From Poseidonia sp. (GTDB lineage: Archaea > Thermoplasmatota > Poseidoniia > Poseidoniales > Poseidoniaceae), in NCBI GenBank assembly GCA_030827745.1, contig JAURDW010000001.1, forward strand, positions 5,815 through 69,814: 64,000 nt of DNA. Reading direction: 5' to 3'. The notes under the pieces were generated by a model, which had not been told where the DNA came from, ran no database searches, and was given only the letters and a program-made list of their open reading frames with translations. Of this stretch, positions 1 to 64,000 are shown in pieces. The stretch's first letter is position 1. Each line of letters opens with the position of its first letter. Both the position numbers and the translations under genes were made by a program.

Positions 1-545
1 AAGGTGGCAACGAACCCGTGTTCAACATCACCGACCTCCCTGCCGGATTTTACGTGGTGGAGGTGACTGCCACGGACACGCTGGGGCAATCGGCCACCGC
101 ATCCACCGACTTTGAGTACACGCAGCTCGACACCGACGGAGACTGGTCCAGCACGTGTTCCTCGGAGACATGGTTCGACCCCGAGACAGGCAAGTCCTGC
201 GGCCCCGATGTTTACGACCAAGACGACGACAACGACGGCTTTAGCGATACGAAGGACGCCTTCCCGCTGGACCCGTGCGCTCAAGTTGACACCGACGGCG
301 ATACCCAACCCGACGTGCTGGATTGCCCCGAAGGCTCCACCAGTTGGTTGACCGAGGATATGGACGATGACGGTGACGGCGTTCCTGATGTGCTCGAGGG
401 CGTAACCACGGACGACGACGACCTCAACGTGAATGCCTTGTTGGTGGTTCTGGCTTTGCTCGTTGTGGTGGTGCTTCTGTTCTTTGCCCGTCTGCGGCGA
501 GGCGGGCCGGGCGACCTTTCCGGTTTGGACCAGCGACACTTGTGA
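1..545 (+). CDS. 3' end of a large surface protein (N-terminus lies upstream of the window). It has thrombospondin-type-3-like acidic Ca-binding repeats, a C-terminal TM anchor and a short basic tail.
   Basis: The reading frame is open from base 3, with no start in the window. It contains DxDxDG-type repeats (DTDGDW, DDDNDGFSD, DTDGDTQPD, DDDGDGVPD), then the hydrophobic stretch LLVVLALLVVVVLLFF followed by RLRRGG. Confidence 0.6.
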   Translation, partial: GGNEPVFNITDLPAGFYVVEVTATDTLGQSATASTDFEYTQLDTDGDWSSTCSSETWFDPETGKSCGPDVYDQDDDNDGFSDTKDAFPLDPCAQVDTDGDTQPDVLDCPEGSTSWLTEDMDDDGDGVPDVLEGVTTDDDDLNVNALLVVLALLVVVVLLFFARLRRGGPGDLSGLDQRHL

Positions 546-554
546 GGCTCCACC

Positions 555-1112
555 ATGGCCGTACCGCTCCCGTCAGCAGAACACGTGGCGATGGCTGCGG
601 TGGTTACGTTGGGGCTGATTGTCGTGTGGGACGCCTACTGGTTGACCAAACAACGCAGCGATGTTCCCAATTTGGGCCAACTTCCCAGCGGAGGCTTTGC
701 CTGGCAAAGCGAAGGCGTTAACGAAATGGTTCGTCAATGGGGCAATTTAGGTTCCATGGCGGCCATGATGGTGCTTCCGTGGGCGCTTTTGGAGGCTTCT
801 AACACCCCCGTGGTCTATGCGGTGCTTTGGGACATTTTCCTCGCCCTTCATTTGATCTCGCTTCTGGTGCCAAAGCGCTACGCCATCACATCAACGCATC
901 TCTTTGCGGACGGGCAGCGTTACCCGTGGGAACGCCTCCGCCTCGCCAAACGTCAACCAAAACGACGCATCATGCTGCTTCGAAACGGATGGGGGCCCTT
1001 TGGGCCCTTGCCGCTTGGTGGTGACCCCGATGCGCTTCGTACCGCTCGAGAATACATCAAAGCCATGGAGCAAGCGCGTTATGGGCCCAGGAAAGCGAAA
1101 GAATCCGAGTGA
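555..1112 (+). CDS. Hypothetical integral membrane protein.
   Basis: 185-aa ORF with several hydrophobic helices (AAVVTLGLIVVW, MAAMMVLPWALL, IFLALHLISLLV). No family recognised. Confidence 0.4.
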   Translation: MAVPLPSAEHVAMAAVVTLGLIVVWDAYWLTKQRSDVPNLGQLPSGGFAWQSEGVNEMVRQWGNLGSMAAMMVLPWALLEASNTPVVYAVLWDIFLALHLISLLVPKRYAITSTHLFADGQRYPWERLRLAKRQPKRRIMLLRNGWGPFGPLPLGGDPDALRTAREYIKAMEQARYGPRKAKESE

Positions 1113-1150
1113 ACAGTACCCTCAAGGGCTTGCCCCCCTTACCCAAAGTC

Positions 1151-1579
1151 ATGGAATGGACGCGAAGCGGCGATGATGTGTTTGTGAGGCTTGACCCGGG
1201 TGAAGAAATCCATGCAAGCCTGCAGGCCCTGGCCGATGAACTTGGCTTTGATGCTGCGGCCATCACCAGTGGCATTGGGCGCACCCGAAACAGCACCTAC
1301 GGGTACATGGACGACGCCCATGTTTACCATCGCGTGACGCTCGAGGCAGGAACGGAACTTGTGACGCTTCAGGGCAACCTGGCTCGGCGGGAATCCGGGG
1401 AAGCGTTCACACATCTCCACGCCACGTTTTCCGACGACGACTTGAAGCCTCACGCCGGCCACATGTTTTCCGCCGAAGTTCACGTGGTGGCCGAAATCCA
1501 TTTGCGAATTCTCAGCCAAGCCGTGATGACGCGATGCCCGCTTGAAAACAGCGAATTCGTGGCGCTCCGCTTTGGTTGA
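1151..1579 (+). CDS. PPC/DUF296-domain protein (predicted DNA-binding protein of the PD1-like family).
   Basis: Sequence pattern VFVRLDPGEEIHASLQALADELGFDAAAITSGIG...LTLQGNL...HLHATFSD...GHMFSAEVHVVAEI is typical of the PPC domain. The start is taken at the internal ATG at 1151 (MEWTRSG). Confidence 0.5.
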   Translation: MEWTRSGDDVFVRLDPGEEIHASLQALADELGFDAAAITSGIGRTRNSTYGYMDDAHVYHRVTLEAGTELVTLQGNLARRESGEAFTHLHATFSDDDLKPHAGHMFSAEVHVVAEIHLRILSQAVMTRCPLENSEFVALRFG

Positions 1580-1620
1580 AATCAGCGAATACGATGGTTC
1601 ATAGGGTGTTGCACGGGTGA

Positions 1621-4643
<3,023 letters not shown>

Positions 4644-4727
4644 GTCCTCGGGACTCGCCTCTTCCGCTTCAAGACTTCCCCTTGTCCATCACCAAACCTT
4701 CTTGATGCTGAACGCGAAGCCAGCACC

Positions 4728-5903
4728 ATGGTGAACGCCGAGCGTGAGGCACGTCCGCACCAACTTTCACCTTCGGCATGGAATCGGTACGAAACTTGCC
4801 CGCGCATGTATTGGCTCAGCCGGCAACGCTTGCCGAGAAAGGCGGGCATGGCGGCTTCGTTGGGGACGGCCGTCCACGCGTCGATTGAAGACTTGCTCAA
4901 CATGGACCTTGAGGGTCGGTCCGGTGAGGAAACAGGTTGGTTGCCCCGAACGGCGGAAGGTTTTCTCAAGACTCGATGGGAGGAAGAGAAAGCCGTGTTC
5001 CTCGCCACGCCACGCCGTCCGGAATGGAAAGACAGCAAGTGGTCTGAGGCTCAAAAGCAACAACACGGCGGCATCGTTTTGCTGCTTGACCACATTGGCG
5101 CTCGTCATGTCCCTCACGAACAGGTGACGGTCGCGCTATGGCGGCATTTGCAATCCTTGACCATAGCCGTCGAAGGTGAATTGAAAACCAACGACGGTCG
5201 ATTGATGGGTCGGTTGGATTTGCTGTTTGCTGACGTCGATGCAAAGGGCGACCCCGTGGGTTGGTTGGTGGCGGATTTGAAAACGGGAAACGCCCCGACA
5301 AAGGAATTGAAGCCCGAGGTGAACCGGCAACTTCGGATGTACCGGGACATCTTGCTTGCCAACAACCCCTCTGCTCCACCCGTGCGAACCGAGGGGTGGT
5401 ACACCAAAACAAGCTCAAAATGGGCAGCACAAGGTGAGAGTGTTCTTTCAGATGCCTATGCGGCTTGGGAAGCAACCAAACCAACAACGCTCCCTCTAGA
5501 AGCGACACCGGGCCCTGACTCATGCGGTGGATTTTGCGATTGGAAGGCGTGGTGCCCTCACTGGTGGACATGGCGGCAGGATTCGGGCACCTTGCATCAG
5601 GGGGATTTTGCCGATGCGGTCGTTCTGCTCCTTCGGTACGATGCCTCAACGGGTGCTGCGGTCTTGGAACTCTGCGAACCTCTGGACGAGACCGGTCGTG
5701 CTATCCCCACGGGTCATCAATGCGCAGCTCGCTTTGACGGTCGTGGAAAGGAAGCCGTTGAGATGTTGCAAAGCACCGGCCATCAGGGCCCCATGTTTCT
5801 CGGTTCGGTGATGACCGCAAGGGGTTCGTGGCGGATTGGGTCGTGGTGCGATGTTTTGCCGTGGGCACCGTTCCAGGACGGCGTCCCTTCCACGCCTTCG
5901 TAA
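4728..5903 (+). CDS. Stand-alone Cas4/AddB-type PD-(D/E)XK nuclease with a 4-Cys Fe-S cluster and a ~130-aa C-terminal extension.
   Basis: N-terminal Cys motif YETCPRMYWL; nuclease motifs GRLDLLF, VADLKTG and QLRMYRDIL (QxxxY); C-terminal CGGFCDWKAWC (Cx3Cx5C). The start is set at ATG 4728, because the 4302 ORF extension overlaps the PAC2 gene. Confidence 0.75.
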   Translation: MVNAEREARPHQLSPSAWNRYETCPRMYWLSRQRLPRKAGMAASLGTAVHASIEDLLNMDLEGRSGEETGWLPRTAEGFLKTRWEEEKAVFLATPRRPEWKDSKWSEAQKQQHGGIVLLLDHIGARHVPHEQVTVALWRHLQSLTIAVEGELKTNDGRLMGRLDLLFADVDAKGDPVGWLVADLKTGNAPTKELKPEVNRQLRMYRDILLANNPSAPPVRTEGWYTKTSSKWAAQGESVLSDAYAAWEATKPTTLPLEATPGPDSCGGFCDWKAWCPHWWTWRQDSGTLHQGDFADAVVLLLRYDASTGAAVLELCEPLDETGRAIPTGHQCAARFDGRGKEAVEMLQSTGHQGPMFLGSVMTARGSWRIGSWCDVLPWAPFQDGVPSTPS

Positions 5904-5929
5904 GGAAGAACGGGCGGTCGGCCACGAAT

Positions 5930-6799
5930 TCACCCAAGACGGAGGTGAGACCGGAGGGCGTCTTTGGCTTCCTCGCACTCCAATCCGTTCGGGGAGAGCA
6001 GCCACGAAATGTAACTCGGGTCGTTGCCTTGAATTTCAAGGACGCTTCGCCCTCGGTGGCGGCCGAACGAGAGAATGTAATGCTCTCCATCGATCCGAAC
6101 TTTTCCCAAATCGTCCAACGGTTCGAGGTCGTTGAGCCCTCGCCCCAACGCCGAAGCGTCGCTTGCACCGTCCCCGTGGACGGCCCAACGTTCCAATTCG
6201 GGAAGGGAACGCCGGAACGCAGGCGCGTGGTCTACCGAGAGACGCCAGAAAAGAAGCATTGTGGCTGCGGCGTCGGCCGCAGCGGTGTGGGCCGCGTCCA
6301 AGCGTATTCCGTGGCGCCGGCACAACGCACCAAGGTTGTGCGGGCGAGGCAAGCGCAACCGGCGAACGAGTTCCAAGGTGTCCATGATGGCCTTTGGCTC
6401 GGGGGCAAGTTTGCCGAGACGCAAGAATTCGTTCTTGAGCATGGCGTAATCGAATTTCCGAACATTATGACCCACCAAGACGGCGCCATCGATCAGTTCA
6501 GCCACCTCGTCGGCCACTTCGGCGAATTTCGGTTTCCCTCGCACATCTTGGTTGTAAATACCGTGGATGCGGCTCGCATCAAGTGGAATGGACACCCCAG
6601 GGTTCACCACCCGTTCCACGTTCACAGCCGTACCGTCGGCAAGCGTCCCAATCAGCGCCAACTGGACAATGCGGTCGTTGTTGGTGGAGACGCCGGTGGT
6701 CTCCAAATCAAAAGCCAACACCTTTTCTCCGTGAAAGAGGTCTTGGGCCATGGCCTTTGAACAGCCGACACCCTCTTTCAACATCACTCCTAAACCCAA
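5930..6799 (-). CDS. ExoX-like DEDDh 3'-5' exonuclease (DnaQ fold) fused to a C-terminal DUF3820-like domain.
   Basis: Exo I motif VLAFDLETTG, Exo II VGHNVRKFDYAML, Exo III HTAAADAAATMLLF. The C-terminal FGRHRGRSVLEI...PSYISWLL matches the DUF3820 pattern. The true start may be the internal Met at about 6751 (MAQDLF). Confidence 0.75.
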   Translation of the reverse strand: MGLGVMLKEGVGCSKAMAQDLFHGEKVLAFDLETTGVSTNNDRIVQLALIGTLADGTAVNVERVVNPGVSIPLDASRIHGIYNQDVRGKPKFAEVADEVAELIDGAVLVGHNVRKFDYAMLKNEFLRLGKLAPEPKAIMDTLELVRRLRLPRPHNLGALCRRHGIRLDAAHTAAADAAATMLLFWRLSVDHAPAFRRSLPELERWAVHGDGASDASALGRGLNDLEPLDDLGKVRIDGEHYILSFGRHRGRSVLEIQGNDPSYISWLLSPNGLECEEAKDALRSHLRLG

Positions 6800-6817
6800 T
6801 GGCGGTTTCGCAGGAGC

Positions 6818-7201
6818 ATGGGCTTGCGTAAATGGTTTCGAAAGTCGACGGCAAACCCCTCCGAGGCTCCCTCGTCACCAGACGACGTTACCGCAGAGGC
6901 TGAGAATGCCGCAGCGTTTGCTGTTTTGCAAGAACAACGAGCAAGCGAGGCTCTCACGCTGTTGGACGCCACGGAGGACATTGAAGAGGAGGCGCTCGTC
7001 GTTGAAGCTCCATACGATGCCAGCGAAGCCGATGTTGCCACCCTGATGGAAAACGAGGCGGACGAAGCGTTCACGCATCTCGATGAGGTGACGATTGATG
7101 ACGTGGCGGTTTTGGACGACCCGTACGAAACAGCAACCGTTGAGGGTGACCTTCCTCAACCCGTGGTCTTGGGTGAAAGCGAAAACATCGGTTCTGTTTA
7201 A
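6818..7201 (+). CDS. Small highly acidic hypothetical protein.
   Basis: 127-aa ORF, roughly 30% D/E, with no TM segment and no recognised family. Confidence 0.4.
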   Translation: MGLRKWFRKSTANPSEAPSSPDDVTAEAENAAAFAVLQEQRASEALTLLDATEDIEEEALVVEAPYDASEADVATLMENEADEAFTHLDEVTIDDVAVLDDPYETATVEGDLPQPVVLGESENIGSV

Positions 7202-7247
7202 TCACGCCTCCCGAACCATTAGAAAGGGTAAGGACAGCCAAACCGCT

Positions 7248-8435
7248 ATGGGCGGAACAGGAAGACGAGGGCACCAAACGGCGCTCGTTTTGCTGATGCT
7301 CGCCATGAGCAGCCTCGCCGGCTGCACGGGAGCACTTGACACCACGGTTGACCCTCGCGCCTCGCTTGAAGCCTACCCACTTCTCATCCAGGAGGGGGAA
7401 ATGGTCACACTTGATGCCCGCGAATCGTCTCCTGTCGAGGGCGTCATTACCGCTTACGAATGGGATTTTGGTGACGGGACAACGGCGGAAACCGTGGTGG
7501 GCTTCACTTCCCACACCTACCTCCGCCACGGTCAGTACACGGTTCGCCTGACCGTGACCAACGACCAAGGTGGAACCGATGACGCCGTAGCCTCCATCAA
7601 AGTGAACGGCGCCCCTTCCATCAACATCAGCATGCCCACGTCGGTGAGGGCTGGAGACGCTGCCTTGCTCGACGCCTCCGAATCCTTTGACCCCGAGGGG
7701 GATGAACTGACCTTTGCTTGGGACTTGAACATCGCCGAAGACACCAACGGAGACGGCGACCCGACCAACGACGCAGACGAAACCACCCCAACTGTCCTTC
7801 TCGACACCTCTGCTTCTGGCCTCATGCTCGGTATGCTTCGTGTGGACGACGCTGGAGGCGCTTTTGCCGTTCAGCCGTTCGAGGTCAACGTCACCACTCG
7901 AACCTTTCAGGTCGTTTGGGTGACCGAAACCGTTGAGATGAGTTGGGACGAATACCTCGACCAAGGCGAAACATGGTCCGGGAACATGACACCGGGCGAA
8001 TACGGGCGCGTCTTGGGCTTCCATGCTGTGCTGGAACTTGAGCGTGACGTCGCCCCCCCTCACGATAACTTCACGTTGACCCTGAACATCCCTGAGGAAA
8101 ACACCAGGCGGACCGTGAACACCGAGCCGGGAAACTACACCACCAACGAACCCGCTCGGGCCGAAATGAAGGAGGAAGGCATGAACCCCTCCGGAGAGGA
8201 CGGCATGTACACTTCAGATTCGAAAGAGGAGTTGTTGAAGCGGCTCCTCGGTTCGCGAGAAGCGGCACGAGGGCAAGGCGTTTGGATATGGTCCGTTTTG
8301 GCCAAGCAATCCGATCCCGATGCCCTGATCGGTGAATTGGACCCTGACCCAGGAAACGAATGGAGTTTGACCGTCGAAGTCCTCATCATGCGTCCAAGTC
8401 TTACCGAAGTCTCGGTTGCAGAGGGCAACCGGTGA
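7248..8435 (+). CDS. Lipoprotein with tandem PKD domains.
   Basis: Signal peptide with a lipobox (LLMLAMSSLAGC). PKD signatures YEWDFGDGTTAE...HTY..GQYTVRLTVTNDQG and FAWDLNIAEDTNGDGD. The start is taken at ATG 7248. Confidence 0.7.
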   Translation: MGGTGRRGHQTALVLLMLAMSSLAGCTGALDTTVDPRASLEAYPLLIQEGEMVTLDARESSPVEGVITAYEWDFGDGTTAETVVGFTSHTYLRHGQYTVRLTVTNDQGGTDDAVASIKVNGAPSINISMPTSVRAGDAALLDASESFDPEGDELTFAWDLNIAEDTNGDGDPTNDADETTPTVLLDTSASGLMLGMLRVDDAGGAFAVQPFEVNVTTRTFQVVWVTETVEMSWDEYLDQGETWSGNMTPGEYGRVLGFHAVLELERDVAPPHDNFTLTLNIPEENTRRTVNTEPGNYTTNEPARAEMKEEGMNPSGEDGMYTSDSKEELLKRLLGSREAARGQGVWIWSVLAKQSDPDALIGELDPDPGNEWSLTVEVLIMRPSLTEVSVAEGNR

Positions 8436-8473
8436 AAGCGAAAGGGGTATGAAGCGGGGCGCTTTGGACAGGA

Positions 8474-8836
8474 TTGGTTACGATGGTGGACACGGTTGAA
8501 ATCGGACGCGTTACACTTCGAGACACGGTTTCTGTGGACCTTTCGGTGTGGATGAACGACCCTGACGATTGGGATTTCCGACCCACCTTGAGTTATGCGG
8601 GGACCACCTTGACCGTGCGTTGTGCGATCAAAGGGCAAGTGCTGGCAACCGTGGAATTGGACGACGAACAGGACGAAGCACTGCATCGGGATCGTGTGGC
8701 CGAACTGCGCGTGAAGTTCCAAGTTCACGGCATGCACGGGCGGCTCAACGACATTCACCCCATCATTGCAGACGGAAAGGCGAAGAAACTGGCTACGGCG
8801 AACTGGAAGACGACGCAACCGGTCTCGTTTGAGTAA
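8474..8836 (+). CDS. Hypothetical protein (120 aa).
   Basis: ORF with codon usage typical of the window; no recognised domain. Confidence 0.35.
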   Translation: MVTMVDTVEIGRVTLRDTVSVDLSVWMNDPDDWDFRPTLSYAGTTLTVRCAIKGQVLATVELDDEQDEALHRDRVAELRVKFQVHGMHGRLNDIHPIIADGKAKKLATANWKTTQPVSFE

Positions 8837-8882
8837 ACCCCCAACGAATCTTTGATAACGGTTCATTTCATTTCCATCGTTC

Positions 8883-9161
8883 ATGCCTTCAAGGACGCAA
8901 CGAGGCCCTCAGAAACAAGCACGCTTTGAACGACTCTGCTCTGAAATCCATCGCTTTGTCACGGCGAACCCAGGATGCTCAGCTCAAGCCATTGTCGCCA
9001 GTCTGAACCACGACCAAAAACTTCGCAACCACGGTTTAACACCCCGGAAGGTTGGGTTCTTCATCACCAGGAACCTTCGCCAATCACTCAAGTGGTGGCA
9101 GGACCACCGAGCGGGGCGACGCGTGTACGGTCCCGTTGACGAAACGGGTGCTCAGAATTAA
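8883..9161 (+). CDS. Small basic hypothetical protein (92 aa), possibly nucleic-acid-binding.
   Basis: Rich in K/R (RGPQKQARFERL, RKVGFFITRNLRQSLKWW). No family recognised. Confidence 0.35.
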   Translation: MPSRTQRGPQKQARFERLCSEIHRFVTANPGCSAQAIVASLNHDQKLRNHGLTPRKVGFFITRNLRQSLKWWQDHRAGRRVYGPVDETGAQN

Positions 9162-9218
9162 GCCGGGAACTTGCTGGGAGGCGAGGTGCTCATGTAGGCA
9201 CCCCTCATCGCCCTAAGC

Positions 9219-9881
9219 ATGGAGAACAGGGTCGCCGCCTATTTTGACTTGGACGGGACCTTGTTAAACGCATCAAGCGAAAAAACCCTCACGGCTCATC
9301 TTTCTCGAAAGCGCCCTTGGCGTATTCCTTGGGGTGCGGTGGCGTGGACAACGGGCTTCATCACCAACCTGCTTCGGGGCCGGGCGGTGTACGATGCAGC
9401 CCGAAACCGAGGGCACCTCTCTCTCGCTTCTTGGGAAACCTTGACTGCTTACAGCGATCATCTTGCCGAACACCGTTTGCGCATGCATGTACCCCAAGAA
9501 GCATGGGACTGCCTCGCATGGCATCGTGACCAAGGCCACCGCCTTGTGCTCGTGACCGCCACCGTTGCCCCGATGGCCGAGGCCATGGGGCGCCTCCTGA
9601 ACATGGACACCGTGTACGGTTGCGGGCCTCCGCAACGTCAAGGCCGCCTCTCGGGTTCTGAGCGAGGTTGGCGCGTCCCCCGACGCAAAGGCAAGGTTCC
9701 CGTGGTCACCGCTGATGCTTTGGAAAACGGTCATGACCTTTCGGCTTGTTACGGATACGGGAACACGCTTGCCGACTCGTGGTTTATGGACGTGTGCGGC
9801 CATCCCGTGGCCGTGAGTCCTGAAGGCCCTTTGCGGCGACACGCTGAGGCGAAAGGATGGCGTGTTGTGGATTGGAATTGA
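9219..9881 (+). CDS. HAD-superfamily hydrolase (subfamily IB-like).
   Basis: Motif I YFDLDGTLL; downstream motifs VLVTATVAPMAE and GYGNTLADSWFMDVCGHPVAV. Confidence 0.65.
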   Translation: MENRVAAYFDLDGTLLNASSEKTLTAHLSRKRPWRIPWGAVAWTTGFITNLLRGRAVYDAARNRGHLSLASWETLTAYSDHLAEHRLRMHVPQEAWDCLAWHRDQGHRLVLVTATVAPMAEAMGRLLNMDTVYGCGPPQRQGRLSGSERGWRVPRRKGKVPVVTADALENGHDLSACYGYGNTLADSWFMDVCGHPVAVSPEGPLRRHAEAKGWRVVDWN

Positions 9882-9896
9882 TTTCTTTATATCCTG

Positions 9897-10892
9897 TTGC
9901 ACGACATACTTCTCATGAGTTTTGCAGATTTGTTTGGAGACCTTGATGAACCCACTTACCCAGAAGACCAAGAGGGTCGACGAGAAGAACTGTTGACCAA
10001 CATGCTGGGGAAAGCCCGGTCCATTGAACGAGCAGCAGGGTTGGTCATGAGCATCATGGAAAAAAACGACAAGCGCGTGCGTCTGGACGACCAGAAGCGG
10101 TTGGTGATTTTTGGCACCTTGGCCAACTACCGAATCAACATGGAAGCCTTTCTTCAGAAGTTCACCAACCCCTTTTCCTACACATCCTTTGACACCGTTG
10201 AGGTTCATCCAAAACACAAGATGGTCGAGAAACCCCGCACCGCTTGCGTTCAGGTTCGTGACCAAGACAACATGCCCGCCTACGATTTGTTTGCCGGGTA
10301 CATTTTGGGTTTGCTCAACGACGAAGTGACCTGGTTGCACGATTCTTTGGGGCCCCTGCGACAAGCCTTGATGGACATCTACGGCATCCACCCATCACCT
10401 CTCACCGCAAGTCTGAGCGCCCATTTCGCAGAACGTTTTGACGGGGAATTTGACTTCTCAAACGACACTTTGACGTTTGAAGGAACCAACGGCTGGAAAT
10501 GGCGCCTCGGCTTTGGAAACCCTCTCACACGTGGCTATTCGCTCGCCTACCAGAAGCCTCGCCAATCTTGGTGGACCAACATCTTTGACGACCACCTTGA
10601 GGAATCCACCGGGCATTACACCCTGTGCGGTATGTTTGATTTGGTGGAGCACCTCAACCAATGCCCCGCCATGCTGAAAACCGTTGGTGATTGGGAATGC
10701 GACCCCATCTTCCTGCGAAAGGTGGCCAAGGATTACCCTCCTCTTGCAAAGGTCTTGACCCGGGATGTTTTGGAAACCAACGATTACAACCCTCATGAAA
10801 TCTACACGTTCTACGACGAACAAGTCACCGGTTCCCAAGCCATGACCATCATGCAGTTGGACGAACAGGTTCGCCAGCGCGCCTCTGCTTGA
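9897..10892 (+). CDS. Hypothetical protein (331 aa).
   Basis: Long ORF with no strong competing ORF; no recognised family. Confidence 0.45.
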   Translation: MHDILLMSFADLFGDLDEPTYPEDQEGRREELLTNMLGKARSIERAAGLVMSIMEKNDKRVRLDDQKRLVIFGTLANYRINMEAFLQKFTNPFSYTSFDTVEVHPKHKMVEKPRTACVQVRDQDNMPAYDLFAGYILGLLNDEVTWLHDSLGPLRQALMDIYGIHPSPLTASLSAHFAERFDGEFDFSNDTLTFEGTNGWKWRLGFGNPLTRGYSLAYQKPRQSWWTNIFDDHLEESTGHYTLCGMFDLVEHLNQCPAMLKTVGDWECDPIFLRKVAKDYPPLAKVLTRDVLETNDYNPHEIYTFYDEQVTGSQAMTIMQLDEQVRQRASA

Positions 10893-10900
10893 AGCGTAAA

Positions 10901-10977
10901 TGGCGGCCCCACCGCGATTCGAACACGGGTTCGAGGCTCCGCAAGCCTCTGTGATATCCAAGCTACACTATAGGGCC
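10901..10977 (-). tRNA. tRNA-Arg (anticodon GCG) with genomically encoded CCA.
   Basis: Reverse complement reads GGCCCTATAGTGTAGCTTGGATATCACAGAGGCTTGCGGAGCCTCGAACCCGTGTTCGAATCGCGGTGGGGCCGCCA. Acceptor stem GGCCCTA/TGGGGCC, anticodon stem GAGGC/GCCTC with loop TTGCGGA, T-loop GTTCGAATC. Confidence 0.85.
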
Positions 10978-11070
10978 GATTCGCCCCAACCGCCACCCCA
11001 ATATAAGCGCGAGGGTGGCCGAACCCGTCGCTGCACAAGGGTTCATGGGCGTGGTGTGCATCGCCCAAGC

Positions 11071-11496
11071 ATGGTTCTTGAGTCGGAGCGCACCGTTGAA
11101 TTTTCCATGGTCGACCTCGCCAACATTGCCTACTATCCACGGATTTTTGACCTCGCCCACCGGTTTTTTGAGGCCGCGTGGCCCTCCATCTGCGGGCAGA
11201 CCTACCCCCATGTGCTGTACGAACGACGGCTTGGCTTTCCCGTACTGAACGTTGAATCCTCGTTCCATCACCCGCTTCGTTATGGAGACACCATCACCGC
11301 CCGCATCACCATTCCCCACCTCGGCACCACTTCGATTGGATGGAGATACCGCTTTTACAACCAAGAAGGCGTGTTGGTGTGGTCGTCTCGGCAAACGACG
11401 GTTTGCGTGGACATGGAAACCATGAACCCTCTCCCCCTTCCCGACGACATTCGGTCCGGCCTCCAGAAGCATTACCAAGCGGAGGATGAGGCGTGA
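11071..11496 (+). CDS. Hotdog-fold acyl-CoA thioesterase (YbgC/4HBT-like).
   Basis: MVDLANIAYYPRIFDLAHRFFEAAW...YERRLGFPVLNVESSFHHPLRYGDTI is typical of the 4HBT family. The start is set at ATG 11071, because the upstream extension overlaps the tRNA. Confidence 0.65.
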   Translation: MVLESERTVEFSMVDLANIAYYPRIFDLAHRFFEAAWPSICGQTYPHVLYERRLGFPVLNVESSFHHPLRYGDTITARITIPHLGTTSIGWRYRFYNQEGVLVWSSRQTTVCVDMETMNPLPLPDDIRSGLQKHYQAEDEA

Positions 11497-12068
11497 GTTC
11501 TGAAGAACCGTTGGCCGTGCGTCCCGACCTTCGCGGGCCAAAGAACATCGCTGTTCTCCTGTTCCTCAGTTCGCTGCTGGTTGCCAGCATGGCTTGGCAG
11601 GACTGGCAGTTGCACCAAGCCGGGCTTTCGGATGAAGAGATTGAGGTCTTTTTGAAAACCCCCAACAACCAAGAGGGCGAACCAACAACGGTTGAACAAT
11701 ACCGGGACTTTGAAGATCAAGTACGCAACGAGAACGGCTACCTCATTCGAAGCGTCGCTTTGGCGGCCACAGCGCTGGCGCTCTTCGTCGGTGCCCCGTT
11801 GCTGTACCGTCTGCGACGTCTTGGGGCTCAGGTTTCCGTCGCAGGTGCATCGGTGGGTTTGGTCGGCGGCGTTTGGGGAAGCGCCATCATCAACCGCTCA
11901 GCCGTGGCTCACCTCGGTGATGCCTTGGTGCTGACCTTCGAGATATGGGTCTACCTTTGTGGAACGGTGATGGGTCTTTGTCTCGCCGTTGCGGCCTTGC
12001 CTTTGCTCAACGCAAGGGCGCGGTTGGCCTTGGAGCCCAAAGTCATCTTGATTCAGGAGGAGGCTTGA
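11493..12068 (+). CDS. Hypothetical membrane protein.
   Basis: Four predicted TM helices (IAVLLFLSSLLVASMAW, VALAATALALFVGAPLL, VGLVGGVWGSAII, LCGTVMGLCLAVAALPLL). It has a 4-nt overlap with the upstream gene. Confidence 0.45.
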   Translation: MSSEEPLAVRPDLRGPKNIAVLLFLSSLLVASMAWQDWQLHQAGLSDEEIEVFLKTPNNQEGEPTTVEQYRDFEDQVRNENGYLIRSVALAATALALFVGAPLLYRLRRLGAQVSVAGASVGLVGGVWGSAIINRSAVAHLGDALVLTFEIWVYLCGTVMGLCLAVAALPLLNARARLALEPKVILIQEEA

Positions 12069-12508
12069 GAGGGGCGGGGCCATTTTTTGGCCAGCGCCTT
12101 TCGCAGGTCATCGTCCATGGTTGCGTTCCACCAATCGCTCCCCTGCCAAATGGCATACTTTCCTCGAATGCCTCGCAGGTCGGCCCCTTCAAATTTGCAA
12201 TTTTTGAAGTTGGAGAGGTTCAGCCGTGCTTTTCGCAGGTCTGCACCTCGAAAGTCGGCGTGGTCAAAGGCCGATTTCATGAGGTCGGCTTCCACCATTG
12301 AAGCCCTCCGAAAGTCGCAATGGGTGAAATCACCCTCCGTGAGGTCGGCTTCGTCGAGGATGGCGCGGCGAAAAGAGGAACCCGTGTGGCGGCCTTTCCG
12401 GAAGATACCTTTGGTGTGATTTTGGTAGGAGAGGTCGATGACTTCAGCCTGCTCTGAGGTTGTTTCGTCGTCTCGTGGGTCGCCTTGACCCCCGCCGGAC
12501 ATCACCAT
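12053..12508 (-). CDS. Pentapeptide-repeat protein.
   Basis: Repeating A(D/N)LxxA(D/N)FxxA pattern (ADLTEGDFTHCDFRRASMVEADLMKSAFDHADFRGADLRKARLNLSNFKNCKFEGADLRG). Confidence 0.7.
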   Translation of the reverse strand: MVMSGGGQGDPRDDETTSEQAEVIDLSYQNHTKGIFRKGRHTGSSFRRAILDEADLTEGDFTHCDFRRASMVEADLMKSAFDHADFRGADLRKARLNLSNFKNCKFEGADLRGIRGKYAIWQGSDWWNATMDDDLRKALAKKWPRPSQASS

Positions 12509-12517
12509 GGAACCAAC

Positions 12518-13042
12518 TCATGCGCCGGAGCGCTTGTCCAAGTGGGCTTGGCCTTCGGGTGTAAGGATTGCGAACCGGTTCTTGTCATCCTTGCCTGAGG
12601 GCACCATGAGGAAATTACGTTCTTTCAAGCGGTTGAGGTAAAGGGAAAGGTTCCCTGGTGGTTCAATACCTGCATCGGTGAACAACTCGTTCACGACCCG
12701 CGGCGGGCTGTCGTCCACGCCTTCCACGTCCCGAAGATAGTGAATGGCACCGAGCACCTGATCGGGTTTGCGGGTGAGGGAACAATTCTCTAGCAGGGCT
12801 CTGAATGCTGAACCTCGCTCTGGCAGGCCGGCTTCCCTTGCAGCAGTAACGGCGGCTTCAAGCGCTTGCTCACGTGCTTCTCGGATGCGTTCGAGGAGCA
12901 CGGTCCAGGTGTGTTCGGCCTTCAGTTGAGCGATTTGCTCGTCAACCTGAATCGTAGCACCTTCAAGGTCGATTTCAATCTCGCCGGTCTGTACGCTGAA
13001 CCTCAATAGCCACGCCCTCGAATGCAATGCCGTTCCAATCAT
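12518..13042 (-). CDS. Hypothetical coiled-coil protein with a C-terminal winged-helix-like domain (putative regulator).
   Basis: The C-terminus LSLYLNRLKERNFLMVPSGKDDKNRFAILTPEGQAHL resembles a wHTH recognition helix plus wing. Confidence 0.4.
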   Translation of the reverse strand: MIGTALHSRAWLLRFSVQTGEIEIDLEGATIQVDEQIAQLKAEHTWTVLLERIREAREQALEAAVTAAREAGLPERGSAFRALLENCSLTRKPDQVLGAIHYLRDVEGVDDSPPRVVNELFTDAGIEPPGNLSLYLNRLKERNFLMVPSGKDDKNRFAILTPEGQAHLDKRSGA

Positions 13043-13150
13043 TCATAACATTATGTTGAGAAAAATGATACATTTTTTGGCCAAAAGGAGGGTTCATCAA
13101 GGCGAAACCGACATAACAGGTCGTGGTTCACAAGACCTTGAGGGCTCCCC
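13043..13150. promoter_or_regulatory. Divergent promoter region with an AT-rich block (13041-13080).
   Basis: ATTCATAACATTATGTTGAGAAAAATGATACATTTTTTGG in an otherwise ~60% GC context, lying between divergently transcribed genes. AAAGGAGGG lies ~55 nt upstream of the ATG at 13151 (13084-13092). Confidence 0.4.
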
Positions 13151-16100
13151 ATGCAACGACGCCAACTCCTCGGATTTTTGTTTGTCTTCCTGTTCGTTGC
13201 TCCTGCATGGTCTGTCTTTCTCGCCCAAGCCCAAGGCGGGACGGTGACGGTCTTCTCGTCCGGTTCTGCTGAAGAAACGGTGACCGTGACCTCCGGGCAA
13301 CATGGAGCAGTCGGCTTGGATTTGATGCGGAACACGACCGTGACCTCCGCTTCGTTTTTCCTCAAACCCGATTCCAGCGGTTCTACCCCGGGAACCGTCT
13401 CGCTGGACATCAATCAAGACGGTCTGCCGGAATGGGATTTCAATCAATCCGGATACGGGCATTTGGGTCAACAAAACGAGTTCATCAACGGCACCACCAC
13501 GGCCTCGGTTAGCATTCAACCAGCCAGCGTGAATCAGTCCACCCCTTCTTCTCCCGACTTTTACATGCCAAATGGCGCGGAAGTCTCCAGCGCTTCGGTG
13601 GACGTCGCCTTCTCTCCAAAAATGGGCGGAGGCTTCTTCCCGACCGGATTCATCCATGCCGTAGCCTTTGGCGACACGAACGGCGACGGTTTCGACGATG
13701 TCGCCCTGTTCTCCCAAACGGCAAACATCACGTCCTCTGGAAACGGAACTTCAGGAAATGGGACAACGGGCAACAGCACGGGTGCGTTCAGCATCGAACC
13801 CGCCTTCCGAATCATGACGTACGCCAACGCCACGGGCCTCACGATGGGCCCGTGGGAGATGACATGCGACAACGTCACCGAGACCTTCATGGCCGACCTT
13901 GACGGCGACGGGTACGACGACGTCATCAACCATGCCGCTTCGGACCGAAAACTCTGCATTCACTTCCTCAACAGCACAAGCGGGGCGTTTCAACCGCAGG
14001 TCAACGTCTCGCTCTCCTCATCCATTCGGGATTTGGCGTTTGTCGATTTCGCCGGCGTTGGCGCTGACCAGATGGTGACGGTGCAGACCAGCGGAAAGGT
14101 GGCCTACGCTGATTTCAACACCCGGAGCAACGCCTTTGACGAACGAGATTACGAAACCGTGCTCATTCAAGGGACCCAAACCGCTGCGAACCTCAACCGT
14201 TTGCTGGTGGACTTTTTCAACGGACAGGGCAACCTCCCCGTCCTCATCGCCGTGGACGTGAACAACGACGGCACCGAGGTGTTTTCCACCAGCAACGGGC
14301 TTGCTGTTGGCACGAGCTCGATTTCGGGCATCACCTCCGACGCCATTGTTGGTGACCTCGACGGTGATGGAGATTTGGACATCCTCGCCTCGCGTTCAAC
14401 CGGCCATCGGTCCATCACAAAAACAAACAGCGGCGGTTGGAGCGGCGACAACCACAACAACGTTGTCAGTCTCACAAACGCCACGGTCTTCAACCACGAT
14501 TTGGTGGGAGGCGTGTCGTTGTTGCAACCCAACATGGGCTCTCCAGACGGCAACCCCGCAACGGCGGAAGGCAACATCACCGTTCGCAATATTTCAACGG
14601 GGGGCTGGGGAAACCAAGCATTCACCAACCGCGTGAGCCAATTCACGGCCAATGAGATCGAGCCTTGGACCGTTCCACGAGCGATCTTCTTGGGCGACCT
14701 CGACGGTGACGGCATCATGGAACACATCGTCCTTGCCGGTGAAGGCAACCAACACGGCGTGTTCGTCTCAGCCTACCATCGCGTGGGCTACGACGTTGAC
14801 CAGAACGGGCAGTCGGATGTGGAAGCAGAAGGCTACGCCGGCAACGGAAGCAACGGCTTGCAACCCCTCGCCATCGTGGACGCCGCTGGAACGTGGACGA
14901 CTGCGCTTAGCACCCTCCTGCCCGGGCTGACGTACACTTCCGACGCCTACGGGATCGAAATGGCTGAGGTCAACATGACGATGCAATCCACCAGCGAGGG
15001 GGACTTCCATTTCTCGAACCTCAACGTGGGCTATCTTGCTGATTTCTTGGTCAACACCAACCCTCATGTGACCGGCAACCTCAGCAACGCACTCAACCAG
15101 CAAATGACCGGGGGCACGGGCAGCTTTACGGTTCCGTTGGCGTTCACAACAAGCCAAGACGGGATGTTCGTCATCCATGCGCCAACGGTGAACTACCAGG
15201 ACGGGGCCCCAAACATCGCCCTTCCGCCCCAACCTGTCCTGATTTTGACCGACCTCCAGCCCGACAGGGTCGTGATTGAGTGGCAGAACATCACCGAGTT
15301 TGGCGACGGTTTGCTGAATTTCATGGTGTACAGGGAGGTCACTGGCCAAAACCCCGACACGACCCAGCCCAGTTACGGCACTGCGGTGGCCAACTCCACC
15401 ATCGACTTCGCTGTTCAGCCCGGCGACACGTGGACGTACTGGGTGCGAAGCGTCCACGATTTCGGTGTAACGAGCAACCTATCCGCTCCCCTGGACGTGG
15501 TGGTCCCTTATCCGCTTCCGAAATCCTTCGTTCCCGATGTCACCGCCAGCGATGCGCTTGATGACGCCGGAGGGGTGCTCAACATTTCGTGGGGTCAAGG
15601 CGACGCTTCGATTGAACACCATCGCATCTACGCGTCATCAGTCGACTTCTCTTCGATAGAAGGCATGAACGCCACGGCAACCACCAACGCCACCACCTTC
15701 GGCCTCCAAATTGACCAGGACAACGATGGCCAGAACTTGACCAACGGTTTGCCGTACTACGTTGCCGTGGTCGGATTTGACCAATACGGCAACGCATCGA
15801 TGAACGTCACGACGGTTGGGCCGGTGTACACGCGCAACAACACCGCACTGGAAACGCACCTCGAGGTGACGTACACGCCGTTTGTCAACGAGCCCACCGT
15901 CGAAAGCCTCCTCTTGGCCCGGAGCGAACGGTTCGGCATGGTCGCTTATTTGCACCACGAGGGGCACGGCCTTGCCAATCAGAGCCTCATGTTGCACGTT
16001 GTGGGAGGCGAGGAAGAATACACCTCCTCCACGACGACCAACGAAACCGGCCACGCAAGTCTGGACTTCACAAAACTCTCCGATTTGGGCCCCATCATGG

Positions 16101-17515
16101 CCATCGGTGAAATGGAAGTGAAGGTCTCTTTTGCCGGATACGACCAAGACGTCACCCAACAGCCGCTGGAAGCCTCTTCCAACATCACGGCGGCTTACGG
16201 CACGGTCCCACTCACCATCTCCGGGCCTTCCATCATTGAACTCGACGACAACGCTGGATTCACTTCCGTCTTCTCGGTTTCAACCCCCGATATCACTCAA
16301 GAAACCGCCTTAGCGAACGCGGAGGCCTACTGGGAAGCACTGACCGAGGATGGGAAGACGGCAAGCAACGGCATCGCTGAGGTTCGCGGCAACGAGATGA
16401 CCATTTCGGGACTGGGAGCTCACGACGGAACCTTGACGCTGTACTTTGACAGCGAATCTCCCGATTACCATGTTGATGGCATGCAGGTCTCCTTTGCTTT
16501 CGAGGCGTCTCCCGTGGTTGAAGAAAACCAAACCAACACCACCAACGAAACCAACACCACCGAAGAACCGACGTTCCCCGACATCACCCTTCCGGCGTCG
16601 GTTGATTGCGGTACGGCGGCGTACGGTTGGGAAGAAGACACCGAGGACGTGACCATCACCTGTTCCGTCACCAACCCCAACCCGTTCGCCGTCCAGATTG
16701 GTTTCGTTTGGAGTCTTGTCCCCACCACGCCCCCCTCCATCGACCTGAACCACGACGAGGCCACCGTTCCTGGAACAATCGAAGCCAACGGGACGGTTGA
16801 CATCACGTTACTCCTTGTGCGCAACGGTCCAACCGAAGGACTCTACCCTGGCGAACAGGGGAAGGGGTACGTGATCACGCTCACCTGCTTTGACCAAAGC
16901 AGCAATGCTTGCGACGCCATGAGTCAAAAAGCCGGAACCACCGAAGGGCAGGTTGTATGGACGCTGGGCGAAATGCCGGTCGTCAATGACGGCAACACCA
17001 ACACGGTCAGCGATGAAACCTCCAGTGCCATGACGCCGGTGGTTGTTGGTTTGGGTGTTCTCATCGCCGTCTTGGCCGTCGTTGGCGGCGTGCTCTACAT
17101 GCGCAATAACCGAGACGACCTCTTCGATGAAGAGGACGACGAAGACTACTACGGCATGGCCTTGGGCGAAGAGCCGGAAGGTTTGGCCGACGCCCCGGAG
17201 AGTGTTGACCTCACCTCCTCAAAATCCCTTGAAGCGTTGAAAGAAGAAGGAAAGAATCTCCACGAAGCCGCCCCTGAAGGCTTGGCATCATCCCCCACCC
17301 TGGGAAGCCGGGCCGATGCGTTTGAGTTCGGGGCAACGGCGAACGACACGTTCCCTTCCGAAACCAAGACCGACGACGCTCTTGACGAACATCACGAGAC
17401 CGAAGATGACGGCATCACCGTTGACGAAAACGGGACGGAATGGTGGGAAGACGAGGAAGGCGTTTGGTGGTACCGAGAAGAAGGTTGGGAAGACTGGGCG
17501 GCTTGGGAAGAATGA
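13151..17515 (+). CDS. Giant secreted surface protein (1454 aa). It has a signal peptide, FG-GAP/VCBS-like Ca-binding repeats, FN3-like regions, N-glycosylation sequon clusters, a C-terminal TM anchor and an acidic Trp-rich cytoplasmic tail.
   Basis: N-terminal signal peptide MQRRQLLGFLFVFLFVAPAWSVFLAQA. Repeated DxDGDG motifs (FGDTNGDGFDDV, DLDGDGYDDV, DLDGDGDLDIL, DLDGDGIMEHIV). NGT/NxT runs (SGNGTSGNGTTGNSTG; NQTNTTNETNTTEEP). TM segment VVVGLGVLIAVLAVVGGVLYM, and the tail ends EWWEDEEGVWWYREEGWEDWAAWEE. Confidence 0.8.
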   Translation: MQRRQLLGFLFVFLFVAPAWSVFLAQAQGGTVTVFSSGSAEETVTVTSGQHGAVGLDLMRNTTVTSASFFLKPDSSGSTPGTVSLDINQDGLPEWDFNQSGYGHLGQQNEFINGTTTASVSIQPASVNQSTPSSPDFYMPNGAEVSSASVDVAFSPKMGGGFFPTGFIHAVAFGDTNGDGFDDVALFSQTANITSSGNGTSGNGTTGNSTGAFSIEPAFRIMTYANATGLTMGPWEMTCDNVTETFMADLDGDGYDDVINHAASDRKLCIHFLNSTSGAFQPQVNVSLSSSIRDLAFVDFAGVGADQMVTVQTSGKVAYADFNTRSNAFDERDYETVLIQGTQTAANLNRLLVDFFNGQGNLPVLIAVDVNNDGTEVFSTSNGLAVGTSSISGITSDAIVGDLDGDGDLDILASRSTGHRSITKTNSGGWSGDNHNNVVSLTNATVFNHDLVGGVSLLQPNMGSPDGNPATAEGNITVRNISTGGWGNQAFTNRVSQFTANEIEPWTVPRAIFLGDLDGDGIMEHIVLAGEGNQHGVFVSAYHRVGYDVDQNGQSDVEAEGYAGNGSNGLQPLAIVDAAGTWTTALSTLLPGLTYTSDAYGIEMAEVNMTMQSTSEGDFHFSNLNVGYLADFLVNTNPHVTGNLSNALNQQMTGGTGSFTVPLAFTTSQDGMFVIHAPTVNYQDGAPNIALPPQPVLILTDLQPDRVVIEWQNITEFGDGLLNFMVYREVTGQNPDTTQPSYGTAVANSTIDFAVQPGDTWTYWVRSVHDFGVTSNLSAPLDVVVPYPLPKSFVPDVTASDALDDAGGVLNISWGQGDASIEHHRIYASSVDFSSIEGMNATATTNATTFGLQIDQDNDGQNLTNGLPYYVAVVGFDQYGNASMNVTTVGPVYTRNNTALETHLEVTYTPFVNEPTVESLLLARSERFGMVAYLHHEGHGLANQSLMLHVVGGEEEYTSSTTTNETGHASLDFTKLSDLGPIMAIGEMEVKVSFAGYDQDVTQQPLEASSNITAAYGTVPLTISGPSIIELDDNAGFTSVFSVSTPDITQETALANAEAYWEALTEDGKTASNGIAEVRGNEMTISGLGAHDGTLTLYFDSESPDYHVDGMQVSFAFEASPVVEENQTNTTNETNTTEEPTFPDITLPASVDCGTAAYGWEEDTEDVTITCSVTNPNPFAVQIGFVWSLVPTTPPSIDLNHDEATVPGTIEANGTVDITLLLVRNGPTEGLYPGEQGKGYVITLTCFDQSSNACDAMSQKAGTTEGQVVWTLGEMPVVNDGNTNTVSDETSSAMTPVVVGLGVLIAVLAVVGGVLYMRNNRDDLFDEEDDEDYYGMALGEEPEGLADAPESVDLTSSKSLEALKEEGKNLHEAAPEGLASSPTLGSRADAFEFGATANDTFPSETKTDDALDEHHETEDDGITVDENGTEWWEDEEGVWWYREEGWEDWAAWEE

Positions 17516-17571
17516 TTCTGCCGTGAGCCTTTTCACGGGTGAGCGGTTGGGCCATGACTGGAGGCTAAGAA

Positions 17572-18330
17572 ATGGATGCGAACCTGCAAGCCTATGCTTT
17601 GGTTTTGCATCAAGACGCCGACCCTCGAACCGGAGGGGTTGCCATATGCGGCTTTACCACGGCTGGCATGGTAGGCGTTATCGCCACCTCCCACATCATC
17701 AAAACCTTGGGATTGAACCAACTTGGAACGGTGATGAACAAGGATTTTCCAGCCGTGGCGTTGATTCATAATGAAGTTCCCAAACATCCGGTTCGCGTCT
17801 ATCAGGGTGAAGGCATTGGCGTGTTCACCTCCGAGATTCAATTCGGGAACGACACCGATATCCCCTTCGCCACCACCGTTCTGGAGTGGTTCACCAAGGG
17901 CGGGTTTGACCGATTGATCATCATCGATGGGTTGACCCGACCCGAAAAGGAACTGAGCAACGGGGACTTGTTTGGTGTGGGTTCGATTCCTGCCGCCCGC
18001 GAGCGTCTGAAGGACCTTGACATTGAACCCATTCAACAGGGCATCGTGGCCGGCATCACAGGCTTCCTTCTTGGCGAGGGGGACCGGCTCGGCATCGACA
18101 TCACGGCTCTGCTTTCGGAAGCCAGCCCGATGTACCCCGATGCACGGGCCGCAGCGCTTGCCGTGGAAGCCGTAAGCGACTTGACCGGCCTTGACATTCC
18201 GTTGACGGAATTGCTTGAGAACGCTCGGTCCATTGAGGACTCAGTTCGCGACATCATTGAGAGCGCGTCTCAAATGCTGCCCGCTCCGGGGGACGAGGAT
18301 ATCACCGACATCGACCCGTCGTTCGGCTAA
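17572..18330 (+). CDS. PAC2-family protein (second paralog).
   Basis: 252 aa. The N-terminal GVAICGFTTAGMVGVIATSHIIKTLGL and overall architecture parallel the protein at 3846..4643. Confidence 0.65.
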   Translation: MDANLQAYALVLHQDADPRTGGVAICGFTTAGMVGVIATSHIIKTLGLNQLGTVMNKDFPAVALIHNEVPKHPVRVYQGEGIGVFTSEIQFGNDTDIPFATTVLEWFTKGGFDRLIIIDGLTRPEKELSNGDLFGVGSIPAARERLKDLDIEPIQQGIVAGITGFLLGEGDRLGIDITALLSEASPMYPDARAAALAVEAVSDLTGLDIPLTELLENARSIEDSVRDIIESASQMLPAPGDEDITDIDPSFG

Positions 18331-18367
18331 ACCTCGAGTTCAAGAAGGCGTACAACGGCGTTTAACC

Positions 18368-19300
18368 ATGAGCAAGAAAATCGGCATCAAATGGCGGCTC
18401 TCTGACACCAGCCCTCAGACGGGCAAACGTGTCCTCATCACCGGGTCAAACTCCGGTATTGGATTTGAGATGGCCATGGAATTTGCTTCCAAAGGCGCTG
18501 AGGTCGTTCTCGCCTGCCGCAACTCCGCGAAAGCAGAGGCTGCAGCGGCCCGAATTCGCACCCGTCACCCCGCAGCCAACGTTCGAACCTTGACCCTCGA
18601 CCTCGCTGATTTGAACGCGGTGAAACATGCTGCGAAGGAGTTGATGACCACCACCTCCCACCTTGACCTCCTCATCAACAACGCTGGGGTCATGATCCCG
18701 CCCAAAGCCACCACGGCCGACGGTTTTGAATTGCAAGTTGGGACCAACCATCTGGGTCATTTTGCCCTGACCGCACACCTGCTCCCGTTGCTTGAAAAAG
18801 CGAAAGCACCTCGAATCGTGACGGTATCAAGCATCGCGCATTCCATGGGGCGCCTCAACCTTGAAAACATGCACGGGGAAGGAAAGAGGTACGACAAATG
18901 GGGCCAATACGGCCGAAGCAAATTGGCCAACTTGATGTTCGCTTTGGAGTTGGACCGGCGGCTGAAGGCGGCGGGCTCTCACATTGTTTCTCGCTGCAGT
19001 CATCCAGGCTATGCGAACACATCTCTTCAACGTCATTCGCTGGTGTGGCGTTTGCTCAACACCGTGGCGCTCTCTGCGCCTCGGGGTGCAGCGCCGACCC
19101 TTTACGCCGCAACAGAACCCGGCGCGTTGGACCACCCGTACTGGGGTCCGGTGGGTTTTCTGGAGGCTTGGGGTTGGGCAGGTAAAGCGAAGATGAGTCG
19201 AGCAGCGACCAACGAGGAGGATGCAAGACGCCTCTGGGCGTGGTCCGAACACGAGGTTGGTTTCACCTTTGACGTGGCTTCCATTCTCGCTCAAGAATGA
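18368..19300 (+). CDS. Short-chain dehydrogenase/reductase (SDR) family oxidoreductase.
   Basis: Rossmann motif TGSNSGIG, plus NNAG and the catalytic YGRSK (YxxxK). The start is taken at ATG 18368. Confidence 0.8.
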   Translation: MSKKIGIKWRLSDTSPQTGKRVLITGSNSGIGFEMAMEFASKGAEVVLACRNSAKAEAAAARIRTRHPAANVRTLTLDLADLNAVKHAAKELMTTTSHLDLLINNAGVMIPPKATTADGFELQVGTNHLGHFALTAHLLPLLEKAKAPRIVTVSSIAHSMGRLNLENMHGEGKRYDKWGQYGRSKLANLMFALELDRRLKAAGSHIVSRCSHPGYANTSLQRHSLVWRLLNTVALSAPRGAAPTLYAATEPGALDHPYWGPVGFLEAWGWAGKAKMSRAATNEEDARRLWAWSEHEVGFTFDVASILAQE

Positions 19301-20637
19301 CACCGTTCACGAACGCACCCCATCACCACCTCGTGCGGGGCATCGGTCACCAAGAAAGGGTCAATGTCGGGAATGCGGGCGGCACCGTAGCCCGCTTCTT
19401 GAATCGCTTCAAACAGGGCATCCATCTTGGGAGCTTGTCCCGTACCTGCCATGTTGGGCAGGTCGTCCATGTGGTAGAGCGTGTGGTCCTTGGCCATCAG
19501 CATCGCCGCTTCCGAGATGTAGCGGACGCTCCTCCGAAGTTCTCTGGCTGCGTATTCTTGGTCGTTTTCATTCCATGCCAGGCCGTGCTTTTTCGCTTTC
19601 TCAATCTCTTCCTTCGTGGGGCTGCACACGGCCAAAACCCGTTCTTCGGTCATGCGTCCAGCGATGTGTTCGTCCCAAAGCGAGCCGATCCAAAGAGGGC
19701 CGCTTCCCCGTTCCACCTCTTCGGGCGTGGGGTGGTGGACGAATCGGTAGGTGCCGTCATCGTTTCGGATGCGCCAGCCAATGGAGTCAAGAACGTTTGA
19801 GGCACTCTCTCGGCTTCGGCGAACCTTGACACTGATGCGAACATGATGGCCGTCAAACAAAGCCAGCACCGGCTCAATTGACCGGTCATGGCGTGCAGCG
19901 GTGGTGGCGACGAGTCCGAGCAGGACGCGCACGGCGTCGTCGTGAGCGTAGCTGTCCACGATGCCTTTGGCGCCGTAACGGCGGAATTGAGAGCCTTGGC
20001 TGGAGCCCGTAAGTGCGGCCGTGTCGGTGGCCGTGACCTCCAAAAAGCCGACACGCGCGAGTCCTTGGACCGCCGCGTCGAGAAAGTTCACCGGCGACCC
20101 AAACGGGTCCAAATCCACCCATTGGTACCCGGCTTCCAGAAGCGTCATACGTGCGTCGTTTTGAAGCGTGTAAATCCCGTTGTTCATCGCTCCTTTCACG
20201 GGCCGGAGGTAGCGGTCGTCTTCGGGGTCGTGGTCAACCGAGACGGCGGGGGGAAAAGCGGCGTGGGAGCGATTCAACCAATCGAGAGCGAACCGGTCGA
20301 GGTCGTTGGCGGTGATGCGCAACCTGTTTTGGTGGTTTTCGGGGATTTCGTTTCGCCATCGACGAACGCGCACGCCCGTAGCGCACAGTGCGTCCAGAGC
20401 GCGAAGCGGTTGGTCCGGTTTGGTGAGCCAGCTGTGTTCGAGGGCGTCCGCCATGAGCAGAACTGAGCGCGTCCGAGCAGGAGCCATCGCAGGATTGAGG
20501 AAGCCGGGGCCGGTACGCTTTGCAGGCCCACGCGGCATATGTGTGGGGCGGTCCTGGTCTTGGCGCAGGTGAACCAAGGTCTTGCCCTCCAGCCACAGAT
20601 GACCAGGGCCAACATCGGTGGGCTGTTCCTCGGCCAC
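19291..20637 (-). CDS. trm1: tRNA (guanine26-N2)-dimethyltransferase Trm1.
   Basis: LWLEGKTLVHL...FLNPAMAPARTRSVLL...DALCATGVRVRRW...DLDPFGSP parallels the archaeal Trm1 N-terminus and SAM-binding region. Confidence 0.75.
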   Translation of the reverse strand: MAEEQPTDVGPGHLWLEGKTLVHLRQDQDRPTHMPRGPAKRTGPGFLNPAMAPARTRSVLLMADALEHSWLTKPDQPLRALDALCATGVRVRRWRNEIPENHQNRLRITANDLDRFALDWLNRSHAAFPPAVSVDHDPEDDRYLRPVKGAMNNGIYTLQNDARMTLLEAGYQWVDLDPFGSPVNFLDAAVQGLARVGFLEVTATDTAALTGSSQGSQFRRYGAKGIVDSYAHDDAVRVLLGLVATTAARHDRSIEPVLALFDGHHVRISVKVRRSRESASNVLDSIGWRIRNDDGTYRFVHHPTPEEVERGSGPLWIGSLWDEHIAGRMTEERVLAVCSPTKEEIEKAKKHGLAWNENDQEYAARELRRSVRYISEAAMLMAKDHTLYHMDDLPNMAGTGQAPKMDALFEAIQEAGYGAARIPDIDPFLVTDAPHEVVMGCVRERCHS

Positions 20638-20685
20638 GGTTTGGCGACGGGTCTCTCCCTCATGACCGCACCGATGGTGTCAACG

Positions 20686-21798
20686 TCAATAATGCGAGAA
20701 CTCCACGCCTTCCACGGCGTGTTTGACGCCATGTCCCTCATCGGTGACATGGCCGACCATGGCCACGCCCGTCATGCGGTCTTGAAGCCATGCGAGGACG
20801 GCCGGTGCTGCTTCCGATTCAACGGCAAGCACCATGCCCATTCCCATGTTGAACGTACGGTACATTTCTCGGTTTTCAACACCGCCCGTTTGTTGGAGCC
20901 AAACGAATTCTGGTAGGACAGGAAGCGGCGTATCGATGTTCCACCCCAAGGTTGGATGAAGCCGAAGCAGGTTTGAAAGTCCCCCACCCGTGATGTGGCA
21001 GATGCCATGGATGGCGGCGATGTCAAACGAAGCATCGCCCCGGGCCGCCTGAAGCAAATCCACCACAGGGTCGCAATAAATGCGGGTCGGGTTCAGCACC
21101 ACTTCACCCAAGGTCGGCACCCCCTCCTGCCACTGAACCACGTCCCGGTGGGGGTGGGTGGCCTCAAACGGAGCGGGTTGGGTGTAGTCGGCACCGCTGT
21201 GCTCAACGATTCGCCGAACCAAGGAGTACCCGTTGGAGTGGATGCCCGAGGACGGCAGTCCGATGAGGACGTCACCTTCGGCCAAATGCTCGCCCGTGAT
21301 GGCTTCGCCTTTGGGCAGCCACCCAAGGGCTGTACCGGACAGGTCCAGTTCCGTCACGATACCCGGGAGGGACGCCGTCTCGCCGCCTGCAAGGGTCACC
21401 CGTGCTTGGCGGCAGGCCTCGGCAAGCGAAGCGCCGAGCGCTGCGTGGACGGCGGGGTCCGGTTTGGGCACGGCCACGTAATCAACGAAGGCGATCGGTT
21501 CAGCACCAACGCAAAGCAAATCGTTGACATTCATGGCCATGCAGTCGATTCCGACACCGCCCCATTGTTTGAGCGAGGTGGCGATCTGAAGTTTGCTGCC
21601 AACGCCGTCGGTTGCCAGCGCAAGCAGGTTCTCGCCAAACTCGATAAGGCCGCCAAAGCCGCCGGGCAAATCGACTGGAGCCCCCGGTGTGCCAGGAGGC
21701 CTCACACTGGTGGTCAATGCGCCGATGAGGGAGGCGACCGCTGAGCCTTCCAAGTCGATGTCGACCCCCGCGCTGGCGTAATCCATGGGCTCGCTCAT
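20686..21798 (-). CDS. purM: Phosphoribosylformylglycinamidine cyclo-ligase (AIR synthetase, PurM).
   Basis: YASAGVDIDLEGSAV...GGFGGLIEF...LATDGVGSKL...GIDCMAMNVNDLLCVGAEP and a C-terminal AIRS_C domain. The start is taken at the internal Met (MSEPMDY); the ORF extends to 21825. Confidence 0.85.
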   Translation of the reverse strand: MSEPMDYASAGVDIDLEGSAVASLIGALTTSVRPPGTPGAPVDLPGGFGGLIEFGENLLALATDGVGSKLQIATSLKQWGGVGIDCMAMNVNDLLCVGAEPIAFVDYVAVPKPDPAVHAALGASLAEACRQARVTLAGGETASLPGIVTELDLSGTALGWLPKGEAITGEHLAEGDVLIGLPSSGIHSNGYSLVRRIVEHSGADYTQPAPFEATHPHRDVVQWQEGVPTLGEVVLNPTRIYCDPVVDLLQAARGDASFDIAAIHGICHITGGGLSNLLRLHPTLGWNIDTPLPVLPEFVWLQQTGGVENREMYRTFNMGMGMVLAVESEAAPAVLAWLQDRMTGVAMVGHVTDEGHGVKHAVEGVEFSHY

Positions 21799-21840
21799 GG
21801 AGCCGTCCACGGCGACCCGTTTCATGAATGAACCGCTCCC

Positions 21841-22557
21841 TCAGGGCGTGCTGAGCAACCGGCGCGAGAGCGGCAAGAGATGGGGCAGGCTGGCATGAAG
21901 GCGGTGGTCGTCCGGCACCTCTTCCACATGGACGCCTTCGTTCTCTGCCGCAGCGCGATGGCTGTTTTCAAGCGGGACAACATCGTCTTCCGTCCCGTGA
22001 AGAATCACCGTCGGGTGCGGCAATCGTGGCCAAGCCAGCGGACGGGCCGCTTCCACAAAGGACCAAGGCAACACCACCTGTTGGTCCCACCCGGGGGGGT
22101 GAAAAGCGTGCTTACCGCTGGTTTTCCACGCCTCCATCGCGGCGTCTCCCAACGTCGAGGTCACCAAATCAGGATAGCCAAATGCCGGTGCGAGCAAGAG
22201 CAGGCGAAGGTCAAGTTCGGGACGCTGTGCAGCCGCATTTGCGGTGGCCAAGCCTCCAAAAGAGGAGCCGATGAGCAGGTCAAACGGTCCGTGTTCGTCA
22301 AGGGTTTCTAAGACGGCTCTGGTTTGACTTGCTTGATCCCATCCGTGTTTTCGCATGTCAATGGCCACAACCTCCCAACCTTGGTTCCTCATCCATGCAG
22401 CCTTGCTGCTGTCGGGGCCGCTCCAAAGACCGTGCGCAAAGGTCACCTTCATGAACGAACCTGCCGTTGACACTTCATGGACTCTTCCGTTCGGCTTGGT
22501 TCCAGTCGTCATCCTTTCATAGCGACGAGTGAAGGCTGAACGGTTGAGGTTTTCCAA
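21841..22557 (-). CDS. Alpha/beta-hydrolase fold protein.
   Basis: Nucleophile-elbow-like motif GSSFGG, and overall length and pattern consistent with a small alpha/beta hydrolase. Start uncertain (internal Mets at about 22512 and 22449). Confidence 0.55.
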   Translation of the reverse strand: MENLNRSAFTRRYERMTTGTKPNGRVHEVSTAGSFMKVTFAHGLWSGPDSSKAAWMRNQGWEVVAIDMRKHGWDQASQTRAVLETLDEHGPFDLLIGSSFGGLATANAAAQRPELDLRLLLLAPAFGYPDLVTSTLGDAAMEAWKTSGKHAFHPPGWDQQVVLPWSFVEAARPLAWPRLPHPTVILHGTEDDVVPLENSHRAAAENEGVHVEEVPDDHRLHASLPHLLPLSRRLLSTP

Positions 22558-22637
22558 TGGAAACGAAGGGGTCCTTCTTGACGTGAAGAAGCATTAAATG
22601 GCGTCGCCAATGTTGTTCAACACCCGGCGGTTTCATC

Positions 22638-24767
22638 ATGGCAGCGATTCAGGAATTTGACCTCCCAGCGCGGTGGACCTCGCTGTTGCAGGACAAATAC
22701 TCCGAAGCCATTCACAACCTGTCAAAATTGTGGCCAGATACGGAATCTCTTGACGTTTCGTACCGCGAGGTCGAAGGTTACGACCACGAATTCGCTCAAG
22801 ACATCCTCGCCAAACCAGACTTGCACTTTGACGCAGCCAACGATGCCCTCCAACAGTTCATGTTGGACATCGGTGCGGGGAGCATTTTGCCCTTCGTTCG
22901 GATTGTCCACCTTCCGCCCGACCAGGTTCGGACGGTTTCTCAACTCCGAGCAGGGGACATTGACCGCCTCATCGCCATCGATGCCGTGACCACAAAAATC
23001 TCGGGAGTCCGCCCCCGCCTCTACACGGCGGTCTTCGAGTGCGTGGCATGCGGGCACGTCATGGACATCAAACAACCCAACGAGCAGGAACTTATCGAAC
23101 CGCTTGAATGTTCACAAATCGAGGGAGGGTGCGGCCGACCAAAGCGCCAGACTCGGTTCCTGCTCCAACAGCAATCATCTCATTTGATCAACTCTCAGTT
23201 CATTGAACTCCAAGAGCTTCCCGAACAAATGAAGGGAGGCATCCAACCCGAACGCATCGTCTGCATTGCTGAGCAAGACTTGGCCGGCCGTTTGAATCCC
23301 GGCGACCGCGTCAAAGCAAACGGTGTCTTGTTCATCCGCTCCCAGCGGAAGGGCGGAAAAGACACCCCCGTGTTTGATATCTTCCTTCGTATTCATTCCC
23401 TTGAACGGCAGAACATTCCCCTTGAAGAAATCGTCATCACCGAGGAGGAGGAGACCGAGATCAAAACCATCGCTCGAGACCCTGAAGTTTACGATGTGCT
23501 CATTCGCAGCATCGCCCCCTCTATCTTTGGAATGGAACGGGTCAAGGAGTCCCTGATGCTCCAACTCTTCGGCGGTGAGGCGCAGGTCAACGAAGACGGA
23601 ACACGCAATCGCGGTGACATTCACATCCTTCTCATGGGCGACCCCGGGGTCGCGAAATCGCAATTGTTGCATTACATGTCAACCATCTCACCTCGGGGCC
23701 GCTTTGCCTCGGGCAAGTCTGCATCTGCTGCGGGTCTGACCGCAGCAGCCGTGCAAGATGCTGCAGCCGACGGGCGATGGACGCTTGAAGCAGGTGCTTT
23801 GGTGCTGGCAGACTTGGGTCTTGCGGCGATTGATGAATTTGACAAGATGAACAACGCCGACCGCTCGAGCATGCACGAGGCAATGGAACAACAATCCATT
23901 TCCATATCAAAAGCAGGCATCAACGCCAGTTTGCGTACACGCTGCGCCGTTCTCGCTGCAGCCAACCCAACCAGCGGCCGGTTTCAACCGATCAGCGATG
24001 TCCCTTTTACCGGACAGATTAACCTCGCGCCCCCGTTGATATCTCGTTTTGACATCATCTGGCTCCTCACGGACACTCCCAACGAAACCAGCGACGAAAA
24101 AATCGCTCAACACATCATCAACACGAGGGCGGAAGGGAGCAGCGAACTCTTGGTCAGCGAAGGAACCATTCCCGACCCGGCACGTGCCTCTGCAGCGAAG
24201 AAATCAACCACCACGAAGGACGGAAAATACACCCATTTGTCTCGAGATGTCTTGCGCAAATACGTCGCGTTTTCAAAGCGTAATTTCCATCCAAAACTCA
24301 ACGACGAAGCCCGAGAAAAAATCGTCGCCTACTACGTCTCCACCCGAAAGAAAGGCGGCGACTCACCCGACAGCGTTGCTATCACGGCTCGCTCGCTTGA
24401 AGCTCTCTCTCGTCTTGCGGAAGCGAGCGCCCGCATCCGTTTAACCGACATCGCTACGCTGGCAGATGCCGACCGCGCCATTCGCCTCACCGAAACATGG
24501 CGTCACGAACTGATGGGAGAGAACTTCGATTTGACGACCATTGAATCCGGGAAGAAGGGGGCGGTTCGCAACCAAGAGAAGTTCATCCTTGACACGGTCT
24601 CTTCGTTGCAAAACGAAAGCGGGACGCACGCTGAATTGCTGGCGGTTCTCAACGAGGCGGAGAGACGCGACATTCCGAGATCGAAAGCCGAGGACATCAT
24701 CGATAAACTGTGCCGAGACGGTCGCATGATGCGTCCGGGCGGGTACGACACGCTTCAAGTGGTTTGA
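22638..24767 (+). CDS. mcm: MCM replicative helicase.
   Basis: 4-Cys zinc finger (CVACGH...CSQIEGGCGRP), Walker A GDPGVAKSQLL, Walker B IDEFDKM, arginine-finger region SRFD, and a C-terminal winged helix. Confidence 0.9.
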   Translation: MAAIQEFDLPARWTSLLQDKYSEAIHNLSKLWPDTESLDVSYREVEGYDHEFAQDILAKPDLHFDAANDALQQFMLDIGAGSILPFVRIVHLPPDQVRTVSQLRAGDIDRLIAIDAVTTKISGVRPRLYTAVFECVACGHVMDIKQPNEQELIEPLECSQIEGGCGRPKRQTRFLLQQQSSHLINSQFIELQELPEQMKGGIQPERIVCIAEQDLAGRLNPGDRVKANGVLFIRSQRKGGKDTPVFDIFLRIHSLERQNIPLEEIVITEEEETEIKTIARDPEVYDVLIRSIAPSIFGMERVKESLMLQLFGGEAQVNEDGTRNRGDIHILLMGDPGVAKSQLLHYMSTISPRGRFASGKSASAAGLTAAAVQDAAADGRWTLEAGALVLADLGLAAIDEFDKMNNADRSSMHEAMEQQSISISKAGINASLRTRCAVLAAANPTSGRFQPISDVPFTGQINLAPPLISRFDIIWLLTDTPNETSDEKIAQHIINTRAEGSSELLVSEGTIPDPARASAAKKSTTTKDGKYTHLSRDVLRKYVAFSKRNFHPKLNDEAREKIVAYYVSTRKKGGDSPDSVAITARSLEALSRLAEASARIRLTDIATLADADRAIRLTETWRHELMGENFDLTTIESGKKGAVRNQEKFILDTVSSLQNESGTHAELLAVLNEAERRDIPRSKAEDIIDKLCRDGRMMRPGGYDTLQVV

Positions 24768-24815
24768 ATCTCAACCATGCGTGGTGCTCATGAAGGGTGA
24801 GCCCGTCCCCGTTCC

Positions 24816-26834
24816 ATGGCCGATGAACCCGAAGGTGATGTTCAGCGTCCTGAAAGCCTTGACCCCGATGCTCTTGGGTTCATGTGCGGTATTGAAGTCC
24901 ACCAACAACTTGCTACCGGCAAACTTCATTCTCGCCAAAGCGGTGAATTGTACGACATCACCGCCGACACGCTCCCTGAGGCTTGGCCTCGGTTTGAACG
25001 GCGGCTTCGCGCCGCTCGGGGGGAAGGCGGTGCCATTGACGTAGCAGCGAGGTTTGAATCCAAGCGGAACCGGAGTTTTGTGTACGCACAATCACCAAAC
25101 GCTGGCTTAATTGAGTTGGACGAAGCTCCACCGTTGGCGTTGGACGACGACGCTGTAAGCATCGCCTTGACCGTCTCCGCTTTGCTCAACGCTCAACCGG
25201 TCACCTTGATTCAAACCATGAGAAAAACCGTTGTGGACGGTTCCAACACCAGTGGCTTTCAGCGCACTTCACTGATGGCGACCAACGGCGTCCTTTCCAC
25301 CGAGGAAGGCGATGTCGGTGTTGACGTGGTGTGCCTCGAGGAAGACAGCGCCCGAAAACTCGACACGGTCGACCTTCCAAACGGTCAACAAGTGCTCTAC
25401 AATCTCGACCGCCTTGGCCTTCCGCTGATTGAAATTGCCACTTCCCCTGACATCGTGTCCCCAGACCACGCCAAAATCACGGCCAAGGCCCTGGGCCGCG
25501 TTCTCCGGCAAACTCGGCGCGTGCGCCGTGGCCTCGGAAGCATTCGTCAAGACCTCAACGTCTCCATCGCCGCTGGTGACCGCGTGGAGATCAAAGGGTG
25601 TCAAGACCTTGGTTGGATTCCACGAATTGTTCGGCTGGAAATGGCCCGTCAACTCCATTTTTACCGTTTGGCCAACGATTTGCGAAGCGCCCTCTCTCTT
25701 CCTGCACTCCCGCCCAACCGAAACGAGGACGATGAAGCGGTGGAAGCGATGGTGGCCGAGCGCGTGAGCGAACACGTGCCGCTTGACCTCAGCGACGTCA
25801 CGTCGGTGTTCACGTCAACTGAATCGGGCATGGTCAGTGAGGCTCTCTCAAACGGGGCCATCGTGATGGCGTTACCGTTGCCGGGCATGCTGGGTAAACT
25901 CGGCACCAAGACGCTTGATGCTGAAGGCGCTCAACTGCCCCGACTCGGCAGGGAACTGGCAGGGGCTGCGAAACTTGCTGGCGTGAAGGGTATCTTCCAC
26001 GCCGATGAACTGCCCGCTTACGGCATCGGTGAGGACGAAGTCAATCAGGTTCGCTCCACCCTTTCTCTTGGACCGGACGATGCTTTCGTGTTGTGCTGCG
26101 CACCTGCATGGCAGGCTCAACTTGCCCTTGAAGCCGTGCTGACTCGGGCAAGGTTGGCTTGGCACCGTACGGCGCAAGAAGTTCGCAACGTGGTGGTGAA
26201 AAAAGGCGCCCCCGAAGACGGAACGACCGCCCCGATGCGTCCGTTGCCGGGGCGTTCTCGTATGTACCCGGAAACCGATGTTCCTCCCCAAGCCCTCGAC
26301 GCCGCCCGGTGGCAGACCGTTCTCGAAGCGTTGCCGATGACCGACGACGAGCGGGCCAAACGCCTCGAAACCTACTCCATCTCCGCTGACCAGGCAGAGC
26401 AGCTTCTCGCCCGCGAGTTGGACGACATCTTCTGCGAGCATGCAGATTCGTTGCCATCAAAGGCATGGGGGGCTTTGCTGCTGACCCACGATGAGGAACC
26501 ACCTGCCCTGCTCGCCAATGTCTTGAGGCTCAAAGAGGAAGGTGCACTGGCTCGGGACCACATCGACCACGTGGTTGAAGCTCACTCGAGCCAACACGTT
26601 GCTTACGAAACGCTGCTTGCTTACTGTGAAGCGAACGATCTCGCGCCTGCCGACATCAGCGGCTTGGCCGACGTCATCAACGGTATTGTTGCACAGCGGC
26701 TGGACTTCGTCAAAGAACGGGGCATGGGTGCCATGGGGCCGTTGATGGGGGTCGTGATGCAGGCAGCAGGTGGTGCAGACGGCAAAGAGGTCAGTGCTCT
26801 GCTCAAGGCCGCTATTCAAGCAGCAATGGAGTGA
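24816..26834 (+). CDS. gatE: Glutamyl-tRNA(Gln) amidotransferase subunit E (GatE).
   Basis: N-terminus GFMCGIEVHQQL parallels the archaeal GatE start (GLKVGLEIHQQL). 672 aa with GatB/YqeY-like C-terminal region. Confidence 0.75.
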   Translation: MADEPEGDVQRPESLDPDALGFMCGIEVHQQLATGKLHSRQSGELYDITADTLPEAWPRFERRLRAARGEGGAIDVAARFESKRNRSFVYAQSPNAGLIELDEAPPLALDDDAVSIALTVSALLNAQPVTLIQTMRKTVVDGSNTSGFQRTSLMATNGVLSTEEGDVGVDVVCLEEDSARKLDTVDLPNGQQVLYNLDRLGLPLIEIATSPDIVSPDHAKITAKALGRVLRQTRRVRRGLGSIRQDLNVSIAAGDRVEIKGCQDLGWIPRIVRLEMARQLHFYRLANDLRSALSLPALPPNRNEDDEAVEAMVAERVSEHVPLDLSDVTSVFTSTESGMVSEALSNGAIVMALPLPGMLGKLGTKTLDAEGAQLPRLGRELAGAAKLAGVKGIFHADELPAYGIGEDEVNQVRSTLSLGPDDAFVLCCAPAWQAQLALEAVLTRARLAWHRTAQEVRNVVVKKGAPEDGTTAPMRPLPGRSRMYPETDVPPQALDAARWQTVLEALPMTDDERAKRLETYSISADQAEQLLARELDDIFCEHADSLPSKAWGALLLTHDEEPPALLANVLRLKEEGALARDHIDHVVEAHSSQHVAYETLLAYCEANDLAPADISGLADVINGIVAQRLDFVKERGMGAMGPLMGVVMQAAGGADGKEVSALLKAAIQAAME

Positions 26835-26841
26835 GGCTGGC

Positions 26842-28488
26842 ATGCGGGTCGCGTTGTTGACCCTCGCCTTGTTCTCTCTCTTCTCCGCCCTCCCCCTCGC
26901 TCAGGCCGCCGCACCGGTTTGGACGCTTGATGTCGGTCCGGGCTACATCACCACGACGCCCGTTGTTGACGACGACCGTGTCTATGTACGAACCTCTGGA
27001 TTTTGGACGGATGAACAGCGCCCGGTCGTGATGGCGGTGAGCCATGCGGGTGAAATTGAATGGAGGTACAGCAACCCCAACGTCACGCAACACGACATGG
27101 CCCCGCTCACTTTGGTTGCAGCAGGCGAAGGCGCGTGTGGGGCTTGGCCGGACCTTGTGCTCGTTGGTTGGACGGACGGGACGTTTGAGGCTCGCGAGCG
27201 GGATTCAGGGCAGGTTCTCTGGTCTGTGAATTCCACAGTTGACGGCTGGGGCATCACGGGATTGGCGGCCGTGGACGACGACCATGTGGTGGTCCCGTTA
27301 CGTCAAGGGCTCGGTCGGTATTGTCTGGCAAACGGCGTCGTTGATTTTGAGACCGTTACGGGACTGGGATGGCGGAACGGCGTGACGGTGGCTGACGACG
27401 GCTTCTGGGTGGGCGACGAGGGAGGTCGCCTTTGGAAGGTGTCTCGCCAAGGAGTTGCACAGCAAGCGACGATGTTGCCCGGCTCCCTTCGCCATGCCCC
27501 CGTTCTTGTGGATGAGCGCTTCTTGCTTCATGTTCAAACCTCCGACGCTTCGGTCTTGATGGTCTACAACCAAAGCGACGAACGGCTCGCCGAAGTCGTC
27601 AACTCTGGACCTTCCCCGGGGCTTCCGCTTCCGACGGCCAAGGGGGCCATCTTCGCGGACAGTTCCGGCCTCACCTCGGTCACGTGTGAGGCCCAATGCA
27701 TCGCCGTCTCCTCGCTTTCCGGGCGCGTGAACGGAGAAATGGCGTGGTCATCAGCAATGAAATTCCACGCACCGGTGAACGCTCCCGAGGCTGGATGGAT
27801 GACGGTAAGCGTTGACCCTACAGGAATGCTTGTGTTGAACACACCCTTGAACACCACTTTTGACGGGTACGGTACATCCGCTCCAGCCGTTCACGACGGG
27901 CGACTGTACCTCGGCAACGATGCTGGAGTCCTCGTTGCGTTGGACGGTGGAAGCCCCCTCACGACGACGGCCACTTCCGAACCTACGCCTTTGCTCCCCG
28001 CCCTTTTGCTCGTCTTGGCCCTTACGGGGGCCGCGATTCTGGCCTCAAAAGGAGAACTCCTTTGGGCTTGGCGCTCCCTTTCCCTGGTCTTCCTCGTTCT
28101 TGCCGTCTCCCTCCTCCCGGGGCTTGGAGCATCATGGGCGGAGCGTTGGTCATCGCCATCTTCACCAAGTTCGGAGAGTGCATGGGACCCAGCATGGCCC
28201 GACACGTGGTTGGGAACCCAAGTCGTGGTGTTTGCCCTACCGGATGAAACGCTGGTCGTCGGGGGTTTGGTTGGGCACACCACCGTGCTCGAAGCCAGCC
28301 AGGCAGCGGCGGACCAACTCGGGGTTGTTTTGGTGGTGGAGGAAACCGCCATCGGGACCTACCTCACGTCCATCAACGAAACCTCAGCATCGGGTTGGGA
28401 ATACACGTTGAACGGCGAACGAGGGGCCTTTGCCGTGGACGAGGCGCCCATCAAGAGCGACGTTGTTCTGGTGTGGCGGCTTGTTTGA
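26842..28488 (+). CDS. Secreted PQQ-like beta-propeller protein with two TM segments and a C-terminal DUF4430 (transcobalamin-beta-like) domain.
   Basis: Signal peptide MRVALLTLALFSLFSALPLAQAAAP. Repeated propeller-like units (VYVRTSGFW..., LWSVNS..., FWVGDEGGRLWKV, RLYLGNDAGVLVALD). TM helices (LLPALLLVLALTGAAILA; LSLVFLVLAVSLLPGL). C-terminal SINETSASGWEYTLNGERGAFAVDEAPIKSDVVLVWRLV matches the DUF4430 pattern. The start is set at ATG 26842. Confidence 0.6.
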   Translation: MRVALLTLALFSLFSALPLAQAAAPVWTLDVGPGYITTTPVVDDDRVYVRTSGFWTDEQRPVVMAVSHAGEIEWRYSNPNVTQHDMAPLTLVAAGEGACGAWPDLVLVGWTDGTFEARERDSGQVLWSVNSTVDGWGITGLAAVDDDHVVVPLRQGLGRYCLANGVVDFETVTGLGWRNGVTVADDGFWVGDEGGRLWKVSRQGVAQQATMLPGSLRHAPVLVDERFLLHVQTSDASVLMVYNQSDERLAEVVNSGPSPGLPLPTAKGAIFADSSGLTSVTCEAQCIAVSSLSGRVNGEMAWSSAMKFHAPVNAPEAGWMTVSVDPTGMLVLNTPLNTTFDGYGTSAPAVHDGRLYLGNDAGVLVALDGGSPLTTTATSEPTPLLPALLLVLALTGAAILASKGELLWAWRSLSLVFLVLAVSLLPGLGASWAERWSSPSSPSSESAWDPAWPDTWLGTQVVVFALPDETLVVGGLVGHTTVLEASQAAADQLGVVLVVEETAIGTYLTSINETSASGWEYTLNGERGAFAVDEAPIKSDVVLVWRLV

Positions 28489-28522
28489 ATGAGGCAAGGC
28501 TCAAGGAGGCCCTCTCCTTCGC

Positions 28523-29188
28523 ATGACCATGTTCCAAGCGACGGGTGTGCACGGACCTGAACTCACGCCGCTCGGCAGTGCACTCCTCAATCTCCTTTTG
28601 GTCAGCGCCGCCTTTGCTTTCCTCTTTTCGGGTCGTCGAAGCCAAAGGTTTGTGTTCGGAGCCCTGGCCACCCTCGTGGTTTCGATGGCGGCGCTTCGTG
28701 TGGTGATGCAACCGTTGCCAAATGTTCAACCCGTGACGGTGGCCGCCGTTCTCGTCGGCGCTCATTTTGGCGCTCGTCGCGGTGCAGCCTTTGCCGTCCT
28801 TGTTGCCTTGCTCTCAAACATGCTCATCGGCGACGGTTGGTGGACGTTGTTCCAAGCAGCAGGTTGGGCCAGTGCCGCCTTCCTGGGGGCGTTGTTCGTG
28901 TCGGCCAAGAGCGAAGCTCTTGACATGAGGCGTCTGTGCTGTGTTTCCGTCGCATCAGCGTTCTTGTTCGGCCTCATCACCACGCTTTCCTTGGTTGAAG
29001 CCGGCACATCCGTGACAGGTTTCGGCCTGCTCTTCCTTCAGGGGGCGCCGTACGATGCTGTCCATGCCGTTGGTAATCTCATGTTTGCCGTGTGGTTGGG
29101 TCCGTTGTTGCACGGCTTCCTCCAGGGGTTGACAGCACTCAACGACGAGGTTCAACACGCAGGGGATGCTCATGTCGTCCATGGGTGA
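28523..29188 (+). CDS. ECF-transporter S-component-like polytopic membrane protein.
   Basis: 221 aa with about six hydrophobic helices and no soluble domain. It lies directly downstream of the DUF4430 protein. The family assignment is by size and topology only. Confidence 0.4.
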   Translation: MTMFQATGVHGPELTPLGSALLNLLLVSAAFAFLFSGRRSQRFVFGALATLVVSMAALRVVMQPLPNVQPVTVAAVLVGAHFGARRGAAFAVLVALLSNMLIGDGWWTLFQAAGWASAAFLGALFVSAKSEALDMRRLCCVSVASAFLFGLITTLSLVEAGTSVTGFGLLFLQGAPYDAVHAVGNLMFAVWLGPLLHGFLQGLTALNDEVQHAGDAHVVHG

Positions 29189-29198
29189 TGCTCCCAGC

Positions 29199-29528
29199 AT
29201 GGCGCTGATCGTTCGCTTGGACCTTGGCCTGAGCACCGGGAAAACCGCTGCACAGTGTGCGCATGCTGCCGTGGATGTTGTTCAAAAGGCTCGGAGGTCG
29301 CGTTTGCTGGAGCGTTGGCGTGCTGGAGGCGCCCGAAAAATCGTGTTGGGTGTTGAGGATGAAGCGGCCCTTCACACCTTGGCCGCTCGTGTTCCGCAAG
29401 GCTGCTATTCAGCGGTGGTTCGAGATGCCGGACACACGGAAGTGCCCTCGGGTACGGTGACGGTCCTGGGTTTGCTCGGTCCTCGACGAAGCATGGATGC
29501 GCTGCTGGCGCACTTGGACGCGTTGTGA
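29199..29528 (+). CDS. pth2: Peptidyl-tRNA hydrolase, archaeal Pth2 type (paralog 1).
   Basis: LIVRLDLGLSTGKTAAQCAHAAV...SAVVRDAGHTEVPSGTVTVLGL matches Pth2 signatures. Confidence 0.75.
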   Translation: MALIVRLDLGLSTGKTAAQCAHAAVDVVQKARRSRLLERWRAGGARKIVLGVEDEAALHTLAARVPQGCYSAVVRDAGHTEVPSGTVTVLGLLGPRRSMDALLAHLDAL

Positions 29529-29580
29529 GGGGTGTCGAATGGGTCTCCGCTCCTTTTTGCATCGAATCACAGCACCAAAA

Positions 29581-29955
29581 ATGGGGCGTGACTCCATCAA
29601 CGGCTCTGTTAAACTCGTTTGCGTTGTGAATCAATCCCTCAAAATGGGGAAAGGCAAGGTGGCCGCTCAAGTGGGTCACGCCTCCGTTGAGGCTTTTCTC
29701 CGAACAGGTGCAAGCCACCCTGCCCATGTGGAAACATGGCTGGCCATGGGCCAGAAAAAAATCTGCGTGAAAGTCCCCGACGAGACCCATTTCGATGCGT
29801 TGCGTGAAGCCGCCTCCGCACATGGCGTGCCTTGGCATGTCGTCAAGGACGCCGGTCACACCCAAATCCCCGCAGGCTCGTCAACGGTTCTAGCACTTGG
29901 TCCGTTTGATGCGGATGTGTTGGATTCCATCACCGGGGAGTTGAAACTGCTTTGA
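29581..29955 (+). CDS. pth2: Peptidyl-tRNA hydrolase, archaeal Pth2 type (paralog 2).
   Basis: LVCVVNQSLKMGKGKVAAQVGHASV...HVVKDAGHTQIPAGSSTVLALGP matches Pth2 signatures. Confidence 0.75.
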   Translation: MGRDSINGSVKLVCVVNQSLKMGKGKVAAQVGHASVEAFLRTGASHPAHVETWLAMGQKKICVKVPDETHFDALREAASAHGVPWHVVKDAGHTQIPAGSSTVLALGPFDADVLDSITGELKLL

Positions 29956-29985
29956 CACGGCATTCATGAAGGGGAGCCACGAGCA

Positions 29986-31038
29986 TTGTGCATGCGCGAA
30001 CACCCGTCCAACCGTGTTGACTTTCGCTCAGACACGGTCACGCAACCAACGGCAGCCATGCGAAAAGCGATGGCGGCTGCACCGGTCGGTGACGACGTCT
30101 TGGGCGATGACGCCACGGTCATGGCGCTCCAAGAGCGGGTGGCGACCATGTTTGGAAAGGAGGCGGGCTTGTTTGTCGCCTCCGGCACCATGTCCAACGC
30201 CGTTGCTTTGCGGACCCATACCGTTCCAGGAGACGAAATCGTTTGCGATAAAACCGCTCATATCTATCGTTACGAGGGGGGTGGCTATGCTGCGTTGTGT
30301 GGGGCGTCGGTGGCTCTGGTTGATGGTGAAAAGGGTTTGATGACGGCAGAGCAGGTTCGAAGCGCGGTGCGAAAAGCAGACGGCTCTGGCAGCCATTACC
30401 CAAACGCAAGCCTCGTCTGCGTGGAAAACACTTCCAACCTCGGAGGTGGAACGTGCTACGACCTTGACATGCTGGACGACATTGCCGCAGCGGCCAAAGC
30501 GATGGGCTGTGCGACCCATCTCGACGGTGCTCGAATTTTCAATGCCGCAGCAGCGACCGGCATTGACGTTGCACGGATGTGTGCTGGCTACGATTCGGTT
30601 TCCATCTGTTTCTCCAAGGGTCTCGGTGCTCCCGTCGGTTCGGTGTTGGTCGGAAGCCGTGAATTCATTCAAAACGCTCACCGTTGGCGAAAAATGTTTG
30701 GCGGCGGATGGCGTCAAGCAGGTCTTCTTGCAGCAGCGTGCAACCATGCGCTCGACCATCATGTGGACCGTTTGGTGGAGGACCATGTTCGTGCCCGGAC
30801 GCTCGCCGAGGGCTTGAACAAACTGCCAGCTTTCTCGGTGGACCTGACCACGGTTCAAACCAACATGGTCTACGTCGACTGCGCCGCACCCGCTCAGCAT
30901 GTCGTTGAGAAACTCGCCGGTCACGGCATCGATATCCTTGACACGGCCGCACATCGCGTACGGTTCGTCGTCCACCTCCATATTACGGACGAAGATGTGG
31001 AAAGGCTGCTCTCGGTCTGTGCCTCCGAATGGGCATGA
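29986..31038 (+). CDS. ltaE: Low-specificity L-threonine aldolase (PLP-dependent, beta-eliminating lyase family).
   Basis: VDFRSDTVTQPT...GDDVLGDD...ASGTMSNAVAL...FSKGLGAPVGSVLVGS (PLP-Lys region). Confidence 0.8.
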   Translation: MCMREHPSNRVDFRSDTVTQPTAAMRKAMAAAPVGDDVLGDDATVMALQERVATMFGKEAGLFVASGTMSNAVALRTHTVPGDEIVCDKTAHIYRYEGGGYAALCGASVALVDGEKGLMTAEQVRSAVRKADGSGSHYPNASLVCVENTSNLGGGTCYDLDMLDDIAAAAKAMGCATHLDGARIFNAAAATGIDVARMCAGYDSVSICFSKGLGAPVGSVLVGSREFIQNAHRWRKMFGGGWRQAGLLAAACNHALDHHVDRLVEDHVRARTLAEGLNKLPAFSVDLTTVQTNMVYVDCAAPAQHVVEKLAGHGIDILDTAAHRVRFVVHLHITDEDVERLLSVCASEWA

Positions 31039-33464
31039 GCCTTCATAAATGGTTGAACAACGACCTCTTCATGACCACGAATGTTTGTGACCATCCGTGC
31101 GCCCACAACCCCGCCTCGGAAGAGAGCTCCATCGTCTGCGATTGGTGCAACGCCATGATCAATTTTCAACCCAACAAGAACTGGGAAGTCTATCTCTCTC
31201 CGCGTGAGCACGAGCACGCCATCGCTCAATTTGGCGGGCCAAGTTTGCCTTCCCGTCAACGCTGGAATCGCTTGCTCTTTTCACAAAGCAATCGACCCTT
31301 GGTCCATTGGGCGCGCTTGGACGATGACGTTGATCCCATCGTTTCTCTGCCGTGCTCGCCCGAGGCGTTTGCAGGCATTGCAGCGGGCATTCAAACGGGG
31401 CGCCAACTGACAGGCGAGGAATCTCGATGGCTCCAGAACGGCCTTCGCTTTCACGATGGAACAACGCTTCGCTATTTGCGCGACTGCTGGTACTTGGACG
31501 ATGTTCGTCTGCCTTCATTGAGTTTTGAGGTCCTCTTTCCCATGTTGGCGGAAGAACGAACGCGCCGCGGTTGGGACTTGCCTGCCCTCATCTTGGGCTT
31601 GGCCTCGTGCACGCCGGTCATTGGCGACCTCTTTGGAGAAGGAGGTCCACAGCGGCAACCTGACATGAACGGCCGGGGCGTTCGGTCGCATTATCGGCCG
31701 CTTGCGAGCATGTTGGTTTGGCTGATCAACCGTCTTCATCTGGACCGCCATCACGAAGCACCAACCCGGGAAACCGTCCCGATGATGGCTTGGGCGCACG
31801 ACATCAAACAACGTTTGCTGCGCAACCAAACGACGGATTTGCACGCAACCTTTCAAAACGCCCTTGCCAACCATCCACCTGGCCTCTTTGAACGCTACAC
31901 GATGCCTTGGATGCGGGCGTGGAGGCGGTTGGAACCTACCCACCGTCATCCGCGAACGAAGAATTGGGCGTTTCGGACTCAGGGGAAAAAATTGATGTTT
32001 CGCGTCCGTACAAAAACCGGCAGTATTCGACTCGTGAACGTGCCCGACCGCCCTGAAGCATGGGCCTTGGCGATTTCACTGGCTCACGCCCCGTTGAACT
32101 CTGAAACCGGGAAGTTGTTGCTGGGTTTGCAACACAATTGGACGGTGCCGTACACGGTCGACGCTGAGCCAAGCGCTCCGCTCGTGAAATCCTTGGAGTT
32201 TTGTCATCAAATCATGAACGGTTTGCCCGACCGAATCTTCATCGAGCAATCCACAGCTCTTGTCTTTGGACAGTTGGGCCACGCTTACGAGGTTCGAGTA
32301 GGGAACGGTCAGCACGGCGCTCCGTACACCATCGATCACCTGTTTGGTTTTGAACGTCATTCACGGGAGTCCATTTGCATCCACAGCGGCCGTCACCATA
32401 CCCGCCTTCCTCTCGGTGACACCATGGCTTCGGTGCTGTTATCCATGGCCAACGATGTAAACGCTACCCGCGAAATTCAAAGTTTGTCCGAAGTGATCGT
32501 TCACTCACCACCGTTCGGTTTTCCCGTTCGGAACGTGTCGGGTCGCTGGTTGGACATGCTCGACCAAGAGGCTCTGAATGCGTTGCGCAAGGAACCGTAC
32601 CATGGAAGCGATGTTTGGTTCGCCGTCTGGCGGCCACGCTTCGCCGATGATGCGGATGAGGACGAGGACGACAACCCCGCCGGTTTGGCGGGCATGCGGC
32701 TCTTCCATCATCACCGCCGACGCCGACACCGACGCCGAGAAGAACATGTCAATCAACGATGGGTGCGAGCTTTTGAGGAACGTTTCGAAGCCTCGCTTTC
32801 CTTCCCCTACGATGAAGTTGTAGCAGAGTGGCGAGGCCAAGTTCGTCCTGCTGACCCCTTATTGCACCACCATGACGAGGGCAGGGGCGGCCCGTTCGGG
32901 CGCGGTCTGCAACGCATGATGCGCCGCCAACACCGCATGTGGGGGCACCGTCGCCCCGACGACGTGCACGGCGAAGGTGATGTTCGAGACGGTGAACGCC
33001 GATGGTGCGAGGTCTTTGCTCGCGTTTGGGAAGTGATGAGTCTTCAGCCTCTCGGCAGCCAAGTACGGATGCCTCGGCGAGACGGTGATGCGCTTGCATT
33101 TGAGCATGCAAACCTGACCGTGACCCTTCGAAACGGCCTGGAACGTTCAGCCGTGAGTCGCATGGCGCGGATTTTGGGCTACGTGCGTCACGCAGAAGCC
33201 GACAATCGGGTCGCCTACGTCCGCAGGGACCATCCTCGCCCGCACGCTCGTCTGGAACTCACCGATGTGCTCAGGGATGTGCAAGATCGACAGGGGGTTC
33301 GCGGAGCCCCTCCACGATGGTGGAACTATTGCGAAGTTGCTGCGGCGCCAGATGAGGTGGAACACCTTCGCTGGGAATTGGAAGTTGACCTTACCGACCA
33401 ACCGAGGCAACATCTTTGGCCAAATGCTGGGGATGATGGCCAGAATTGGGTTTTCTTGGAGTGA
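31029..33464 (+). CDS. Large orphan protein (811 aa) with an N-terminal Cys4 zinc-ribbon-like motif and a His/Arg-rich tract.
   Basis: CDHPCAHNPASEESSIVCDWCN (Cx3C...Cx2C) and LFHHHRRRRHRRREEH. No recognisable enzymatic motifs. Its 3' end overlaps the convergent gene by about 74 nt. Confidence 0.45.
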   Translation: MGMSLHKWLNNDLFMTTNVCDHPCAHNPASEESSIVCDWCNAMINFQPNKNWEVYLSPREHEHAIAQFGGPSLPSRQRWNRLLFSQSNRPLVHWARLDDDVDPIVSLPCSPEAFAGIAAGIQTGRQLTGEESRWLQNGLRFHDGTTLRYLRDCWYLDDVRLPSLSFEVLFPMLAEERTRRGWDLPALILGLASCTPVIGDLFGEGGPQRQPDMNGRGVRSHYRPLASMLVWLINRLHLDRHHEAPTRETVPMMAWAHDIKQRLLRNQTTDLHATFQNALANHPPGLFERYTMPWMRAWRRLEPTHRHPRTKNWAFRTQGKKLMFRVRTKTGSIRLVNVPDRPEAWALAISLAHAPLNSETGKLLLGLQHNWTVPYTVDAEPSAPLVKSLEFCHQIMNGLPDRIFIEQSTALVFGQLGHAYEVRVGNGQHGAPYTIDHLFGFERHSRESICIHSGRHHTRLPLGDTMASVLLSMANDVNATREIQSLSEVIVHSPPFGFPVRNVSGRWLDMLDQEALNALRKEPYHGSDVWFAVWRPRFADDADEDEDDNPAGLAGMRLFHHHRRRRHRRREEHVNQRWVRAFEERFEASLSFPYDEVVAEWRGQVRPADPLLHHHDEGRGGPFGRGLQRMMRRQHRMWGHRRPDDVHGEGDVRDGERRWCEVFARVWEVMSLQPLGSQVRMPRRDGDALAFEHANLTVTLRNGLERSAVSRMARILGYVRHAEADNRVAYVRRDHPRPHARLELTDVLRDVQDRQGVRGAPPRWWNYCEVAAAPDEVEHLRWELEVDLTDQPRQHLWPNAGDDGQNWVFLE

Positions 33465-34362
33465 ACACCACGGCCGCAAGGGCGGTAAACAAGGTGAATG
33501 CAACGGGCAAGGCGGGCGTGTCTTCCGATTCGCAATCGGGACCTTCAGCCTCCGAACAACCGCTTCCAGTCTCTTCAACGGCTGTTTCGGGCGGATCGGG
33601 CACGATTTCGTAGAGGAGATGGATTTCCAAATCCGCGCCGTCAAAAGCAGGGGGCAACGACACGGTGGCTGTCCCTTCGAGTTCATGACCAACGACCTGG
33701 ATGTTTCGAACAATGTGGGGGTAAGTCCCCAACCCGTTGCTTCCTTCTTCAAAGTCTGCTGCTCCCTCGACAACGAACACCGAGACGTTTAACGTGGCGT
33801 TGTTCAAATGCGTCTCGTCCATGTCAAGAAGCCACGAGACGGTCCCCGAGACGTTGTCAATGGGCGTCCATGCAAAGGTGGACGTTCCAGCACCAAGGCC
33901 GAGGTCGGTCTTGGCCAAGTTGGTGAATTCGTTTGCGAGTGTTCCGTCATCAGCGACCGAACCAATTTTCTTCATCGTGCCGTTGAACACCACGGACGGC
34001 GGAGAACTGGGTTGGTACTTTTGCCGCCAACGCAAATCCAACGCTTCGGTGCCAAAGGGGTCTTGCGTTTCACCAATGGCTCGGTGAATGTGGTACTGCT
34101 GAAGCCATCCTTCACCTTGGACTTCGTCCAGGGCATGCTCAACATCAACACAATTTTCACACCAGGTGGCCGTGAAGACTTCAACCACTGCCGGCATTTC
34201 GCTCAAGTTTTGCGTGACCGACGCCGTGGCGTTCCCAGCGGGCGACCACTGCCCTCCAAACAGCATGCCGTTGTCCACGGGTGCGGCGGGCAATCCGGAA
34301 GTCGTTCCAGGGAAGCAAGCGAGCACGAGCGTCAGGCCGATGGCGAGGACGAGTTGGCGCAT
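33391..34362 (-). CDS. Secreted, membrane-anchored thioredoxin-fold protein.
   Basis: Signal peptide MRQLVLAIGLTLVLACFPGTTSG. WCxxC redox motif (FTATWCENCVDVEHAL). C-terminal TM segment VAFTLFTALAAVVF. Confidence 0.55.
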   Translation of the reverse strand: MRQLVLAIGLTLVLACFPGTTSGLPAAPVDNGMLFGGQWSPAGNATASVTQNLSEMPAVVEVFTATWCENCVDVEHALDEVQGEGWLQQYHIHRAIGETQDPFGTEALDLRWRQKYQPSSPPSVVFNGTMKKIGSVADDGTLANEFTNLAKTDLGLGAGTSTFAWTPIDNVSGTVSWLLDMDETHLNNATLNVSVFVVEGAADFEEGSNGLGTYPHIVRNIQVVGHELEGTATVSLPPAFDGADLEIHLLYEIVPDPPETAVEETGSGCSEAEGPDCESEDTPALPVAFTLFTALAAVVFTPRKPNSGHHPQHLAKDVASVGR

Positions 34363-34401
34363 GCTTCGCCGTTGCGGCGGAAGGATATGACCCCTCTGCT
34401 T

Positions 34402-35535
34402 TCAGTCCTCGGCGGGTGTGTCTTCTCCCACCCCACTCTCGGTGGTTTCGTCCTCGGAGGAGGTGAAAAGGGAGGCGGCCTCGGGGAGTGCACCGGCTTC
34501 AAACATGGCTTGGAGGTTCTCCAAACGGCTCTTGACACCAGCCCCAGAGAGGTCAACGGCTCCCGCCACGCAATTCAGCAGACCTCGGTGCAAACCAAGT
34601 TGCCGAAGAGCGGCGAAAAACACGCTTGCTGCGACCATGTCCATGGGCACGTTGGCCACGGGACCGTCAACGCGGGGTTCCTTCAACTCGGAAAGGGCGT
34701 TCCAGAAGATCTTCATGGTGCTGTCGAGGTCGCCGTCATCAAGGCGTGTGCTCACAGCGTCCACCAAGTTTTCCACAGCGATGACCAGTGCGTCAGCTCG
34801 ATTGGCCACAAGGCGGATGTTCTGGGGAGCCATGGCCCATCCCATGCTCACCCGAGCCTTGTAGTGGTTGCTGATGGTTTTCTTGGCGTTAACAAATTGC
34901 TCTTTGGAAATGCCGTATTTGTTGCGCACGGCAACCACGTTGATGCTTGGAGTGTTGAGCCATCCGGCTGAAAGGTCGGCGATGGCCAAGGCCATGATTT
35001 GGAGGTTCTGCATGTCGCCGTTGCCCTTGACGCCTTTCTTCTTGCGACAAATGGATGTTTTCGGGCAAGCCAGGCGCTTTTGGTCGCTGGAGTTCAAGGT
35101 CTTGCGTTGAGCCTCCTGAGCGGGGGTCAACTTCTTCGCGGTGGCCTTGGCAAGCAAGCGGGTTGCATGTGCGATGTCCTTGCCAAACATCTCTCGAATC
35201 ATGGCCATCAGTTGACGAAACATGGGGTCTTTCTCGCGTTGGCTGTTGCGGTCTGCCCATCCCAAGGACCGGAATTTGGCTCGGGTCTTGGCATCAAGTC
35301 GCTTTCCTGACCAGTCCTTGGTGTCACCGTATGGATTCATCTTGGTGCCGGCCTTACCTTCGTCATCAACTGCTCCGTTTTGGGCGTGCTCACCGTGAAC
35401 GGCGGATGCATTGGTGTCAGCGTCGTTCACCATCACGGGGTATTCAATGGCGCACCAAGTATCGGCGCACACGCCCATGCCTCGGGCATAGTCGATGTTC
35501 AGCTTCGTTCCACATTCTTCGCATTTCAATTCCAT
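34402..35535 (-). CDS. Divergent TFIIB/TFB-like protein (N-terminal zinc ribbon plus cyclin-like repeats).
   Basis: MELKCEECGTKL...GVCADTWC zinc ribbon. The C-terminal VPMDMVAASVFFAALRQLGLHRGLLNCVAGAVDLSGAGVKSRLENL resembles a TFB cyclin repeat. The start is taken at MELK; the ORF extends to 35640. Confidence 0.45.
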   Translation of the reverse strand: MELKCEECGTKLNIDYARGMGVCADTWCAIEYPVMVNDADTNASAVHGEHAQNGAVDDEGKAGTKMNPYGDTKDWSGKRLDAKTRAKFRSLGWADRNSQREKDPMFRQLMAMIREMFGKDIAHATRLLAKATAKKLTPAQEAQRKTLNSSDQKRLACPKTSICRKKKGVKGNGDMQNLQIMALAIADLSAGWLNTPSINVVAVRNKYGISKEQFVNAKKTISNHYKARVSMGWAMAPQNIRLVANRADALVIAVENLVDAVSTRLDDGDLDSTMKIFWNALSELKEPRVDGPVANVPMDMVAASVFFAALRQLGLHRGLLNCVAGAVDLSGAGVKSRLENLQAMFEAGALPEAASLFTSSEDETTESGVGEDTPAED

Positions 35536-35642
35536 TTTTTCTACCTCTCTGTAACATGAACCTAAGACCCTTATAAACATGATGCCTCGGACACCAAATC
35601 CGCCGGTTCTTGTCGGAACATGAATTACTCTTGTTAGCATAG

Positions 35643-35650
35643 TATTTAAA
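35643..35650. promoter_or_regulatory. TATA-box-like element (TATTTAAA) in the divergent intergenic region.
   Basis: The only AT-rich hexamer block in the 35577-35699 gap. It lies about 50 nt upstream of ATG 35700, and is palindromic so usable on either strand. Confidence 0.4.
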
Positions 35651-35699
35651 CTTTGTTAGGGGCGTCCCAAGCTCGGCCAACCGACGCAAAAGCAAACAT

Positions 35700-38600
35700 G
35701 TGGGGGCGCCATCCAACCAAATTGAACACGGACCCACCAGATGCTTCACAGAGGATGCGAGAACGGCCCGACCCTATTTGAACACACCGTTTGACCTGGA
35801 GGCTTCCTTGATGCAAGTCTGGCGCGTACCTTCAAGAAGCGTCGGAGTGGTTGGAGGGGCGAGGGTGAGTCTATTGTCGGTTCAACATCATGTGTCGTCG
35901 GAGTACACGCCAGCCGGACGCGGCTTGCCGGTGTGGTTGGCGCAGGCGTTCTTGGAACGGCCCGCCCCCAACATTCTTGTTGTTCACCCGAACGAACTCC
36001 ATCGACAGCAAACCCTTGAGCGATTGCATCAAGCCGGGGCTGACCTTGCCCCGAATCTCCACCTCACGCTCAATCGCCTCGTTCGCCTGTTGCACACGGA
36101 CCTGCGTCTGCCGGTCCTTTTGGACGATGATGCAAGCAACGGTCTTGCGCTTCATGCTCGCTGCGTTCAAGCCGCCAACGACGGTTCCTTCCCCTTCCTG
36201 CATGTCCCGGGGGTTGGTGCCTGGACGATGGCCAAGACCAGCCGCCTGCAACGTTTGCACGCCGAGTTGATGCACCTTCGCCGCCCCTTTGAGTGGGAAA
36301 ACGACCCGGGGGCGGTCACCTATCACCGCCTTGTTCTCAACCACCAAGCCGATGCGGGTGGCACCTTGCCCGTGATGGTGCTTCCAAGTGTGGTCGGTGC
36401 CCTATCGGCTGATGATGTTCTTGCACCCTTCCACATCAGCAACATCGACGGCATCGTGCTGCTCGATACTGCGCCGGATTACACCGAAATGGAACAGGAC
36501 CTTTTGTTGGCGCTGGCGAGATTCAAACCGGTTCATCAACTTCTGTGCCCTGGGTCTTTTCGCCTTGGACACCACGGTGCTTACTTGATTGACGAGCCGC
36601 CGTGCACCGTTGAAACTTTGCCCGATTGGCTCCCCCCTCATGAGGTGTGGACGCCGTCCGACGATGGCTGGCGAACGCCCGTGAGCGATGAACGCAACAG
36701 CGTCATCTCTCGCGTGACCGTGGACGAGCGAAGGGATGCAGTGATGGCAACCCAAACCTTCGTCCAGACGTATCGCTCGGTCAGCGACGGTACCGTCCTC
36801 ATCGTGGACGGTTCGGCAAGGGAACGAAGCCAAGAATGGTCAAAGGCCTTGGCTGACATTGGTCTTCGTTGGGGTGGTGGCGCTGGAAAGTTGGAGGAAC
36901 ACCCGCTTCACCACGCGCTTGTGCAAACCGCACGTTTGGGCCAAGGCATGTCGGCATGGTCGCTGGCTTCGCTTCAACGGCTTGTGTTTTCATCAACGCT
37001 TCCGTTGGTCAACGATATGTTCCCCCACCTCACCCACCCCGTTCACGAGCACTGGCGCCCGAAGCCGGATCCGATGGTGTTGGAAGACCTTGCACGGCAG
37101 TTCCACGTCTTGGGTGGGCCGGGAGCCATCGCTCGTTGGTTGGGGGTGCTTTCCAATGCACGTCCTTCCTTTGCCGAACGTCGTCCCGAATTGAAACGGC
37201 AATCGCTTGAGGAGACCCAGTGGTGGCTGGCCTCCATGCTTCGTGCTTGGGCCCCGTTGCTCTCCCTCGAAGACCGTTATCTGTTGAACACGCAAACAGA
37301 GGGCTGCAGCTCCGGTCATGCCCTGCCTCTTCCTGATGCACCCGCAGATGGAGCGGCCTGGCTTTCATGGTTGCTCCGTGTCATCGACATCGATGTCTTC
37401 TCCCATCGGCGTGCACCCCACGATGTCGGTCTCGGTGCCTTGCAGTGCGTGGTCGACTCGCTGGTCAGCGTGCAGAGCCATCTTTCCCAGTGTGGCCTGG
37501 AGATGCCGGTTGATGGCAAGGCCTTCATCGATGTGTTGGAGCACCTCGGGACATCGGTTTCAGTGAACCACTTGACGGCGAAAACCGCCAATCTCCACGT
37601 CGTTTCTCCAGAAGATGCACATGGTTGCGAGGCTGACCTCATCATTCTCGCCGGGCTTGACGTTGATGCCTGGGGAATGCGCACACCGGTTGTCCCTTGG
37701 TTGGACGCCGAGGCTCAAGTCCAATTGGGGACGTTTCAATCCGACCGCTTGGTACGAAAGGGGAGGCATCACCTCCGCCATTTGCTGAACGCGGCACCGG
37801 TGGTCGTCGTGATCGATTCCACCCCCGAAGAAGGTGGGGGGCCGAGTGCGCCCTTGGCCGAGTGGCTGAACGATGTTCGGCGTACCGGGGAGTGGGACGC
37901 CATGCACGAGGCCCCGAGCTTCCTGCCCGAAAACATGACCGAGGGGGACACCGAAGAGCGCCGTTTCCGATGGTGCGTTCGTGAAGAGGGCCACGGAAGT
38001 TGGCTTACACCGGTGCGCCAGGTCATGTTGGCCGATGGTTCAGGGCAGCGCCGTGTTTCGAAGGGGTACGCGAAGGCCGATGTGCGTCAGCAAATCGGGA
38101 TGGATGTGCAGGGTTTGCATCCCTTTGACGAAGGCATCAACAACCCCGTGGCTCTCTTTGACAGTTTTGAGGCAGGTGTTCAAGGGGATCGGTTCCGGAG
38201 GCAACCCTCGTACCGAGATTTGGAGGAAGGGGAGACCATGTCGTGGGATTTGCGTTCATCCATGCTTTCCACCGATGCAGTTGTGCTTCGACCCACCAAA
38301 GCCTCCCTCGCTTCGTCCGGTGTCTTGGCCGAGGAATGGCCCCATCTTGGTCATCGCAACAGCAAATCGGTTTCCGTCACCGTTGACCCTCGCCCTTTGC
38401 CACCCTACATGGTCGAGGATGTCCCCATTCAGCACCGTTTCGGCTTCAACGCCCCCCCTTACCGGCGGGAAGTTTGGTCGCCAAGCCGTCTTGAGGCTTG
38501 GCTCAAATGCCCGCGTCAAGCATGGATGACGCAATGCCTCGCTGCTGACGATGCAGAGGGGCTTGAGGCCGAGGACGTGGATGCACGAACCCGTGGTCAA

Positions 38601-39617
38601 GTGGTTCACGAAGCAGAGGCTGCGTTGCTTGAAGGTCACGGTGTGCCGGTTGGAGGCGAGGTGGTTGAGGGTCCTCAACCGCTCCACCTCGGGCCGTTGG
38701 GCACGCTTGAAGACGCTTGGGCCGTTGTGCTTGCTTTTTTGCAGCGGGACGTCGCATGGCTTGGAAGAAACAACGCCGTTTCGGTTCATCGAACACGCGA
38801 TTTGGTGGACGCAACCCCAGAGGAATGGCAGGCCTTTGTGGAGGGTGAGGTGGAACTGCCTCCCCGTGGACGGCTCGCCCGCATGCTGGCCGCAGATTTC
38901 GAACTTCGTCACGCTGCCCCCGTTGCGGTGGAATGGTCCCCTACAACGGCCACGGAACGTTCGATTGCGTTGATTGCCTCTTCTGAAACCGAAGGTGTCG
39001 AGGGGCTCCGTCTGTTCGGCTATGCCGACCGTGTTGATGTTTTGGACCTCACGGAGACCCAAGAATCTGCGCTGAGAGACCTCGGTGTTCTCGGAGACGA
39101 AGTGTTTGACACGCCCTATCCGATTGATGGCACACCTCGCACAGCACAGCGGTTGGTGGTGATTCGAGATTTGAAAACCGTCAACGGTCCTGCTCCAAAG
39201 TACGTCGGTTTGCGCCACACCCGATGCTTGTTTGAAGACCTTCAACTCGCCCTCTACGCTCGCGCTTGGGAGATGTTGCACCCCAACGATCGGGTTGTGG
39301 GCGTCGGTGCCTCCGAGATTGGTGAATCGACGGTGCACTACGTTGAGTTGGACAGCGATCTCGCTTCCATCGACGAATCCTTGGCCGTTGGTGAGTGTAC
39401 TCGGTATTTCCCGCTCCATTTCCCTGCATTCGACGCCCATGGTGCGCCGATGTCCCCGTTCCGGCGCTGGATGGTGGAGCGATTGAACGTGGCCCAACGG
39501 GCGGTGAACACCGCCGCAGCAGGCCACGTGAACCCCACTCCAGGTGCTCACTGTCAATATTGCTCACTTTCCGCTTCGTGCGGAGCCGCCGTTGGTTCGG
39601 GAGGTGGCCAAGGATGA
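35700..39617 (+). CDS. AddB/RexB-like subunit: large protein with a C-terminal RecB-family PD-(D/E)XK nuclease and a 4-Cys iron-staple. No N-terminal Walker A.
   Basis: Nuclease motifs GYADRVDVL, VVIRDLKTVNG and QLALYARAW. Cys ligands LKCPRQAWM and HCQYCSLSASCG. 1305 aa. Its stop overlaps the next start (ATGA). Confidence 0.7.
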   Translation: MGAPSNQIEHGPTRCFTEDARTARPYLNTPFDLEASLMQVWRVPSRSVGVVGGARVSLLSVQHHVSSEYTPAGRGLPVWLAQAFLERPAPNILVVHPNELHRQQTLERLHQAGADLAPNLHLTLNRLVRLLHTDLRLPVLLDDDASNGLALHARCVQAANDGSFPFLHVPGVGAWTMAKTSRLQRLHAELMHLRRPFEWENDPGAVTYHRLVLNHQADAGGTLPVMVLPSVVGALSADDVLAPFHISNIDGIVLLDTAPDYTEMEQDLLLALARFKPVHQLLCPGSFRLGHHGAYLIDEPPCTVETLPDWLPPHEVWTPSDDGWRTPVSDERNSVISRVTVDERRDAVMATQTFVQTYRSVSDGTVLIVDGSARERSQEWSKALADIGLRWGGGAGKLEEHPLHHALVQTARLGQGMSAWSLASLQRLVFSSTLPLVNDMFPHLTHPVHEHWRPKPDPMVLEDLARQFHVLGGPGAIARWLGVLSNARPSFAERRPELKRQSLEETQWWLASMLRAWAPLLSLEDRYLLNTQTEGCSSGHALPLPDAPADGAAWLSWLLRVIDIDVFSHRRAPHDVGLGALQCVVDSLVSVQSHLSQCGLEMPVDGKAFIDVLEHLGTSVSVNHLTAKTANLHVVSPEDAHGCEADLIILAGLDVDAWGMRTPVVPWLDAEAQVQLGTFQSDRLVRKGRHHLRHLLNAAPVVVVIDSTPEEGGGPSAPLAEWLNDVRRTGEWDAMHEAPSFLPENMTEGDTEERRFRWCVREEGHGSWLTPVRQVMLADGSGQRRVSKGYAKADVRQQIGMDVQGLHPFDEGINNPVALFDSFEAGVQGDRFRRQPSYRDLEEGETMSWDLRSSMLSTDAVVLRPTKASLASSGVLAEEWPHLGHRNSKSVSVTVDPRPLPPYMVEDVPIQHRFGFNAPPYRREVWSPSRLEAWLKCPRQAWMTQCLAADDAEGLEAEDVDARTRGQVVHEAEAALLEGHGVPVGGEVVEGPQPLHLGPLGTLEDAWAVVLAFLQRDVAWLGRNNAVSVHRTRDLVDATPEEWQAFVEGEVELPPRGRLARMLAADFELRHAAPVAVEWSPTTATERSIALIASSETEGVEGLRLFGYADRVDVLDLTETQESALRDLGVLGDEVFDTPYPIDGTPRTAQRLVVIRDLKTVNGPAPKYVGLRHTRCLFEDLQLALYARAWEMLHPNDRVVGVGASEIGESTVHYVELDSDLASIDESLAVGECTRYFPLHFPAFDAHGAPMSPFRRWMVERLNVAQRAVNTAAAGHVNPTPGAHCQYCSLSASCGAAVGSGGGQG

Positions 39618-42600
39618 TTCAATTCAACACAAGCCAACGCCTGGGCCTTGACCTCGACCGCCACATTGCCCTTGATGCAGGTGCCGGAACGGGAAAAACG
39701 ACCGTCATGGCCGAACGCTATGTCCAGCACTTGATGGCCGACCAACAACGGGCCACGCTCCTCACCCCGCTCGGGCCTCGTACGCCACTGACCGGTCACG
39801 GTGCTTTGCGAACACCCAAACGCGAACGAACAAACCTGTCTGAATGGCCGGGCCTTTTGCCTTCCGAGGTTGTCGCCATCACCTTCACAAGGAAATCGGC
39901 GGCGGAATTGAAGGAACGTATCCGCCATCGGTTGGGATTAAGCCGCGCCACGCCGTTGGCACACGGTGACGATGAAGGCATTTACGACCCGCGTCTTCGC
40001 AGCGATGGCGATGTGGAAATGCTGCTCTCGGCTCTCGATGAAGCCCCCATTTCCACCATCGATGCCTTCCTCAACCAACTCGTTCTTCCGTTCATCGATT
40101 TGGTGGCCCTTTACCCCTCCAATCAACAAGTCACGGAAGAACGGGCTCCGCTCATGCTTCGCGACACCTTGCACGCCGTTTGGCGCATTCGTTCGGTGGA
40201 CGACGCCCGCGAGGCGGGCGTGCTCAACCATCACGATGCGTTTCTTGCCTCCAGAACGCGATTGGTGGCTCGGCTCGGAGGACAAGACCAAGCTGAAGTG
40301 GTCCTCAACGGTTTGCTGGGTCGGTCCCTCTTCGTTGAGCAATCGCACCGTTCCATGATTCAACAAGCCAAAGACATGAACTTGGCGTGGAACGGTCGTG
40401 GTCCTGCTCCAATTGAAGTTTTGATGAACACCATCGCTGCGCCGGTAGCGAACATCCTTTCAGACTTTGTTGAGGACATCCACGGCCAACTGCAGGGTTG
40501 GCTGGACGAATTTGCCCCTTACCACGCCCAGTGCGTGACGCCGGCTGAGCATGAAACCGAATTGACACGGTACAATCATCTGCGCAGGGTGCTTTCCAAT
40601 CCCCCCGCAACGGACCCAGGGGAGCAGTTGTCTTGGATGTGGCAGGTCTTCCTCGGTTTGGCGACAGGCTCGGGCCTCGAAAAGCCTCAGTGCACGTTCT
40701 TCCCGCGGGGACATCTTCCCAGTGGAGACGAATGGCCGTCGGGGCTCTTGACAAAATCGAACGTACGCGGCATCTCAGGAGCCGACAAAAAGGCGCTTTA
40801 TGACCGAGCAGCCGCCCGCCTCCCCCCTATGCTTGAACGCCTCAACTCGACGGAAGGCACGCTCATCCGCCTTCTTGCCCGTTCAGCGTTCTTGCTCTCT
40901 CCTGGCACAGGTTTTGACGGCATGCCGCTGGATTGCCCCCTCCGACTTGACCCGCTTGAGGAACCGCTCCCTCTCGAGCCCAGTGAACGGGACATGTACG
41001 TTTCACCCTCCTTGCAAACCGAGGTCTTGAGCGACTTGATGGTCCTCCACACCGGATGCCAACAAATTCTCGCCCGAAGGAAATCGCTTGATGGCATGCA
41101 TGATTTCGATGACATGCAACGGTTTGCTGCCGACCTCCTGCTCGCCCGTTGCCCCGATGTCTGCCGCCACCTCTACCCGCCTGATGTCATTGACGTTCTC
41201 GACGGGTTGGGGGACGAGCCATGGAGTGACGTCCACATTTCCAGAGCCCTCACGATGCTCAACGACCGACCGAAACTTCAGGAAGACCTTCAGCGCCGGT
41301 TTGCCATCCTCAGCGATCTTCGCCGCCAATATCGAGCCTTCATCATCGATGAATACCAAGACACCAACCCATCTCATTACCGCCTTCTGGCTCGCCTTTG
41401 GGGGCGTCGCCGTCGGGAAAGCGACGACCCGGAACGGCCCTTTGGTCCGTGGGACCCGACCGTCTGCATCGTCGGCGATATGAAGCAAAGCATCTACCGT
41501 TTCCGTCAAGCCGAAGTTTCGGTGATGCGCCGTGCGGTCGCCGCCATTCGCTCGTTCAACGCTCTGGAATTTGGCGACACACGGCTTGACCACCTTCGTC
41601 AGCCAGGCTGCGGACGAGATCCACGACCGGTCGGCGCAGGTGGTGAAACGGGCTCGTTTTCAAACGAACACACCGGTGAAGGTTCGGCCCCTTACACCCA
41701 TGTTCCCTTCGCTGACGAAGACGAACGAACGCTTCCCAACATCACCGGAGAACGGTTGGTTCGCCGCGCAGAGGGGCATGTTGATCTGACCTCCAATCAT
41801 CGGACCCGTCACAATTTGATGGAGACGATGAACGATATGTTTGACGAGGTCTTCCATCCTCGCCATCACGAACTTCCGGGGGACTGGCACGCTGAACCGC
41901 AACGGCTCCGTCCTGCCCGAACAACCGAAGACCCGGGTGTGCTTGAGTGGCTTTTGCCCATTGCCGGCCCCGTAACGAGCCCTCCCTTGGACCTCGATGT
42001 CGCGGTCGATGCCTTTCAAGATCCATCTGCGTCGTCGGTGCAACGGGAGCATCAATTGCTCGCTGACCGCCTTCATTCCCTTCTGGAGCGGGCACCAACG
42101 CGGGTGTGGGACGCCGTCAACGCCAACTGGCAGAACGTTGAGGAAGAAGGTCCAGAAGTGCGACCTCAGGACATCATGATTCTGGTAAATTCTCGAAAAC
42201 ATCTCCCCGACTTGGTGGAACGCCTGCGCGGGCGGGGCATCCCTGTCATGGCCGACCGACAAGGCTTGCTGCTCGCTCAACCCGTGGTTCAGCCTCTCCT
42301 CGCTCTGCTGGCTTTGATGGCCCGGCCAAGCGCTCGTTCAGCAGGCTTCGTCCTCGCACGTTCACCCGTGATGGGGATGACCGAGCGTCAAGTTCAGGAG
42401 GCCCTCCTGTCTGTGCCTGTTGGTCAAAGCCTCTGGCCTGCTCTCATTGAGCACGCACCCACCGAAGCGGTTCGAAGCCTCATCCAAGACTTGCACCGAA
42501 CGGTACGGTGGGGTGCTGTTTACGATGCATTTGATACCGTTCTGGACCGTTCGGACCTGTTGGTGGCCTACCCTGAAGATTCACAACGCCAATTCGCCGA

Positions 42601-44530
42601 GGCTTGGCTGGCGATGGTGCACGGCATCGGAAAAGAAACCGGTCATGACGTCTCCGCCATGCAAAGGCGCATGGTTGAAATCAAAGCCTTGGACCGCCAA
42701 GGCCCTCAAGCCATTGTCAAGGCGGACGCTTCTTCCGTGAAGATCATGACCATCCACGGCTCAAAAGGTCTCCAAGCCCCCGTCGTTGTTGTTTCGGGCT
42801 TGTTTAGCGCAGGCATGGCCGATGCGAGCATGGCGGTGTCGGACAACGTTCTCGTGACACCCCAAGTGGTGGCGGGACGCATTCAGCCTTGGCGAGCGAG
42901 GGAGCGACCAGCGGACGGTCTGTGGTCCTTCGCGACCGAGATGAACAAAGCCCAAGACAAGGCTGAGTTGCGACGAAAATTCTACGTGGCCCTGACCCGC
43001 GTGAAGGACCGCCTCATCATCACGGGATCCCCCGGCAAACAATCCACCTTTGATGCTGAGTCGGGAGCCCTTGGGGTTCGTGTGCAACCTGACCCACGGA
43101 CCATGGGCAAGATGCTGGTTGAGGGGTTGCGAAGAGCGGCATGGCGGGCGGGCGACGCCGCTTCACCGTGGCTTCATGCTGGCGAGGCCGAGGCAACCGA
43201 ACTCCCATCGTTTGCTCCCCTCAAGACCGTGACGTTGCTCGACCCCGCTCGTTTGCTCAACGAGGCGCCCTTGGGCCTGAACGGCGTTCAGGGGCTTCGC
43301 CTGTATCACCATCCGCTGTGTTTTGACCCATCGGTCCCTCGCTCCGTTCAACAACGAGCACGTGACCTTGAGGCCCATTTGGCCTCCGGCCCCGACCGCC
43401 CAAGGCCGACTCTCATTCGCTTGCCGGTTGAAGAAACGCTTCAGGGGGCCGCACACCACTTGGATTCAACCTCGGCGTGCCAGCGAAGGTATTGGCTTGA
43501 GCACGTCAACGGTTGGACGCCGGAGCCGTTCCGCCTCCCCGCGTCCGCAACCGTCTCCCCGAGCGAGAACCCGTGGCCCAAGCCCACCGAATTTGGGCTC
43601 ATGATGCACCGCGTCATGGAAATCGGTCTCAGAAATCCGTTGAACTTCGTTGATGGCGCCCCCAAGTTGGACCCGTCTTGGAACCACGCCTCAGAAGACA
43701 ACTTGGCCTCCGAGACCACGGTGGCTCGGGTGATGCACGAATTCGGCTATGGCCCTGAGCAGGAGGACGGTTCAGATTCCGCTCGATGGCGAGACCGATT
43801 AATGCATCTTGGCAGCCTCATCGATGTCGGTGTTCTCGGGCGGTGGACACAAGGTGAGCACCTTCACGGCTGGACCCTGGAAGCCGTGCGAACGGAACTG
43901 CCGTTTTTCCATCGTGAGCGAATGGTGATGGAAGATGAAGCCATGAGGGAATTGATTCCATCATCCGTTGGTGTTGGTGATTTGCAAGCCGTCAACATGG
44001 ATTTTAGCGGACGGGCTGATTTGGTCTTGGCCCTCGCCAACAGCGATGGGGACGGGGCTCTGCAGGTTGTGGACCTGAAGACCAAAGGATGCCTGAAGGA
44101 TTTCAATGCAGCAAACGCTGCTTCAGGCCACGCCCTTCAAGGGGTGCCTTCGAGCGAACTCTCACTCGACCCGAAATCGGATGCAGAGGCGGAACTGTTG
44201 GCGGAGCACGAACTGCAGCTCACGCTGTATTCCGTGGCGTTGGAAGCGATGGAAGCGGCCAAGCCGGAGGAAGACCGGCGCCATGTTCTTCCTCCAGCCT
44301 TGCTCGTTGGCGCAAACGGCCGCATGATTCAACTCACGAAAACGAGGTTTGAGCAGGCAAAAGATGTCCTTCGAAACCATTTGAAATGGCGTACAGCGGT
44401 TCACTTGAACCCCGAATTGGCGGAACCGCCCCGCCTCAAAGCAGGGTCAATGACCTGCACGATGTGTCCGTTTTATCGAGGCGATTTGCGTCGGTGCGGT
44501 CCTGAAGGCGAGCCCTTGGGCTTCAGGTGA
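39614..44530 (+). CDS. AddA/RexA-like subunit: UvrD-family SF1 helicase fused to a C-terminal PD-(D/E)XK nuclease that also carries a 4-Cys cluster.
   Basis: Helicase motifs: Q (FNTSQRL), I (GAGTGKTT), Ia (VAITFTRKSAAEL), II (IIDEYQDTN), III (GDMKQSIYRFRQAE), IV (SNHRTRHN), V (TIHGSKGLQAP) and VI (YVALTRVKDRLIITG). Nuclease motifs GRADLVLAL, VVDLKTKG and QLTLYSVALE. Cys ligands ACQRRYWL and CTMCPFYRGDLRRC. The start at ATG 39614 overlaps the upstream stop. Confidence 0.8.
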   Translation: MIQFNTSQRLGLDLDRHIALDAGAGTGKTTVMAERYVQHLMADQQRATLLTPLGPRTPLTGHGALRTPKRERTNLSEWPGLLPSEVVAITFTRKSAAELKERIRHRLGLSRATPLAHGDDEGIYDPRLRSDGDVEMLLSALDEAPISTIDAFLNQLVLPFIDLVALYPSNQQVTEERAPLMLRDTLHAVWRIRSVDDAREAGVLNHHDAFLASRTRLVARLGGQDQAEVVLNGLLGRSLFVEQSHRSMIQQAKDMNLAWNGRGPAPIEVLMNTIAAPVANILSDFVEDIHGQLQGWLDEFAPYHAQCVTPAEHETELTRYNHLRRVLSNPPATDPGEQLSWMWQVFLGLATGSGLEKPQCTFFPRGHLPSGDEWPSGLLTKSNVRGISGADKKALYDRAAARLPPMLERLNSTEGTLIRLLARSAFLLSPGTGFDGMPLDCPLRLDPLEEPLPLEPSERDMYVSPSLQTEVLSDLMVLHTGCQQILARRKSLDGMHDFDDMQRFAADLLLARCPDVCRHLYPPDVIDVLDGLGDEPWSDVHISRALTMLNDRPKLQEDLQRRFAILSDLRRQYRAFIIDEYQDTNPSHYRLLARLWGRRRRESDDPERPFGPWDPTVCIVGDMKQSIYRFRQAEVSVMRRAVAAIRSFNALEFGDTRLDHLRQPGCGRDPRPVGAGGETGSFSNEHTGEGSAPYTHVPFADEDERTLPNITGERLVRRAEGHVDLTSNHRTRHNLMETMNDMFDEVFHPRHHELPGDWHAEPQRLRPARTTEDPGVLEWLLPIAGPVTSPPLDLDVAVDAFQDPSASSVQREHQLLADRLHSLLERAPTRVWDAVNANWQNVEEEGPEVRPQDIMILVNSRKHLPDLVERLRGRGIPVMADRQGLLLAQPVVQPLLALLALMARPSARSAGFVLARSPVMGMTERQVQEALLSVPVGQSLWPALIEHAPTEAVRSLIQDLHRTVRWGAVYDAFDTVLDRSDLLVAYPEDSQRQFAEAWLAMVHGIGKETGHDVSAMQRRMVEIKALDRQGPQAIVKADASSVKIMTIHGSKGLQAPVVVVSGLFSAGMADASMAVSDNVLVTPQVVAGRIQPWRARERPADGLWSFATEMNKAQDKAELRRKFYVALTRVKDRLIITGSPGKQSTFDAESGALGVRVQPDPRTMGKMLVEGLRRAAWRAGDAASPWLHAGEAEATELPSFAPLKTVTLLDPARLLNEAPLGLNGVQGLRLYHHPLCFDPSVPRSVQQRARDLEAHLASGPDRPRPTLIRLPVEETLQGAAHHLDSTSACQRRYWLEHVNGWTPEPFRLPASATVSPSENPWPKPTEFGLMMHRVMEIGLRNPLNFVDGAPKLDPSWNHASEDNLASETTVARVMHEFGYGPEQEDGSDSARWRDRLMHLGSLIDVGVLGRWTQGEHLHGWTLEAVRTELPFFHRERMVMEDEAMRELIPSSVGVGDLQAVNMDFSGRADLVLALANSDGDGALQVVDLKTKGCLKDFNAANAASGHALQGVPSSELSLDPKSDAEAELLAEHELQLTLYSVALEAMEAAKPEEDRRHVLPPALLVGANGRMIQLTKTRFEQAKDVLRNHLKWRTAVHLNPELAEPPRLKAGSMTCTMCPFYRGDLRRCGPEGEPLGFR

Positions 44531-45149
44531 GTTCGGGTTTGACGGCCGTAAGGACCAACGTTCCGCTCCACCCTTCTTTTGCACCGACCTGTTCTGCTTT
44601 GACATCAACAAAACCAGCCTTGGTCAAGCCCTGCATCCATCCTTCGATGGACAGGGTGGTCATGTGAACCTGGAGGGATTCTCCCCAATCAAGGCTCGAC
44701 GGGTTCTCGGCGTAATGATCCACGCCAATGACGATTTTTCCGCCGGGGCTCATCCATCGCTGGTGCACTTCAACAAGGAACGCAAACGGGTCATGGAGGT
44801 AATACAGGAACTCCATGGAGTGAACAAGGTCAAACGGTTCACGTGGAGCCCATGCAGGCAACATCGCTTCAACATAATCGCCTTGGGGGTCGATGTCTTT
44901 GGCCTTCTGAATCATGGAAGGCGCTCCGTCAACACCCGAGGCGTGGGTGCACAGGGGGTGGTTCGCAAGTTTTCGCACCACCCATCCATTTCCACACCCG
45001 ATATCGATCGCAGTGAAGGGGGACGTCACGCCCTCAAGCAGGCGCTCCAGCATGACCGTTACGCTCGGGGTGTGGCCTCGTTCCATGCCTTCGTCCCGTC
45101 CGTTATCGGCCCACTCGCTGAACAGTTTCGTTGCATCACGTTGCCCCAT
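44523..45149 (-). CDS. Class I SAM-dependent methyltransferase.
   Basis: SAM motif I IDIGCGNGWVV; post-I acidic residue GVDGAPSMI; motif II DLVHSMEFLYYLHDP. Start uncertain (the ORF is open to 45404, with candidate Mets at 45149 and 45086). Confidence 0.6.
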   Translation of the reverse strand: MGQRDATKLFSEWADNGRDEGMERGHTPSVTVMLERLLEGVTSPFTAIDIGCGNGWVVRKLANHPLCTHASGVDGAPSMIQKAKDIDPQGDYVEAMLPAWAPREPFDLVHSMEFLYYLHDPFAFLVEVHQRWMSPGGKIVIGVDHYAENPSSLDWGESLQVHMTTLSIEGWMQGLTKAGFVDVKAEQVGAKEGWSGTLVLTAVKPELT

Positions 45150-45220
45150 GCATGGATGCCACCTGCGGTTGTCCATGAACCTGTTCACAGCGAAAGGAAC
45201 ATGCACACCGTCCACTTGGG

Positions 45221-46189
45221 TTGTGCATGCTCGACACGGCAACCACCCTCGCCGATGTGCTTTATCCTCCCATTGAACCCATCCAAACGGGCATGCTTTC
45301 TGTCTCGGATCTCCACACCATCGCTTGGGAGCAGAGCGGCAATCCAGATGGGATTCCCGTGCTGGTCGTTCACGGTGGACCGGGGGGCGGTGCACAGCCA
45401 TCATACCGGCAATACTTCGACCCGGCGGCCTTCAACATCGTTCAGTTCAGCCAGCGGGGGTGCGGCTTGTCAACACCTTACGCCGAACTCACAGACAACA
45501 CCACCCAAGCCTCGGTCCACGACATGGAGCGGTTGCGCGAGCATCTCAGTATCGACCGCTGGCATGTTTTTGGCGGCTCATGGGGCTCAACCCTCTCGCT
45601 CATCTACGCCCAACACCACCCCGAGAAGGTGCTCAGTCTCGTGCTTAGAGGCATCTTCATGTGTCGGAAATCAGAGTTGCATTGGTTCTATCAAGACGGT
45701 GCCAGTCATCTTTTCCCCGATGCGTTTGAACCGTACCGAAATCACATTCCAGAGGCCGAGCGGGGTGACTTGATTCAAGCCTACTATGCTCGACTGACCA
45801 GCGAAGACGTTGATGTTCGCCGAGCTGCGGCCAAGGAATGGACCCGGTGGGAGATGGCGACCAGCCGTTTGTTCCCGGACCCGGAGTACCTTGACAAAGC
45901 CGAAGACTTGGATTTCGCCGTGGCGTTTGCTCGGATTGAATGCCATTACTTCATCAACGCCATCTTCGTTGAAGAAGCCCACATTCTCCACCATGTTGAA
46001 CGCCTTCAACACCTTCCAACGGTCATCGTTCAAGGGCGCTACGATGTGGTGTGCCCGACCCGCAGTGCCTGGGAACTTCACCAAGCCATGCCGCACAGCA
46101 AACTCATCATCGTACCCGACGCAGGTCACTCGATGGGCGAGGTGAGCATTGCCCGAGAACTGGTTGCCGCCACCGATGCGCTTCGTTGA
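45221..46189 (+). CDS. pip: Prolyl aminopeptidase (proline iminopeptidase, S33 family).
   Basis: LYPPIEPIQTGMLSVSDLHTIAWEQSGNPDGIPVLVVHGGPGGG and the nucleophile elbow GGSWGS. Typical Pip length. Confidence 0.85.
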   Translation: MCMLDTATTLADVLYPPIEPIQTGMLSVSDLHTIAWEQSGNPDGIPVLVVHGGPGGGAQPSYRQYFDPAAFNIVQFSQRGCGLSTPYAELTDNTTQASVHDMERLREHLSIDRWHVFGGSWGSTLSLIYAQHHPEKVLSLVLRGIFMCRKSELHWFYQDGASHLFPDAFEPYRNHIPEAERGDLIQAYYARLTSEDVDVRRAAAKEWTRWEMATSRLFPDPEYLDKAEDLDFAVAFARIECHYFINAIFVEEAHILHHVERLQHLPTVIVQGRYDVVCPTRSAWELHQAMPHSKLIIVPDAGHSMGEVSIARELVAATDALR

Positions 46190-46293
46190 TGAAGATCCCC
46201 GCGAGGTCGGTCGTCTCGGTGCTCTTTGGAGCGTCGGCTTGATAGGGAGGAGGGGACTGGCCGTAGATGGAGGCTTGACCTCCGGGTGAACCC

Positions 46294-47064
46294 ATGTCGG
46301 AAGGAACCATCACGCCTGAAGTGCGAATCAAGGAACTCGAAGAGGCGTTGGCCACCGAGACCGACCGCCTGCAGAAGTTGTTCGCCGCCTACGAAACTCA
46401 AGAAAAGGAACTCGTGGATGCAAAGGCCGAGATCGAGGTTTTAGAGAAGGAGATCATCGACCGAGAAATCGAAAAGGAATCCCTTGAGTCCATCATCGCC
46501 GAAAAGGACGTGAGGGCACGTGAACTTGAGATGCGGGCCACAAAATCGTCGAAGCGCGTCGAACACCTTGAGCCAGAATTGGACAAGATGGAAGAAAAAT
46601 ATTCTCGTGAAAAAGACCGATTGGGCAAGGTCTTCGGCATTGCTGAGGAACTTGACAACGACCTTCGCCTTGCTGTCACCGAAATGAAGGCACGAGACGA
46701 TTGGTATGTCGCTCATATGCAGATTTTTGAAGACCTGAACAAAGCCATCAAGGAACGCTACGAGATGATTGAGCGTGCGGTTGAATCCGAACGAAAATCC
46801 CAGCACATGTCCCGCGTGTTCACCGAACGCATGGAGGAGATGGTGCAGGCACGTTCGGAAGAACAAGCTGAAGAACAGGCGCAAGCCGCCGAGGCAGAAG
46901 CGGCAACCGCAGCCGTTGAAGTTGTTGATGAGCCCGACGAAGCCCCTGCTGCCGAGGAACAGGTTGCAGACGAATCACCGGCCGATGCGCCCGATGACAC
47001 GAGCGAAGAGGAAGCACCTCCCCAGAGTTGGGGCGACGGTGCAGACCCTTGGGCCTCCGAGTAG
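46294..47064 (+). CDS. Coiled-coil protein with an acidic, low-complexity C-terminus.
   Basis: Heptad-like E/K/L-rich sequence throughout, and a C-terminal EEQAEEQAQAAEAEAATAA...DESPADAPDDTSEEE. Confidence 0.5.
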   Translation: MSEGTITPEVRIKELEEALATETDRLQKLFAAYETQEKELVDAKAEIEVLEKEIIDREIEKESLESIIAEKDVRARELEMRATKSSKRVEHLEPELDKMEEKYSREKDRLGKVFGIAEELDNDLRLAVTEMKARDDWYVAHMQIFEDLNKAIKERYEMIERAVESERKSQHMSRVFTERMEEMVQARSEEQAEEQAQAAEAEAATAAVEVVDEPDEAPAAEEQVADESPADAPDDTSEEEAPPQSWGDGADPWASE

Positions 47065-47072
47065 GTGAGGTG

Positions 47073-47933
47073 ATGGCCGGTTTGGCCCCGGGTGGCCACG
47101 GCCCCGTGTTGACCATGAGCATGATGGGCATCAGCGCCCTCATCATCGGGACGGTTCTCGATCCACTGGCTGGCTTGGTTCCGCTGTTTGGAATGTTTTG
47201 CCTCATGGCGGCCGTTTTTCTCGGCTATTTTTGGCGAGACCCAGACCGGCCGATTCCACGCACTCGGGGTGTTTTGGTTTCACCTGCTGACGGGCACGTC
47301 ATGTTTCTGAAGCGAGAACGTGCTACTGGGCAACGACCAAACAATGCCCATGTTGCCTCAGGGGCGGTCGAGTCCGTCCCTCTTACCGGCGATTGGTTTC
47401 CCAAACCGCTGACGGCTCCGCTCAGCTTTGCAACCGAGCAGCGCTACGAAGCCGTTCCGGAAGGAGAAGAAGCAGAGACCGATGTGTGGCGGCTGGCCAT
47501 CTTCATGTCGCCCTTGGACGTCCATGTCAACCGTGCCCCAGCTGCTGGCATCCTTGAACGCATCGAACACCGTACCGGAAAAGGCCGGCGCCGTGGTCCG
47601 TTTCGTCCAGCCTACACCAAAGAGAGCCAGTTCAACGAGCGTGTCCGTTCAGTCCATTTGCTCGACAACGGTGTGCGGGTAGAAATCACACAAATTTCCG
47701 GGGCTTTGGCCCGCACCATCGTCCCGTTTCTTCTGGAAGGCAGCCCTGTTCGTCGAGGCCAACGCATCGGGATGATTCGATTGGGTTCAAGAGTGGACCT
47801 TCGCGTCCCCGCCAAGCACTACCATTCATCAATCATCACCGCAGAGCATCACCACACCGACCACCCCAAGGGCATGCACGTGCAGGCAGGTTCATCGGTG
47901 GTGTTTGAGCCCGTGTTGGAGGAAGAAGAGTGA
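47073..47933 (+). CDS. psd: Phosphatidylserine/archaetidylserine decarboxylase proenzyme (Psd family).
   Basis: PSD-like core (RLAIFMSPLDVHVNRAP...GALARTIVP...GQRIGMIRLGSRVDL) with an N-terminal membrane segment. The start is taken at ATG 47073. Confidence 0.65.
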   Translation: MAGLAPGGHGPVLTMSMMGISALIIGTVLDPLAGLVPLFGMFCLMAAVFLGYFWRDPDRPIPRTRGVLVSPADGHVMFLKRERATGQRPNNAHVASGAVESVPLTGDWFPKPLTAPLSFATEQRYEAVPEGEEAETDVWRLAIFMSPLDVHVNRAPAAGILERIEHRTGKGRRRGPFRPAYTKESQFNERVRSVHLLDNGVRVEITQISGALARTIVPFLLEGSPVRRGQRIGMIRLGSRVDLRVPAKHYHSSIITAEHHHTDHPKGMHVQAGSSVVFEPVLEEEE

Positions 47934-49003
47934 GTCGAATGAAGCGAACCGTCCCCGCCGTTCTGGTGTTTCTCATCGTAAGCATGCCTGTTGTTTACTA
48001 TCAGGCCGGCAACCTTGTCTACACGCAAGCAGCGGCCAACAGCCCGGATTGTTCGGGTCATTCTGCTCGCAACTCACCCGATGAATTCAGCGTTGAATTG
48101 TGGCACGAGGACGTGACCACCGTCACCCACCAGAAGAACGAGACGTTGGCCGCCAATCTCGAACCGCTTTGGTTCGACCAATGGGAGAACGTTTCCATCG
48201 ATGTGCCCGACGAAGCGATCACCCTCGCGGGGTGGGTGATGGAACACGGAACCGACGACCCGTGGGTGATGGTGGTTCACGGTATTCGGTCCTGCAAAGC
48301 AAATCACGAGGTCCTCATTCCTGCAGCTTGGCTTTACCAAGCCGGGTACAACGTGATTTTGTTCGACATGCGCGATCACGGGAACAGCACCATCGAAGAC
48401 GGTTTGGTATCGGCGGGTCAACGAGAACACCGGGATGTTTTGGCAGCCTGGGAGTGGCTCCAAGACGAAAAGGGTGCTGAACCCGAACACATCGGCGCTG
48501 TTGGTATTTCGATGGGCGCAGGGGCCGTCACCATCGCCTTCGAACAGGAACCAAGGCTTCAGTCTGTTTTCCTTGAATCGCCTTATTCATCCATGGGCAA
48601 TGTGATCGAAGAGGAACTCGTTTTCGCAGGGTTCCCAACTTTTCTCAAGGATGCAGCCCTCTTTGCCGGAAAGGTCTCATCTGGAGACAATTTGGTCAAA
48701 TATGAGCCGATTGAAGCCATGAACGCGGTGGGCGATCGTGCCGTTTATGTCGTACATTCGTTAGAGGATGTTCGCATCAATACCTACCACGGTAAAACGA
48801 TGTGCGAAGCGGCCCAGGCAAGTGTAAGCGAAGACGGTTTGGTGGAGTGTTGGTTTGAATCCTCTGCCGTGGCCCACAACGACCGAGGACGAGAAGGGGT
48901 TCTCTCGCATGTCACCACGATGCTTACGCATCCAGATGAATACAGGGACAGAATGGTCGGTTTCTTTGAAGAGAGCATCGGCAAGCCGGGTGCGGTGGTT
49001 TGA
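47930..49003 (+). CDS. Alpha/beta hydrolase (dienelactone-hydrolase/S9-like) with an N-terminal TM/signal segment.
   Basis: Nucleophile elbow GISMGAG, with HG upstream (VVHGIRS) and a downstream acidic/His pattern. A GTG start at 47930 overlaps the psd stop; the alternative ATG is at 47939. Confidence 0.6.
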   Translation: MSRMKRTVPAVLVFLIVSMPVVYYQAGNLVYTQAAANSPDCSGHSARNSPDEFSVELWHEDVTTVTHQKNETLAANLEPLWFDQWENVSIDVPDEAITLAGWVMEHGTDDPWVMVVHGIRSCKANHEVLIPAAWLYQAGYNVILFDMRDHGNSTIEDGLVSAGQREHRDVLAAWEWLQDEKGAEPEHIGAVGISMGAGAVTIAFEQEPRLQSVFLESPYSSMGNVIEEELVFAGFPTFLKDAALFAGKVSSGDNLVKYEPIEAMNAVGDRAVYVVHSLEDVRINTYHGKTMCEAAQASVSEDGLVECWFESSAVAHNDRGREGVLSHVTTMLTHPDEYRDRMVGFFEESIGKPGAVV

Positions 49004-49038
49004 AGCGGAAGACGCTGACGGAGCCTTGCGGTGAGCCC

Positions 49039-50205
49039 ATGGCCAAACCAAGTCCCCTGCCCTTGCTCGGTACCGGTGACAAAGGTCTTCGCATCCACGA
49101 TTTGGTCAAAGCACCTGCAAACACACCGTGGGCAAAAGCTCGGCAGCAATCTTGGGATGCATCGGAACCCGCAACGGTGTACACCACGCCCGAAGTGCTT
49201 GCGGATGGAACGCCGTGCACGGCTGTCACCGTGATTCTTCGCACCAAAGGATGCCATTGGTGGTGGTCGTCAGGATGCACTTTTTGCGGGTATTTCAACG
49301 ACACTCGGGACGACGTGACCAACGAAGATCTGCACGCCCAGTGGGCGGCAGCTAAGAAGAAATTCAACCATTTCGAAGAACAGCAAATGGTCAAGGTGTA
49401 CACCTCAGGCAGCCTCTTGGAAGACCGAGAAATTCCCGTTGCGTTCCAAGAAACCGTGTTGAGGGACTGCCACGACCTCGGCAAGGAACTGATCGTTGAA
49501 AGTCGATGTGAGCAACTTACGGAAGCCAAACTTGCCTGGGCAACGGCCATCAATCCCTCCTTCACGGTGGCCATCGGCTTGGAAGCCTACGACGATGAAG
49601 TGCTCCGTTTCCATGTCAACAAAGGGTTCTCCACTGCTTCTTGGGACCGCGCTGTGACCAATCTTCAGGCCTTCAATCTCCGAATCAAGACCTACTTGAT
49701 GTTCAAACCGCCCTTCATGAGCGAAGCCGATGCCCTCGACCATTGCGTGACGTGGATAAAAGCCGTTGCTGAGCGTTCGGACGAAATTTCCGTGAATCCG
49801 ATGAACATTCAGCGAGGGACGGTGATCGACCGCCTCCATCGGCACAACGAATACCGCCCTCCGTGGCTTTGGTCGCTGGTTGAAATGATTCAGCGTGTCC
49901 ATGATGTCATCCATCCAAACGGAGGTATGAACGGTGACGAGGACCAGGTGTCCCGCCTCATCGTCCATCCCACGGCAGGTGGGAAAATACGCGGTTCCCA
50001 CAACTGTGGCTCATGCGATGGCGAAGTTGTTGCCGCCATTGAGCGGTATGCCGTTTCGGGCAGCATGCTCGAGTTCGAAGGGTTGGCGTGCACATGCCGC
50101 ACCGTTTGGCAAACTGAGGTGAACCTCGAGCGCCAACTCCCGCTTCCTCTCGGTATTTCCAAACCACGCCGCGGGCGGGTGGTGGATGCGCTTCGCTCCC
50201 CGTGA
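49039..50205 (+). CDS. Radical-SAM-like protein with a non-canonical Cx7Cx2C motif (possibly an archaeosine-pathway RaSEA-type enzyme).
   Basis: TKGCHWWWSSGCTFCGY cysteine triad plus a downstream SGSLLEDRE-type region; about 390 aa. The family guess is tentative. Confidence 0.45.
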   Translation: MAKPSPLPLLGTGDKGLRIHDLVKAPANTPWAKARQQSWDASEPATVYTTPEVLADGTPCTAVTVILRTKGCHWWWSSGCTFCGYFNDTRDDVTNEDLHAQWAAAKKKFNHFEEQQMVKVYTSGSLLEDREIPVAFQETVLRDCHDLGKELIVESRCEQLTEAKLAWATAINPSFTVAIGLEAYDDEVLRFHVNKGFSTASWDRAVTNLQAFNLRIKTYLMFKPPFMSEADALDHCVTWIKAVAERSDEISVNPMNIQRGTVIDRLHRHNEYRPPWLWSLVEMIQRVHDVIHPNGGMNGDEDQVSRLIVHPTAGGKIRGSHNCGSCDGEVVAAIERYAVSGSMLEFEGLACTCRTVWQTEVNLERQLPLPLGISKPRRGRVVDALRSP

Positions 50206-50302
50206 GAACGCCTCGCAGGCCTTGTCTTTCGTCGTTGGGCGTGGTGAATGTTTATCACCGCCCGTTCAGTCGGAGGCTTGACCCCTATGGGGTCAATTTG
50301 AG

Positions 50303-50584
50303 GTGCACCGCATGACGAACACTCGAGCCCTCCCCGACACGACCGTCGGTACGGGCGAACCCACGGCCAGCAGGATTGTTTTGACGCTCTTTTTCGTTGG
50401 ACTTCTTGGCTTGTACTCCCTCTTTTCAAACGTCTTCGGATGGGACAACCTCCCCCTTTTGGGTGAACTTGTCCCGTTGGTTCAGAATCTTGGTGGCAGT
50501 GGCATTTGGTACTACCTCATCGGGTTCCTTATCGGCGTCGGTGCAATCGTTGCAACTTTGGTGGGCGAGGTCCTCGCTGAGTGA
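50303..50584 (+). CDS. Small membrane protein (2 TM).
   Basis: Hydrophobic stretches IVLTLFFVGLLGLYSLF and IWYYLIGFLIGVGAIVATLV. Confidence 0.4.
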   Translation: MHRMTNTRALPDTTVGTGEPTASRIVLTLFFVGLLGLYSLFSNVFGWDNLPLLGELVPLVQNLGGSGIWYYLIGFLIGVGAIVATLVGEVLAE

Positions 50585-50598
50585 AGGAGGTGTGATGC

Positions 50599-52581
50599 AT
50601 GGAAACGGTTTTCCTCGCTGGCGGCTTTATGATTGGCGCCTTGTTTTTGCTCTCGCAATCCCTCGCAAAGGGGGTGGGTTCGGTGGGCGGTGCCCTCCAA
50701 CACATCGGTCTGTTCGTCCTTCGGAAGAATCCCCCCGGCTTGGTCGATATTTTTGATGACAAAGACGGAAGCGGTTCCCGCACCTGGATGAATTTTGGCA
50801 TGCTTTGGCTGGTCTTTTCCAGCGTCCTTGGTTTCCTTTGGGGGTGGCACAACTACGACCCTCACGCTTTGGATTCACTTGCAAGCGTTGGCTGGTCATA
50901 CGACGACGGTTCGTCGTTGAAAGACGTCACGGTCAACTTCCTGAGCATCGCTTTGCTGTACGGTTTGGTCGGAAGTGCGATGGTCGGCGCGGCACGCAAC
51001 GGCAACGGCCGTCTTGCCAGCGAGGCGAACGCCTCCATGGTCGCTCTCTTGCTTACCGTCGTCCTTCTTGCGAGTTACATTCTCCCGGTCATTTTTGGCT
51101 TCTTGGACATCGATACGTCGGAAAACCCCTTCCGCACCTTGCTGCTCAGCCTTGAGACGCTTGTCGTGGGCATGTTGTTGCTCCCGGTCTTCATCAATGT
51201 CCTCATAACGGTGGCCCAGCGGGGCGAACAAGAACTCCAAACCGGTGCTTGGTTCCTCATCATGGGTCTTGCCGCGTACATTCTCTCGATGTTCTTCGTG
51301 TTTTTCGGCGAACTCGCCGACGCCACCCAAGTCGTGTGGTTTGGAGAGCGCGTGGCGCTTGGATGGGCTCCGTTGGCGTTCATGTTTGCTGTGGGCTATC
51401 ACGTGATTCCCATGGCCTCAAAGCAACCGATTTGGTCCGGATCAATGCGCTCGGCCAGCATGTTCCTGCTCTTCGTGACCGTTCCCCCGTTTTTCATGTC
51501 CGATGCATCCGCCGGCAACTTCGTCACCAACCTCGGCGCCATTCTGCTGACCCTCGGGATGCTGCCAATTTTTGCAGCATCCATCAACCTGATCATGACC
51601 GCCTCCAGCGGTTTGAGCGCTGCGGTCAAGCATCCGGGGGCCATCGCAGGCGTCATGGCCTTCACGGTCCTGCCTTTCTTTGCCATCGGCGGCTATTTCA
51701 CCGCTATGGACACCTTTGTCGGCACGGGTGAACTTGGCTCCATGGCCCACGCCGTCAACCTCGGCATGCTCTTCACCGTGGGCGGCTTACTCGTTCTTGC
51801 GGGTGTCTTCACCAACTACCCGTTGGCGATTGGGAAGCCGCTGGCCACGCCTTCCAGCGCTCATCTCGCTTCGTGGATGGTGCTGATTGGAGGTGTAGCG
51901 TCCACGCTGGTCTACCTGACGGGAGAATTCACGGCCAACGCCGTTGCGGCTTCGGAGATTGAAGACGTGGTGGCGAACAACGGCGGGTTCTACCTAACGG
52001 GTTCCGGGTTGTTCTACATGCTCGGTATCGGTACCATTTTCGCCACCTTGGTGACCATCCGAACTGGCATTGCCTCCACCGGACGCACCATCGATGCGAC
52101 CGTGATATCGGACGTTTCCAGTTACACGCTCGTGGCCGGTTCCACCACCACCATTCGGTCGCTGATTGGCCGTGGTGTGGGCGTTGACACCGAACTGCTC
52201 GTCAGCGAGGCAGAGGAAATTGAGGGCGGCTCAACGATTATCGGCGTTGGAGCTGCACTTCATAACGACGAAATCACCGAATTCCCACCCACAACGGCAC
52301 GCGCACTGATCGATTTTGTTCAGTACTTGGTGGACACCAACCAGTCGGTGTTCGACCTCTTCCGAAGCATGGACCTTGACGACTCAGGGAAAATAGACAG
52401 CCGAGAATTCCTCGCCGCCCTTGAGGCCTCCAACATCACGGCGCTGTCCAGCATTGAAGCGGCTGAACTTGTGGAGAGCATGGACCTTGATGGCGACGGA
52501 GAATTGAATCTCCCTGAACTTGATATCGCCATCGCTCAAGTCAAGCGAGATCACGGCATCACGGCTTCCGAAGAGGAGTGA
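50599..52581 (+). CDS. Polytopic membrane protein (about 12 or more TM) with a C-terminal pair of canonical EF-hand Ca2+-binding loops.
   Basis: Many hydrophobic helices. C-terminal DLDDSGKIDSREF and DLDGDGELNLPEL each fit the 12-residue EF-loop consensus. A GYHVIPMAS segment is vaguely reminiscent of heme-copper oxidase helix VI. Confidence 0.55.
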   Translation: METVFLAGGFMIGALFLLSQSLAKGVGSVGGALQHIGLFVLRKNPPGLVDIFDDKDGSGSRTWMNFGMLWLVFSSVLGFLWGWHNYDPHALDSLASVGWSYDDGSSLKDVTVNFLSIALLYGLVGSAMVGAARNGNGRLASEANASMVALLLTVVLLASYILPVIFGFLDIDTSENPFRTLLLSLETLVVGMLLLPVFINVLITVAQRGEQELQTGAWFLIMGLAAYILSMFFVFFGELADATQVVWFGERVALGWAPLAFMFAVGYHVIPMASKQPIWSGSMRSASMFLLFVTVPPFFMSDASAGNFVTNLGAILLTLGMLPIFAASINLIMTASSGLSAAVKHPGAIAGVMAFTVLPFFAIGGYFTAMDTFVGTGELGSMAHAVNLGMLFTVGGLLVLAGVFTNYPLAIGKPLATPSSAHLASWMVLIGGVASTLVYLTGEFTANAVAASEIEDVVANNGGFYLTGSGLFYMLGIGTIFATLVTIRTGIASTGRTIDATVISDVSSYTLVAGSTTTIRSLIGRGVGVDTELLVSEAEEIEGGSTIIGVGAALHNDEITEFPPTTARALIDFVQYLVDTNQSVFDLFRSMDLDDSGKIDSREFLAALEASNITALSSIEAAELVESMDLDGDGELNLPELDIAIAQVKRDHGITASEEE

Positions 52582-52594
52582 GCATCGCTCGGTG

Positions 52595-53881
52595 ATGCAC
52601 GTGCGCATCGGTCTGGTAGGAAAGCCCAATGTCGGCAAATCCACATTCTTCAGCGCAGCCACGCTCGCCCAGGTCGACATCGCCAATTATCCGTTTTGCA
52701 CCATTGACCCGAACGTGGGCGTTGCCTTCGTCGAGGCAAGGTTGCCTTGTGCATGCCTAAGCCTCCGGGAGAAATTGGAAGGTGAGGGCCGATTGACCCC
52801 CCCTGCTCCGGATGACCCACGTAAGGGAAGTTTGTGCGAGCCTCGAACGGGGACCTGCATTGGCCATCGTCGTTCGGTCCCTGTCGCACTGGTTGACGTG
52901 GCCGGTCTCGTTCCCGGAGCCAGCGAGGGTCGTGGCAGGGGCAACGCCTTTCTTGCAGACCTCGCCCATTGCGACGTGCTGATTCAGGTGGTCGATGCAG
53001 CGGGAACCACCGATGAAGAAGGGCAATACCTCGGTGCCGCAGCCACGCTTGAAGATGCCTCGCAACGGGTAGAAGCCGAAATCGCCTTTCTTGAAAGCGA
53101 ACTTGATGCTTGGATTGGGGGATTGCTGAACGAGGGATGGAATCGAGGCGTACGCCGGGTGCAAGCCGAAGGCGAGAAAGGGCTTGTTTCGTTCATTCAC
53201 GAACGCTTGAGCGGCTTGGGTGCGACCCCTCCGCAGGTGGCGCAAGCAATGGCGCATTTCCGAGAACATGGCCCCGTTGAGAACCAACCCTGGGATTGGG
53301 GGCCCGATGTCCTCCAGCGGTTGGGTCAGAGTCTGAGGCTTCATCTCTTTCCCATCGTTTATGCAGCGAACAAGGCCGATATTTCGCCGCCTGGCGTGGT
53401 TGAACGGTTGGCGCATCGAACGGTTGTTGCCTGCATGGCGGACATGGAATTGGCGTTGCGGAGAGCGAACGATTCCGGTTTAATCAGCTACCGACCGGGA
53501 GATGTTTCCTTTGAAGTCACCTCGCAGGCTTCCATCAACGATGCGCAACAAAAAGCGCTTCAACACATGCAAACAAAATTGGCCTCGATGAACGGGACGG
53601 GTCTTGCACGTCTGCTTGACACCGTGCTGTTTGACCGATTGAACCGTATCGTGGTCTACCCCGTCTCGGATGAAACACATTGGGTCGACGGCGAAGGGCG
53701 GGTGCTTCCCGACGCTTTCGTCGTCCCTCAAAGCATTCATGCAAAGGCACTTGCTTCCCTTGTCCACACGGATTTGGGCGCCGGCTTCATCCGAGGGGTT
53801 GACGGGCGAACCCGTCGTGTGGTGGGTGCTGAACACGAACTTGGGGACGGTGACGTCCTCAAAATTCACGCCAAAACCTGA
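52595..53881 (+). CDS. YchF/OLA1-like P-loop GTPase/ATPase with a C-terminal TGS-like domain and a 4-Cys insertion.
   Basis: G1 GLVGKPNVGKST; FCTIDPNVGV; G3 DVAGLVPGASEGRG. Cys-containing insertion CACLSL...CEPRTGTCIGH. C-terminal DGDVLKI. The start is taken at ATG 52595. Confidence 0.7.
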   Translation: MHVRIGLVGKPNVGKSTFFSAATLAQVDIANYPFCTIDPNVGVAFVEARLPCACLSLREKLEGEGRLTPPAPDDPRKGSLCEPRTGTCIGHRRSVPVALVDVAGLVPGASEGRGRGNAFLADLAHCDVLIQVVDAAGTTDEEGQYLGAAATLEDASQRVEAEIAFLESELDAWIGGLLNEGWNRGVRRVQAEGEKGLVSFIHERLSGLGATPPQVAQAMAHFREHGPVENQPWDWGPDVLQRLGQSLRLHLFPIVYAANKADISPPGVVERLAHRTVVACMADMELALRRANDSGLISYRPGDVSFEVTSQASINDAQQKALQHMQTKLASMNGTGLARLLDTVLFDRLNRIVVYPVSDETHWVDGEGRVLPDAFVVPQSIHAKALASLVHTDLGAGFIRGVDGRTRRVVGAEHELGDGDVLKIHAKT

Positions 53882-53886
53882 ACACT

Positions 53887-54273
53887 TCAGTGGCCTTTGG
53901 GGCGATCGTAAGCGGGCGAAAGGCGTGCCATATCACCGGAATACCGACCGCCACGGTAAAGGAAAAGGACAGGGGCGGCGAGCGTGAGCAAGAGGAGCAA
54001 ACCGAGGAAGAAAAGACCCCATGGCTCAACATCCGCCAGCGTAGCGGCCCACAACACCCAGAGGAAAGGCAAGTAGAGGAAAATGCTGTAGCGTCGTGCC
54101 ACGGCAGAGAATCGCGCACCTGCGGTCCCTTTGTCAAAAAGAACTGGAACTTCTTCCTTGGTTACCAATCCCTTGTCCACGCCGCACTGAACGCACACTT
54201 GCGTTTTTGGTCCGTTGCCGTGGATGAAGAACTCCCGTGGGTAGGTGCTCCCGCAGTGGCGACAGGTTGGCAT
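53887..54273 (-). CDS. Zinc-ribbon membrane protein.
   Basis: N-terminal CRHCGS...CVQCG (Cx2C...Cx2C), followed by two TM helices. Confidence 0.45.
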   Translation of the reverse strand: MPTCRHCGSTYPREFFIHGNGPKTQVCVQCGVDKGLVTKEEVPVLFDKGTAGARFSAVARRYSIFLYLPFLWVLWAATLADVEPWGLFFLGLLLLLTLAAPVLFLYRGGRYSGDMARLSPAYDRPKGH

Positions 54274-54309
54274 GATGGTCCCTCATGTTACCCAGCGGGA
54301 AGGGATTCT

Positions 54310-56646
54310 TCAACCATCCGATTGAATTTCCAGAAAGGCCTTCAAGAGCAACAAGCCCTCAGGTGAGCCTACCGACTCAGGATGCACCTGCAAGCCGTGA
54401 ATAGGCAAGGTTGGATGAACCAAACCCATGACGAGTCCCGTCCCTTTTTCAAAGGCGTTCGGCCTCAACTCGGTTTCAGAAGATGTGGTCACGACCAAGG
54501 AATTGTATCGCGTCAAGGTCATGGCGTCGGCATCAACAGCACCGAACAGGCCTGACCCATCGTGTTCCACGGGGACAGGGACGCCGTGAACCGGTCCGTC
54601 CGGAGCCGGAACGATGTCCCATCCGTCGGCTTGAGCCAGGGCTTGGTGTCCTAAACAAACACCCAGAACGGGCACGTTGAGTTGGCCAGCGAGGGCGTGA
54701 TGCGCCAGGGCAAGGCTCAACGGGGCGTGGTGGGGTGTTCCCGGCCCCGGGCCAAGGACGATGTGCGATGGTTGAAGCTGGTCGAGCAGGTCGTTGAGCG
54801 TTCTCGGGTCAAGATACGCCTCCACGCTGGGCGAGCGCCCTTGTATCATCGTTACGTTATGTCCAAATTGGGCAAACGCATCAGCAATGTTCAGCGAAAA
54901 CGAATCGAGATTGTCCACGAACAACACCCCGGTGGAGTGCTCATTCCGCAGCGCCGACTTCAACGGCTGAATCATCCCCTTCGCATGGGTTTGAGCCGTG
55001 GAGGTTTGGGCTTCGATTGGATGGATGCTCAAGGATGCTTGAGGCAACGAGGCGTGCTCTGAACGCATCCAACCAGCAGCAACGCGAAGCGCAGAACCCT
55101 TCCATGCTGCCTCTTCGACTTCTTTGAGGGGATCTGAGGCGATGGTGATGCCACCTCCAGCACCCACCGAAGCGTGCCACTGCTTCCCTGTTCGGTGCGC
55201 TTCAAGCGTTCGAATCAGGATGTTCCAAGCACTCTCGCCTCCGTGAACATCAATGTAGCCCACCGAACCGGTCCAAAAGGACCTCGGCATCTCCTCAAGT
55301 TCATCGATGACGGCACACACCACCGTCCGGGGGCAACCGGTGATGGAGCCGCCTGGGAAGACGGCCTGCAACGCGTCGCTTGAGGTTACACCCTCGGCCA
55401 AACGAGACGTGATGTGGCTGACCAGATGCTGAACATTCGCGTACGCCTCGATGTCAAATCGACTCACAACAACGCTCCCGGGACGAGAAATTTGGGTGAG
55501 ATCGTTGCGCATTAAATCCACCAACATGCGATGTTCGGCTCGTTCTTTCTGGTCCTCGAGCATGGCGGTCCGCAACCTCTCTCGGTCCGTTTCGTTCTCG
55601 CCCTGCGGACAGGTGCCCTTGATGGGCGAGGTGGACAGATGCTCCGCCTCACTCACCAACAAGGATTCGGGTGATGAACTCGCCAGGGCGAATCCAAGGT
55701 CTTCGGCCTCGACATAGGCCGAGTACGGTGCTGGGTTCGTGGCCAGCAGGCGTTGAAACACCGCAAAGGGGTGATCAATTTCTCCCTGCCAGTGTTTTCC
55801 GACGTTCACCTGGTAGACTTGACCGTTGAAAATGCCTTCACGAACGGCCTCAATGTTTCCGCGATGGGTTTCATCCGTGTGGGTCACTGCCTCCCGGAAG
55901 GGCGTGGCCGGAGGGGCCTCTCGAGTTTCCGCCTTGGAGTTGAGGAGTGTGTCGGTTTTCTCGTGCCACTCATCGTCGTTTCCAAACACCTCGGTGTTTC
56001 CTGTTGCGTTTTCAACAACGACGCCCCCGTTGACACACCAAAGCACGGCAAGCAGGGTGCCTTCGGTGGGTGGATGTTGCAATTGAAGCGGCTGTGTCCA
56101 TTGGACAAGGTCGTACGCCAAGGCGCCGCACCAGAACGGACGCCGGGGAAACGGTGCATTGTGGGAATGATGAAACGGTTCATCGGAGGTTTCATGGCGT
56201 AACTTTTTCATCAAATCTCCGAGGTCCAACGCTCGAAGGGTGACGCTGTGGTACCACGATCCGTGCTTCCATTCCTCCACCTCTGCCTGCAAGGGTGGTT
56301 TTTGCTCAACCAAGTGAATCTCGCCTTTGAGCGGAGAATGTGGCTGGGCTGAAGGCATCGATTCTCGAGATGGTTGGCGTACAGTAACCCGTTTTTTTGC
56401 CGGTGCGCAGAGCAGCGACCATCGAGCCAAATGCGAAGCAGGACCTCCTGAAACGAGCATGGTCCGGTCGGCTGAACCGTAGCGTAGCGCTGCATCCCCG
56501 AGCAGGCCTCGGTCCGTCAAGCGTTCAGCGATGGCGATGATGTCATGCGCCACGTTCCTGCCCCGTTGTGGACCACGTCGCCTCGTTGGTAAAATGTTCC
56601 CGCAAGACCGTTTGGCATGTCGTTGAGAGCGCCGTTGAATCTCCAA
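54310..56646 (-). CDS. pabAB: Fused aminodeoxychorismate/anthranilate synthase: component I (chorismate-binding) plus C-terminal glutamine amidotransferase.
   Basis: Chorismate-binding motifs (PGGSITGCPRTVVCAVIDELE, SFWTGSVGYID) followed by a GATase-I domain (VLFVDNLDSFSLNIADAF...GVCLGHQAL). The start is uncertain, since the ORF's 5' end overlaps pabC by about 100 nt. Confidence 0.75.
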   Translation of the reverse strand: MEIQRRSQRHAKRSCGNILPTRRRGPQRGRNVAHDIIAIAERLTDRGLLGDAALRYGSADRTMLVSGGPASHLARWSLLCAPAKKRVTVRQPSRESMPSAQPHSPLKGEIHLVEQKPPLQAEVEEWKHGSWYHSVTLRALDLGDLMKKLRHETSDEPFHHSHNAPFPRRPFWCGALAYDLVQWTQPLQLQHPPTEGTLLAVLWCVNGGVVVENATGNTEVFGNDDEWHEKTDTLLNSKAETREAPPATPFREAVTHTDETHRGNIEAVREGIFNGQVYQVNVGKHWQGEIDHPFAVFQRLLATNPAPYSAYVEAEDLGFALASSSPESLLVSEAEHLSTSPIKGTCPQGENETDRERLRTAMLEDQKERAEHRMLVDLMRNDLTQISRPGSVVVSRFDIEAYANVQHLVSHITSRLAEGVTSSDALQAVFPGGSITGCPRTVVCAVIDELEEMPRSFWTGSVGYIDVHGGESAWNILIRTLEAHRTGKQWHASVGAGGGITIASDPLKEVEEAAWKGSALRVAAGWMRSEHASLPQASLSIHPIEAQTSTAQTHAKGMIQPLKSALRNEHSTGVLFVDNLDSFSLNIADAFAQFGHNVTMIQGRSPSVEAYLDPRTLNDLLDQLQPSHIVLGPGPGTPHHAPLSLALAHHALAGQLNVPVLGVCLGHQALAQADGWDIVPAPDGPVHGVPVPVEHDGSGLFGAVDADAMTLTRYNSLVVTTSSETELRPNAFEKGTGLVMGLVHPTLPIHGLQVHPESVGSPEGLLLLKAFLEIQSDG

Positions 56647-57289
56647 CGGGCTCTCCGTCTATGGAATCAATTCTGCACACACCCATGCCAGTGCCCACGA
56701 CAACAAGTTCTGCACATCTGGCCACCGTTCGTTCGTTGAGCCGGCCGCGAACCACGGGGAAGCCGAGCGTGGGCAGCGCTGCCTCTAGCACGGCGGCTGC
56801 AATGCCTTCCACACCCCCATCGCTCAACGGGGCCATCCAAACGGTTCCGTCTTCGTCCAGCAGCAATGGGGTCGCTCGGTCCGCATCCACGATGGCGTGG
56901 TCGTGAACGAGCAAGGCCACATCGCAACCATTCTGTTCAGCGATGGATTTGGCTTCTTGATAGGCGTCCCAATGGCCGTGTTTACATCCATTCGTGCGTT
57001 CGTTCCAGCGGGGTGCGGGATGCGTCACAGCGTCAACCGCTTCATCGTGCACCCCCATGGGCCGTTGCGTGACCTTCCATGCTCCGTCCTCGGGGCGATA
57101 GGCAATCCGGGCCAAACCTTGGCCACCTTCCCCTTTGATGGTGAGGTAGGGCAGGTCAGGCAACGGGAATCGTAACCGTTTCGCATGGGCTTGAAGTCGG
57201 GACATGTGCGCCGGCCAATCTGCAACCTTTCCGTTGGCGTCGACGCGCACGGTGGTGAAGACCTCGCTCCGGGGACCTTGGATACCCAT
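56543..57289 (-). CDS. pabC: Aminodeoxychorismate lyase-like class IV PLP aminotransferase (PabC).
   Basis: 248 aa, sitting in an operon immediately upstream of the pabAB fusion. Fold-IV-like pattern (ALLVHDHAIVDADRATPLL, LNERTVARCAELVVVGTGMGVCRI). Confidence 0.55.
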   Translation of the reverse strand: MGIQGPRSEVFTTVRVDANGKVADWPAHMSRLQAHAKRLRFPLPDLPYLTIKGEGGQGLARIAYRPEDGAWKVTQRPMGVHDEAVDAVTHPAPRWNERTNGCKHGHWDAYQEAKSIAEQNGCDVALLVHDHAIVDADRATPLLLDEDGTVWMAPLSDGGVEGIAAAVLEAALPTLGFPVVRGRLNERTVARCAELVVVGTGMGVCRIDSIDGEPVGDSTALSTTCQTVLREHFTNEATWSTTGQERGA

Positions 57290-57298
57290 GCGATGGCC

Positions 57299-60200
57299 TC
57301 ACAAGAGGTCGTCGAGGAAGGACGTGTCAATCTCCGGCATTTTTGGTGCCGAAGGGGTGTCATCCAACAATCCATCGAGCAAAGCCGGGTCAACTTGAGG
57401 GCGCAGCACAGGTTGTTGCTGTTGGTAGACTTCTCTCCCTGTTGAGACGCCTTGAATTTGGTTTGCCGCTGCGTAAATATCGTTGGCTTGCTGAGTGGTC
57501 ACGCCCTGTGGTGGAGCCGGTGCTGCCCTCGAAGGAGATGAAGTCGTGAGGTCGCCCCAGTCCTTGTCTTGAATGCCCCACGTGGCTTCTTGCAGTTCCC
57601 AACCCTTCGCCTTGCGTGAAGAAGTGCCTCGCGAACGAACGACCATGACCAAAAGAAGGAGGACGACGATGAGCATGCCAGCGGCGATGAGGTTCGGGCC
57701 TGTCAACAAGGAGTCAAGCGAAAGTTGTCCCGTTTCGTCTTGCCCTTCCCCTTCTGGACCTGCGGCCTGGAGCGGTTCAACCTTCACCGATTCAACAGTG
57801 GATTTCGCGACGGTGTCGTCGTAAGGCACCACGCCAACAAACCACGCAGACGCCGTTGAGAGGTCGGCGTAACTTTCGGTCGTGATGAGGAAGGAGTTTG
57901 CGGAAACGGTTTGGCCCACCATCGTTGCCTCTTCGGTTGAGGTGAACCTCTCGTTGCTGATGTAGACATGGTACCCTCGGACGTTTGCATCAACGGAGTG
58001 TCGCCATTCCACGAAAATACCCGTGTCTTCAAGCCAATTTGCTTCGACGTTCTGGATGTCAGGCAGGTAGATGCCGGCATCGGTCACGCCTTCGTCGCTT
58101 GATTCTGCCGAGACCATCGTCAGTTGGTTGGTGTGAGCGTTCCCGGATGTGTCAACGGCCACCACGGCCACCCAAATTTCCTGCCCGGGCACAACGGGGG
58201 CGTCTCCTGCAACCAGGTCGATCACAAGCGGGAAGGATGGACTTCTGCTCAAGGTCGCAATCGGAGACAGTTGAGCGTTCACGATCCCGTCGAAATCGTA
58301 GGTCGCAGCGTAGACATCGTACCTTGCCACGTCGCCCGAGGTGGAGGTTTCAAAGTCCAAGAGAAGGGCTGTTCCGTCATCGTTGGGCCGATCGCGAAGG
58401 TTCAGTTGCACGACTCGCTCCGGCGCAATCGCATCGTTTTGATTGTCAACGGGCGTTACGGTCACCTGTGTGAGGTTCGTCAGGTGGACGTTGCCTTTGA
58501 GGTCGTGAACGGTGACGCTGACATAGAGTTCAACATCAGGTTGGATGAGTCCAGGCTCGCCGTCGGTCAAAACGCCGGTCTGCGGCGCATAGAGGGCGGT
58601 GGAGAGGGTCAACTCAATCGGGTTCGTTCGCTCGTCAATCCATTGCTTGTTGAACGAGAAGCAACCGCATGCGTCCGGGTCATTGCCGAAGGCTGCATAG
58701 GCTGAGGCAAGGTTCTCAGTTGGTAGGTTGGACACCCAAACGGTGTAGGATGCAAAATCTTCCACCGTTGAAGGCTCCCATACCACGTCAATGGCCGTTC
58801 CGTCGTCGTCGGCGTGGTCAAACGCCATCAACGAGAGAATTCTGGGGGGCGTGGTGCCTTGTCCAACGATGTTCTGGAAAGGTGTGGCGCTCACGAGCAC
58901 AACCTCGTCCGTGTTGCCGTTCAACCACACATCGTAGGCCACGACGCCGAAGGTGTAGATTTGACCGTCGATGAGAGGCACGCCATCCATGGCACGGATG
59001 ACCGATTCGGTCGTGTCGCAAGGGTTGACGATGGCAGCTTGGGAGAAGCCGTCAACGCTTGCTCGCCCTCCGTCTTCGGGAACATGGTCGCCCTGCTTGA
59101 TGAGGACTGCGTAAAAGGCGCAATCCTCTGCATTGCTTTGATTCCACGTCACCTGCAAGCGTCCGCCCTCATCTTCGGCGACATCGCTTGCCATGGTCCC
59201 TTCAATCGGGTCAGGGGCCTCGTTATCGTTCAACTCGCCGGTTGGAACGACGGGACCCACCACCGTCATGTTGGTCAGGTCTTCTTGGCCCGCTTCGTCC
59301 TCGCATGTGAATCCAATCCAAACAGGAACGCCGGGCGTGAGTGAAAGTACGGAGAGGTTCCCTTCGTTAGGGGCCATGGAGTCGAAGGGGGTCCGTCCAA
59401 CGGCATCGGTCATCGGTGTGGTGGCCACGTAGATGTTGGTCTTTGCAAGGTCAAGCGCCGTGCATCGGGCCCATTCAAGTTCAACATCACCGTCGTCGCC
59501 AGAACTGCCGAGCGCTTGAGCAGTCGCCCATTCCGGGGCGCCTGGGATTTCATCGCTGGGGCTTGCCGGGCCGAAAGGTTCGGCGACCTCACCCCACCGC
59601 CCATCGCTGTACTCAACCACAACGGTGGCGTGGTACTCCGTACCGTCCTTGAGCGGCTGTCCGTTGGCCGTTTCAACCTCCGTTGAGAGACGGCTGTGAA
59701 GGGAGATGGCTTTGTCGGGGCTTTGCCCGAGCAACATCAATTCGGTGGGCGAGGTGGTCCAAGGACCCTCGTTCACGAAGATGAGGTACCGTGCGAAGTC
59801 TTCGTCGTGAACCAGCGACCACGAAGCCGTGAGCACACCCCCGCCGTCATCGGGACGATCCACCAATCCCTCCATCGCCACGGGTGTGTCGGACCGAACG
59901 TAATCGTACGTGATTCGCGCTTCCAAAGAGCCGTTGCTGGGTGAAAGAAGGCGGAGGGAAACATGGCGGGTGTTGTTGTAAAGTTGACCGTTGTCAACCG
60001 CATCTTGCAAGGTTAATCCGAGGGCTGGGTCTTCGCTGATGTCCAACGTCACGTCGTACTTGAGCGAGACGGCCTTGGCCCAAACAGCAGCACCGCTAAC
60101 GGGTGAGGTCATGACGATGGGAACGTTCTGGAAGAGCAGGTTGTGTGCCCCCGCCGTTCCAAGCGTGGGGTCGAGTTGGAAGGGGTCGCTCGGATCGATG

Positions 60201-63200
60201 AGTTGAATGGGCATTCCGGGGTGCGTCATGTCGCTAACGTTCACTCCGCCGCCGTTGTTCATCGCTCGTATGGTCAACGGCAGCGCTCGGCGCATGCTGG
60301 TGTCTTCGACGGGTGTGTACTGTCGGTTGTTCGCCCAACCTCTCAGGCCGTCTTCGGTGAGGATCCAAATCGTGTTCGCTCCAAGCGTGGAACCGGTGAC
60401 ACTTCCCGGGCGGAATGCTTGCAGGTAGGTGTGCGCCGAGGTTCGGGCCTCGACCAGCATGCCATCGTTTTCTCCACCCAAGGCCAACACTTGTTCGCCG
60501 TTGCTGAACAGGCTGTGAACTGGGTATTGCACTTGAGTAAACCGTGCACCGTCCTCGAACTCACCGCTCGATGCGTTCCAGTGGGTCAATGGCCAACCGT
60601 CCGTAGCAATGTGAACTCCCCACCAATCGCTCGTGAGAGCGGTGACGGTGTTGGATGGAAGTTGGTCAAAGCGGTGGGTTGAGACCACCTGTTGTGTTGC
60701 AGTGTCAACGATGCTTACGCCGGGGCGTTCCGCGCCTCGTCCGTCATGACTGACCAGAACGGAAACCGTTCCGGAGGCGCTTGTGTGCGCAACAAGACCC
60801 CACGCGGATTGCCCCATCAGCCCGTTCGCTGTGGTCATCGTGGTCCCGGTTCCGCTCAAGGTGTCCCAAACGAACACGCCTGATGGCGTCGCCATGTAGA
60901 CAGTGTTACCCACCGAGACCACGTCTTCAACGATGTCGTTGGGCAATCCACCGCTCGCCGTGATGGAGTCCATCCAGTCATTCGTTGTGTAGTTCCATCG
61001 TCCAATTCCACCGTTGGTGGCGATGTAGAGCACATCGGTTGTCGCACTGAACCCGTTGACAATGTTGGAGGGAAGGCCTGCAATCAACCGTCCGTTTCCG
61101 AATTGTCCAGTGGACGGGTCAAACATTTGGACGCCGGGAGGACTTCCTCCGTCGCCCGCAAGACCAACGACAAACTGACCGTTGTAAAGGTGCATTGTGT
61201 CGAATTTGCCGTGGAGGGAGCCCGTTTGTGGAGCGATGGTTTGGGTGCGGGTGTTGAGTTTGTACATGCCGTCAGGGTTGGAGAAGATGTACAGGTCGCC
61301 TCCGTTGAGGTGGAGGTCGTTGGCAACGGTGTTGCCAGGAAGGGTCCAGCCGAAATCCCATTCAACACTGCCGTTGGGCAGGAAGGTGCCTTGGAGCAGT
61401 CCCGTCCCGCTTCCGCCAAAGTTTCCAGCACCACCGGCTTGCCCGCCGCCGGTTGCCGCCCAAATGTGCGTGCTGTTTGCGGTCATGGCCGAAACTTGGC
61501 CGCTGACCAAACCTGGGAGGTCGACAATCTTCTGCATGCCGTTTGACGACAGGCTGGAGACATGGCTGTACCCTGAAGCACCGCCAGCTTGTCCAATCAA
61601 CCATTGCGAATTGCCGCTCTGCCACTGGAAGGAGGTGACCGATGACCCGCCGCCGTAGACTTGGGCCTGCAGGGCCGTTGCACCGTTGGCAACCAAGGTA
61701 GAATACCCTCCACCGATGACGTTCGCACCGTTAAAGCCGATACCGTGCCCCACAAGGAGTTGCGTGCCTGAGTGGGCCAAACCGTCGTACCATACACGGT
61801 CGCTGGGAAGATTGTGACTTGAGGTGGTTAGGCTCGAAAGGAAGGTTCCGGAGATGTAACTGTACCGAGAAACGGGTTGGTTGTCGTTGTAGTAGCCGAT
61901 GTAGAGGGTGTCTTGTGCATCGCAGGTCACTGAAGCGGGACCAAACCCGTCAAGTTGACTTCGGTCAAAGTCGGACTGGACCGAGGCATTTTGCAAATCA
62001 ATGCGAGCAATGCCGCCGTTGCCGTTGTACATCGCAATGTTCAGGAGGCCTCCGCACGTCTCCATCGAGATGGGGTATCCATCGGGGATGTTGGTGTTGG
62101 AATCAGCGGCATACGCCGTCCAAGCGCCCGCAGCGTTGCGGTGAGAAATCACGCCTTCAATAAAGCCGCCAAAGTTGCTGAACCGAGCGCCACCCACCAC
62201 GAGGTTTGTACCGTCGGTCCACAATTCGTAGAATTGGCTTCCCGCATTGCTTGGTAGACCGTTGCCTGCCTCCCATGTCGAGTTCCACTGGTTGGTGGCT
62301 TCGTCATAGCGCAGCACACCGTCTTCGGTCGCAAAGAGCGTCTCTCCGTTGTATTCCACAATGCCTCGAATCGGTAGGTCAAATGAGGTCCAGGAGTTCA
62401 CCAAGGTAAGGTTGGCATCGTACAGGTCAAGTTTCAATTCACCCCAAGCAACCCAGGTGTTGCCGTTGGAGGATTCGAAAGCCGTCACGCGGTCAATTGA
62501 CCCCGTTGGGAGAATGTTTTGAGCAAACGAGGAAGTCACGGTGTCCCATCGAGCGATGCCTCCTGAGCCATCGGCGTTCCACCATTGGCCTGAGACGACG
62601 CTCACCAAGACCTCGTCACCAGCGAGTTCCATCGAGGCGATATCGCCGCCGTTTTCGCCGACTTGTGCCCCGACATCGAGGTTGCTCAGCGCCGTGAGGT
62701 TGGCAACATCAAGCCGGCTGACCTCGTCGCTGGCCGTGCTTGCGTGATAGTACAGAATGTTGTTGTGGATCATCATTTCATGTGGTGGACCGTTGGCCGT
62801 GTACAAGTTGCTGTTGCGCTCAATATCGTACGCCTCAGCTCCCGTGGAGACGTTGATGAGTTGGAAACCGTCGTCACCGCCGACCCACAAGAGATTGGGG
62901 CGAATGTCAGCGACCAGCCCGGTGACGTCGTCGTTTCCGCCGTCGAGGACGCCGTTGTCCTCAGTGAACGGCGTTAGCCATGCGTTGGAGGTGATGTTGT
63001 AGCGCAACACGCCCAGCCCTTCGGTTCCGATGTAAGCGATGTCTCCCATCACCTCGACAACAGCGTTTCCGGTTTGGGTTCCCTCGCCCCAGTTGGTGTC
63101 GTGTTGGAAGTTTGATTTGGTGATGAGGCCCACGCCCGAGTTGGTGCCTCCGTAGACGTAACTTGAATCCACGCCAACGCTGTAAGTGGCCCAATTTGGC

Positions 63201-64000
63201 ATGCCGTCCTGTACGTTCTGGCAGTCGTTGACCGCCATCGTGGAGAGGCTGTATTTGCAGACGCCGATGTTGGTGCCCGCATAGAGGTCACCACCGTCAA
63301 CAACGAAATCAAAGAATTGGAACGGTCGGGTTTGCCAACTGCTTCCTTGACCGAAATTTGTGGCTTGATTCCCGTCCCATTTTCGTGCACCTTGCTGGGT
63401 GCCGATGTACAAATTGGAACCATCGGACTCCAACGCATAGATTTGGTTTGAAGGCAGCACTCCTCCCTGATTGGTTGCGAGGAGCGGGGATAAAATTTCA
63501 CCAGTACTGAGGTCCTTTCGGGCCACGCCGTACCCCTGCAAGCCCAAGTAGAGGATGTCGCCGACCATGGCCACAGGGGCGTCGTTGACACCGTTGATGC
63601 CCGTGGAGCCCCATGGTGTTAGCCAAGTGTCGTTGGCGATGTTGTAGCGCAAAACCCCCTTGTCCTCCGTGGCGACGTAGGCTGACCCGCCGTACAAGGC
63701 CACATCACCCACAAAAGAGGTCGGTAATCCGTTGGTGGTGTCGTAGGACGTGCACGCTCCGGCTTGCTGCCCTGTGCGGAGGAAATGAACGAAAGCGCCG
63801 CTGTCCAAGCTCATGGCGACGTTGTTTTGGTCAACGGCGAGACCAACCACTTTCGAGGTGGAGGGATAGCAGCCCGAAGTCCCGTCAAACGTGGTGAGGA
63901 CTTGGCCCGATTGATCCATTTCGAAGACCTTCGGTTGGGTTTCCGTGGCGGCGAAAATGGACGTGGTGCCTGCCGAGGACGGTGCCGTGACCAAGGCCAC
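57299..64000 (-). CDS. Giant surface protein (partial, more than 2233 aa; the N-terminus lies beyond the window end). It has beta-propeller-type repeats, FN3-like domains, a C-terminal TM anchor and a cytoplasmic tail.
   Basis: The ORF is open to the window edge. It shows recurrent YVAT/YIGT...GV propeller-like repeats and FN3-like blocks. C-terminal TM segment LIAAGMLIVVLLLLVMVV, then a basic stretch RSRGTSSRKAKG and a tail ending DTSFLDDLL. Confidence 0.8.
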   Translation of the reverse strand: MALVTAPSSAGTTSIFAATETQPKVFEMDQSGQVLTTFDGTSGCYPSTSKVVGLAVDQNNVAMSLDSGAFVHFLRTGQQAGACTSYDTTNGLPTSFVGDVALYGGSAYVATEDKGVLRYNIANDTWLTPWGSTGINGVNDAPVAMVGDILYLGLQGYGVARKDLSTGEILSPLLATNQGGVLPSNQIYALESDGSNLYIGTQQGARKWDGNQATNFGQGSSWQTRPFQFFDFVVDGGDLYAGTNIGVCKYSLSTMAVNDCQNVQDGMPNWATYSVGVDSSYVYGGTNSGVGLITKSNFQHDTNWGEGTQTGNAVVEVMGDIAYIGTEGLGVLRYNITSNAWLTPFTEDNGVLDGGNDDVTGLVADIRPNLLWVGGDDGFQLINVSTGAEAYDIERNSNLYTANGPPHEMMIHNNILYYHASTASDEVSRLDVANLTALSNLDVGAQVGENGGDIASMELAGDEVLVSVVSGQWWNADGSGGIARWDTVTSSFAQNILPTGSIDRVTAFESSNGNTWVAWGELKLDLYDANLTLVNSWTSFDLPIRGIVEYNGETLFATEDGVLRYDEATNQWNSTWEAGNGLPSNAGSQFYELWTDGTNLVVGGARFSNFGGFIEGVISHRNAAGAWTAYAADSNTNIPDGYPISMETCGGLLNIAMYNGNGGIARIDLQNASVQSDFDRSQLDGFGPASVTCDAQDTLYIGYYNDNQPVSRYSYISGTFLSSLTTSSHNLPSDRVWYDGLAHSGTQLLVGHGIGFNGANVIGGGYSTLVANGATALQAQVYGGGSSVTSFQWQSGNSQWLIGQAGGASGYSHVSSLSSNGMQKIVDLPGLVSGQVSAMTANSTHIWAATGGGQAGGAGNFGGSGTGLLQGTFLPNGSVEWDFGWTLPGNTVANDLHLNGGDLYIFSNPDGMYKLNTRTQTIAPQTGSLHGKFDTMHLYNGQFVVGLAGDGGSPPGVQMFDPSTGQFGNGRLIAGLPSNIVNGFSATTDVLYIATNGGIGRWNYTTNDWMDSITASGGLPNDIVEDVVSVGNTVYMATPSGVFVWDTLSGTGTTMTTANGLMGQSAWGLVAHTSASGTVSVLVSHDGRGAERPGVSIVDTATQQVVSTHRFDQLPSNTVTALTSDWWGVHIATDGWPLTHWNASSGEFEDGARFTQVQYPVHSLFSNGEQVLALGGENDGMLVEARTSAHTYLQAFRPGSVTGSTLGANTIWILTEDGLRGWANNRQYTPVEDTSMRRALPLTIRAMNNGGGVNVSDMTHPGMPIQLIDPSDPFQLDPTLGTAGAHNLLFQNVPIVMTSPVSGAAVWAKAVSLKYDVTLDISEDPALGLTLQDAVDNGQLYNNTRHVSLRLLSPSNGSLEARITYDYVRSDTPVAMEGLVDRPDDGGGVLTASWSLVHDEDFARYLIFVNEGPWTTSPTELMLLGQSPDKAISLHSRLSTEVETANGQPLKDGTEYHATVVVEYSDGRWGEVAEPFGPASPSDEIPGAPEWATAQALGSSGDDGDVELEWARCTALDLAKTNIYVATTPMTDAVGRTPFDSMAPNEGNLSVLSLTPGVPVWIGFTCEDEAGQEDLTNMTVVGPVVPTGELNDNEAPDPIEGTMASDVAEDEGGRLQVTWNQSNAEDCAFYAVLIKQGDHVPEDGGRASVDGFSQAAIVNPCDTTESVIRAMDGVPLIDGQIYTFGVVAYDVWLNGNTDEVVLVSATPFQNIVGQGTTPPRILSLMAFDHADDDGTAIDVVWEPSTVEDFASYTVWVSNLPTENLASAYAAFGNDPDACGCFSFNKQWIDERTNPIELTLSTALYAPQTGVLTDGEPGLIQPDVELYVSVTVHDLKGNVHLTNLTQVTVTPVDNQNDAIAPERVVQLNLRDRPNDDGTALLLDFETSTSGDVARYDVYAATYDFDGIVNAQLSPIATLSRSPSFPLVIDLVAGDAPVVPGQEIWVAVVAVDTSGNAHTNQLTMVSAESSDEGVTDAGIYLPDIQNVEANWLEDTGIFVEWRHSVDANVRGYHVYISNERFTSTEEATMVGQTVSANSFLITTESYADLSTASAWFVGVVPYDDTVAKSTVESVKVEPLQAAGPEGEGQDETGQLSLDSLLTGPNLIAAGMLIVVLLLLVMVVRSRGTSSRKAKGWELQEATWGIQDKDWGDLTTSSPSRAAPAPPQGVTTQQANDIYAAANQIQGVSTGREVYQQQQPVLRPQVDPALLDGLLDDTPSAPKMPEIDTSFLDDLL

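What the first reader, a model, noticed from the sequence alone, without database searches (positions are those of the whole stretch)
35700..44530. Bacterial-type AddBA-like helicase-nuclease operon in an archaeal context, with iron-staple nuclease domains on both subunits
Two translationally coupled genes (ATGA overlap at 39614-39617) encode an AddB-like protein (1305 aa; PD-(D/E)XK with LKCPRQAWM and HCQYCSLSASCG Cys ligands; no Walker A) and an AddA-like UvrD-family motor (1711 aa; all SF1 motifs Q-VI present) fused to a second PD-(D/E)XK nuclease. That second nuclease also carries four Cys (ACQRRYWL ... CTMCPFYRGDLRRC). In the Bacillus AddAB paradigm only AddB carries the Fe-S staple, and archaea normally use Mre11-Rad50-HerA-NurA for end resection. 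The AddA-like subunit is also about 500 aa longer than canonical AddA. This could be a horizontally acquired DSB-resection machine or a repurposed, possibly defence-related, helicase-nuclease.
Basis: partly seen in the sequence, partly recalled or inferred. Interest (0 to 1): 0.8.

Follow-up and report, generated by a model that had tools for sequence, protein, structure and literature searches.

The report
Archaeal AddAB-type helicase-nuclease, two iron-sulfur nucleases
A marine planktonic archaeon (Marine Group II, Poseidoniales) carries a conserved two-gene copy of the bacterial-type AddAB DNA-break-processing machine in which both nuclease domains, not just one, have the four cysteines of an iron-sulfur "staple"; it is a new variant of a well-known machine and seems not to have been described.

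Summary
Two overlapping genes (ATGA at 39614-39617) encode an AddB-like protein and an AddA-like protein.

**AddB-like subunit (about 1250-1268 aa)**
- It has no Walker A motif.
- Its predicted fold best matches B. subtilis AddB, then AdnA and RecC.

**AddA-like subunit (1638 aa, not 1711)**
- It is a complete UvrD-type motor.
- Its closest match by sequence is AddA.

**Nuclease domains**
- Both C-terminal domains keep invariant D, DxK and QxxxY residues.
- Both keep a four-cysteine pattern (C...CxxCx5C and C...CxxCx9C) in 57 of 65 species-level pairs.
- One subclade has lost the cysteines, partly in both subunits.

**Context**
- The contig is archaeal (MCM, GatE, Trm1).
- The pair was detected in 333 reference genomes. 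All 80 best hits are Poseidoniales contigs.
- Flanking genes are conserved, so this is a core chromosomal locus, not a defence island.

**Reading and limits**
- Most likely it is a single-motor, dual-nuclease DNA-end resection enzyme acquired long ago from bacteria.
- It fails the curated AddA and AddB thresholds, so it is a new variant, not a family member in the strict sense.
- The bacterial donor is untested, as are iron-sulfur binding and the presence of Mre11/Rad50/HerA/NurA in these genomes.
- I found no paper describing it.

The parts
35643..35650 (.). TATTTAAA, an archaeal TATA-box-like element in the 170-nt gap between the divergent upstream gene and the AddB-like gene. Possible shared promoter region.
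   Evidence: Read directly from the sequence. Function not tested.
35811..39617 (+). AddB-like subunit gene. It is 1268 aa from ATG 35811. The maximal ORF starts at GTG 35700, and orthologues suggest a start at GTG 35865 or TTG 35874. It consists of a degenerate UvrD-like helicase fold without Walker A, followed by a C-terminal PD-(D/E)XK nuclease.
   Evidence: ORF. P0001 is 100% identical over 1268 aa. The AF2 model has pLDDT 84. Foldseek gives full-length AddB 4ceh_B at E 2e-16, then AdnA and RecC. No Walker A. addB_alphas hits in 12 of 22 members.
38400..39614 (+). AddB-like nuclease domain (approximate N-terminal limit). In P0001 numbering: first Cys C900 (LKCPRQAW), catalytic D1073 (GYADRVD), D1120-x-K1122 (RDLKT), Q1145...Y1149, and C1248-x2-C1251-x5-C1257.
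   Evidence: Pfam PDDEXK_1 E 4e-13. Invariant columns. D/DxK/QxxxY are invariant in 73 sequences. The Cys spacing equals the AddB/Cas4/Dna2 CX2CX5C pattern, and the first Cys lies about 350 aa upstream, as in AddB (PMC3321194).
39600..39617 (+). Gene junction: GGAGGTGG (39600-39607), then ATGA (39614-39617), where the AddA-like start codon overlaps the AddB-like stop codon.
   Evidence: In 75 related loci the junction is -1 nt (46), -4 nt (18), +2 (3), +8 (7), plus one outlier (+1335).
39614..44530 (+). AddA-like subunit gene, 1638 aa: an SF1A UvrD-type motor with all motifs, plus a C-terminal PD-(D/E)XK nuclease.
   Evidence: Pfam UvrD-helicase 3e-31, UvrD_C 4e-16, PDDEXK_1 1.5e-9. Invariant motifs. 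PDB profile search gives AddA 3u44_A at 1e-33. NCBIfam addA_Gpos is the top hit in 26 of 26.
43256..44527 (+). AddA-like nuclease domain (residues 1215-1638): first Cys C1289 (ACQRRYW), D1469 (GRADL), D1487-x-K1489 (VDLKT), Q1535...Y1539, and C1615-x2-C1618-x9-C1628.

Best explanation
The two genes encode the subunits of an AddAB-type heterodimeric helicase-nuclease. It is a vertically inherited core component of Poseidoniales (Marine Group II) archaea.

Shown here:
- Domain architectures, catalytic motifs and cysteine patterns of both proteins.
- Fold of the AddB-like subunit.
- Strict gene pairing with overlapping stop and start codons.
- Conserved chromosomal neighbourhood.

Inferred by analogy with B. 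subtilis AddAB (established knowledge: Yeeles and Dillingham 2007; Saikrishnan 2012, PMC3321194):
- The complex binds a double-stranded DNA end.
- The AddA-like SF1A motor is the only ATPase, because the partner has no Walker A. It translocates 3'-to-5' and unwinds the duplex.
- The 3'-terminated strand is fed to the AddA-like nuclease.
- The 5'-terminated strand is fed to the AddB-like nuclease.
- The dead helicase domain of the AddB-like subunit may scan the 3' strand for a regulatory (Chi-like) sequence.
- The product would be a 3' single-stranded tail for the archaeal recombinase RadA.

Each nuclease domain is predicted to be pinned by a Cys4 iron-sulfur cluster. That is one more cluster than in the AddAB and AdnAB structures solved so far. 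The system was most likely acquired from bacteria before the Poseidoniales diversified.
For: Pairing and inheritance
- The AddA-like gene lies directly downstream on the same strand in 75 of 79 related loci. The other 4 are contig ends. Stop and start overlap in most.
- Seven flanking genes are syntenic in 58-68 of 79 loci.
- 333 reference genomes encode the AddB-like protein. The best 80 are all Poseidoniales contigs, including the 2012 MG-II genome CM001443.1. The one contig labelled Verrucomicrobiales has MGII flanks.
- A 30%-identical pair on a 3-Mb archaeal contig keeps the same order, a 4-nt overlap and the cysteines.

AddA-like subunit
- All SF1 motifs are invariant.
- The best PDB match is AddA at 1e-33.
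- addA_Gpos is the top NCBIfam hit in 26 of 26 orthologues.

AddB-like subunit
- The AF2 model (pLDDT 84) aligns over its full length to AddB chain B (E 2e-16, TM 0.5), then AdnA, then RecC.
- It has no Walker A.
- Some members hit addB_alphas by sequence (best E 2e-9).

Nucleases
- D, DxK and QxxxY are invariant in 73 AddB-like and 67 AddA-like sequences.
- All four Cys are kept in both subunits in 57 of 65 pairs.
- The AddA-like nuclease model resembles the iron-sulfur nucleases Dna2, AdnA and AddB most closely.

Against a defence role
- The AddB-like protein has no PADLOC hit. The AddA-like protein has only generic UvrD-domain hits.
Against: - Both proteins score far below the curated AddA and AddB cut-offs: 137 vs 708 bits, and 18 vs 487 bits.
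- A profile of the AddB-like family does not find AddB in the PDB by sequence. That link rests on a predicted fold and on weak addB_alphas hits.
- Heterodimer formation, ATPase and nuclease activity, iron-sulfur binding and any Chi-like control are untested.
- In the structural searches, AddA (no cluster) scores nearly as well as AdnA and Dna2. The fold alone therefore does not prove a cluster.
- The Cys tail of the AddA-like nuclease model has low confidence.
- Archaea use RadA, not RecA, so a RecA-loading step cannot simply be transferred.
- Six related species-level genomes have lost three cysteines of the AddB-like subunit. The cluster is therefore not indispensable.
Confidence: 0.8

Rival explanations
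1. The pair is mainly an anti-virus or anti-plasmid system. It would be a helicase-nuclease that destroys foreign linear DNA, as RecBCD does to phage DNA, or like the UvrD-Cas4-like fusion proteins found next to restriction-modification genes. Recombinational repair would not be its main role.
For: - The AddA-like architecture (UvrD motor plus Cas4-like four-Cys nuclease) is the same as that of the UvrD-Cas4-like fusions. Those were reported in bacteria and mesophilic archaea and linked to Type III R-M and Dcm/Vsr loci (PMC5704561).
- The AddA-like protein has weak partial PADLOC hits to GajB helicase models.
- A methyltransferase gene lies immediately downstream on the opposite strand, with a weak mad2 hit.
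- RecBCD and AddAB themselves degrade phage DNA (established knowledge), so the two roles are not exclusive.
Against: - The locus sits in a conserved core neighbourhood shared across families of Poseidoniales and was detected in 333 reference genomes. Defence systems are typically patchy and lie in variable islands.
- The GajB hits cover only the generic UvrD core, at 18-65 bits.
- The AddB-like protein has no PADLOC hit.
- The UvrD-Cas4 fusions are single proteins without an AddB-like partner.
- The neighbouring methyltransferase is a small SAM-dependent Methyltransf_11/23-type enzyme, not a recognisable DNA methylase.
Confidence: 0.12
2. The two proteins are not a dedicated end-resection complex. 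Instead, a UvrD-like repair or replication-restart helicase-nuclease happens to be co-transcribed with an unrelated large Cas4-like nuclease.
For: - By sequence alone the first protein shows only a PD-(D/E)XK domain.
- It has no PDB relative.
- No complex prediction could be run.
Against: - The predicted fold of the first protein matches AddB over its full length, including the four helicase-like subdomains. It then matches AdnA and RecC, which are exactly the partner subunits of the three known end-resection machines.
- Pairing and codon overlap are conserved down to 30% identity.
- Cysteine loss is concentrated in the same subclade for both subunits.
Confidence: 0.05

Closest known systems
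Bacillus subtilis AddAB (PDB 3U44, 3U4Q, 4CEH-4CEJ)
   Same: - Gene order is addB then addA.
- One active SF1A UvrD-type motor (AddA) carries a C-terminal RecB-family nuclease.
- The partner has a dead helicase fold plus a RecB-family nuclease with C...CX2CX5C cysteines.
- It is the best structural match for the AddB-like protein and the best sequence match for the AddA-like protein.
   Different: - The AddB-like protein has no Walker A, whereas B. subtilis AddB keeps one (PMC3321194).
- The AddA-like nuclease carries four conserved cysteines, whereas the cluster is described only in AddB (PMC3378879).
- The AddA-like protein is about 400 aa longer through four insertions.
- Sequence identity is about 10-15%, and the curated HMM cut-offs are not reached.
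- The host is an archaeon that uses RadA.
Alphaproteobacterial-type AddAB (NCBIfam TIGR02784 and TIGR02786)
   Same: It is the only AddB family that members of the AddB-like group hit by sequence: 12 of 22, best E 2e-9. The AddA-like protein also hits addA_alphas.
   Different: - Scores are far below the cut-offs (18 vs 487 bits; 123 vs 861 bits).
- Whether alpha-type AddA or AddB share the cysteine or Walker A status seen here was not tested.
Mycobacterial AdnAB (PDB 6PPR, 6PPU, 7SJR, 9NP6)
   Same: - It is a heterodimer of two UvrD-like helicase plus RecB-nuclease subunits.
[quoted passage not shown]
- AdnA is the second-best structural match for both the AddB-like protein and the AddA-like nuclease.
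   Different: - AdnA keeps Walker A and B motifs and binds nucleotide. The AddB-like protein has none.
- In the AdnAB structures the cluster is reported in AdnA only.
UvrD-Cas4-like fusion proteins of pfam12705 (Hudaiberdiev et al. 2017, PMC5704561)
   Same: The domain architecture matches the AddA-like subunit: an SF1 UvrD helicase fused to a Cas4-like nuclease. They are reported in bacteria and mesophilic archaea.
   Different: - They are stand-alone proteins, often next to Type III R-M or Dcm/Vsr genes, with no AddB-like partner.
- Their relationship to the AddA-like protein was not tested.
E. coli RecBCD
   Same: - It does the same overall job.
- RecC is a dead-helicase, dead-nuclease scaffold that matches the AddB-like fold.
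- RecB matches the AddA-like motor.
   Different: - RecBCD has three subunits, two motors, one nuclease and no iron-sulfur cluster.
- No RecD-like gene is adjacent here.

Membership tests
AddAB-type helicase-nuclease (broad sense) | Two adjacent co-oriented genes, with the AddB-type gene upstream of the AddA-type gene | tested here: met
   The pair is adjacent in 75 of 79 related loci.
AddAB-type helicase-nuclease (broad sense) | AddA: an SF1A UvrD-like motor with intact motifs Q and I-VI, plus a C-terminal RecB-family nuclease with D, DxK and QxxxY | tested here: met
AddAB-type helicase-nuclease (broad sense) | AddB: a UvrD-like four-subdomain fold lacking the helicase motifs, plus an active RecB-family nuclease | tested here: met
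   The AF2 model matches AddB chain B over its full length (E 2e-16). Catalytic residues are invariant. This rests on a predicted structure.
AddAB-type helicase-nuclease (broad sense) | Four-cysteine iron staple flanking the AddB nuclease (first Cys about 300 aa upstream, then CX2CX5C) | tested here: met
   C900...C1248-x2-C1251-x5-C1257 is conserved. Metal binding itself is not testable here.
AddAB-type helicase-nuclease (broad sense) | Stable heterodimer; ATP-dependent unwinding and dual-strand degradation from DNA ends; regulation by Chi | not testable with these tools
   No multimer prediction or biochemistry was available.
NCBIfam equivalogs addA_Gpos, addA_alphas, addB_alphas, recB | Whole-protein score at or above the curated cut-off | tested here: not met
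   Scores against cut-offs: 137 vs 708, 123 vs 861, 18 vs 487, and 126 vs 696 bits. No hit to a Gram-positive AddB model at E <= 0.01.
Firmicutes-type AddB | Conserved N-terminal Walker A (ATP-binding) motif | tested here: not met
   No [AG]x4GK[ST] at the N-terminus in any of 51 sequences.
AdnAB | Both subunits retain Walker A and B motor motifs | tested here: not met
   The AddB-like protein lacks Walker A. The AdnA properties come from PMC3321194 and PMC13000450.
RecBCD | Third subunit RecD (SF1B motor) and a nuclease-dead RecC | tested here: not met
   There is no third helicase gene in the operon. The AddB-like nuclease motifs are intact.
UvrD-Cas4-like fusion clade (pfam12705 branch) | Helicase domain belonging to the monophyletic UvrD-Cas4 clade; stand-alone gene, or next to R-M or Dcm genes | not tested
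   The context criterion is not met. The phylogeny was not run because no reference sequences were available.

The most novel reading that the evidence does not exclude
Poseidoniia use a bacterial-derived AddAB-like enzyme with two iron-sulfur clusters as their principal DNA-end resection machine, in place of or alongside the archaeal Mre11-Rad50-HerA-NurA route. This enzyme would hand its product to the archaeal recombinase RadA. The second cluster, on the motor subunit, would be an ancestral functional feature of this lineage, for example in strand guidance or redox sensing in sunlit, oxidising surface water. A subclade later dispensed with both clusters.
Probability: 0.3. Interest if true: 0.7.

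Novelty: new variant of a known kind. Interest (0 to 1): 0.55.

Why it matters
- End resection in archaea is usually discussed only in terms of Mre11-Rad50-HerA-NurA. Here, one of the most abundant archaeal groups in the surface ocean carries a conserved AddAB-type machine instead or in addition.
- This raises the question of how a bacterial-type resection enzyme cooperates with RadA.
- The second iron-sulfur staple, and its natural loss in one subclade while the catalytic residues persist, offer a ready-made comparison for asking what the cluster does in RecB-family nucleases.
- The finding also adds a large, clean example to the record of bacterial gene import into the Poseidoniales core genome. 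A bacterial-type NAD-dependent ligase lies in the same window.
- The organisms are uncultured, so tests will need heterologous expression.

Tried and rejected
- **PDB sequence searches.** Searches with the AddB-like protein, its family profile and the AddA-like nuclease profile found no AddB or other significant relative. Only a marginal Cas4 match appeared at the first-Cys motif. The AddB link therefore had to come from structure prediction.
- **Representative-library search.** The first attempt failed because the profile was too long. The trimmed run returned only family members and fragments in the 150 rows shown. Any bacterial relatives among the 418 hits stayed out of sight.
- **Homology search with the AddA-like nuclease profile.** It returned only MGII fragments.
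- **AFDB Foldseek library.** It was unavailable.
- **Recent duplication of the two nuclease domains.** Profile-profile comparison (hhalign) of the AddA-like and AddB-like nucleases gave no significant match, so this idea is rejected.
- **Defence-system reading.** Rejected as the main explanation because of core synteny and the lack of specific PADLOC hits.
- **Bacterial origin of the contig.** Rejected on MCM, GatE, Trm1 and the taxon labels. The single "Verrucomicrobiales" label is a mis-binned MGII contig.
- **Literature searches.** Searches combining AddAB with Marine Group II, Euryarchaeota or Poseidoniales, and with double-strand break terms, found nothing relevant. Yeeles 2009 was not held.
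Full report
**1. What is in the sequence**

Two long same-strand ORFs occupy 35700-44530.

The first ORF:
- It runs to a TGA at 39615-39617.
- Its maximal form (GTG 35700) is 1305 aa.
- The public protein identical to it starts at ATG 35811 (1268 aa; P0001).
- Most orthologues are about 1245 aa and align from about residue 22. GTG 35865 or TTG 35874 may therefore be the true start.

The second ORF:
- It begins at ATG 39614, so ATGA at 39614-39617 overlaps stop and start. GGAGGTGG lies 7-14 nt upstream.
- From that ATG it is 1638 aa.
- Orthologues are 1632-1667 aa and all begin MIxFNxSQRLGLDLD.

**2. Host**

- The window encodes MCM (22638-24767), GatE (24816-26834) and Trm1 (19291-20637, minus strand). 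It also encodes a bacterial-type NAD-dependent ligase (1627-3855).
- Homologues that carry names are from Candidatus Poseidoniales, Poseidoniaceae or Thalassarchaeaceae.
- A scan of one genome per GTDB species found 333 genomes encoding a relative of the AddB-like protein. The 80 best are all Poseidoniales (Marine Group II) MAG contigs, including the 2012 MG-II genome CM001443.1.
- One contig labelled Verrucomicrobiales has MGII-type flanking genes and is mis-binned.

The context is therefore archaeal.

**3. The AddA-like protein**

- Pfam finds UvrD-helicase (3e-31), UvrD_C (4e-16) and PDDEXK_1 (1.5e-9).
- In 26 orthologues down to 43% identity, the Q motif, Walker A (GAGTGKT 23-29), DEYQD (579-583), motif III (GDMKQSIYRFR), motif IV, motif V (TxHxxKGL) and motif VI (YVAxTR) are invariant. 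An active motor is predicted.
- A family profile finds B. subtilis AddA as by far the best solved relative (E 1e-33). AdnB scores 7e-19 and RecB 7e-15.
- All 26 orthologues have addA_Gpos as their best NCBIfam family (best 6e-59).
- Scores are nonetheless far below the curated cut-offs (137 vs 708 bits).
- Compared with AddA, the extra roughly 400 aa is distributed in four places: about +34 near residues 44-87, +132 in domain 1B, +68 between motifs III and IV, and +149 in the C-terminal part.

**4. The AddB-like protein**

- By sequence it shows only PDDEXK_1. It has no solved relative.
- 12 of 22 orthologues hit the alphaproteobacterial AddB model TIGR02786 (best E 2e-9). Five hit TIGR03623, "probable DNA repair protein".
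- An AlphaFold2 model of residues 69-1268 with 51 sequences has mean pLDDT 84.
- Foldseek against the PDB gives the five B. subtilis AddB chains as the top hits: E 2e-16 to 4e-15, TM about 0.5, alignments spanning the whole chain. Next come AdnA (1e-13 to 2e-11), then UvrD-type helicases and RecC.
- These three proteins are exactly the "second subunits" of the three known bacterial end-resection machines.
- No member of the family has a Walker A motif. The partner is therefore a dead helicase, as in RecC and unlike AdnA and B. subtilis AddB.

**5. The two nucleases and the cysteines**

I extracted both proteins from the 79 species-level loci and aligned them.
- The catalytic D, DxK and QxxxY residues are invariant in all 73 AddB-like and all 67 AddA-like sequences.
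- The AddB-like cysteines are C900 (LKCPRQAW) and C1248-x2-C1251-x5-C1257. This is the spacing of AddB, Cas4 and Dna2, with the first Cys about 350 aa upstream, as described for AddB.
- The AddA-like cysteines are C1289 (CxRRYW) and C1615-x2-C1618-x9-C1628.
- All eight positions are Cys in 57 of 65 pairs.
- Four genomes of a divergent clade (L072, L075, L077, L078) keep a re-spaced set: CxxCxxC in the AddB-like protein and Cx7CxxC in the AddA-like protein.
- Six genomes of one Poseidoniaceae clade (L052, L056, L058, L061, L063, L067) have replaced the three C-terminal cysteines of the AddB-like protein by Y, S/G/N and Y. Three of them (L056, L063, L067) have also lost one or more AddA-like cysteines. 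Catalytic residues are kept throughout.
- A 30%-identical pair on a 3-Mb archaeal contig (L080) keeps both patterns.

The double four-Cys pattern is therefore ancestral to the family and was lost secondarily.

An AlphaFold2 model of the AddA-like C-terminal 424 aa has pLDDT 78 and pTM 0.76. Its Cys tail is modelled with low confidence. It is most similar to iron-sulfur nucleases:
- Foldseek: AddB 3.7e-6, AdnA 1.2e-5, Dna2 3e-5.

The two nuclease domains are not detectably similar to each other by profile-profile comparison. The second staple is therefore not a recent copy of the first.

**6. Operon and neighbourhood**

- The AddA-like gene follows the AddB-like gene on the same strand in 75 of 79 loci. 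The other four are contig ends.
- The junction is a 1-nt or 4-nt overlap in 64 of 75.
- Three upstream and four downstream genes of the window are found in the same order in 58-68 of the 79 loci, across both families of the order.
- The deep-branching L080 locus also has MCM-GatE upstream and phosphatidylserine decarboxylase downstream.
- This is a stable core-genome locus. Together with the absence of specific PADLOC hits, that argues against a mobile defence island.

**7. Mechanism**

Shown: architecture, motifs, fold, pairing and conservation.

Inferred from the B. subtilis paradigm: a heterodimer loads at a DNA end.
- The single AddA-like motor moves 3'-to-5' and unwinds the duplex.
- The AddA-like nuclease cuts the 3' strand.
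- The AddB-like nuclease cuts the 5' strand.
- The dead helicase domain may read a regulatory sequence.
- The result is a 3' tail for RadA.

In AddB and AdnA the cluster subdomain sits at the fork and is needed for end binding and strand separation. What a second cluster on the motor subunit would do is unknown. A purely structural staple of an enlarged nuclease domain is the simplest guess.

My confidence that this is an AddAB-type helicase-nuclease is about 0.8. My confidence that its main cellular role is recombinational end resection is about 0.6.

**8. Comparison with what is known**

- It works like AddAB: single motor, dual nuclease.
- It fails the strict membership tests of the curated AddA and AddB families.
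- It differs from Firmicutes AddB (no Walker A), from AdnAB (partner without motor motifs) and from RecBCD (no RecD, active second nuclease).
- In the literature available here the iron-sulfur cluster is described only in AddB or AdnA, never in the motor subunit.
- UvrD-Cas4-like single-protein fusions are known in bacteria and mesophilic archaea. They share the AddA-like architecture but have no partner and sit in R-M or Dcm contexts. Their relationship to this protein is untested.
- I found no paper linking AddAB to Marine Group II or to Euryarchaeota.
- Public annotations call the proteins "hypothetical", "PD-(D/E)XK nuclease family protein", "UvrD-helicase domain-containing protein" or "exonuclease V beta subunit".

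**9. Limits**

- The bacterial donor was not identified.
- The prevalence of four-Cys AddA proteins in bacteria is unknown.
- The presence or absence of Mre11/Rad50/HerA/NurA in these genomes was not determined.
- Complex formation and metal binding were not determined.
- The family-specific peptide patterns used in the genome scan cannot reveal more distant archaeal relatives.

**10. Verdict**

This is a real, conserved and apparently undescribed archaeal variant of the AddAB-type helicase-nuclease, with predicted iron-sulfur staples on both subunits. The interest is moderate. It is a surprising host and an unusual cofactor arrangement for a well-understood machine, and a natural Cys-loss clade offers useful experimental contrast.

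Noticed in passing
window 4302-5903 (+), probably starting near 4755: A third PD-(D/E)XK nuclease gene (PF12705, E 4e-19) with a Cas4-like cysteine pattern (ETCPRMYW ... SCGGFCDWKAWC). It lies just downstream of the NAD-dependent ligase gene and has a weak PADLOC DruK hit.
   Followed up: partly
window 1627-3855 (+): A bacterial-type NAD-dependent DNA ligase (LigA: adenylation, OB, HhH and BRCT domains) in an archaeal genome. It is another probable bacterial import among the DNA-repair genes.
   Followed up: no
loci L052, L056, L058, L061, L063, L067 (related Poseidoniaceae genomes): One subclade has replaced the three C-terminal cysteines of the AddB-like protein (C-Y-S-Y pattern). In L056, L063 and L067 cysteines of the AddA-like protein are replaced too. 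All catalytic residues are kept.
   Followed up: partly
loci L072, L075, L077, L078: A divergent clade has re-spaced cysteine clusters: AddB-like CxxCxxC and AddA-like Cx7CxxC.
   Followed up: partly
L080 10001-18168 (ENA ERZ26167216, 3.0-Mb contig): The most divergent full-length pair found (1164 aa and 1558 aa, about 30% identity, 4-nt overlap). It lies on a 3-Mb archaeal contig with MCM-GatE upstream and PSD downstream. It may come from a lineage outside the usual roughly 2-Mb MGII genomes.
   Followed up: partly
L016 (NZEQ01000040.1): A contig deposited in a Verrucomicrobiales MAG carries the MGII AddB-like gene and MGII-syntenic upstream genes. It is almost certainly mis-binned.
   Followed up: yes
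window 35643-35650: TATTTAAA (TTTAAATA on the minus strand) lies between the divergent 412-aa gene and the AddB-like gene. It is a likely archaeal TATA box. It sits only 3 nt from the annotated ATG of the minus-strand ORF, so that gene probably starts at a later Met (MELKCEECG..., a zinc-ribbon-like N-terminus).
   Followed up: no
window 31029-33464 (+) and 34402-35640 (-): Two proteins with no Pfam or NCBIfam hit (811 aa with a His/Arg-rich stretch; 412 aa with an N-terminal CxxC...CxxxC motif) are conserved next to the operon across Poseidoniales.
   Followed up: no
window 57299-64000 (-) and 13151-17515 (+): Very large ORFs: more than 2233 aa running off the window end, and 1454 aa with FG-GAP repeats. 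A PKD-domain protein lies at 7095-8435. These are presumably surface or adhesion proteins.
   Followed up: no
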